The notes: a model not told the origin generated them from the letters alone. 32,000 nucleotides of DNA from Candidatus Nitrospira inopinata (GCF_001458695.1 NZ_LN885086.1:2580001-2612000); one strand, 5' to 3'. Counted from the first letter of the stretch, positions 1 through 32,000 are shown. Numbers and translations are program-made.

Positions 1-179
1 GCCGACCGGGCACAGGTTTGCCGCGAAGGAGTTTGGGCATGGCCCCCAAAGGAGGACGCGGGCTCGTATGATTCCGCGCCGGAGAGACCTTATGGGCATA
101 TGGTAGAGCAATAGCGAGATGTTACCGGATCTCCCATGAATAGAGACGCAACCATGTGGAAGTTTCTTTTCGTCTCTCC

Positions 180-208
180 TTGAGTCGCCGTCTTTCGCCA
201 AGTACACT
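180..208 (+). promoter_or_regulatory. candidate sigma70 promoter for the cytochrome c gene
   Basis: TTGAGT (180-185), 17 nt spacer, TACACT (203-208), about 22 nt upstream of the ATG at 231. Pattern match only. Confidence 0.3.
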
Positions 209-230
209 TCCGACGATATTTTGAGACGCC

Positions 231-794
231 ATGAACGACAAGCCTTCCGATCCGGCCGATCGTTCCGATGCTTCCTCGCAAGAATCCCGTTCTTCTTCAA
301 CCCGAAGGGAGCGGGTCGTGAGTCTCGTCGTCATCGGCCTTGTGCTGTCCTCCGCGCTCTGGGCTCTTCGAACGGAAGATCGCCCGCCACGTACTTCGTC
401 GTCGAGCGCCGGGCCTTCCGGCTCGACCGTCGTCTTGCCGGAAGAAAAGGTTCCTTTGGTGACGGGAGATGAAACGATTCATGAAATTTTTATCCGGGCC
501 GGCTGCGTCGTGTGTCATCAAATCCCCGGAATTCCGGAAGCGAAAGGTCGGGTGGGCCCGCCCCTGGCATTGGGGAGCACGGGGAAACGACGGCTCGGTG
601 ATCCGGCTTATCGTGGAAAGGCCAGGACCGTTCACGAATACGTGATTGAATCGGTGTTGGAGCCGGATCGGTTCGTCGTGCCGGGCTATCCGAGCCGAAC
701 GATGCCGGCCTGGTACGGATCGAAGCTCAGCGCGCTCGCGTTGGAAAAAATCGCCAGGTATTTGGAGCAGCAAACGGGGGATGACGGGGAATGA
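231..794 (+). CDS. membrane-anchored mono-haem c-type cytochrome
   Basis: 187-aa ORF. N-terminal hydrophobic helix VVSLVVIGLVLSSALWAL. Single CVVCH haem-c binding motif. Candidate distal Met in SRTMPAWY. Confidence 0.7.
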   Translation: MNDKPSDPADRSDASSQESRSSSTRRERVVSLVVIGLVLSSALWALRTEDRPPRTSSSSAGPSGSTVVLPEEKVPLVTGDETIHEIFIRAGCVVCHQIPGIPEAKGRVGPPLALGSTGKRRLGDPAYRGKARTVHEYVIESVLEPDRFVVPGYPSRTMPAWYGSKLSALALEKIARYLEQQTGDDGE

Positions 795-827
795 AAAATG
801 GGACGATCGGCCGGCCTTTCGGCGATC
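795..827 (-). terminator. possible rho-independent terminator after pilU
   Basis: Lies between convergent stops (cytochrome TGA 792-794, pilU stop 843-845). Imperfect hairpin 805-813 / 820-827 (GATCgGCCG / CGGCGATC, 8 bp with one bulge, 6-nt loop). On the minus strand it is followed by TTTTT (plus-strand AAAAA 795-799). Confidence 0.35.
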
Positions 828-842
828 TCCGGCTTGTCGCGC

Positions 843-2018
843 TCAGCGTTTCCGCAAGGGAGTGATCCTGTCGGTTCGCCCCCCCTGAATCCTGAACGCG
901 TCGCCCGTTCCTCCGCCGGTTTGCCTGTCCAGCAAGACGTTGACGGCGTCGTCTCCCTTCAAGCCTTCCAGTTTGATCTTCAGCCGGAGATTGTTGGCGC
1001 TGTCGGCGTTGATCAAGGCCTGTTCCAGGCTGATGCGATTGTCCTTGTATAACTGGAACAGCACGCGATCGAACGTCTGGCATCCTTCTTCGTGCCCCTG
1101 TTCCATCGCCTCTTTGAGCGTGTCGACTTCGGCCTTCTTGATCAGATCCTTCACGCGCGGCGTGTCCAACATGATTTCCAACGCCGGTACGCGCCGCCCG
1201 TCGAGCGACGGAATCAACCGTTGGGAGATGATGGCGCGGAGGTTGAGGGACAGTTGCAGATAGATCTGCGCGTGCCGCTCCTGCGGAAAAAAATTCATGA
1301 TGCGTTCGATCGCCTGATTCGCGTTGTTGGAGTGCAGGGTGGCCAGGCACAGGTGGCCGGTTTCGGCGAACGTGATGGCGGCCTCCATCGTCTCGGTGTC
1401 GCGCACCTCGCCGATCAGAATGACGTCGGGAGCTTGGCGCAAAGCGTTCTTCAGCGCGTTTTGGAAATTCAGGGTGTCGAAGCCCACCTCGCGCTGCGTG
1501 ACGATGGATTTTTTGTGTTGATGCACGAATTCGATCGGGTCTTCGACCGTGACGATGTGGCCGGCCTGGACCGTGTTGCGATGGTCGATCATGGCGGCCA
1601 AGGTCGTGGATTTACCGGAGCCGGTGGCCCCGACGACGAGCACCAGTCCGCGTTTAGTCATGGCGATGTCTTTGATGATCGGAGGGAGCTGCAACTCCTC
1701 GACCGTTTGGATTTCGGCTTTGATGTGGCGGAACACGATGCCCACGTTCCCCCGCTGGCGAAAGACGTTGACGCGGAACCGGCCGAGCTCTTTGTAGTAG
1801 AGCGCCAGGTTCATTTCCATTTTTTCTTCGAATTCGCCGCGCTGTTGACCGCGCATCAACGCCAAGGCCAACGCTTCCAATTGGTCGTTGGTGAACGGCG
1901 GCGCGTCGGCCGGTTGCGTCGAACCGTGCACGCGATAAATCGGCGGCGCATCCACGGTCAAATAGAGGTCGGACGCTTCATGGTCCACCATGACCTTGAG
2001 CATGCTGCGAACGTCCAT
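843..2018 (-). CDS. pilU: type IV pilus retraction ATPase, PilU-like
   Basis: 391 aa. PilT/PilU family N-terminus (ASDLYLTVDAPPIYRVHG) and Walker A GATGSGKST. The region corresponding to the PilT AIRNLIRE motif reads PRVKDLIKKAEV, which is PilU-like. It sits 29 nt downstream of pilT on the same strand, as in the Pseudomonas pilT-pilU pair. Confidence 0.85.
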   Translation of the reverse strand: MDVRSMLKVMVDHEASDLYLTVDAPPIYRVHGSTQPADAPPFTNDQLEALALALMRGQQRGEFEEKMEMNLALYYKELGRFRVNVFRQRGNVGIVFRHIKAEIQTVEELQLPPIIKDIAMTKRGLVLVVGATGSGKSTTLAAMIDHRNTVQAGHIVTVEDPIEFVHQHKKSIVTQREVGFDTLNFQNALKNALRQAPDVILIGEVRDTETMEAAITFAETGHLCLATLHSNNANQAIERIMNFFPQERHAQIYLQLSLNLRAIISQRLIPSLDGRRVPALEIMLDTPRVKDLIKKAEVDTLKEAMEQGHEEGCQTFDRVLFQLYKDNRISLEQALINADSANNLRLKIKLEGLKGDDAVNVLLDRQTGGGTGDAFRIQGGRTDRITPLRKR

Positions 2019-2047
2019 GGGGCGGTCATCCTTTCTCGGCTCGGTTC

Positions 2048-3106
2048 TCAGGCGGCCCCGCTCATGGGCGCGCCGAAGAGATTGGGCGTCATGCTGCGGG
2101 ATTGCGCTTCCGCCTTCGTCACGACGCCGCGCATCGCGAGGTCGATCAACGCCATGTCCATCGTTTGCATGCCGTCTTTTTGGCTGGCCTGCATGATGCC
2201 GGGAATTTGATGGAGCTTGGCCTCGCGGATGAGATTGCGCACGGCCGTGGTCGCCACCATGATCTCGAGCGCGGCGACTCGGCCGCCGGTCTTTTTCTTA
2301 AGGAGGGTCTGCGTGATGACGGCCTCCAACGCCTCGGACAATTGCGTTCGGATTTGCGCCTGTTGGGCCGGCGGAAACGCATCGATGATGCGGTCGATGG
2401 TCTTGGGGGCGCTGGACGTATGCAGCGTGCCGAAAACCAGGTGACCGGTTTCCGCGGCGGTCAAGGCCAGTTGAATCGTTTCGAGATCCCGCATTTCGCC
2501 GACGAGGATGATGTCCGGGTCCTCGCGCAGGGCCGATCGAAGCGCGTTGGCGAAGGACAAGGTATGCACGCCGAGCTCGCGCTGATTGACGAGGCATTTT
2601 TTGGATTTGTGCACGAACTCGATCGGATCTTCGATCGTGATGATATGGCCCTCGAACGTCGTGTTCAGATAATCGACCATCGCCGCGAGCGTGGTGGATT
2701 TACCGGAGCCGGTGGGACCGGTGACCAGGATCAATCCCTTTTCCTTGTCGCACAACTGCCGAATGACCGGCGGCATGCCGAGCTTGTCCAGCGGAACGAT
2801 GATGGTGGGAATGTTTCGGAACACCGCGCCGAGTCCCCGTTGCTGCACGAAGACGTTCACGCGGAACCGTGCGATGTCGCCCAACTCGAAAGAGAAGTCG
2901 CATTCGCGATGCTCTTCGAAGTGCTTCCTCTGCACATCGTTCATCATGTCGTAGATCAGCGCATGGGTTTCCTCCGGCGTCAGGGCCGGATGATCGAGTT
3001 TTTTCATGTCGCCGTGGATGCGGACCATCGGCGGCTCTCCGGCGCTGAGATGGCAATCCGAAGCCCCTTCTTTCACGGCGAACGTCAACAATTTGGAAAT
3101 ATCCAT
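2048..3106 (-). CDS. pilT: type IV pilus twitching-motility ATPase PilT
   Basis: The tracked ORF runs to 3400, but homology-like sequence starts at MDISKLLTFAVKEGASDCHLSAGEPPMVRIHG (ATG at 3106). Walker A GPTGSGKST and the PilT signature AVRNLIRE are present. Length 352 aa. Confidence 0.9.
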   Translation of the reverse strand: MDISKLLTFAVKEGASDCHLSAGEPPMVRIHGDMKKLDHPALTPEETHALIYDMMNDVQRKHFEEHRECDFSFELGDIARFRVNVFVQQRGLGAVFRNIPTIIVPLDKLGMPPVIRQLCDKEKGLILVTGPTGSGKSTTLAAMVDYLNTTFEGHIITIEDPIEFVHKSKKCLVNQRELGVHTLSFANALRSALREDPDIILVGEMRDLETIQLALTAAETGHLVFGTLHTSSAPKTIDRIIDAFPPAQQAQIRTQLSEALEAVITQTLLKKKTGGRVAALEIMVATTAVRNLIREAKLHQIPGIMQASQKDGMQTMDMALIDLAMRGVVTKAEAQSRSMTPNLFGAPMSGAA

Positions 3107-3182
3107 TTGAGTGCTCTCCCAAAGCGGGCCGATAAGGACGGCGCGAAATACGACACGGTGGGATGATGCCATAGGGACGGGG

Positions 3183-3224
3183 AAAAGCAAGAAAACGGCT
3201 GAAATGCGTCGGGACGATCGACGC
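3183..3224 (-). terminator. possible rho-independent terminator after bioF
   Basis: GCGTCG/CGACGC 6-bp stem (3206-3211 / 3219-3224) with a 7-nt loop, directly after the bioF stop. On the minus strand it is followed by the T-rich tract ATTTCAGCCGTTTTCTTGCTTTT. Confidence 0.4.
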
Positions 3225-3227
3225 GAA

Positions 3228-4400
3228 TCAAATGAGACGCAGGGCGCGACCGGCCGACTCGAACGCGTGCAACGCCTCTTCGAGGTGACTTGCCGTGTGT
3301 TCGGAGGTGACGGTGATCCTGATGCGACTGGTCCCCTGGGGAACGGTCGGCGGTCTGACGGCCGGCGCATAGACTCCGCGGGCCAGCAGTTGTTCGGCAA
3401 AAGCGAGGGCGGTGGCGGCGTCGCCGATCAAGACGGGCAAGATGGGACTCACGGTTTCCGTCAGGCGAAAGCCAAGACGACGTAATCCGTGAAGCATCCA
3501 CGCTTGGTTCTCCCACAATCTGGTCCGCCGCTCCGGCTCTTGCCGAATAATGGTCACGGCGGCGCGCGCCGCCGCCGCCGTGGCGGGAGGCGGGGCGGTC
3601 GTGAACATGAACGAGCGGGCCGTGTTGAGCAAATAGTCGATGATCTCCCCGGAGCCGACCACGTATGCGCCGCTGCTGCCCAATGCTTTGCCCAACGTGC
3701 CCATGTGAAAAGGGATGTCATCTTCCACCCCCAAGGCTTCAAGTGTTCCTCTGCCGGTGGCGCCCATGACGCCGGTTCCGTGCGCGTCGTCGACGTAGAG
3801 GGCGGCGTCATAACGTTTGGCGAGAGACGCCAATTCCGCAAGAGGCGCAAGGTCGCCGTCCATGCTGAATAATCCGTCGGTGACGATCAGGGTCCGGCGA
3901 TGCGATCGCCTCCGCTTCAGCAATGACTCGAGGTGATCGGCGTCGCGATGCCGAAAGACCCGAAAATCGGCTCCGCTCAATCGACAGCCGTCGATGAGGC
4001 TGGCGTGACACAGTCGATCCGCCAGGATGAGGCCGTCGCGTCCGATCAAGGCGGGAATGACGCCAAGGTTTGCAAGATATCCCGAGCCAAATAAAAGCGC
4101 GGCTTCCGTTCCTTTGAAGGAAGCCAGGGCCGATTCCAACTCGGAGTGGGGAGGAAGCGTCCCGCAGATCAGCCGAGACGCGCCGGCGCCGCTTCCATAT
4201 TGCTCCGTCGCGTGAACGGCGGCTCGGATGACCGAGGGATGGGCCGCCAATCCAAGGTAGTCGTTGGAAGACAAGAGAATGACCGGCCGCCCGCCGTACC
4301 GAACGATAGGCCCCGTGGAAGATTCCACCGTGTTCAACCGGCGGATCAGGGCCTCATCGAGTCGATGCCGATAGTTCGCGCTGAACCGGTCTTGGGACAT
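3228..4400 (-). CDS. bioF: 8-amino-7-oxononanoate synthase (class II alpha-oxoamine synthase)
   Basis: 390 aa. SNDYLGL motif, DDAHGTG, and PLP-lysine context MGTLGKALGSSGAYV. A KBL/SPT-type paralog cannot be fully excluded. Confidence 0.7.
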   Translation of the reverse strand: MSQDRFSANYRHRLDEALIRRLNTVESSTGPIVRYGGRPVILLSSNDYLGLAAHPSVIRAAVHATEQYGSGAGASRLICGTLPPHSELESALASFKGTEAALLFGSGYLANLGVIPALIGRDGLILADRLCHASLIDGCRLSGADFRVFRHRDADHLESLLKRRRSHRRTLIVTDGLFSMDGDLAPLAELASLAKRYDAALYVDDAHGTGVMGATGRGTLEALGVEDDIPFHMGTLGKALGSSGAYVVGSGEIIDYLLNTARSFMFTTAPPPATAAAARAAVTIIRQEPERRTRLWENQAWMLHGLRRLGFRLTETVSPILPVLIGDAATALAFAEQLLARGVYAPAVRPPTVPQGTSRIRITVTSEHTASHLEEALHAFESAGRALRLI

Positions 4401-4439
4401 TCCAAAGGCTTTCGCTTCTCATTCTTGACGGCTTGTGCA

Positions 4440-4469
4440 TTGACAAAGCAAATCACCCCTTAGTATAAA
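4440..4469 (+). promoter_or_regulatory. candidate sigma70 promoter for the TPR gene at 4525
   Basis: Consensus TTGACA (4440-4445), 18 nt spacer, TATAAA (4464-4469), 55 nt upstream of the ATG. Confidence 0.5.
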
Positions 4470-4482
4470 GCCAAGGTTTCTT

Positions 4483-4502
4483 TCAATGGAACGTTCCATT
4501 GA
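4483..4502. promoter_or_regulatory. perfect 20-bp palindrome, an operator-like site or 5'UTR hairpin
   Basis: TCAATGGAACGTTCCATTGA equals its own reverse complement. It lies about +8 to +27 relative to the predicted promoter at 4440-4469, 23 nt before the ATG at 4525 and about 83 nt upstream of the divergent bioF ATG. Confidence 0.45.
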
Positions 4503-4524
4503 TATTTTTTGAGGACCATGCAGC

Positions 4525-5271
4525 ATGACGTATCGCATCAAAGTCCCCCCCCGCCAACTGCCCGTCGATGAGGCCAAATTAGTCGGGTCGCTGGAACAGT
4601 GGCTCATGGATATGAAAAAGCATCGGTGGTCGTTTTTGGGCGGGGTGGGAGTGTTGGTCGTGGCGGGGGGTATTATTGCGGCGGTCTTGTGGCAGAACGC
4701 GGAAGCCGCCCGCAAGGCGCAAGACTTGGAACGGGAGGCGACGCTTCATTATCTGATGCGTCCGCTGAATGATCCCAAAAAAGTCGAATCCAACATGCAG
4801 GAAGCGATCGCCCTGTATAAAAAAATTACCGTTGAGTATCCGAACACGCCGTCGGCCCCTCTGGCGCTGTTCGGTCTGGGCAACGCCCTGCTCGAAACCA
4901 ATCAGCTTGACGCCGCGATCGACGCCTATGCGAGGTTGATTTCCACCTATGGCTCGAACAAAACGCTGGTCGATCTTGCGCGTCAAAAACTCGCCTACGC
5001 CTATCTTTTGAAGGGAGATGTCGCTCAAGCGACGCAGTCCTACTCGGCGGTGCTCAATAACCCCGAAGCGCTGAACCGCGATCAGGCGTTGTTCGAGTTG
5101 GCTCGACTGGATGAAAGCCAATCGAGGCTGGATGAAGCGTTGAAGCGGTATCAGGAACTTATCAAATCCTACCCCAACTCTCCGTTGGCCAACGAAGCAA
5201 TTCTTCGGGAAAAAATTCTCGAGGCCAAAAAATCCTACGAGGCAGCCTCCTCGTCCGACAAAAAGCCGTAA
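4525..5271 (+). CDS. membrane-anchored tetratricopeptide-repeat protein (YfgM/YbgF-like architecture)
   Basis: 248 aa. One N-terminal TM helix (WSFLGGVGVLVVAGGIIAAVLW) followed by TPR-like helical repeats (ALFGLGNALLETNQLDAAIDAYARLI, ALFELARLDESQSRLDEALKRYQELI). Confidence 0.65.
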   Translation: MTYRIKVPPRQLPVDEAKLVGSLEQWLMDMKKHRWSFLGGVGVLVVAGGIIAAVLWQNAEAARKAQDLEREATLHYLMRPLNDPKKVESNMQEAIALYKKITVEYPNTPSAPLALFGLGNALLETNQLDAAIDAYARLISTYGSNKTLVDLARQKLAYAYLLKGDVAQATQSYSAVLNNPEALNRDQALFELARLDESQSRLDEALKRYQELIKSYPNSPLANEAILREKILEAKKSYEAASSSDKKP

Positions 5272-5342
5272 CTCTCGCCGAACGCATATTTCATCATCGA
5301 GTGCATCACCAAGCACGCCTCTTCACGGAGCGGAGAAGATGA

Positions 5343-6650
5343 TTATCGACGGATGAGGAGCATCTCGCCCGCTTTAAGGGAGGGGCGGGAGAGGTTATTT
5401 TGCGCCTTCAATGTTTTGACCGGGACCCGGAATCGTTTGGAGATTTTCTCCAACGTGTCCCCGGCTCGCACTCGATACCACCGCGACGTTTCCGCCTTCA
5501 CCTGCTTTGTTTGCGGCGGAAGGGGGGGGAATTTATAGGTGGGAATTCGGTCCAGCACCTGTCTGAGTTTTGCCGCCGTTCCGACCGGCACTTTCAGATG
5601 GTACGCGGAATCGTCCGGAGGCGTGGCATCGCGCCGAAGCTCCGGATTCAACAGCCGAAGTTCTTCGTACGGAATGCCGGAAAGATTGGCGATTGCGCGG
5701 AAATGCAGCGGTCGGTCGACGACCACTTCTTCAAACTGATGGGGCGGCGCCGTATCGTGGTTGAACCCGTAACGATCCGGGTTACGGGCGATGATGGTGG
5801 CGGCCATGATGCGAGGCACATAGTGCTTGGTCTCTGGTCGAATGAGTTTGGTTTTCGAGATATCCCAGAACGTTTCCGCCTGAGCCTTTTGCAGCGCGCG
5901 CAGCACCTTGCCTTCACCGGCGTTGTAGGCCGCCATGGCCAAGGGCCACGTCCCGAAGAGGTCGTAGAGATCCCGGAGATACCGGGCGGCGGCGACGGTC
6001 GATTTGATCGGATCCCGTCGTTCATCGACATAATGATCGATGCGGAGGCCGTAGGTTTTGCCGGTCGCCTTCATGAACTGCCAAGGACCGGTCGCTTTCG
6101 CCCGTGAATACGCATAGGGGTTGAAACCGCTTTCCACCAGCGACAAATTGATCAGGTCGCTTGGAAGATCGAACTCCGCAAAAATAGATTCGATGAGCGG
6201 GCGGTACCGGCTGAGTCTCAGAAGCCATTGCTCGAAGCGATCCCTGATGGAAGTATGAAAGAATCGCAGGTGGCTCTCGACCACCGGATCGATCACCACG
6301 GGAATATTGTAGGCATCGCTCTCCATGTCCTCTTCGGGATCAGAAGACTGGGCGGTTTGGCCGTCCGACTCGGAGGCAGCCGATGATTCAGCCGCGGCTC
6401 CGCCGGTTTCATTTGCCGGTTGAATGCCGGTTGGAGCCTGCTGAGGAAGAGCAAGCTCCGAGTCCAGGGGAACGAGGTTGGCGTCGACGTCGTCGTCTCC
6501 TTGGCCGCCGACAAGCGACGGGGAATCGACGTCGCTCTTAAGACGATCACTCGCCGCGCTTGCTTTGACGGGCAAGAGGAGCAGCAACGCACATAAAGGC
6601 ATCATCAGGCCCTTGGGCATCATATCCGTATGTCGAAATCGCAACGACAT
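5343..6650 (-). CDS. mltD: lytic murein transglycosylase with C-terminal LysM domain (MltD-like)
   Basis: 435 aa. Signal peptide (MMPLCALLLLLPVKASA). SLT motifs (LVESGFNP, GPWQFM, AYNAGEG). C-terminal LysM (YRVRAGDTLEKISKRFRVPVKTLKAQNNL). A GGAGGGAGAGG Shine-Dalgarno lies upstream of the ATG at 6650. Confidence 0.8.
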   Translation of the reverse strand: MSLRFRHTDMMPKGLMMPLCALLLLLPVKASAASDRLKSDVDSPSLVGGQGDDDVDANLVPLDSELALPQQAPTGIQPANETGGAAAESSAASESDGQTAQSSDPEEDMESDAYNIPVVIDPVVESHLRFFHTSIRDRFEQWLLRLSRYRPLIESIFAEFDLPSDLINLSLVESGFNPYAYSRAKATGPWQFMKATGKTYGLRIDHYVDERRDPIKSTVAAARYLRDLYDLFGTWPLAMAAYNAGEGKVLRALQKAQAETFWDISKTKLIRPETKHYVPRIMAATIIARNPDRYGFNHDTAPPHQFEEVVVDRPLHFRAIANLSGIPYEELRLLNPELRRDATPPDDSAYHLKVPVGTAAKLRQVLDRIPTYKFPPLPPQTKQVKAETSRWYRVRAGDTLEKISKRFRVPVKTLKAQNNLSRPSLKAGEMLLIRR

Positions 6651-6709
6651 GACGATAAGCCTCTCCCTCCTGAGTCGAATATGAGCCTTGTACTGGTCTC
6701 GGTGCGCCT

Positions 6710-6738
6710 AGACTATCGAGCAGTCCGATGCTTGTCAA
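6710..6738 (-). promoter_or_regulatory. candidate sigma70 promoter for the mltD-like gene
   Basis: On the minus strand: TTGACA (6738-6733), 17 nt spacer, TAGTCT (6715-6710), about 60 nt upstream of the ATG at 6650. Confidence 0.4.
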
Positions 6739-6891
6739 GAAATGAAAGGGATGGGAGCCCCCTCTTTAGGAGGATGAGAGATTATGGTGATTTCTATTTT
6801 TTCGATAGCGCTTCAACGATGCTTCTCTGCCGCGCCATCGGGATTCATTGTGAAAACTCTGAAAACATCTGCCGTTGCGGCGGGCGATTTC

Positions 6892-6921
6892 TTGACAGTT
6901 TCCCGGCGCTAATGGTAGCGT
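6892..6921 (+). promoter_or_regulatory. candidate sigma70 promoter (extended -10) for the aminotransferase-serA operon
   Basis: TTGACA (6892-6897), 18 nt spacer, TAGCGT (6916-6921), with a TG at 6913-6914 (TGn extended -10). About 60 nt upstream of the ATG at 6982. Confidence 0.4.
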
Positions 6922-6981
6922 ACCGCCTCTTCTTTCTCGTGGACACCCACCGAAACTCGTTGGTGTAAGGAGGATTGATTC

Positions 6982-8124
6982 ATGTTGAAGCGGTATCTCT
7001 TGGCACCTGGCCCGACGCCTGTGCCGCCCGAAGTCTTATTGGCCATGGCGCGGCCGATCATCCATCACCGAGCGCCGGAGTTCGACCCTATTTTCGCAGA
7101 GGTTCGCGCCGGCTTGCAGTGGCTGTTTCAAACACGGAACGACGTGTTGATGCTGTCGGCATCCGGCACGGGAGGCATGGAGGGAGCCGTCTCGAATTTT
7201 TTATCGCCCGGCGACAAGGCCCTGTTTGTCAATGGCGGCAAGTTCGGAGAGCGCTGGGGCAAGATCTGCAAAACCTTCGGAGTCCAGGCGACCGAAATCA
7301 AAGTCGAGTGGGGCCGTGCGGTCGATCCGCAACAAGTCGCCGACGCACTCAAAAAAGACCCATCCATTAGAGCCGTCTACGTTCAAGCCAGTGAAACGTC
7401 GACGGGCGTGTCACACGATGTCAAAACCCTGGGAGAAATCGTCAAAGCGCATGACAATACCATTCTCGTCGTGGACGCCATCACGGCCTTGGGCGTGTTC
7501 GACATCAAAACCGATGCCTGGGGACTGGACGTCGTCGTGACCGGTTCACAAAAGGCCTTGATGCTTCCGCCCGGCATGGCCTTTGTGAGCGTGAGCGACA
7601 AGGCCTGGGCCTTGGCCGATAAGGCCAAGAACGCCGCCTTCTACTTTAACTTCAAGAAAGAGCGGGAGAATCAAGTCAAGAATCAAACGGCGTTTACTCC
7701 CACCGTTTCTTTGATCGTCGGCCTTCAGGAGGTCTTTAAAATGCTGAAAGCCGAAGGGCTCGACAACATCTTCGCGAGACAGGGACGTTTGGCGCGCGCC
7801 ATGCGCGAAGGAATTCAGGCCGCGGGCTTGACCCTCTTCCCCAAGGAGTCGCCGAGCGACGCCTTGACGGCTGTGTGCGCGCCGGAGGGCATCGACGGCC
7901 AAGCCATCTACAAAAACCTGCGGGTGCAATACGGAATGACGGCAGCGGGGGGACAAGACCATCTGAAGGGGAAAATTTTCCGACTGTCGCACATGGGATA
8001 CGCCGACACGTTTGACGTGATCGCGGCACTGGCCGCGACCGAGATGGTTTTGAAGGGGCTTGGCCATCCGGTACAGTTGGGGCGCGGGGTCGGAAAAGCG
8101 CAAGAAATCCTGATGGCGAAGTAG
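6982..8124 (+). CDS. class V PLP aminotransferase (serine-glyoxylate/alanine-glyoxylate family), probably the phosphoserine aminotransferase of this operon
   Basis: 380 aa. AAGGAGG Shine-Dalgarno 7 nt upstream. N-terminal LLAPGPTPVP and PLP-lysine motif TGSQKAL. Located 36 nt upstream of serA. Confidence 0.8.
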   Translation: MLKRYLLAPGPTPVPPEVLLAMARPIIHHRAPEFDPIFAEVRAGLQWLFQTRNDVLMLSASGTGGMEGAVSNFLSPGDKALFVNGGKFGERWGKICKTFGVQATEIKVEWGRAVDPQQVADALKKDPSIRAVYVQASETSTGVSHDVKTLGEIVKAHDNTILVVDAITALGVFDIKTDAWGLDVVVTGSQKALMLPPGMAFVSVSDKAWALADKAKNAAFYFNFKKERENQVKNQTAFTPTVSLIVGLQEVFKMLKAEGLDNIFARQGRLARAMREGIQAAGLTLFPKESPSDALTAVCAPEGIDGQAIYKNLRVQYGMTAAGGQDHLKGKIFRLSHMGYADTFDVIAALAATEMVLKGLGHPVQLGRGVGKAQEILMAK

Positions 8125-8159
8125 AAGTCATGGGCAAGAACGGAGCGGGAGCGGCGGCC

Positions 8160-9743
8160 ATGAAAATTTTGGTGAGTGACAGCCTGTCGAAGCAGGGCGT
8201 CGAGTTGCTGGAAAAGGCCGGATTCGCCGTGACGGTGAGATCCAAGATGCCGAAAGAGGAGCTCTACGCGGAGATCAAAGACGCCGACGGCTTGATCGTG
8301 AGGTCCGGCACCAAAGTGACGGCGGATTTGATCGCCGCCGCCGAAAAGCTGAAAGTGGTGGGACGGGCCGGGTCCGGGTTGGACAATGTCGACATACCGG
8401 CCGCCACCCGCCGAGGCGTCGTCGTGATGAACACCCCGGGCGGCAATACGGTCACGACGGCCGAACATACGATGGCGTTGATCTTTGCGGCCTGCAGAAA
8501 AATTCCCCAGGCGACGGCGTCGGTCAAACAGGGCAAGTGGGAAAAAGACAAGTTCATGGGCATTGAGCTTTACAACAAGACGCTCGGCATCGTGGGAATC
8601 GGTCAGATCGGCGGGTACTTGGCCAAGCTTGCCCAGGGAGCGTCCATGAACGTCATCGCCTATGACCCCTATCTCGCGCCGGATCGAGCCGAGAAAATGG
8701 GGGTGGGGCTGGTCGAATTGGCCGAGTTGTTTCGCCGCGCCGATATCATCTCCGTTCACACACCGCTCACCCCGGAGACCAGATCGCTGATCAACGCCAA
8801 CGTCATTGAGACCATGAAACCGGGCGTGGTGCTGATCAACTGCGCGCGCGGCGGCATCATCAACGAGGCGGATCTCTATGAGGCGTTGAAAACCAAACGA
8901 GTGGCGGCCGCCGCTTTCGACGTGTTTGAGGAAGAGCCGGTCAAACCCGACAATCCCCTGCTGACGTTGGATAACTTCATTTGCACGCCGCACATCGGCG
9001 CCCAGACCACCGAGGCGCAGGAAAACGTCGCCGTGGCCATTGCGGAACAGATCGTCGATTATTTCACGAAAGGCGTCGCAAAGGGCGCGGTCAACATTCC
9101 CTCGGTCGCACCGGAACTGCTGCCTCGTCTCCAACCGTTTTTGATTTTGGCGGAGCGGCTGGGCTCGCTTCAAACGCAACTGTCGCACGGCGCGATCGAA
9201 CGAGTCACGGTCGAATACAGTGGCGAGGTCGCTTCGTTGTCGGTGGCGCCCCTGACCATCGCCGTGCTGAAGGGGCTCCTTACCCCGATTTTGGAGCACC
9301 CTGTCAATTATGTGAACGCTCCGATCGTGGCCAAGGAGCGAGGAATCGAAGTGAAGGAAGTCCGAATCTCCGACGCCGGAGACTTCACCAGTCTGATTCG
9401 GGTCCGAGTCGAGTCCGGCAGGGCCTCGCACCAGGTGGCCGGCACTCTCTATCATAAAAAGGAAGCCAGGGTGGTGGAGATCGATCAGTTCAAGGTGGAA
9501 ATGGTGCCGGAAGGCCACATGCTGTTCATTCACAATATGGACCGGCCCGGCGTGATCGGCATGGTGGGCAAAGTGCTGGGCGACAACGGCATCAACATCG
9601 TGCGGATGCAATGTGCCCTCGAGAAACGGGGCGGGGACGCGTTGCTGATCATCGCGGCCGATACCGAGTTTCCGACCGCCGTGTTGGACGAGATCAAATC
9701 GAGTTCCAACATTCTTTCGGTCAACGTCGCGAATCTTGGCTGA
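8160..9743 (+). CDS. serA: D-3-phosphoglycerate dehydrogenase with C-terminal ACT domain
   Basis: Family-typical start MKILVSDSLS at 8160 (the ORF track starts at 8130). NAD fold GIVGIGQIGG, catalytic-region motif CTPHIGAQT, and a C-terminal ACT-like segment (HMLFIHNMDRPGVIGMVGKVLG). Confidence 0.9.
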   Translation: MKILVSDSLSKQGVELLEKAGFAVTVRSKMPKEELYAEIKDADGLIVRSGTKVTADLIAAAEKLKVVGRAGSGLDNVDIPAATRRGVVVMNTPGGNTVTTAEHTMALIFAACRKIPQATASVKQGKWEKDKFMGIELYNKTLGIVGIGQIGGYLAKLAQGASMNVIAYDPYLAPDRAEKMGVGLVELAELFRRADIISVHTPLTPETRSLINANVIETMKPGVVLINCARGGIINEADLYEALKTKRVAAAAFDVFEEEPVKPDNPLLTLDNFICTPHIGAQTTEAQENVAVAIAEQIVDYFTKGVAKGAVNIPSVAPELLPRLQPFLILAERLGSLQTQLSHGAIERVTVEYSGEVASLSVAPLTIAVLKGLLTPILEHPVNYVNAPIVAKERGIEVKEVRISDAGDFTSLIRVRVESGRASHQVAGTLYHKKEARVVEIDQFKVEMVPEGHMLFIHNMDRPGVIGMVGKVLGDNGINIVRMQCALEKRGGDALLIIAADTEFPTAVLDEIKSSSNILSVNVANLG

Positions 9744-9760
9744 CGGCTCGTCAGGGTGTC

Positions 9761-10834
9761 ATGGGCTTTGCTCCTCCTTCGTCCGGTATCCCTCCGGAGG
9801 AGATCCAACCGTTGAGAGAGCGATCGCTGGTTCCCGCCGGGATGTCGACGATTCTTCCGGAAGCGGCGCGCCGTTTTCGGAAAATCGAGACACAACTGAT
9901 CGAGACTCTGGCCGGTCGCGGCTTCGAAGAAATCATCCTGCCGACCTTCGAATACCTTGACGTGTTGACGCCAGGTCTTGAGCCGGAACTTATCGAGAAA
10001 TGCTATAAAATTCCCGACCGGACGACGGGTCGCATCCTGCTGCTTCGTCCCGACGCCACGGCGCAAATCGCCCGGACCGTCGCGATGGGGATGATGGGAG
10101 ACCGAACGCCGCTCAAGCTCTCGTACCGCACGACGGTGTTCCGCTATGAACCGGAACACGCCGGTCGGGACCGGGAAATTTTTCAAGTGGGGGCCGAGCT
10201 CATCGGAACCGACGATTCCGCGTCGGACCAAGAAATCGTGTCGCGCCTGATCGATTGTCTTCGGAACATCGGACTGCGGTCGTTCAAGGTTTCCCTGGGG
10301 CACGTCGGATTTTTCAAAAGGTTGCTCGTTCAAGCGGGGCTCTCGGACGCGGGAAAGAAACAGGCGGAGCAGGCGGCCGCGCGCAAGGACGTTCCCAAGC
10401 TCGAAGAAATTCTCTCCGTGGGGCGTGTCCCGCGACGAGCCGGACGGCGCATATTGGAAGCCTTGGAACTCTCCGGGACGGCCGAGGTTATTGCCGAAGG
10501 TCGAGCGTTGGCCGGAAAAGACGCGGCTCTTCACCGATCGCTCGATCGGTTGTCCCAGGTCTATCACGCGCTGTGTCGCGCGGGGCACCGTACGGCGCTG
10601 TTTCTTGACTTGGGAGAATTTCGCGGGTTCGATTATTATGACGGGATCGTCTTCGACGTCTTTGCGGAGGGGGTCGGGGTGGAACTCGGCGGCGGCGGAC
10701 GTTATAACCACTTGATCGGCCGATTCGGAAGAAACCTGCCTTCGACCGGCTTCGCCTTGATCGTCGATCGCTTGTTTCAAGGACTCGGCACGACGGCCGC
10801 GCAACCGGTCTCATCCTCGAAGAAATCTTCATGA
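9761..10834 (+). CDS. hisZ: ATP phosphoribosyltransferase regulatory subunit HisZ (HisRS paralog without anticodon-binding domain)
   Basis: 357 aa from the ATG at 9761, 15 nt after the serA stop. The tracked ORF start at 9611 would overlap serA. Class II aaRS-like motifs (LRPDATAQIAR, FQVGAELIG, GGGGRYNHL). Length fits HisZ, not HisS. Confidence 0.8.
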   Translation: MGFAPPSSGIPPEEIQPLRERSLVPAGMSTILPEAARRFRKIETQLIETLAGRGFEEIILPTFEYLDVLTPGLEPELIEKCYKIPDRTTGRILLLRPDATAQIARTVAMGMMGDRTPLKLSYRTTVFRYEPEHAGRDREIFQVGAELIGTDDSASDQEIVSRLIDCLRNIGLRSFKVSLGHVGFFKRLLVQAGLSDAGKKQAEQAAARKDVPKLEEILSVGRVPRRAGRRILEALELSGTAEVIAEGRALAGKDAALHRSLDRLSQVYHALCRAGHRTALFLDLGEFRGFDYYDGIVFDVFAEGVGVELGGGGRYNHLIGRFGRNLPSTGFALIVDRLFQGLGTTAAQPVSSSKKSS

Positions 10835-12180
10835 AACCCGCCGCCGTTGACTTGTCGCAACCGAAGCTTCCGCCGCAAAACATCGAGGCCGAACAATCGG
10901 TCTTGGGAGCCATTTTGTTGGACAACGCCGCCATGCCCAAGGCGATGGAACTGATCACGGAAGAGGATTTCTACCGGACGGCCCATCGCAAGGTGTACCG
11001 GGCCATGCTCGATCTCGCCGATACCGGCGAAGTGATCGACCAAATCACCCTCACGGAGCGTCTGGCGCGGATGGGAGAGTTGGAAACCGTCGGCGGCGCC
11101 GCGTATCTGGCCGAACTGGTTCAGATCGTTCCCAGCGCCGCCAACGTCCGCTATCACTGCAAAATCGTCCGCGACAAGGCCGTCGCGCGGCAACTGCTCG
11201 CGACTTCCACGGAAGTCTTGACGAGGGGCTACGAAGGAACCGCGTCGATCGATGAGCTCCTCGATTTTGCGGAACGATCCGTCTTCAGCATCGCTCAGGG
11301 CAAGTTGGAACGGCCGTTCACGCCGATCAACCAAATCATCAAAGAAAGTCTTGATTTGGTTGATAAGCTGTCGAAAAGAAAGGAGCACGTCACCGGCGTG
11401 CCGACGGGATACTACGATCTCGACGATCTGACCGCCGGGCTTCAACCGTCCGATTTGGTCGTCGTGGCGGGCCGGCCGAGCATGGGCAAGACCAGCTTGG
11501 CGCTCGGCTTCGCCACCCATGCGGCCATCCACGCGAACGCGGTCGTCGGCATCTTCAGCCTGGAAATGTCCAAACCGCAGATCGTGCTCCGGATGCTAAG
11601 CTCCGAGGCGCGCGTGGACTCCCATGCGTTACGGACGGGCAAACTGCAAAAAGAAGATTGGTGGCGGTTGGCGGAGGCGGCCGGTCGGTTGGAGCAGGCG
11701 TCGATCTATATCGACGACGCCGGCAACCTGACCGTGCAGCAAATGCGGGGGAAAGCCCGCCGGCTCAAGGCCGAAAAGGGGCTCGACCTGCTCATCGTGG
11801 ATTATCTTCAGTTGATGCAGGGACGCGGCGACGCGGAGTCGCGCCAACAGGAAATTTCCGACATCTCCCGCTCGTTGAAAGCCTTGGCGAAAGAGCTGAA
11901 CGTTCCCGTCGTGGCGCTGTCCCAATTGAGCCGCGCGGTCGAATCCCGAAAACCGCCGATCCCGATGTTGGCGGACCTGCGGGAGAGCGGCGCCATTGAA
12001 CAGGACGCCGACGTCGTGATGTTCATCTATCGGGAAGACGTCTACGATTCCAATTCTGAACGCAAAGGCATCGCCGACATCATCGTGAGCAAACACCGCA
12101 ACGGACCGACCGGGAAAAAAGAGCTCTTTTTCCACGATCGCTACGCCAAGTTCGAAAGCCTCGACCTTCGCGAGGCCTGA
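10831..12180 (+). CDS. dnaB: replicative DNA helicase DnaB
   Basis: 449 aa. N-terminal PPQNIEAEQSVLGAILLD, Walker A GRPSMGKTSLAL, DYLQLM, and RESGAIEQDADVV. The start overlaps the hisZ stop (ATGA). Confidence 0.95.
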   Translation: MKPAAVDLSQPKLPPQNIEAEQSVLGAILLDNAAMPKAMELITEEDFYRTAHRKVYRAMLDLADTGEVIDQITLTERLARMGELETVGGAAYLAELVQIVPSAANVRYHCKIVRDKAVARQLLATSTEVLTRGYEGTASIDELLDFAERSVFSIAQGKLERPFTPINQIIKESLDLVDKLSKRKEHVTGVPTGYYDLDDLTAGLQPSDLVVVAGRPSMGKTSLALGFATHAAIHANAVVGIFSLEMSKPQIVLRMLSSEARVDSHALRTGKLQKEDWWRLAEAAGRLEQASIYIDDAGNLTVQQMRGKARRLKAEKGLDLLIVDYLQLMQGRGDAESRQQEISDISRSLKALAKELNVPVVALSQLSRAVESRKPPIPMLADLRESGAIEQDADVVMFIYREDVYDSNSERKGIADIIVSKHRNGPTGKKELFFHDRYAKFESLDLREA

Positions 12181-12223
12181 GGTCGTTTGCGCGCCGTCCA
12201 GCCGCTCGGTATACTGTTCATAC

Positions 12224-14113
12224 ATGCGTGATCATCACCCAGGCTTCATGGCGACGGTTCAAAAGATGGCGAGACCGATGGCGTGCTCCCTGCGGATCGA
12301 CTGCCTGAGACGGCGGGCCGTCCGATCCGTCGTCGGCTCTCTGGCGATCGCGTGCGCCGTCATGGCCTGCGCCGCGTCGCCACGGGCGCAGGAATCGCAA
12401 CTCCTTTCGGAAGAATCGACCACGCGACAAGCCGCCGCGTCCCCGCCCAATTCGGCCGCGACCTATCATTTCATGTTGGGCTACCAAGCTGAGCTGGCAC
12501 AGGATATTGAAACGGCCCTGCGGGAATATCGAGCGACGATCGAAGCGGACCCGACTTCGCGCGACGCGAAGGCCCGGTTGGCCGCTCTCTATTTCGGATT
12601 GGGCGACCTCTCCAACGCGGCCCACTACGCGGAACAGGCGGGAGAAGGAACCGGGCAGACCGCTCAGATGTTGACGCAGATGGCGGGCATTTTGGCCGGC
12701 ACCGGGAAGCCGGAGCGGGCGGTCGAGCTTTTGGACAAGGCGATCGGGCATGCTCCGGAACGCGCGGAATCATACTTTTCAAAAGGTCTTATCCTCTTGA
12801 ACCTGAAAAGAACGGCCGAGGCGGAGCAGGCGATCAAACAAGGCTTGCGATATGCGCCTGATTCTCACGTCGGTCACTATTATTTGGGTCGCATCTCGGT
12901 TGAAATGGGCAATATCGAGCAGGCCGTCTCCGGTTTTCACCAGTCGCTGACGGTGAATCCATCGTTCGAACCGCCCTATCTGGCTCTTGCGTCGATTTAT
13001 GAAAGTCGGAAGGAACGGGACAAGGCGATCGGCTTGCTTCAACTCTACCTGCGCCAAGTCAACCCGCACAACAAAGAAGTCAGACGGCATCTCGTTCAAT
13101 TGCATATCACCGCGAAAGATTACGCGGCGGGGGCGTCGGAACTTGAAAAGATGCTGGAAGACGATCCCGGCGATCTCGACGCGCAGCTCAGAATGGCGCT
13201 CATCCATGGGGAACAAAAAGACTTCGCCAAGGCGATCGACCGACTCACCGCCATTTTGCGAGCCAGACCGGACGAACTGCGGGTCCGCGATTATCTGGGC
13301 TATCTGTACGAGGAAACCAAGGACTTTCCCAAGGCCATCGAGACCTATCGACACAATATTCATCTCGACCCGCGATTTTTGGAGAGCCGTCTCCACCTGG
13401 GCGTGTTGCAGTATCGCCTCAAGAATTTTCCTGAAGCCATCACGCACTTGAGCGAGGTGGTCCGTCTCAATCCCAAACAGCCGGAGCCGCACATCGTGCT
13501 CGGTCTCTCCTATTTGCAGTCCGATAAATTCGAGCAAGCTCTGGAGGCCTTTGAAGAGGGGGTCACCCATCACCCCAAGAATGCCGACCTGCATTTCAAC
13601 CTCGGCACCGCCTACGACAAGCTCAACCGATTTGACGACGTCGTGCGCGCGATGGAGGCGGCGATCGCGCTGGACCCCCACCATGCCGATGCGTTGAACT
13701 ATCTCGGCTACAGTTACGCGGAACGCGGGATCAAGCTCGACCAGGCCCTCTCGCTCACCAAACGGGCCGTCGCCCTCAAACCGGACAACGGCTACTACGT
13801 GGACAGCCTGGGATGGGCCCTGTACAAAGCCGGCATGGTGGAAGAGGCGTTGAAAGAAATCGAACGGGCCGGCAAGCTCGTGAAAGACGATCCGGTGATC
13901 TACGAGCACTTGGGTGAAATCTACCTGCAACAGCGAAAACTGGCCGAAGCCCGGGAAGCCTGGCTCCATTCCCTGGAGATCGATCCCTCCAACGAAAAAC
14001 TTCTCCAGCGCTTCCGCGAGCAGGGGTTCGGTGACCCGGCTCAAGAACGGCGCATCCAGCAGGCCAAACAACGGGTGGCGGAGAAGAAACAAGCCCCACC
14101 GGCATCGCCGTAA
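12224..14113 (+). CDS. large tetratricopeptide-repeat protein, probably exported or a lipoprotein
   Basis: 629 aa. N-terminal basic plus hydrophobic segment SVVGSLAIACAVMACAAS (possible lipobox AIAC or VMAC). The rest is a long run of 34-residue TPR-like units (e.g. HFNLGTAYDKLNRFDDVVRAMEAAIALDPHHADALNYLGYSYAERG). The exact start is uncertain. Confidence 0.75.
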   Translation: MRDHHPGFMATVQKMARPMACSLRIDCLRRRAVRSVVGSLAIACAVMACAASPRAQESQLLSEESTTRQAAASPPNSAATYHFMLGYQAELAQDIETALREYRATIEADPTSRDAKARLAALYFGLGDLSNAAHYAEQAGEGTGQTAQMLTQMAGILAGTGKPERAVELLDKAIGHAPERAESYFSKGLILLNLKRTAEAEQAIKQGLRYAPDSHVGHYYLGRISVEMGNIEQAVSGFHQSLTVNPSFEPPYLALASIYESRKERDKAIGLLQLYLRQVNPHNKEVRRHLVQLHITAKDYAAGASELEKMLEDDPGDLDAQLRMALIHGEQKDFAKAIDRLTAILRARPDELRVRDYLGYLYEETKDFPKAIETYRHNIHLDPRFLESRLHLGVLQYRLKNFPEAITHLSEVVRLNPKQPEPHIVLGLSYLQSDKFEQALEAFEEGVTHHPKNADLHFNLGTAYDKLNRFDDVVRAMEAAIALDPHHADALNYLGYSYAERGIKLDQALSLTKRAVALKPDNGYYVDSLGWALYKAGMVEEALKEIERAGKLVKDDPVIYEHLGEIYLQQRKLAEAREAWLHSLEIDPSNEKLLQRFREQGFGDPAQERRIQQAKQRVAEKKQAPPASP

Positions 14114-14659
14114 CCTCCACTCGGTTTACATCCGCAACCCTCACGACATCGCAATCGTTTGTCGAGTCAGAAGCCTCTCATCATCAAGGTGCCTGAGACT
14201 TATGGAAGTTGGTACACGTGTCCCACAATGGGGAGAGAAATGACTTGATGGGCGAAGTTGTGCCCACTTGATCAAGATAGCGAGCGCCAGAGTCTCCGTT
14301 GTGTAAGAGGTGTAATAGACTTCCCCACGCCATTTCTTCATATAGCCTCCAATGGCGGAGCCATCCTTTCCCCTCATGCCGTATCCGATACGCCAAGGCT
14401 CTCGTATCGGAGAAGATACGAGACAAACGTGATAGCGCGCCGCCATGGTCGTGGTCGTTCCTGTCCGTTGAGCACCCTTGTCATCCTCGCTTCCAAACCC
14501 GCTTGTGAACAGGGCAAGTGACGAGGTGCCAATTTTTGGCGCTGGGTCACGGAATCTGAAACCGACGCGCAGCGGGCCCTGGCAAACCCCGTTGGACGAT
14601 CCCTCCCAAAGCCACGAGTTTTCAAGTGGTTCGAGCACGAGCCTCATGAAAAGGTCACA

Positions 14660-14675
14660 CGGCATTGAACCTGCT
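14660..14675 (+). promoter_or_regulatory. candidate sigma54 (-24/-12) promoter for pilA
   Basis: The sequence is cGGCATTGAACCTGCT. GG at 14661-14662 and GC at 14673-14674 have the spacing of the TGGCACG-N4-TTGCW consensus (matches GGCA and TGCT). It lies 84 nt upstream of the pilA ATG. pilA is sigma54/PilR-dependent in Pseudomonas and Myxococcus. Confidence 0.45.
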
Positions 14676-14757
14676 AGATAGCCTGGTAGGCGGCACCATC
14701 GCGCCGCGGATGTTCAACCGGGCCGTGAGCGGCCTTTCACTTAACCAGGAGGCGGGT

Positions 14758-15381
14758 ATGATGAGCAGGGTTTTCAAAAAACAAGAGGGGTTCACCCTCA
14801 TTGAGTTGATGATCGTCGTGGCGATCATCGGGATCTTGGCGGCCATCGCCATTCCCAACTTCTTACAGTACCAGATGAAGTCGCGGCAGTCTGAAGCCAA
14901 GACGAACCTGCAGGCGATTAAGACGTCGGAAGTGTCGTGGCAGGGTGAACGGGGCTGTTTCTTAGTGGCCGGCCAATGGCCTGTAGCTGCTATTCCTACT
15001 GCAGCGAAATCCTCGCCTGTAACATGGTTTCCAGGAGGTGCTGGACCAGTTGTGACTCCTCCCCTTGCCACTGGATGGTGCTCAGCTATGGGGCCCGGTG
15101 GGACTACAGGCACCTTTACAGACCTTGGATTTGAGCCAACTGGTAATGTGTACTATGCGTATTCTACCGGCACCTACGCTGTAAATCACACGTCATGTCT
15201 TGGGCCGACACTGGCCCCTGCAGCCAACGTGACGTTCGAGACTGGAGCTCTTGATGCTGGTACAACCGCAGCCGGGTTCAGAGCCACGGCCTCAGCTAAT
15301 TTGGACGGAGTTGCCCCTGCTTCTGTATGGGCTTCGTCAGATGGGCAGGGTGCCCAAGACTGTACGCCGGGAGTTTTCTAA
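14758..15381 (+). CDS. pilA: type IVa major pilin, Myxococcus-type PilA
   Basis: AGGAGG at 14747-14752. Short leader MMSRVFKKQEG followed by FTLIELMIVVAIIGILAAIAIPNF (G-1, F+1, E+5 prepilin peptidase site). Mature protein is 196 aa with 4 Cys. The tracked ORF start at 14665 is rejected in favour of the Shine-Dalgarno-preceded ATG. Confidence 0.92.
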   Translation: MMSRVFKKQEGFTLIELMIVVAIIGILAAIAIPNFLQYQMKSRQSEAKTNLQAIKTSEVSWQGERGCFLVAGQWPVAAIPTAAKSSPVTWFPGGAGPVVTPPLATGWCSAMGPGGTTGTFTDLGFEPTGNVYYAYSTGTYAVNHTSCLGPTLAPAANVTFETGALDAGTTAAGFRATASANLDGVAPASVWASSDGQGAQDCTPGVF

Positions 15382-15410
15382 TATCGGCTAGATCAGCACT
15401 TGTGTAAAAC

Positions 15411-15450
15411 GTCCCGCCGGTTGGTAACAGCCGGCGGGATTCGTCGTTTC
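15411..15450 (+). terminator. rho-independent terminator after pilA
   Basis: 11-bp GC-rich stem 15413-15423 / 15428-15438 (CCCGCCGGTTG / CAGCCGGCGGG, one G-U pair) closed by a GTAA tetraloop and followed by ATTCGTCGTTTC. Confidence 0.65.
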
Positions 15451-15472
15451 ATAGTTGTATCCAAGCCTCTCC

Positions 15473-16459
15473 ATGAAAACCGCATCTCCTAGTTCCGACT
15501 CGGCGACTTTGATTCAAGGCCCCAATACGCAGGTGGGCTTTCTTTCGGTAGCAGGTGTTGTTTTCTCACTTGTTGTTCTCGTTACAGGGCTCCAGCAGAC
15601 TCTTGATCACCGCCAAGACCGAACATTTGTCCAAATTGAAGAACTGGCCCATCTCCCTCAAGGCGACCATCTCAAGCCCACGCTGCTCGGCTATCACCAT
15701 CTGGGGGCCGATGTGCTGTGGCTTAAGCTTGTGCAGGTGATTGGCAAGCGCCAGAACACGATGGACGAATACGAATGGATGGCCCATGCCTTGGACGTGA
15801 TCACGACGCTGGATCCCCAGTATGCCTATGCCTATTACGCGGGCGGAGTGATTTTGGGTGACTTGGCCAACCGGCCCGATCTGGCCAATCGGTTGCTCAA
15901 GCGAGGCCATGAGGAAAACCCCACCGCGTGGAACATTCCGTTTTTGCTCGGCTACAACTATTACTTCCTCTTGGCCGATCCGGCCATGGGCGCCTACTAC
16001 ACGATGCGGGCGGCATCCCTCCCCGGCCGGCCAGCCTATCTGCCCGGGCTCGCCACCCGCATGGCGGCGGAGGCCGGCAAGCCGGAGACGGCGCTCGCGT
16101 TTCTCGAAGCGCGGCTCCGGGAAACGGACGATCCGGAAATGAAAAAATTCTTTGAGACGAGGATGAAAGAAGTCATCATCGAACGGGACATTCGTCTGCT
16201 GGAGCGGGCGGTGGACCACTATCGGACGATCCATGGCCAGGTGCCGCCGTCACTCACGGCATTGGTTGGGGCAGGGGTGCTTACCGCTTTGCCGCCTGAG
16301 CCCTTCGGCGGGGAGTATCGTCTCGATCAATGGACCGGCACCGTGACCAGTTCGACCCATCCGGAACGGCTTAAGACGTTTCATAAACGAAATAGAGCGC
16401 CGGCATATCTCTATCCCAAGATCGAGCAACCGGCCTATGTGTTTCCGTTGAGGTGGTAG
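15473..16459 (+). CDS. membrane-anchored helical-repeat protein with GspG-like C-terminal module (positional equivalent of M. xanthus PilG)
   Basis: ORF 15455-16459 (TTG) or ATG 15473. No clear Shine-Dalgarno for either, so the start is uncertain. One TM helix (VGFLSVAGVVFSLVVLVTGL), a TPR-like all-alpha core, and a C-terminal DIRLLERAVDHYRTIHGQVPPSLTALV...LPPEPFGGEYRL. It lies immediately between pilA and an ABC-2 transporter. Confidence 0.6.
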   Translation: MKTASPSSDSATLIQGPNTQVGFLSVAGVVFSLVVLVTGLQQTLDHRQDRTFVQIEELAHLPQGDHLKPTLLGYHHLGADVLWLKLVQVIGKRQNTMDEYEWMAHALDVITTLDPQYAYAYYAGGVILGDLANRPDLANRLLKRGHEENPTAWNIPFLLGYNYYFLLADPAMGAYYTMRAASLPGRPAYLPGLATRMAAEAGKPETALAFLEARLRETDDPEMKKFFETRMKEVIIERDIRLLERAVDHYRTIHGQVPPSLTALVGAGVLTALPPEPFGGEYRLDQWTGTVTSSTHPERLKTFHKRNRAPAYLYPKIEQPAYVFPLRW

Positions 16460-16464
16460 GGACG

Positions 16465-17430
16465 ATGACGGACTGTGGGGATGCGGTTATTCAAATCCAA
16501 GACTTGACGAAGGTATTTCGCGTCGGCTTTTGGGGTCGCAAGGTGACGGCGGTGGATCGGGTGTCGCTGGCCGTGCAGCGAGGCGAGGTGTTCGGCTTTC
16601 TGGGCCCCAACGGGGCGGGAAAGACGACCACGCTCAAGATGCTGATGGGCTTGATCTATCCCACGAGCGGGCGGGCCACGATCTTCGGCCATCCGATCGG
16701 CGCGCCGCAAGCCAAGGCCAAGCTGGGATTTCTGCCGGAGTCGCCCTATTTTTATGACTATCTCACCGGGGCGGAGTTCTTGCGGTTTTATGGGCATCTG
16801 TTCGGGCTGCGCGGCACGGCCCTGAGCAAGAGAATCGACGAGCTGCTCGACACGGTGGGGATGGCCCATGCGCGGGATCTCCAGTTGCGCAAGTTTTCCA
16901 AGGGCATGTTGCAGCGGGTGGGGATTGCCCAAGCCTTGATCAATGATCCGGAACTGGTGGTGTTGGATGAGCCGATGTCGGGCCTCGATCCGATCGGGCG
17001 GAAAGAGGTGCGAGACCTGATTTTGCGGCTGAAAGAAGCGGGCAAGACCGTGCTCTTTAGCTCGCACATTTTGCATGATGCCGAATTGCTCTGTGATCGA
17101 GTGGCCATGATCATGAAGGGGCGGTTGGTGGCCTGTGGGCCGGTGTCCGACCTGTTGGCCGGCGGCTCGACCCATGAGGTGGAACTAGTGATCGAGCGGC
17201 TCATGCCGGAGGCGCTGGAGCGGATCAGGCCCTTTGCGAAAAAAGTGGTGGTTCAAGGCGAGCAGGTGCTGGTGGTGCTGGCGAGCCAACATGATGTGAA
17301 CCATGCGATTGATGTGGTCCGCTCGGTGAAGGGCCACGTGGTGTCGCTCACGCCGCACCGGGCGTCGCTCGAAGATCTGTTCATCCGCGAGGCCAAGAGC
17401 GCGAAGCAGCCGGTGGAGGTGGCGGCCTGA
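16465..17430 (+). CDS. ABC transporter ATP-binding protein, ABC-2 subfamily (positional equivalent of M. xanthus PilH)
   Basis: ATG at 16465 is preceded by GAGGTGG and lies 5 nt after the upstream stop. Walker A GPNGAGKTT, signature SKGMLQR, Walker B LVVLDEP, H-loop SSHIL, and a C-terminal extension of about 90 aa. Confidence 0.9.
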   Translation: MTDCGDAVIQIQDLTKVFRVGFWGRKVTAVDRVSLAVQRGEVFGFLGPNGAGKTTTLKMLMGLIYPTSGRATIFGHPIGAPQAKAKLGFLPESPYFYDYLTGAEFLRFYGHLFGLRGTALSKRIDELLDTVGMAHARDLQLRKFSKGMLQRVGIAQALINDPELVVLDEPMSGLDPIGRKEVRDLILRLKEAGKTVLFSSHILHDAELLCDRVAMIMKGRLVACGPVSDLLAGGSTHEVELVIERLMPEALERIRPFAKKVVVQGEQVLVVLASQHDVNHAIDVVRSVKGHVVSLTPHRASLEDLFIREAKSAKQPVEVAA

Positions 17431-18191
17431 TGAAGATCCTGTCGATCGCGCTGAACACGTTTCGTGAAAATCTGCGGGATAAGCTGCTCTACAATCTGTT
17501 GATCTTTGCGCTGCTCATGATCGGCAGCTCGATCATCATCTCGAAACTCACGCTGGGCGATTTCGATCGGCTGATGATCGACATCGGCTTGGCGAGCGTG
17601 AACTTCTTCGGCGTGTTGATCGCCATCTTCATCGGTATCGGACTGGTCAGCAAGGAGATCGACAAGAAGACGATCTACACGATCGTGTCGAAGCCGGTGG
17701 CCCGCTATGAATTTCTGCTGGGCAAGTATCTGGGGCTCTTGATCACGTTGCTCGTCAACACCACGGTCATGACGATCGGCCTGTTGGTCGTCTTGTGGGC
17801 GAGGAACGTGGCGGTGGACGGTCTCTTGTTTCAAGCGGTGGGAATGATCTTTGTCGAGTTCATGGTCATCACGGCGGTGGCGCTGCTGTTTTCAACCTTT
17901 ACGAGCACGACCCTGAGCGCGATCTTCACCTTGGCGATCTATGTGATCGGCCACCTGACGCCGGATCTCAAAACCTTCGGTGAAAAGATGGACGAGCTGG
18001 GACAGGCGGTCATGAATGGCCTCTACTATGTCCTCCCCAATCTTGAACGGTTCAACCTCAAGGGGCATGTGATCCACCATCTCCAGCTCGCGAGCGCCGA
18101 TCTCGCCCTGATCGTGCTGTATGGCCTGGCCTATGCCACGTTTCTGCTCGTGGTCGCTGGTCTCATCTTTGAGCGACGCGACTTCCGCTGA
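17430..18191 (+). CDS. ABC-2 type transporter permease (positional equivalent of M. xanthus PilI)
   Basis: 253 aa. The start overlaps the ATPase stop (TGATG at 17428-17432). About six hydrophobic helices (e.g. LLIFALLMIGSSIIIS, FFGVLIAIFIGIGLV, LGLLITLLVNTTVMTIGLLVV). Confidence 0.85.
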   Translation: MKILSIALNTFRENLRDKLLYNLLIFALLMIGSSIIISKLTLGDFDRLMIDIGLASVNFFGVLIAIFIGIGLVSKEIDKKTIYTIVSKPVARYEFLLGKYLGLLITLLVNTTVMTIGLLVVLWARNVAVDGLLFQAVGMIFVEFMVITAVALLFSTFTSTTLSAIFTLAIYVIGHLTPDLKTFGEKMDELGQAVMNGLYYVLPNLERFNLKGHVIHHLQLASADLALIVLYGLAYATFLLVVAGLIFERRDFR

Positions 18192-18284
18192 GCCCCTTCA
18201 TCGTTGCCACGGTTCATCGCGGGGGGGTTGGCTCTTTCCACGCCAGAGTCGGTCAAACAGATTGCTGGGTGGTCGTCTCACGTG

Positions 18285-19868
18285 ATGGCTGCAATTGTGT
18301 CCAGGCCCAGGAGTTGGGTGTGGGGACCGGCTTCTCTTGCAGCCTGGTGTTTCCTTGCCACCGCAGTGACAGCCCAAGGAATGGATGAGACCATTGTGCT
18401 CCAACCGCCACTGCCCGATCGGATCGATCGGATCGAACTGGTCTGGTCCGGCGGTGCAGAGCCGACGGTGCTGATCAATCAACCGGCGCCATCCCCGCGA
18501 CGTGCTGAACGGTTGAGAGGGACCGAGTCGCGACTGATTCCAGCAGCGGAACGACTGCGGTCTTTTGGATCTTGCGCTGTGAGCTGGCTGGTGCGGGGAG
18601 AGCATCTCGTGATTCAGTTCGAAGGAACGGCGGAAGCTGCCTGTGGAGTCGTCTGGTTTTTGGGGAGGCCGGAGGAAGCAGTGGATGTCCTGTCGTTTCA
18701 GGCTCTGCGGGTTGTTGGCCGCGCGTCAGGGACGATCGAGATAGGCATGGCAGATCGCCTATGGTGGAACAAGCAGGACCATGTGTCGTGTGTGACGGTG
18801 AGCGGGCCGTTTGAGGCGGACGTTTCGCTTGCTCGATTGATCGATCGGGTGGATCTGCGAGAGCTGGTGGCCCTGACTGTTACAGCCCGTGAGGTGCCAG
18901 CCGAACTCACCATCCAACGAGCGTGGCTTGAGGCTCATCCCGTTCAGCAGGCCGGTGCGATGAAGCGCGGCCTGTGGGTCTGGGACCTTCAGAAGGCGCA
19001 GCAACAGGCCGATCAAATCGTGAAGACCTGCCGGTCGATCGGGTGCCGGCGGCTGTCGATCCAGATGCCTTCGGCCGGCGATCCTGACTCGGTGTGGCGA
19101 ACCTTCTGCTCGCTGGTCCGCCGTTGGCGCGACGAGGGGATCGAGGTCTTGGCGCTGGATGGATATCCGGAAGCGGCCGTGAATCCTGACCGGCTGCTGG
19201 CAGGCATCCGACGACTCGTTGTGGAGTGTGGCGACGTTCTTCCTGCTGGGCTGCAGGTGGATATCGAGCCCTATCTGCTGCCAGAGGCGAGACTGGGGCA
19301 AGACCGGTATCGGGACTATCTCATCTCGTTGGCTCAGATCCGGCAAATGTTGCCGCCGGATGTGCCTCTGTCGGTCATCGTGCCCTTTTGGTTTCCGCAG
19401 GTGTCGGTCGAGGGGCGATCCTTGGCTCAGCAGGTGTTCGAGCGAGCCGATGAAGTCGTGGTCATGAGTTACCGTGCCGATGTAGCCGAAGCCTTGGCAC
19501 TAATGGATGACTGGGTGCGCTATGGCGTTCTGCTGGGGAAACCAGTGTGGGGAGCGCTTGAGACTCGTCCACTTCCGGATGAGCGGCATCTTGTCCTCCA
19601 GTTGGTGGACCGCCCGGAAGAAGCCACGGCTTTTTTTGATCGATCGAGAGGCCGCCTGGTGCTGGCTGCTCCTCGCTCGGCTGACTCTCGGTTCATTTAT
19701 TTCGCCGAAGCTGCTCGTTACGAGGTACAGGGAAGCCGGCTCAGTTTTGCCGGCCGTTCAAAAGCCACTGTCATCCGCGCGATCGACCAATGGGCTCAAG
19801 GGGCTCGTCATTCTCCTGTGGCTGGACTGATGATTCATGACTGGGAGGGCTATGAACAATTACCGTGA
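18285..19868 (+). CDS. secreted hypothetical protein: beta-rich N-domain plus TIM-barrel, glycoside-hydrolase-like C-domain
   Basis: ATG at 18285 gives a signal peptide (SWVWGPASLAAWCFLATAVTAQG). The C-terminal half has alternating strand/helix segments (GLWVWD, RLSIQM, EVLALDG, GLQVDIEPY, LSVIVPFW, EVVVMSY, PVWGALET). The function is inferred from this pattern only. Confidence 0.5.
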   Translation: MAAIVSRPRSWVWGPASLAAWCFLATAVTAQGMDETIVLQPPLPDRIDRIELVWSGGAEPTVLINQPAPSPRRAERLRGTESRLIPAAERLRSFGSCAVSWLVRGEHLVIQFEGTAEAACGVVWFLGRPEEAVDVLSFQALRVVGRASGTIEIGMADRLWWNKQDHVSCVTVSGPFEADVSLARLIDRVDLRELVALTVTAREVPAELTIQRAWLEAHPVQQAGAMKRGLWVWDLQKAQQQADQIVKTCRSIGCRRLSIQMPSAGDPDSVWRTFCSLVRRWRDEGIEVLALDGYPEAAVNPDRLLAGIRRLVVECGDVLPAGLQVDIEPYLLPEARLGQDRYRDYLISLAQIRQMLPPDVPLSVIVPFWFPQVSVEGRSLAQQVFERADEVVVMSYRADVAEALALMDDWVRYGVLLGKPVWGALETRPLPDERHLVLQLVDRPEEATAFFDRSRGRLVLAAPRSADSRFIYFAEAARYEVQGSRLSFAGRSKATVIRAIDQWAQGARHSPVAGLMIHDWEGYEQLP

Positions 19869-21837
19869 TGATCAGGAGCCAGGCGACCCCTCTTCTTCAG
19901 GTGAGGGGGTGGCTGACCGTCGTGCAAGACGGCGACCTAGCCTGTTTACGGGAGTGTTGATCATGACCGGGATCCTGATCGGCTGGTGGGTCTGGACCGA
20001 TCCGTCAGCGCTGATGACCTTGCAGGGTCATCGCATGGTGGTGGTGCCGGGGTTGTCCGGGCCCTCCATCCCCTCCGTTCTTTCTGATGAGCGACCCACC
20101 CCCTGGTCTCGGTACGCAGAGGGCGAGGTCCATCGGTTGGCTGTGTTGTTGACCGATCCTCGGTCCAACTGGTTGGAGCTGGTTCACGGGTTGAAGGCCA
20201 AGGGGATTCCCTTTGTGCTGACCGATCAGCCAGAACGGGCCCTTCTCCACCGGGTGATTCTGGTCTACCCGATCCTCTCGGGAAAGGTCTTGAGTCGTGA
20301 GGCGATCCAACGGTTGGCGGCCCATCCACGACAGGGCGGCACCCTTATCGTGTGTGGGCCGACCGGTGGCGGTCTTGAAGAGGTGTTCGGCATCCAAGAG
20401 GCTTCGGAAAGTCGGTCACCAAACGCGCTACTCTTTCACGATGAGCCCTGGTTGTTGCGGGGAGGCGCTCCTGACCGGCACTGGACGATTCCACTGCGCC
20501 ACCCGGCTGGGGTCGATCCACCGATCAGGGTGACTGCGTACCGGCCGTCAACAGCCACGGTGTTGGCTTCGTATGAAGACGGGCTGGCCGGCATCGTCCA
20601 ACGGGCAATTGGCTCGGGCTGGGCGATGGCGGTGGGCGTCGATATCGGGTACCTGTTGTGGCGCGGGCATACGTTACGGGCCGAAGGCTTTTCTGGATCG
20701 TTTAACAACCGATTTACTCCGGCGACTGATGGGCTTTTGCTGTTGCTGGAAACTGTCTATCGCCGAGGCGAGCCGTGGGCCGTCACGCTTGATCCGACGC
20801 CCGAGGGTCGGACCATGACCGTCTTGTTGACGCACGATGTGGATGCCCAAACGTCCATGCGCAACGCCCTGATCTTTGCCAAGGAAGAGCAGGCTCGTGG
20901 AGTGCGCGGAACCTTTTTTATTCAAACGAAGTACATCCGCGATTTCAATGACGAAGTCTTTTTGACCGATCAGTGGATCGCGGATATGAGAGCCTTGGCC
21001 GCCATGGGGATGGAGATCGGCAGCCACACGGTGGCCCACTCAAAGGTGTTTGATCGGTTTCCGATGGGAACAGGAACGGAGCAGTACCCTGATTATCGGC
21101 CGATTGTCACGAACCGATTGGCTGCGCGGGGCGTGACCGTGCTGGGGGAACTGCGGGTGAGCAAGTTTCTGCTGGAGGCCCTGGCGCCTGGTGTCACGGT
21201 CCGGTCGTTTCGTGCGGGAGAGCTGGCGTATCCGCTTGGTCTGCCTCAGGCGTTGGTCGCGGCGGGGTATCACTACAACTCGACGGCGACGGCCAACACG
21301 GCCTTGACCCACTTGCCATACCGGTTAATGAAGGACCGGATGGATCTGGTGGAGGTGGGCGCGTATGAATTCCCTGTCGCGGTCGAAGACGAAGAACTGC
21401 CGCCGCTCGGCGAGCGGTTGCCCGACGCCTTGAAACTGGCCGAACAGATGAATCGATACGGCGGGGTCCTGACGGTGCTCATTCACCCTAACATTCTCGA
21501 TCACAAGTTGCGATTTGAGGTGGGATTGATCGAGGCGCTGAAGCCAAGCGCCTGGATCGGCGTGCTCGATGAGTTTGGAGCCTGGTGGAGGGGGCGGGAT
21601 CACGTCGAGGTGGATGTCCTGGAAACCAACGACGGCTTTCGTCTGCGGCTCACTGCGCAGGAACCCGTCTCTGGCTTGACCGTGCTCTTGCCCTTGTCTT
21701 GCACCACCAAGGGACAAGATGCCGTGCCATCTCCACGGCCCTGGACCTCAACCGCCGTGGTGGTGTCGTTGGAACGAGGCGCTCAGCGAGTGATTTCTTT
21801 GGATGGCTGCCGACAAGCAGGTCGCCGTGAGGCCTGA
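19852..21837 (+). CDS. membrane-anchored polysaccharide deacetylase (CE4/NodB-like) with N-terminal flavodoxin/GATase-like domain
   Basis: ATG at 19852 is preceded by GGGAGGG and overlaps the upstream gene by 17 nt. TM helix LFTGVLIMTGILIGWWVW. CE4-like motifs: LLTHDVD (Asp-Asp), GSHTVAH (His-x3-His), FRAGELAYP, VLIHPN. Confidence 0.65.
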   Translation: MNNYRDDQEPGDPSSSGEGVADRRARRRPSLFTGVLIMTGILIGWWVWTDPSALMTLQGHRMVVVPGLSGPSIPSVLSDERPTPWSRYAEGEVHRLAVLLTDPRSNWLELVHGLKAKGIPFVLTDQPERALLHRVILVYPILSGKVLSREAIQRLAAHPRQGGTLIVCGPTGGGLEEVFGIQEASESRSPNALLFHDEPWLLRGGAPDRHWTIPLRHPAGVDPPIRVTAYRPSTATVLASYEDGLAGIVQRAIGSGWAMAVGVDIGYLLWRGHTLRAEGFSGSFNNRFTPATDGLLLLLETVYRRGEPWAVTLDPTPEGRTMTVLLTHDVDAQTSMRNALIFAKEEQARGVRGTFFIQTKYIRDFNDEVFLTDQWIADMRALAAMGMEIGSHTVAHSKVFDRFPMGTGTEQYPDYRPIVTNRLAARGVTVLGELRVSKFLLEALAPGVTVRSFRAGELAYPLGLPQALVAAGYHYNSTATANTALTHLPYRLMKDRMDLVEVGAYEFPVAVEDEELPPLGERLPDALKLAEQMNRYGGVLTVLIHPNILDHKLRFEVGLIEALKPSAWIGVLDEFGAWWRGRDHVEVDVLETNDGFRLRLTAQEPVSGLTVLLPLSCTTKGQDAVPSPRPWTSTAVVVSLERGAQRVISLDGCRQAGRREA

Positions 21838-21953
21838 GTCTTAAGCGCTTGATCTCTCCCGTTGCGAGAGAAGCCGGATCGTCGCGGTGGGATGCGGTTG
21901 AGGAATAGGGGCTTCGAGCAACAGCTTCACTTCAATGGAAGCCGAATGTCATA

Positions 21954-23627
21954 TCAGCTTGTCACGGCGCCCTCCGATGCCGATGAGACGTGCCTCGCGT
22001 ATTTCGCCATGACGCCGGAAGTATAGCGGGGAACAGGTTGTTTGATTTTTTTGAGCCGTGCCGCGATCTCTTTTTTTGTCAGCATTATGTCCAGCCGCCG
22101 TTTGGGAACGTCAAACGTAATGAGATCACCGTTTTTGACCGCGGCGATCGGCCCGCCCTTGGCGGCTTCCGGCGCCACGTGACCGGCCATGAGCCCGTGC
22201 GTCGCCCCTGAAAATCGCCCATCGGTCAACAGGGCCACGGAATCACCAAGCCCGGCGCCGACGATGGCGGCCGTGACACCCAACATCTCGCGCATGCCTG
22301 GCCCTCCGGCCGGTCCTTCGTAACGAATCACCACGACGTCGCCCGCTTTGATGTGTCCCGCCTTGACGGCGACGAAGGCGTCTTCCTCTCGATCGAAGAC
22401 TTTGGCCGGTCCCTGGAATTTCATGATGGAATGGCCCGCCACCTTGACCACACAGCCTTCCGGGGCCAGATTGCCCTTTAAGATGACCAGTCCGCCGGTC
22501 GGCTTGATCGGATCGGACAGGGGACGGACTACCGTTTGGCCCGGTGTCTCGGCCGCGCTTTCGGCCTCTTGTCCGATCGTACGTCCTGTCACGGTCGGTT
22601 GATCGCCGTGGAGGAGACCGGCATCCAGCAGCCGCTTGGCGACCAGCGTCGTTCCGCCCGCCGCGTAGAGATCAGCGGCGGTAAACCGGCCGCCCGGCTT
22701 CAGATCCGCCAGCAACGGCACCTTCCTATTGATCTTGTCGAAATCATCGATGCCAAGTTTGATGCTGGCTTCTCGCGCGATGGCGAGCAGATGCAACACG
22801 GCATTCGTCGATCCACCCGTGGTGGCGACGGCCGCGATGGCGTTTTCTATGGACTTTCTGGTGATGATCCGGCGAGGCCGCAGGTCGTTTTTTATCAGAT
22901 CCATCACCAGTTTGCCGCATTCAAAGGCAACGTCGTCTTTTCGACCGTCCATGGCGGGGACGCCGTTACGGCCCATCGGCGAGATGCCGAGGAATTCAAA
23001 CGCGATCGCCATGGTATTGGCCGTGAACTGCCCGCCGCAGGCGCCGGGTCCCGGACAGGCATGATCCTCGAGATCTTTCAACTCACCGTCGGTCATCTTG
23101 CCGGCGGCGTGTTTACCGACGGCCTCGAACACGTCCTGAATCGTCACGTCGTGACCTTGAAATCGCCCGGGCATGATCGAACCGCCATACAGCATGAGCG
23201 AGGGAAGATTTAAACGGGCCAGCGCCATGACCGTTCCCGGTATCGTCTTGTCACAGCCGGAAAGGGCCACCACCGCGTCAAACAAGTGCCCGCGCGCCAC
23301 CAATTCGATTGAGTCGGCGATGACTTCCCGGCTGATCAGCGAGGCTCTCATCCCCTCCGTGCCCATTGAAATTCCGTCCGACACGGCGATGGTGTTGTAT
23401 TCGATCGGGGTGCCGCCCGCAGCACGAATGCCGGCTTTGACCCGTTCCGACAGCCGTCGGAGATGGTAATTGCACGGCATCACCTCGATCCAGGTATTGG
23501 CCACTCCGACGATGGGCTTTGCCAGATCGTCATCGGTGAATCCCACCGCTTTCAGCATCGCTCGAGCCGGCGCCCTCGATGGACCGACCAACAGATCATG
23601 GCTCTTGAGCTTCAGTTCTTTCGGCAT
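21954..23627 (-). CDS. ilvD: dihydroxy-acid dehydratase
   Basis: 557 aa from [30 protein letters not shown] (ATG at 23627). Motifs include SDGISMG, SGCDKT and the family-typical C-terminal region. The tracked ORF extension to 23861 is rejected. Confidence 0.95.
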
Positions 23628-23709
23628 ACCCCCGATCCTGTTCCTTTCCTCGTCTTCATCTGGAACATACCTGTCTTTCTTTTTTGCGCCCAGACCGACT
23701 TCGTCCTCG

Positions 23710-24330
23710 TTACTGGACGGACATCTCGGTCGGTGGGACGGGCGGGTGTCCCCCCATTCCCTCATGCGGATTTTTCTTCCCATGAGGATAGGCGCCGTAT
23801 GAGCCACCGCCGTGCGGGCCTCCATAGGAGGATTTGCCGTGCTCCCGCAAGACCTTTTCATGCTCCGTCTTTTCTTTTTCGCGCTGCTCCGGTGTCAACA
23901 GATTCAACACGTCTCTCTTCATTTTGAGGGCGGTCAGACGGAGCGCCACCCGCTGGTCGGCGCTTTGTTTCAGCTTCGCTTCGATGGCGGCAAGGTCGGC
24001 TTTTTCATCTTCGGTCAGAGCTTTGATCTCTCGCTCGGTGATTTGGATGTCGGCCTCGGCCTTAATCCGCGCCTTGTCGAGGGCCAATTGGAGGTCTTTC
24101 AACTTGGCCACTTGATCAGGCGTCAATCCGATGTCTTTTTCGTGTTTCAGCAGGTGGCGAATCAGATGCCCGGTCCCTCCGTGCATGAACGATTTGCCGT
24201 ATCCGCCCATTTTGCCGTGACCGCCGTAGCCATAGCCCGGTTCGTTGGCCCACGAACCGGCGACCCCGCAGGTCAGCACCACCGCCGCCGTTGCGACGCA
24301 GGATACGATTCCACTCATGATCGGTTTCAT
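23710..24330 (-). CDS. periplasmic Spy/CpxP/ZraP-family chaperone with Gly/His/Met-rich tails
   Basis: GGAGG is followed by the ATG at 24330. Signal peptide [28 protein letters not shown]. Two LTxxQ motifs (LTPDQ, LTPEQ). Tails are [24 protein letters not shown] and [27 protein letters not shown]. Confidence 0.75.
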
Positions 24331-24393
24331 AACCATCCTCCTTCCTCTCCAGCGATAGAGAAGACCACGTGTCCGATACGACGAGGAGGTAGA

Positions 24394-24414
24394 TTGCCAC
24401 ATTAGTCGTGGCAA
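24394..24414. promoter_or_regulatory. inverted repeat between the dnaJ-like stop and the Spy-like gene
   Basis: TTGCCAC (24394-24400), 7 nt spacer, GTGGCAA (24408-24414). No T-tract on either side, so it could be an operator or a weak hairpin. Confidence 0.3.
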
Positions 24415-24442
24415 CGCAAGCAAGCCTTGGGTCGGGGCGTCT

Positions 24443-25477
24443 CTAATCGTGTTGTGATTTGGCGATGATCTCAGATCGAGGGTCGGGGTGACTCTGTCGG
24501 GCGAGTTGCTGGTAGAGCGTTCGCGCCTCTTCCGATATGACAGGCGGCATGATGATCTGCAGAGTCAAAAGCAAATCGCCCTGACCGCCGGACGCCGTCG
24601 GCAGTCCTTTCCCTTTGAGTCGCAATTTGCTTTCCGCGGCGCTGCCGGCCGGGATTTTCACGCGCACGGGCTGCGTGAGGGTCGGGACCGTGACCTCGGC
24701 TCCCAAGGCGGCTTCCCAGGGCCAAACGGGGAGCATGGCGTGGAGGTCGTTGCCCTCTCGATGGAAAACTTTCCCCGGTTTGATTTTGACGTGAAGATAG
24801 AGATCCCCGCGTTTTCCGCCGTCTCCTCCGGGCCGGCCTTTTCCGGCGACGCGCATCTTCGTGCCGTCTTGGATACCGGCCGGAATTTTGACCTCGATCA
24901 CTCTCGACTCCGCGCGGGCACCGGTTCCAAAGCAGGAGTGGCAGATTCGCCCACGCAACGAACCACTTCCGCCGCACGTGGCGCAAGAAACCGGTTCCAG
25001 CAGCGAGACTCGTTTCGTGACGCCCCAATAGACGTCCCTGAGCGATACCTCGACGGTGGTTTCAACGTCTTCTCCTTGCTCGTTGAACCCTGGGGAAGAA
25101 GGGGATTCTCGTTGCTCGCCGAATAAGTTTTCAAAGAAATCTGCAAAACCACCGCCGCCGAACCCGGTCTGGGTTTGACGGCTCGTAAAGCCGAAATCGT
25201 CGGACTTTGCCCTACTTTTCGTGTGCGTCTCCGACCGACTCCATGCGGTTGACGAGCTGCGTTGATCATACTGTTTTCGTTTTTCGGGGTCGGATAACAC
25301 TTCGTAGGCTTCGTTCAGCTCCTTAAACTTTTTTTCCATTTCAGATTTTGCGGCGCCGGCATGAAGGTCGGGATGATACTGTCTGGCCAAACGGCGAAAG
25401 GCCTTCTTAATGTCGTCAGGGGAGGCGGTTCGCGAAAGCCCCAAAATCCGGTAATAATCGCGCGTCGTAGAGCCCAT
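24443..25477 (-). CDS. DnaJ-family co-chaperone with a single zinc centre
   Basis: 344 aa. J domain (DYYRILGL...YHPDLH), a G/F-rich stretch ([16 protein letters not shown]), only two CxxCxGxG repeats ([16 protein letters not shown]), and DnaJ C-terminal domains ([18 protein letters not shown]). Confidence 0.85.
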
Positions 25478-25496
25478 CCGATACCCGTCTGGATTG

Positions 25497-26435
25497 TCAG
25501 TGCGACGTCGCCTGTTTGGCCTTTGCCATCAACTTGCAATAGGCGCAGAGCGCGGCCGTCGTCGGTTGACCGCACGCCGAGCAGGGATGAAGAAGAGCCC
25601 GGTCATTTTCCGTCATGGTTTGCCTGCCGGGGGTGTTCCGGCGCTGCTGCTCCAGAAACCCCCAATAGAACGATTGCTTGGTGCCCGGCGACTCGGTCTC
25701 CAACCGATTCAACATGTCCTTATACAGAAGCGTTCTGGCTCCTTGCGCCATGGGGCACTCATCGACAATGTACTCGATCTTGTTGAGGATGCAATAGGCG
25801 GCCAATTCGCGCTCGGTCAATCGATACAGGGGCTTCACTTTTTTGGCGAATCCTTCCATGGAGGCGGGAAGGACCGGTCCTTGTTTGTCCAGATAGTCGG
25901 TTTGCCAATGCAGGACGTTGCCCAGCAGGCGCGCGGCTTCGTCGTCGAGGTTGTGCCCGGTCGCCATGACGTCGTATCCATGCTCGAGCGCCAGACGATT
26001 GAATTGATAGCGCTTCAGCGTTCCACAGGTCGAACAGGGCGGACGATGAACCAACTCGGCCAATTCCCGAATCCCGGCGCCTTCTTCTTTTTCAACCTTG
26101 TGAATGTGCAGCGTTGCTCCCCGTGGACGGGCGACAATGTCCGCGAAACGTTGCACTTTCTCCTGTGAACGGTCGGAATAGCCCGAAATGCCAAGATGAA
26201 CGTATAAGGCGTCCGCGTGATATCCGATCGTGAGCAGGATATGCCAAAGGGCCAGGCTGTCTTTGCCGCCTGAGACGGCGACAAGAATACGGTCGCTTTT
26301 GGCAAACATCGCCTGCGACTTGATCGCGCGATTGACCTGATCGTGCGTGAAGCCGATGAAACACAACCCGCAGAATGCGGCATGATGTCGGGGTATTTTA
26401 ATGACGGCGGTGCTTCGGCATTTCACGCAATTCAT
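25497..26435 (-). CDS. PP-loop ATPase of the TtuA/Ncs6 tRNA 2-thiolation family
   Basis: 312 aa. N-terminal zinc finger CVKC...CGLC, PP-loop SGGKDS, central Cys cluster (CSTCG, DECP), and C-terminal zinc finger CSACG...CAYC. Confidence 0.75.
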
Positions 26436-26498
26436 GGCACAGTGATCTTACGGATTGCTTAATAAAGAAGCAAATCGTTTGCGCGTTTATCAGCCCGG

Positions 26499-26526
26499 CA
26501 TGGCTCTTCTTTCATGGCTCTTCTTT
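26499..26526. repeat. perfect 14-bp tandem duplication in a divergent intergenic region
   Basis: CATGGCTCTTCTTT occurs twice (26499-26512 and 26513-26526). Confidence 0.9.
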
Positions 26527-26650
26527 GAGGGAAGATTTTCCGACCGCTGAAGATTTGTTATGCTGCGACTGTGTTATGGTGGAGAGAGAAGTATGCGAGG
26601 GGCATTTGGCGAAACAGATCTAGAAGTTTACATAATCAATCTTATCAGAC

Positions 26651-27268
26651 ATGACTTTTGAGATCATTGATCGTATTCGTAAAGAACTCTTCATCACCGG
26701 CAGCGCGCTGTATGAAATCGTCCTTGCCGTTTCGGAGCGTGTCAATCGCAAGATTCAGATTATTCGCCTTCATTGGCAGGCCTCGACTTTTCTTGAGCGA
26801 ATCGATGGGATCGCCATGGAAACGGGTCGGCAGTTGGCTGATCATCTGACTCGTTCTCGCTTCACAAATGGAGAACACTCCGTTCTTGCAGCCATGGACG
26901 CCATACTGACCCGTTCAATGACCCAGGTTCATGGTCTTAAGCAAGCCTTGCTGCAGATCGATACCCGAATCCGCGACTTGAAACTTGAAGCTGTTCATGA
27001 AGATTTGCTCAAAATACAACAGGATCTAAGCATTCGCTCGGCAAGAATCGAACGACTGACTATCGCCCGTCGTGCTGTGGCGGTCGGCCGATCCGCTCGT
27101 GAATTGCCTCGTTCATCGTCTGTCCATCTCGTCGTGGTGATGCGCGGGGCATTTCTTTTGGCGCCGTCGGATGATGTGGTGTTTCAACCCGATGATATCG
27201 TGGTGTTGATCGGTCCGGAGTCCGAACTGTCTTCGTGTGCGACATGGTTCACCAGTCAGCGGTCGTAA
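26651..27268 (+). CDS. hypothetical protein: helical or coiled-coil N-domain plus TrkA-C (RCK_C) ligand-binding domain
   Basis: 205 aa. The C-terminus RLTIARRAVAVGRSARELPRSSSVHLVVVMRGAFLLAPSDDVVFQPDDIVVLIGPESEL fits the TrkA-C pattern. The 5' end is markedly GC-poor (23 of 60 at 26641-26700). Confidence 0.55.
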   Translation: MTFEIIDRIRKELFITGSALYEIVLAVSERVNRKIQIIRLHWQASTFLERIDGIAMETGRQLADHLTRSRFTNGEHSVLAAMDAILTRSMTQVHGLKQALLQIDTRIRDLKLEAVHEDLLKIQQDLSIRSARIERLTIARRAVAVGRSARELPRSSSVHLVVVMRGAFLLAPSDDVVFQPDDIVVLIGPESELSSCATWFTSQRS

Positions 27269-27351
27269 ACACTTTGCTCGCCCAAGCGACTCAAGTCCTG
27301 TTCCCACAGGCCGCCTTAATTTTCTTCAGGAAATGTGCGAGGATGAAATAA

Positions 27352-28752
27352 ATGGAGACACAAGTCATGGTTAGACTTTTAGCGATCGCCTTCCTCACGG
27401 CTGTGATGGGGCTGTCTTCTGTCACATACGCCCCTGCGGAACAAACAGCCGCCGGCACGTTACGAACCGAACTGCCCGGTATTCGCTTGCTGGAAGAAAT
27501 CCAAACCGTCATTACCAATCTGGCGGAAGAAGTGAAACCTTCGGTCGTGAATCTTTTCCCGGTCCCCTCCGGGGGGCGCCCGCGCGATGGAGTCAAGACG
27601 CCGGCTCCGAATGGGCCTGGGTCGGGGTCCGGCTTTATTGTCGATAGTGACGGATACATCATTACGAATCACCATGTGATCGGCGATGCCGTTGAAGTCG
27701 AGGTTCGGTTTGCGGACAAAAGCAAACTGGTCGCTCAAGTGATCGGCAGAGATCCGGACACGGATTTAGCCCTTCTCAAGGTCGCGGCGGACCGGCCGCT
27801 GCCCAGCGCTCGGTTCGGCGATTCTTCTTCCGTTAAAGTCGGACAATGGGTCCTTGCCGTAGGCAATCCTTTCGGTCTTGACCGTACGGTCACATTGGGG
27901 GTCGTGAGCGGCATAGGGCGGGAAAACATCAATTTGTCTCGATACGAAAACTTCATTCAAACCGATGCGTCGATCAATCCCGGCAATTCCGGTGGGCCCC
28001 TTTTCAATCTTCATGGTGAAGTCATCGGCATCAACACGGCGATCATTAACTTCGCTCAAGGCATCGGTTTTGCCATTCCGTCGAACATGGCGAAGCAGGT
28101 CATTGAGCAGCTTCAGGCCAAGGGGAAAGTCGAGCGTGGGTGGCTTGGAATCGGCATTCAGCCGCTGACGCCGGAGTTGGCGAAGCAATTCGGCGTATCC
28201 GAACACGAAGGCGTGCTGGTCAACGAAGTGTTCGACGGCGATCCCGCCTCCGTCGCGGGCATGAAACCGGGAGACATCATCATCAGTCTCAATGGAATTC
28301 TGGTGGATTCGCCCAATCGCCTCTCACGGTTGATCGGCACGCTCTCTCCGGGCAGCACCGCAAAAATCGAGGTGGTCCGAGACCGTGCGCGCATCGTTCT
28401 GAACGTTCCCTTGACCGCGAAGCGCGACGGCCCCGTGGCCGCCGCGCTGCCTCAAGCCAAGGGAGAGGGCAGACTCGGGCTGGGTGTCCAAGACTTGACC
28501 CCGGCATTGGCGGAGAAGTTCAACCTGAAGGAGACCCAGGGCGTCCTTATCGCCCAGGTGGAAAGCGGCGGCCTTGCTCACGCCGAGGGCTTACGCGAAG
28601 GCGATTTGATCAAGGAGATAAATCGCCTTGCGGTGTTGACCGCGCAAGACTTTAACGAAGCGCTCGGTCGGATTCGTCGCGGCGATTCGGTTCTCCTCCG
28701 AGTTTTGCGCGAGGGACAAGCGTTCTACGTCGTGCTCAAAGTGACCGAGTAA
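27352..28752 (+). CDS. htrA: periplasmic serine endoprotease HtrA/DegP/DegQ family with two PDZ domains
   Basis: 466 aa. Signal peptide, catalytic triad contexts ITNHHV, DTDLALLKV and GNSGGPLFN, and two PDZ-like segments (GWLGIGIQPL..., RLGLGVQDL...). Confidence 0.92.
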   Translation: METQVMVRLLAIAFLTAVMGLSSVTYAPAEQTAAGTLRTELPGIRLLEEIQTVITNLAEEVKPSVVNLFPVPSGGRPRDGVKTPAPNGPGSGSGFIVDSDGYIITNHHVIGDAVEVEVRFADKSKLVAQVIGRDPDTDLALLKVAADRPLPSARFGDSSSVKVGQWVLAVGNPFGLDRTVTLGVVSGIGRENINLSRYENFIQTDASINPGNSGGPLFNLHGEVIGINTAIINFAQGIGFAIPSNMAKQVIEQLQAKGKVERGWLGIGIQPLTPELAKQFGVSEHEGVLVNEVFDGDPASVAGMKPGDIIISLNGILVDSPNRLSRLIGTLSPGSTAKIEVVRDRARIVLNVPLTAKRDGPVAAALPQAKGEGRLGLGVQDLTPALAEKFNLKETQGVLIAQVESGGLAHAEGLREGDLIKEINRLAVLTAQDFNEALGRIRRGDSVLLRVLREGQAFYVVLKVTE

Positions 28753-28806
28753 AGACGGCCCTGCAAACCGGAAAGAGCCTTGAGCTCAACCTCCTCTTCG
28801 GCTCGC

Positions 28807-30909
28807 TCACGGAGAGGCTGTAGCGTGCCGCTCCGCTTTGTGCTGCTCGACGATTCTGGCGGCTGATTCATTGGGAACTTCCTCGTATCCTGAAAATTCC
28901 ATCAGGTAGGTTCCGCGCCCGCCGGTCAGGCTGTTGAGCGTTGTCGCGTAGGCGAGCAACTCGGCGAGCGGGACGAGCGCGTGAATGCGTTCGACCTGAG
29001 CGTCCGCATTGACGGACTGAATGCGGCCCCGCCGCCCGCTTAAGTCCCCCATCACCGCTCCAACGGCGTCCGCCGGGGTTTCGATCTCGACGGCCATGAT
29101 CGGCTCGAGCAACACCGGGCGGGCGGTTTCCATGGCTTTTTTAAAGGCCATGGCGCCTGCGATCTTGAACGACAGTTCGGAAGAATCCACGACGTGATAG
29201 GACCCGTCATAGACGGCCACGTGAACGTCGACGACGGGAAATCCTCCCAAGACGCCTTCGTGCATCGCCTCGACCACCCCCTTTTCAATTGCGGGGATGA
29301 AGTTTCGGGGAATGACCCCGCCGACGATTCGATTCTCGAACGTAAATCCCTTGCCGCGCGGCAAGGGAGCCACCTCGAGCCAACAGTCTCCGTATTGCCC
29401 GTGGCCTCCGGTTTGTTTTTTATATTTGCCCTGCGCCTGAGACACCGTGCGGACGGTCTCGCGGTACGGAATTTTCGGCGCGTGCAGCGAAACGTCGGCG
29501 CCGAATTTTCTGCGAAGTTTCTCCAGCGTCAAGTCGATATGGAGCTGACCCAGCCCGCTCAGCACCATCTCTTTGGTTTCCGTGTTGCGCGTAAATTCCA
29601 ACGTGGGGTCTTCTTCGATGAGCTTATGAAGACCAAGGCTCACTTTTTCGATTTCCACCTTTGACTTGGCTTCGATGGCATACGAGAGGACCGGCCTCGG
29701 TAATCCGAGGTCGGGATACCGCACGGAATCCTTTTCGTGACAGAGGGTATCGCCCGTATGCGTATCGTGCAACTTTCCGACGGCGATGATTTCTCCCGCC
29801 TTAGCCGATCCGACCATCGTGTGCCGTTTCCCCATAAGGGTATAGAAATGCCCCAATTTCTCGCGCGATTGTCTCGAGGCATTCCACACCGTCGAGTCGG
29901 CCTGCACGGATCCTGAAAAGACACGGCAATAGGACAGCCTCCCCACGAAGGGGTCGATCAGGGTTTTAAATACCAAAGCTGAAAACGGCTCCCGCTCGTC
30001 TCCCTTCCACGTGCAAGGTTGGCCCGTGTCGGGATGTGTGCCGGGTAATGGGTGAGCCGTCCCTCGGTCGGCGGGTGACGGCAATAATGTCACGATTGCA
30101 TTCAGCAGGGGCCAGATGCCCACTGTCTGTAACGCCGAGCCGGCGTAGAGGGGAACCAGACGCCGGGTCAGGACATCGGAACGCAGCCCCGAGAGAAGGG
30201 TGTCTTGAGGCAGATCTTCTTGGGCGAGATACGTTTCAAGAAGGGTTTCGTCGCTCTCCGCGACCGTTTCGACGAGTTGCTTACGTTTTTCTTTGAGGAT
30301 TGGTTCAAACGCGGGCGGGATTGGCAGGAGTTGAGGCTTTGCGGTATGAGGAGCCGAGCAAACCAAGAATCCGCTGAGAAGGTCGATGACTCCTTCGAGT
30401 TGAGGACCAAGCCCGACCGGCACGACCATGGGAATCGGCTGACAATGCAGTTGCGTACGGCAGGCTTCCAAGGCCGGATCAATCGATGCTCCTTCACGAT
30501 CTAATCCATTCACAAACAACAGACAGGGAAGGGCAAGTTCTTCGATTCGTTTCCAGAGACGCGCCAATTCCGTCCGAACGGCGCCTTGGCTGTCGAGGAT
30601 AACGATCACCGCATCAACGGCCTGCAACGCTGCGAGAGGCTCGCCGATCAAACCAAGGGCCCCGGGAGTATCCAGAAGTGTGAGGTGGGTGTGATTCCAG
30701 GAGAAGCGGAGCACGCTGGTGCTGATGGAGCAGCGATGGCGGAGTTCTTCCGGCTCGAAGTCGGAAACAGTCGTTCCCTCTGCGACCGATCCGAGGGTGG
30801 GAATGGCGCCTCCGACAAACAGGAGCGCCTCACTGAGGGACGTCTTACCCGCGCCGGCATTGGACACAATGGCGACATTTCTGATGGGCACTGCACGGAT
30901 ATCTTCCAT
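28807..30909 (-). CDS. elongation factor G paralog with degenerate GTPase motifs
   Basis: 700 aa with five-domain EF-G colinearity, including the domain IV tip GSYHVVDSSELSFKIAG. G1 is SNAGAGKT, G3 is DTPGA (Ala replaces the catalytic His) and G4 is NGLD (instead of NKxD). Confidence 0.85.
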   Translation of the reverse strand: MEDIRAVPIRNVAIVSNAGAGKTSLSEALLFVGGAIPTLGSVAEGTTVSDFEPEELRHRCSISTSVLRFSWNHTHLTLLDTPGALGLIGEPLAALQAVDAVIVILDSQGAVRTELARLWKRIEELALPCLLFVNGLDREGASIDPALEACRTQLHCQPIPMVVPVGLGPQLEGVIDLLSGFLVCSAPHTAKPQLLPIPPAFEPILKEKRKQLVETVAESDETLLETYLAQEDLPQDTLLSGLRSDVLTRRLVPLYAGSALQTVGIWPLLNAIVTLLPSPADRGTAHPLPGTHPDTGQPCTWKGDEREPFSALVFKTLIDPFVGRLSYCRVFSGSVQADSTVWNASRQSREKLGHFYTLMGKRHTMVGSAKAGEIIAVGKLHDTHTGDTLCHEKDSVRYPDLGLPRPVLSYAIEAKSKVEIEKVSLGLHKLIEEDPTLEFTRNTETKEMVLSGLGQLHIDLTLEKLRRKFGADVSLHAPKIPYRETVRTVSQAQGKYKKQTGGHGQYGDCWLEVAPLPRGKGFTFENRIVGGVIPRNFIPAIEKGVVEAMHEGVLGGFPVVDVHVAVYDGSYHVVDSSELSFKIAGAMAFKKAMETARPVLLEPIMAVEIETPADAVGAVMGDLSGRRGRIQSVNADAQVERIHALVPLAELLAYATTLNSLTGGRGTYLMEFSGYEEVPNESAARIVEQHKAERHATASP

Positions 30910-30978
30910 AGCCTGCCCTCCTCTACGAATAAGAAATGGAAAGATGGTGCTGGCTGGTGCGATCCTCCTTGTTTTGTC

Positions 30979-31683
30979 TTATTCCCAGGCGGCCGTCTTC
31001 GCGAGCCACCCTTCGTCCGCAAAGCTTACGTAGCGTCCGTCTCCAATGATCACGTGATCGAGTACGGAGATCCCAAGCAATCTGCCGGCGGCCACCAAAC
31101 GATCCGTCAGCCGGCGATCTTCCTGGCTCGGAGTCGGGTCGCCGCTGGGGTGATTATGCAAAAAAATGACACCGGCGGCCGATTCGCGTATGGCCGATGC
31201 AAACACTTCCCGAGGATGAACGATGCTGAGTGTCAGGCTCCCTTCCGAGATCGTGGTTTCTTTGATGACCGCGTTCTTGGCATCGAGCAGTACAACTTTG
31301 AACAGTTCCTGTTTTCGATCGCGAAGAACGGGATAAAAGTGACGAAAAAGATCGGCGCTTGACGAGACGCGCATGCCCGTTGAGAGAGGCGTCGCCAGAG
31401 ACCTTCGACCCAATTCCAACGCCGCTTTGAGCTGCGCCGCCTTGGCCGGGCCCACCCCTTCGACCGAGCAAAGTTCCTCGACACCGGATTTGACCAAGCC
31501 GCCAAGGCCCCCGACGTGACGTAAAAGTTCCATCGCCACCTGCACGGCTGATGAGTCGCGTCTCCCCGTTCTCAACAAAATAGCCAGCAACTGAGCGTCG
31601 GAAAGGGCATCAGGTCCTTTGCTCAGAAGCCGCTCACGAGGTCGCTCACTTTCAGGCCAATAGGGAATTCCCTTGGCCGCCAT
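30979..31683 (-). CDS. radC: RadC-family (UPF0758) JAMM/MPN domain protein
   Basis: 234 aa. N-terminal PRERLL..G...LSDAQLLAILLRTG, a helix-hairpin-helix-like segment, and JAMM motif HNHPSGDPTPSQED. Confidence 0.9.
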   Translation of the reverse strand: MAAKGIPYWPESERPRERLLSKGPDALSDAQLLAILLRTGRRDSSAVQVAMELLRHVGGLGGLVKSGVEELCSVEGVGPAKAAQLKAALELGRRSLATPLSTGMRVSSSADLFRHFYPVLRDRKQELFKVVLLDAKNAVIKETTISEGSLTLSIVHPREVFASAIRESAAGVIFLHNHPSGDPTPSQEDRRLTDRLVAAGRLLGISVLDHVIIGDGRYVSFADEGWLAKTAAWE

Positions 31684-31878
31684 TTTCCACCCCTATAACC
31701 TTCAAAAGGACAAAAAAATGACACCACGGACGTTTTTGTTCTAGGGAAAGAGGTCGCATTTAACCGGCTCCTGAGGCTGAAAACTCATAACCAATTGAAA
31801 TGTCAATGCTCTTAAAATTGGTTCGTCTTTTGCTACTTAGGGTGACAGAAGTGAACATATTCACCTGAGGAGGGAGTG

Positions 31879-32000
31879 ATGGAATGTCCAAAGTGCAAAG
31901 GGCTTATGATGTTGGAACGGTTCTCCGATTTTTTCCTCATTTTCTACGCATGGAAATGTATTAACTGCGGCGCGATTATTGACCGGACGATCTCCAATAA
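31879..32000 (+). CDS. small zinc-ribbon protein, partial (runs off the window)
   Basis: GAGGAGGGA Shine-Dalgarno followed by ATG at 31879. The translation is MECPKCKGLMMLERFSDFFLIFYAWKCINCGAIIDRTISN with two CxxC pairs. No stop codon occurs before the window end. Confidence 0.5.
   Translation, partial: MECPKCKGLMMLERFSDFFLIFYAWKCINCGAIIDRTISN

Follow-up and report, generated by a model that had tools for sequence, protein, structure and literature searches.

Does the ABC transporter encoded behind the type IV pilin gene pilA of Candidatus Nitrospira inopinata handle a glycan that its two enzyme-like neighbors trim and deacetylate, or do transporter and enzymes belong to different systems? 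The initial annotation of the window (the whole stretch of 32,000 nucleotides analysed here) had proposed the former, reading five genes as one pilus-linked system for glycan export and tailoring. Our analysis of protein families, predicted folds, gene neighborhoods and selection favors the latter. The relevant features are as follows, with g1 to g5 denoting the five genes of the block.

12224..14113, + strand: TPR protein, PilW/Tgl-like, upstream of pilA (NCBIfam type_IV_pilW 148.7 bits against a cut-off of 154; Tgl 1.7e-26)
14758..15381, + strand: pilA, type IV major pilin (N_methyl PF07963 5.5e-10; typeIV_PilA_Myxo 1.3e-23)
15412..15439, + strand: GC-rich hairpin after pilA, terminator- or attenuator-like, with a 12-bp stem
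15473-21837, + strand: block of five ORFs behind pilA
15473..16459, + strand: g1, membrane protein with one transmembrane pass and a TPR-like helical ectodomain, at the position of PilG (transmembrane residues 21-39 by hydropathy)
16465..17430, + strand: g2, ABC transporter ATPase (DrrA/GldA/NodI-like), in the PilH position (PF00005 5e-29)
17430..18191, + strand: g3, ABC-2 permease with about six transmembrane helices by hydropathy, in the PilI position (PF12679 3.4e-14)
18318..19868 (alternative ATG 18285), + strand: g4, exported protein predicted to fold as a beta-sandwich (CBM-like) N-terminal domain and a (beta/alpha)8 barrel
19852..21837, + strand: g5, periplasmic protein held by a membrane anchor, combining a CE4 domain (PF01522) with one that resembles GH42 domain B (glutamine-amidotransferase-like)

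The five tightly spaced plus-strand ORFs were verified at their reported coordinates, and most of the junctions originally described between them stand. The g1 stop codon TAG ends at 16459 and the g2 ATG lies at 16465; the end of g2 and the start of g3 overlap in TGATG (17428-17432); g3 stops at 18191; and g5, whose ATG at 19852 is preceded by GGGAGG, overlaps g4 (stop codon 19866-19868) by 17 nt. The exception is the start of g4. No Shine-Dalgarno sequence is present before ATG 18285, and the 527-aa protein that would begin there was not in the protein collection searched. AGGAG lies at 18306-18310, upstream of GTG 18318, and the 516-aa product from this codon is identical to the deposited N. 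inopinata protein CUQ67624.1. These sequence features make GTG 18318 the more likely start, so that the gap between g3 and g4 is more likely 126 nt than the 93 nt first given. pilA (deposited as 'putative Type IV pilin PilA', CUQ67620.1), g1 (100% identical), g2 (CUQ67622.1), g3 and g4 are all exact or near-exact matches to deposited N. inopinata proteins. The topologies assigned at the outset (a transmembrane segment in g1, about six in g3, a signal peptide in g4 and an anchor in g5) hold by hydropathy.

The typeIV_PilA_Myxo model covers the N-terminal part of the pilA product, and PilT/PilB-type ATPase genes lie nearby within the window, as does the gene for the Tgl/PilW-like TPR protein. 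The terminator placed after pilA holds in part: the hairpin is stable (MFE -39.8 kcal/mol for 15382-15472, z = -5.9, with 0 of 200 shuffles equally stable), but its U-tail is weak (AUUCGUCGUUU). No RNA structure comparable to this hairpin was found between g3 and g4 (z = +1.4). With no terminator before g4, readthrough from pilA and the ABC genes is therefore possible, and the two parts of the block may be co-expressed.

Among the transporter genes, g1 has no match in Pfam, NCBIfam or PDB; it is about 70% identical across Nitrospira and belongs to a family of 3055 representatives at 50% identity (E<=1e-3). g2 matches TIGR01188 drrA (2.5e-70) and GldA (1.4e-60), both under the model cut-offs. 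Weak further matches of g3 are to PF13346, PF12730 and PF24686, with none to PF01061 at E<=0.01 in the Pfam search, and its JGI name is 'ABC-type transport system involved in multi-copper enzyme maturation permease subunit' (NosY-like). Profiles and layout bear out the early claim of an ABC transporter gene pair, ATPase before ABC-2 permease, right behind pilA in the order of Myxococcus xanthus pilA-pilG-pilH-pilI (MXAN_5783-5780). There, too, genes for an accessory membrane protein, an ATPase of the ABC type and an ABC-2 permease stand behind pilA on one strand. The likeness is one of gene order, and g1-g3 match no PilG/H/I model among NCBIfam. At 253 residues, g3 is close in length to M. xanthus PilI, whose reading frame stops a little beyond codon 250 (deletion end point, PMC5544727). 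The M. xanthus pilAGHI genes are described as a single operon (PMC3546991), and it is for this species alone that PilGHI are known to be required for pilus biogenesis or function (PMC3546991, PMC5544727). Unlike that operon, the window has a hairpin separating pilA from g1, and the slot after the permease gene, taken by pilD in M. xanthus, is variable in Nitrospira.

The analogy with ABC-2 glycan exporters, also drawn in the initial annotation, fails at the permease. Wzm/Wzt, KpsM/KpsT and TagG/TagH have the same two-component ABC-2 architecture, in which the six-TM permease and the ATPase are separate proteins, but g3 matches PF12679, PF13346 and PF12730 rather than PF01061, and no KpsE/KpsD- or Wza-type partner lies nearby. 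Profile searches found no glycosyltransferase, porin, secretin or PCP/OPX protein within the 32-kb window, in agreement with the annotation's own statement on glycosyltransferases, outer-membrane porins and secretins; the flanks of syntenic loci likewise contain no glycosyltransferases and no PCP/OPX or other outer-membrane export partner. An exporter of the Wzm/Wzt, KpsMT or TagGH type is not supported for g1-g3, given the PF12679 permease and the lack of glycosyltransferase and PCP/OPX partners.

The N-terminus of g4 is signal-peptide-like (...AWCFLATAVTAQG), and its family has no Pfam or NCBIfam match, even at E<=1 across 31 members. Foldseek searches with its AlphaFold model (pLDDT 88, pTM 0.84) matched a CBM22-GH10 xylanase (7.5e-10), GH18 chitinases, SleL, GH84, CBM29 and CBM11. 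The predicted TIM barrel with a CBM-like N-terminal domain and the carbohydrate-active structural neighbors agree with the glycosidase-like character first ascribed to g4. The sole solved structure related to it in sequence is PDB 10yv, a 'putative GH97 from C. fimi' (E 1.3e-14 with the g4 profile, over barrel strands 1-5), on which our literature search found no paper. This 275-aa Cellulomonas fimi protein has the motif Q-L-D-x-E-P-[WY] in common with g4, but it is a single domain lacking both the CBM-like domain and the post-strand-7 insertion of g4, and its own function appears to be no more than putative. Invariant residues in the g4 family are D326, E328 and P329 after beta4 and E426 after beta7. 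In the predicted model, E328 (in D-I-E-P) follows strand 322-325 and E426 follows strand 421-425, a placement that would fit a clan GH-A-like pair. We regard g4 as a putative glycoside hydrolase of an unclassified family.

g5 passes PF01522 marginally (24.8 bits against a gathering cut-off of 23.1, E 2.3e-5), matches PF08532 weakly and the BgaB domain by sequence at 3e-4, and has its transmembrane anchor at residues 31-49 by hydropathy. The residues invariant in 31 homologues are H328, D329 and D331 (T-H-D-V-D), H392 and H396 (H-T-V-A-H), R454, and H545 (L-I-H-P); their putative roles are those of the CE4 metal triad Asp-His-His and of the motifs that carry the catalytic Asp, Arg and His. In an alignment with PgaB, THDVD falls on motif 1 (TFDDG) and HTVAH on motif 2 (HTW..H). 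The model (pLDDT 80) matched the putative polysaccharide deacetylase 4dwe, ArnD, BA3943, PdaC, a Vibrio chitin deacetylase and GH42 domain B in Foldseek. The earlier assignment of g5 to the CE4 deacetylases is thus upheld by its profile score, its invariant motifs and its predicted fold.

The usual home of g4 and g5, and that in most Nitrospira other than the inopinata clade, is a Pga-like (PNAG-like) exopolysaccharide (EPS) locus, laid out as a gene for a PgaC-like GT2 synthase, then g4, a TPR/YaiO porin gene and g5, and then genes for a HEAT-repeat protein and a c-di-GMP or phosphorelay regulator. Two loci (L001, L002) contain REC-GGDEF, HEAT, GT2, g4 (50%), TPR/YaiO porin and g5 (66%), and a third (L003) has the g4/g5 homologues beside GT2 and porin. 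On a 3.6-Mb contig (L091, CP092079), GT2 on the minus strand is followed by g4 (33%, E 9e-84), porin and g5, with HEAT, REC, Hpt and HK genes beyond; L010, L011 and L038 are further loci of this setting. Scanning JGI metagenomes for two conserved peptide motifs of the porin, we confirmed 88 relatives. Among 80 metagenome porin loci, g4 was present in 60, GT2 in 49 and g5 in 41, most commonly in the order GT2(-) g4 porin g5, and g1 and g3 were found in none of these 80 loci and in none of seven protein-derived ones. The GT2 of these relatives and E. coli PgaC share 26% identity (E 5e-30), and the best NCBIfam match of this GT2 is PgaC_IcaA (1.8e-35; 122.7 bits, far under the equivalog cut-off of 422.3). 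The porin has TPRs resembling those of PgaA and a barrel of the YaiO type.

The comparison of the pair to a split PgaB, made before these loci were surveyed, is therefore apt, because in relatives g4 and g5 keep company with a GT2 like PgaC and a TPR porin like PgaA. As in E. coli PgaABCD, the relatives' genes sit with this GT2, a porin of TPRs and a beta-barrel, and an adjacent c-di-GMP-type regulator, and the deacetylase and the TIM-barrel glycosidase-like module correspond to the two halves of PgaB (CE4 + GH153). Unlike in PgaB, the two predicted activities lie on separate proteins. Moreover, g4 belongs to another TIM-barrel family than the C-terminal (GH153) domain of PgaB (hhalign probability 0.8% for the g4 profile) and has an extra CBM-like domain, and g5, which is anchored by a transmembrane segment instead of a lipobox, contains an additional domain resembling GH42 domain B. 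The systems differ too: the relatives' porin barrel is of the YaiO type, a HEAT-repeat protein takes the place of PgaD, and in the window the CE4 deacetylase is present but the PgaC/IcaA-type GT2 and the porin are both absent.

The surroundings of the transporter genes are constant. Every Nitrospira locus sampled (n=10) carries serA-hisS-dnaB-TPR-pilA-g1-g2-g3 at a fixed chromosomal site; the same PilW/Tgl-like TPR gene precedes pilA in L004, L005, L008, L009 and L173-L175. The slot after the permease gene varies. It holds genes for a DegT aminotransferase and a trypsin-like protease in L008, L173, L174 and L175 and for a 413-aa TPR protein in L009, so that five other Nitrospira loci have pilA and the ABC genes without g4 and g5 at the same site. 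The DegT-family enzyme, the other common cargo of the slot, is sugar-related too. Four further loci show the order pilA-g1-g2-g3-g4-g5-ilvD(-), namely L004 and L005, where g4 is 78% identical, and L006 and L007, where the figure is 56%. Locus tags suggest that g4 and g5 also follow pilA and the ABC genes in MAGs NNA31 and NNA20. Among the Nitrospira loci sampled, only the inopinata clade has the pair in this slot, between the permease gene and ilvD. Homologues of g4 and g5 thus do lie beside pil and ABC-2 genes outside the window, because the synteny recurs inside the inopinata clade, and it is confined to that clade. The adjacency is a clade-specific rearrangement and no property of the g4/g5 family.

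Selection differs along the block. dN/dS is 0.12-0.14 for g1, 0.06-0.12 for g2 and 0.06-0.09 for g3, and is 0.17-0.25 for g4 and 0.11 for g5 across dS up to 2. Thus, g1-g3 evolve far more slowly than g4, which is the fastest enzyme gene in the block. The g4 and g5 of the window keep every family-invariant residue, and the pair is still under purifying selection.

Based on these data, we consider it probable that the block sets two modules side by side: a pilin-linked ABC module (pilA-g1-g2-g3) and a relocated g4-g5 fragment of a Pga-like EPS system that has lost its porin. In the first, pilA would be joined by an accessory protein in the membrane, an ATPase and an ABC-2 permease of the NosY/PF12679 type; the second would be a pair of periplasmic tailoring enzymes from a synthase-dependent exopolysaccharide system of Nitrospirota. 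If PgaB is a guide, the polymer made by GT2 would be of the GlcNAc type and would be de-N-acetylated by g5 on its way across the periplasm. It would also be bound and cleaved by g4, through the CBM-like domain and the TIM barrel, in which conserved Glu residues follow strands 4 and 7. In the EPS system, the polymer would leave via synthase and porin, with no need for an ABC exporter. In the inopinata clade, the porin gene would have disappeared from between g4 and g5, which now overlap, and the pair would most likely still act on an amino-sugar polymer in the periplasm, made by a synthase whose gene lies elsewhere. A transport pathway shared by the two modules is unlikely. Families, folds, synteny counts and selection are results of the analysis; the substrate, the enzymatic activities, the direction of the rearrangement and the independence of the pair from the ABC transporter are inferred. 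The proposal that a PilGHI-type transporter handles the glycan tailored by g4 and g5 is not supported, given an adjacency confined to one clade, the five pilA-ABC loci that lack the pair, GT2 and porin as its usual partners and a PF12679 permease. As a counterpoint, the adjacency has persisted through deep divergence of the clade (dS ~2), which is compatible with selection for co-expression, and a single transcript across g3 and g4 is possible, with no terminator between them.

The pair may instead have been orphaned and taken on a new role: with synthase and porin lost in the clade, g4 and g5 would remodel another periplasmic or surface glycan, such as peptidoglycan around the pilus machine or the matrix polymer of neighbors, with their expression tied to pili. 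None of the 88 porin relatives came from sample Ga0239290, which holds a 1.06-Mb N. inopinata contig, and the metagenome scan thereby suggests that N. inopinata lacks the porin; no N. inopinata GT2 was found among the best 80 genome matches. If the porin is truly absent, tailoring of a polymer made by the organism's own synthase would be left without a demonstrated substrate and export route in N. inopinata. Purifying selection despite the lost neighbors is in keeping with a new role, and CE4 enzymes and GH18-like barrels include peptidoglycan-active ones, with PdaC and SleL among the structural matches. However, both the porin scan of metagenomes and the GT2 scan of genomes rely on short peptide patterns, the latter on its best 80 matches, and all residues invariant in EPS-operon homologues are retained, which argues for unchanged g4/g5 chemistry. 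We therefore regard such a change of role as unlikely and retain the relocated Pga-like fragment as the preferred reading.

That g1-g3 export a glycan or lipid-linked glycan over the inner membrane, which g4 trims and g5 deacetylates, with all five genes forming one pilus-linked system, appears quite improbable. Its appeal lies in the tight packing on a single strand with no terminator between g3 and g4, and in an arrangement that members of the inopinata clade keep even where g4 identity falls to 56%, but outside this clade g4 and g5 were not seen beside g1 or g3 in any of the porin or protein-derived loci, pilA-ABC loci without the pair exist, the permease is not of the Wzm/KpsM/TagG type, and the window offers no glycosyltransferase, PCP/OPX protein or porin. 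The much slower evolution of g1-g3 than of g4 is as expected of independent modules. The xap cluster of Geobacter sulfurreducens, which resembles the window in the position of an ABC transporter gene close to a pilin gene, contains polysaccharide biosynthesis genes, whereas the window has none. Pilin-adjacent ABC systems tied to polysaccharide nevertheless have a precedent there, because GSU1501 (xapD) lies near pilA and its product, in the published description, is a sugar ABC transporter that electrode biofilms require (PMC5585712). In M. xanthus, mutants of pilGHI have neither S-motility nor EPS (PMC5544727), which holds for its pil mutants generally. We also give little credence to the proposal that the comammox inopinata clade cut the pair from its synthase and porin and wired it behind the pilin and ABC genes, coupling type IV pilus expression to remodelling of a GlcNAc-type matrix glycan, or, in its stronger version, that the PilGHI-type ABC transporter delivers or conditions the substrate.

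Finally, although the porin gene is missing between g4 and g5 and g4 evolves fastest among the enzyme genes, it is highly implausible that the two are decaying, functionless remnants of operon break-up, as every clade member has intact reading frames, dN/dS is 0.11-0.25, all invariant residues are kept, and so is the translational coupling signal before the g5 ATG.

All five plus-strand ORFs that the initial annotation described downstream of pilA (14758-15381) are present: g1 (membrane protein), g2 (ABC ATPase), g3 (ABC-2 permease), g4 (TIM-barrel protein) and g5 (CE4 protein). The junctions also held up, with a TAG at 16459 and the next ATG at 16465 between g1 and g2, a TGATG overlap of g2 and g3 at 17428-17432, and 17 nt shared between the g4 stop and g5, whose ATG at 19852 stands just after GGGAGG. 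The g4 start needs correction: instead of the proposed ATG 18285, GTG 18318 is likelier, with AGGAG at 18306-18310 and a deposited product of 516 aa. As g3 stops at 18191, the g3-g4 gap would then be 126 nt. The products of g2, g3 and g4 match CUQ67622-67624 exactly, PilA corresponds to CUQ67620, g1 is 100% identical to the deposited N. inopinata protein, and the same locus is carried by JGI contig Ga0239290_10002. Hydropathy analysis agreed with the predicted topology, in which g1 and g5 each have a TM anchor, g3 has ~6 TM segments and g4 a signal peptide. A strong hairpin lies 3' of pilA (15412-15439, z = -5.9), and no stable structure was found in the g3-g4 interval. A scan for sigma-70 promoters and terminators performed no better than on shuffled sequence, and neither Rfam families nor tRNAs were found in the window.

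Profile searches and predicted structures indicated that the family calls made for this block were essentially right, for g4 by fold only. The ATPase g2 belongs to the DrrA/GldA/NodI group, and g3 is a permease of PF12679 type (NosY-like in the JGI annotation), not of the PF01061 type (Wzm/KpsM/TagG). For g1, no relative was found in Pfam, NCBIfam or the PDB; its family is large, with 3055 representatives at 50% identity in a full-library search. Pfam and NCBIfam searches assigned no curated family to g4, and Pfam searches at E<=1 with 31 g4 homologues gave stray matches only, to DUF3142 in two and to GH18 in one (E 0.098). In the g4 model (pLDDT 88), a beta-sandwich precedes a (beta/alpha)8 barrel, and the structural neighbours of the model are a CBM22-GH10 xylanase, GH18 chitinases, SleL, GH84, CBM29 and CBM11. 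A sequence relative is PDB 10yv, a 'putative GH97 from C. fimi' (E 1.3e-14), on which a literature search found nothing. Two glutamates are invariant, in the predicted model E328 (in D-I-E-P) after barrel strand 4 and E426 after strand 7; they would fit a 4/7 catalytic pair in a putative glycosidase. Profile comparison of g4 with the C-terminal part of PgaB was insignificant.

The g5 protein scores narrowly above the PF01522 gathering score, and its model (pLDDT 80) matches CE4 structures (4dwe, ArnD, BA3943, PdaC and the Vibrio chitin deacetylase), while its N-terminal domain matches GH42 domain B. The invariant set comprises T-H-D-V-D, H-T-V-A-H, R and L-I-H-P, of which the first two line up with their PgaB counterparts. 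When g5 was compared with the N-terminal part of PgaB, the CE4 motifs alone aligned and the profile comparison was insignificant. In one retrieved comparison locus, L003 (14547-17267), the g5 homologue ends early, after 484 aa, and an rve-family transposase gene follows at once; this copy appears to have been truncated by an insertion.

The order pilA-g1-g2-g3-g4-g5-ilvD(-) recurs in the comparison loci L004 and L005 (g4 78% identical in both) and in L006 and L007 (g4 56%), and locus-tag spacing suggests that the MAGs NNA31 and NNA20 share this order. In five other Nitrospira loci, the backbone serA-hisS-dnaB-TPR-pilA-g1-g2-g3-[slot]-ilvD is kept (g1-g3 68-75% identical), and the slot between g3 and ilvD holds other genes. 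The slot of L009 contains a gene for a 413-aa TPR protein; the remaining four loci carry a DegT/DnrJ/EryC1 sugar aminotransferase and a trypsin-like serine protease.

Extent of the aminotransferase-protease cargo in each locus
L008, 12810-15097
L173, 10016-12283
L174, 10005-12245
L175, 9818-11692

This gene pair is the second cargo related to sugars to occupy the slot behind the pilin-linked permease gene. The pilin-ABC module is conserved up to the end of g3, and in the N. inopinata clade g4-g5 occupy the variable slot without a porin, synthase or HEAT protein. Module A (pilA with g1-g3) and module B (g4-g5) differ in evolutionary rate: identity to L006 is 79-89% for g1-g3, 56% for g4 and 75% for g5, and dN/dS is 0.06-0.14 for g1-g3 and 0.11-0.25 for g4/g5, with purifying selection on all.

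More distant homologues of g4 and g5 occupy another operon, away from pilA-ABC.

Nitrospirota loci with the g4/g5 operon
L001 (869-10288) and L002: REC-GGDEF, HEAT, GT2, g4 (50%), TPR/YaiO porin, g5 (66%)
L003 (8491-16001): same gene set as L001 and L002
L091 (CP092079, 3.6-Mb contig, 5058-13013): GT2(-), g4 (33%, E 9e-84), porin, g5, then HEAT, REC, Hpt, HK

L010, L011 and L038 agree with the GT2-g4-porin-g5 type. A metagenome survey retrieved 80 loci with a porin alignment, many on short contigs; g4 was found in 60/80, GT2 in 49/80 and g5 in 41/80, with GT2(-) g4 porin g5 as the prevailing order. The GT2 shares 26% identity with E. coli PgaC (E 5e-30); of the NCBIfam models, PgaC_IcaA fits it best, at a score below cut-off. 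The porin joins TPRs like those of PgaA to a YaiO barrel. In a GT2-alignment search of genome contigs, the best 80 of at least 600 matches came mostly from other phyla. The REC-GGDEF/HEAT/GT2 trio also occurs in Gemmatimonadota, Acidimicrobiia, Chloroflexota, Solirubrobacterales, Acidobacteriota and others (L012-L089, among the GT2 matches listed) and appears to be a c-di-GMP-linked synthase core of wide occurrence; among these listed matches outside Nitrospirota, neither g4 nor the porin was present, and g5 occurred in L066 only. In three metagenome loci (L155, L159 and L162), GT2 and porin adjoin with no g4 or g5 within reach, showing that outside the N. inopinata clade, too, the enzyme pair can be parted from both. 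A porin-alignment metagenome scan, whose matches were listed in full and which rests on two short peptide patterns, returned no porin from the N. inopinata JGI sample, suggesting that the porin is absent from this organism.

Relocation of g4/g5, and not a functional union with the ABC transporter, is the most economical reading of these data. The two proteins would be periplasmic parts of a Pga-like, synthase-dependent exopolysaccharide system, in which their genes flank that of the porin and export would proceed via synthase and porin with no need of an ABC transporter. Either g4-porin-g5 may have moved long ago and lost its porin gene, or g4 and g5 may have moved alone. As g4-g5 and their neighbours have the same GC content, nothing there points to a recent transfer. 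The only candidate insertion scar found was a 15-nt inverted repeat bracketing g4-g5 (18327-18341 / 21863-21877, 14/15 complementary), which by rough estimate is about chance level for a 3.9-kb region and was rejected as a mobile-element scar. Readthrough co-expression of g4-g5 with pilA-ABC is possible.

The initial annotation had instead joined g1-g5 into a single pilus-linked glycan export and tailoring system, which we consider improbable. In its favour, adjacency of g4-g5 to the ABC genes is stable within the N. inopinata clade, g4 lacks a preceding terminator, and the DegT cargo is likewise sugar-related. In Geobacter, moreover, a sugar ABC transporter gene lies close to pilA (PMC5585712), and M. 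xanthus pilGHI mutants lose EPS along with S-motility (PMC5544727). However, the latter losses are general in M. xanthus pil mutants and not special to pilGHI. Although the predicted neighbourhood does recur, it does so only within this clade; elsewhere g4/g5 have their usual home in the GT2/porin operon, g1 and g3 occur in 0/80 of the metagenome porin loci, and the pilA-g1-g2-g3 unit persists with other genes in the slot. The single-system proposal is therefore unsupported, and the PilGHI-glycan link, as a clade-specific juxtaposition, warns against inferring function from adjacency.

The closest known system to module A is M. xanthus pilAGHI, and that to module B is PgaABCD. Compared with Pga, module B splits the two activities over two proteins, its TIM barrel is unrelated to GH153 and bears a CBM-like domain, and g5 has an additional GH42-B-like domain; the corresponding system also has a YaiO-type porin barrel and a HEAT-repeat protein. 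No account of a Nitrospira GT2/deacetylase EPS operon turned up in the literature searched. As far as found, the conserved Nitrospirota Pga-like operon is thus undescribed; it encodes a GT2 resembling PgaC, a CBM+TIM-barrel protein of unclassified family, the TPR/YaiO porin, a CE4 protein that carries an extra domain, and a HEAT-repeat protein, along with regulators of c-di-GMP (REC-GGDEF) or phosphorelay (REC/Hpt/HK) type. In wastewater and drinking-water biofilms, nitrite oxidation and complete ammonia oxidation are carried out mainly by Nitrospira, which grow as dense microcolonies embedded in matrix. Together with the two enzymes left orphaned in a comammox lineage, the operon offers a concrete lead on nitrifier matrix chemistry.

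Further pilus-related genes lie upstream of pilA in the window.

843-2018, minus strand: T2SSE-family ATPase, PilT/PilB-like (PF00437, 1.9e-44)
2048-3400, minus strand: T2SSE-family ATPase, PilT/PilB-like (PF00437, 3.9e-51)
12224-14113, plus strand: TPR protein of 629 aa, 5' of pilA (PilW model 148.7 bits, cut-off 154; Tgl match too)

The TPR protein probably serves pilus assembly as a pilotin-like factor, and its position before pilA is kept in all Nitrospira loci seen. The gap that separates the two genes (14114-14757) is unusually long, about 640 nt, and contains a 174-aa antisense ORF called by JGI (14141-14665, minus strand); Rfam matched nothing in it, and neither a sigma-54 nor a sigma-70 promoter was convincing, the sigma-54 matches 5' of pilA being at chance level only. 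The T2SSE-family genes sit about 11 kb upstream of pilA, placing more pilus genes close by.
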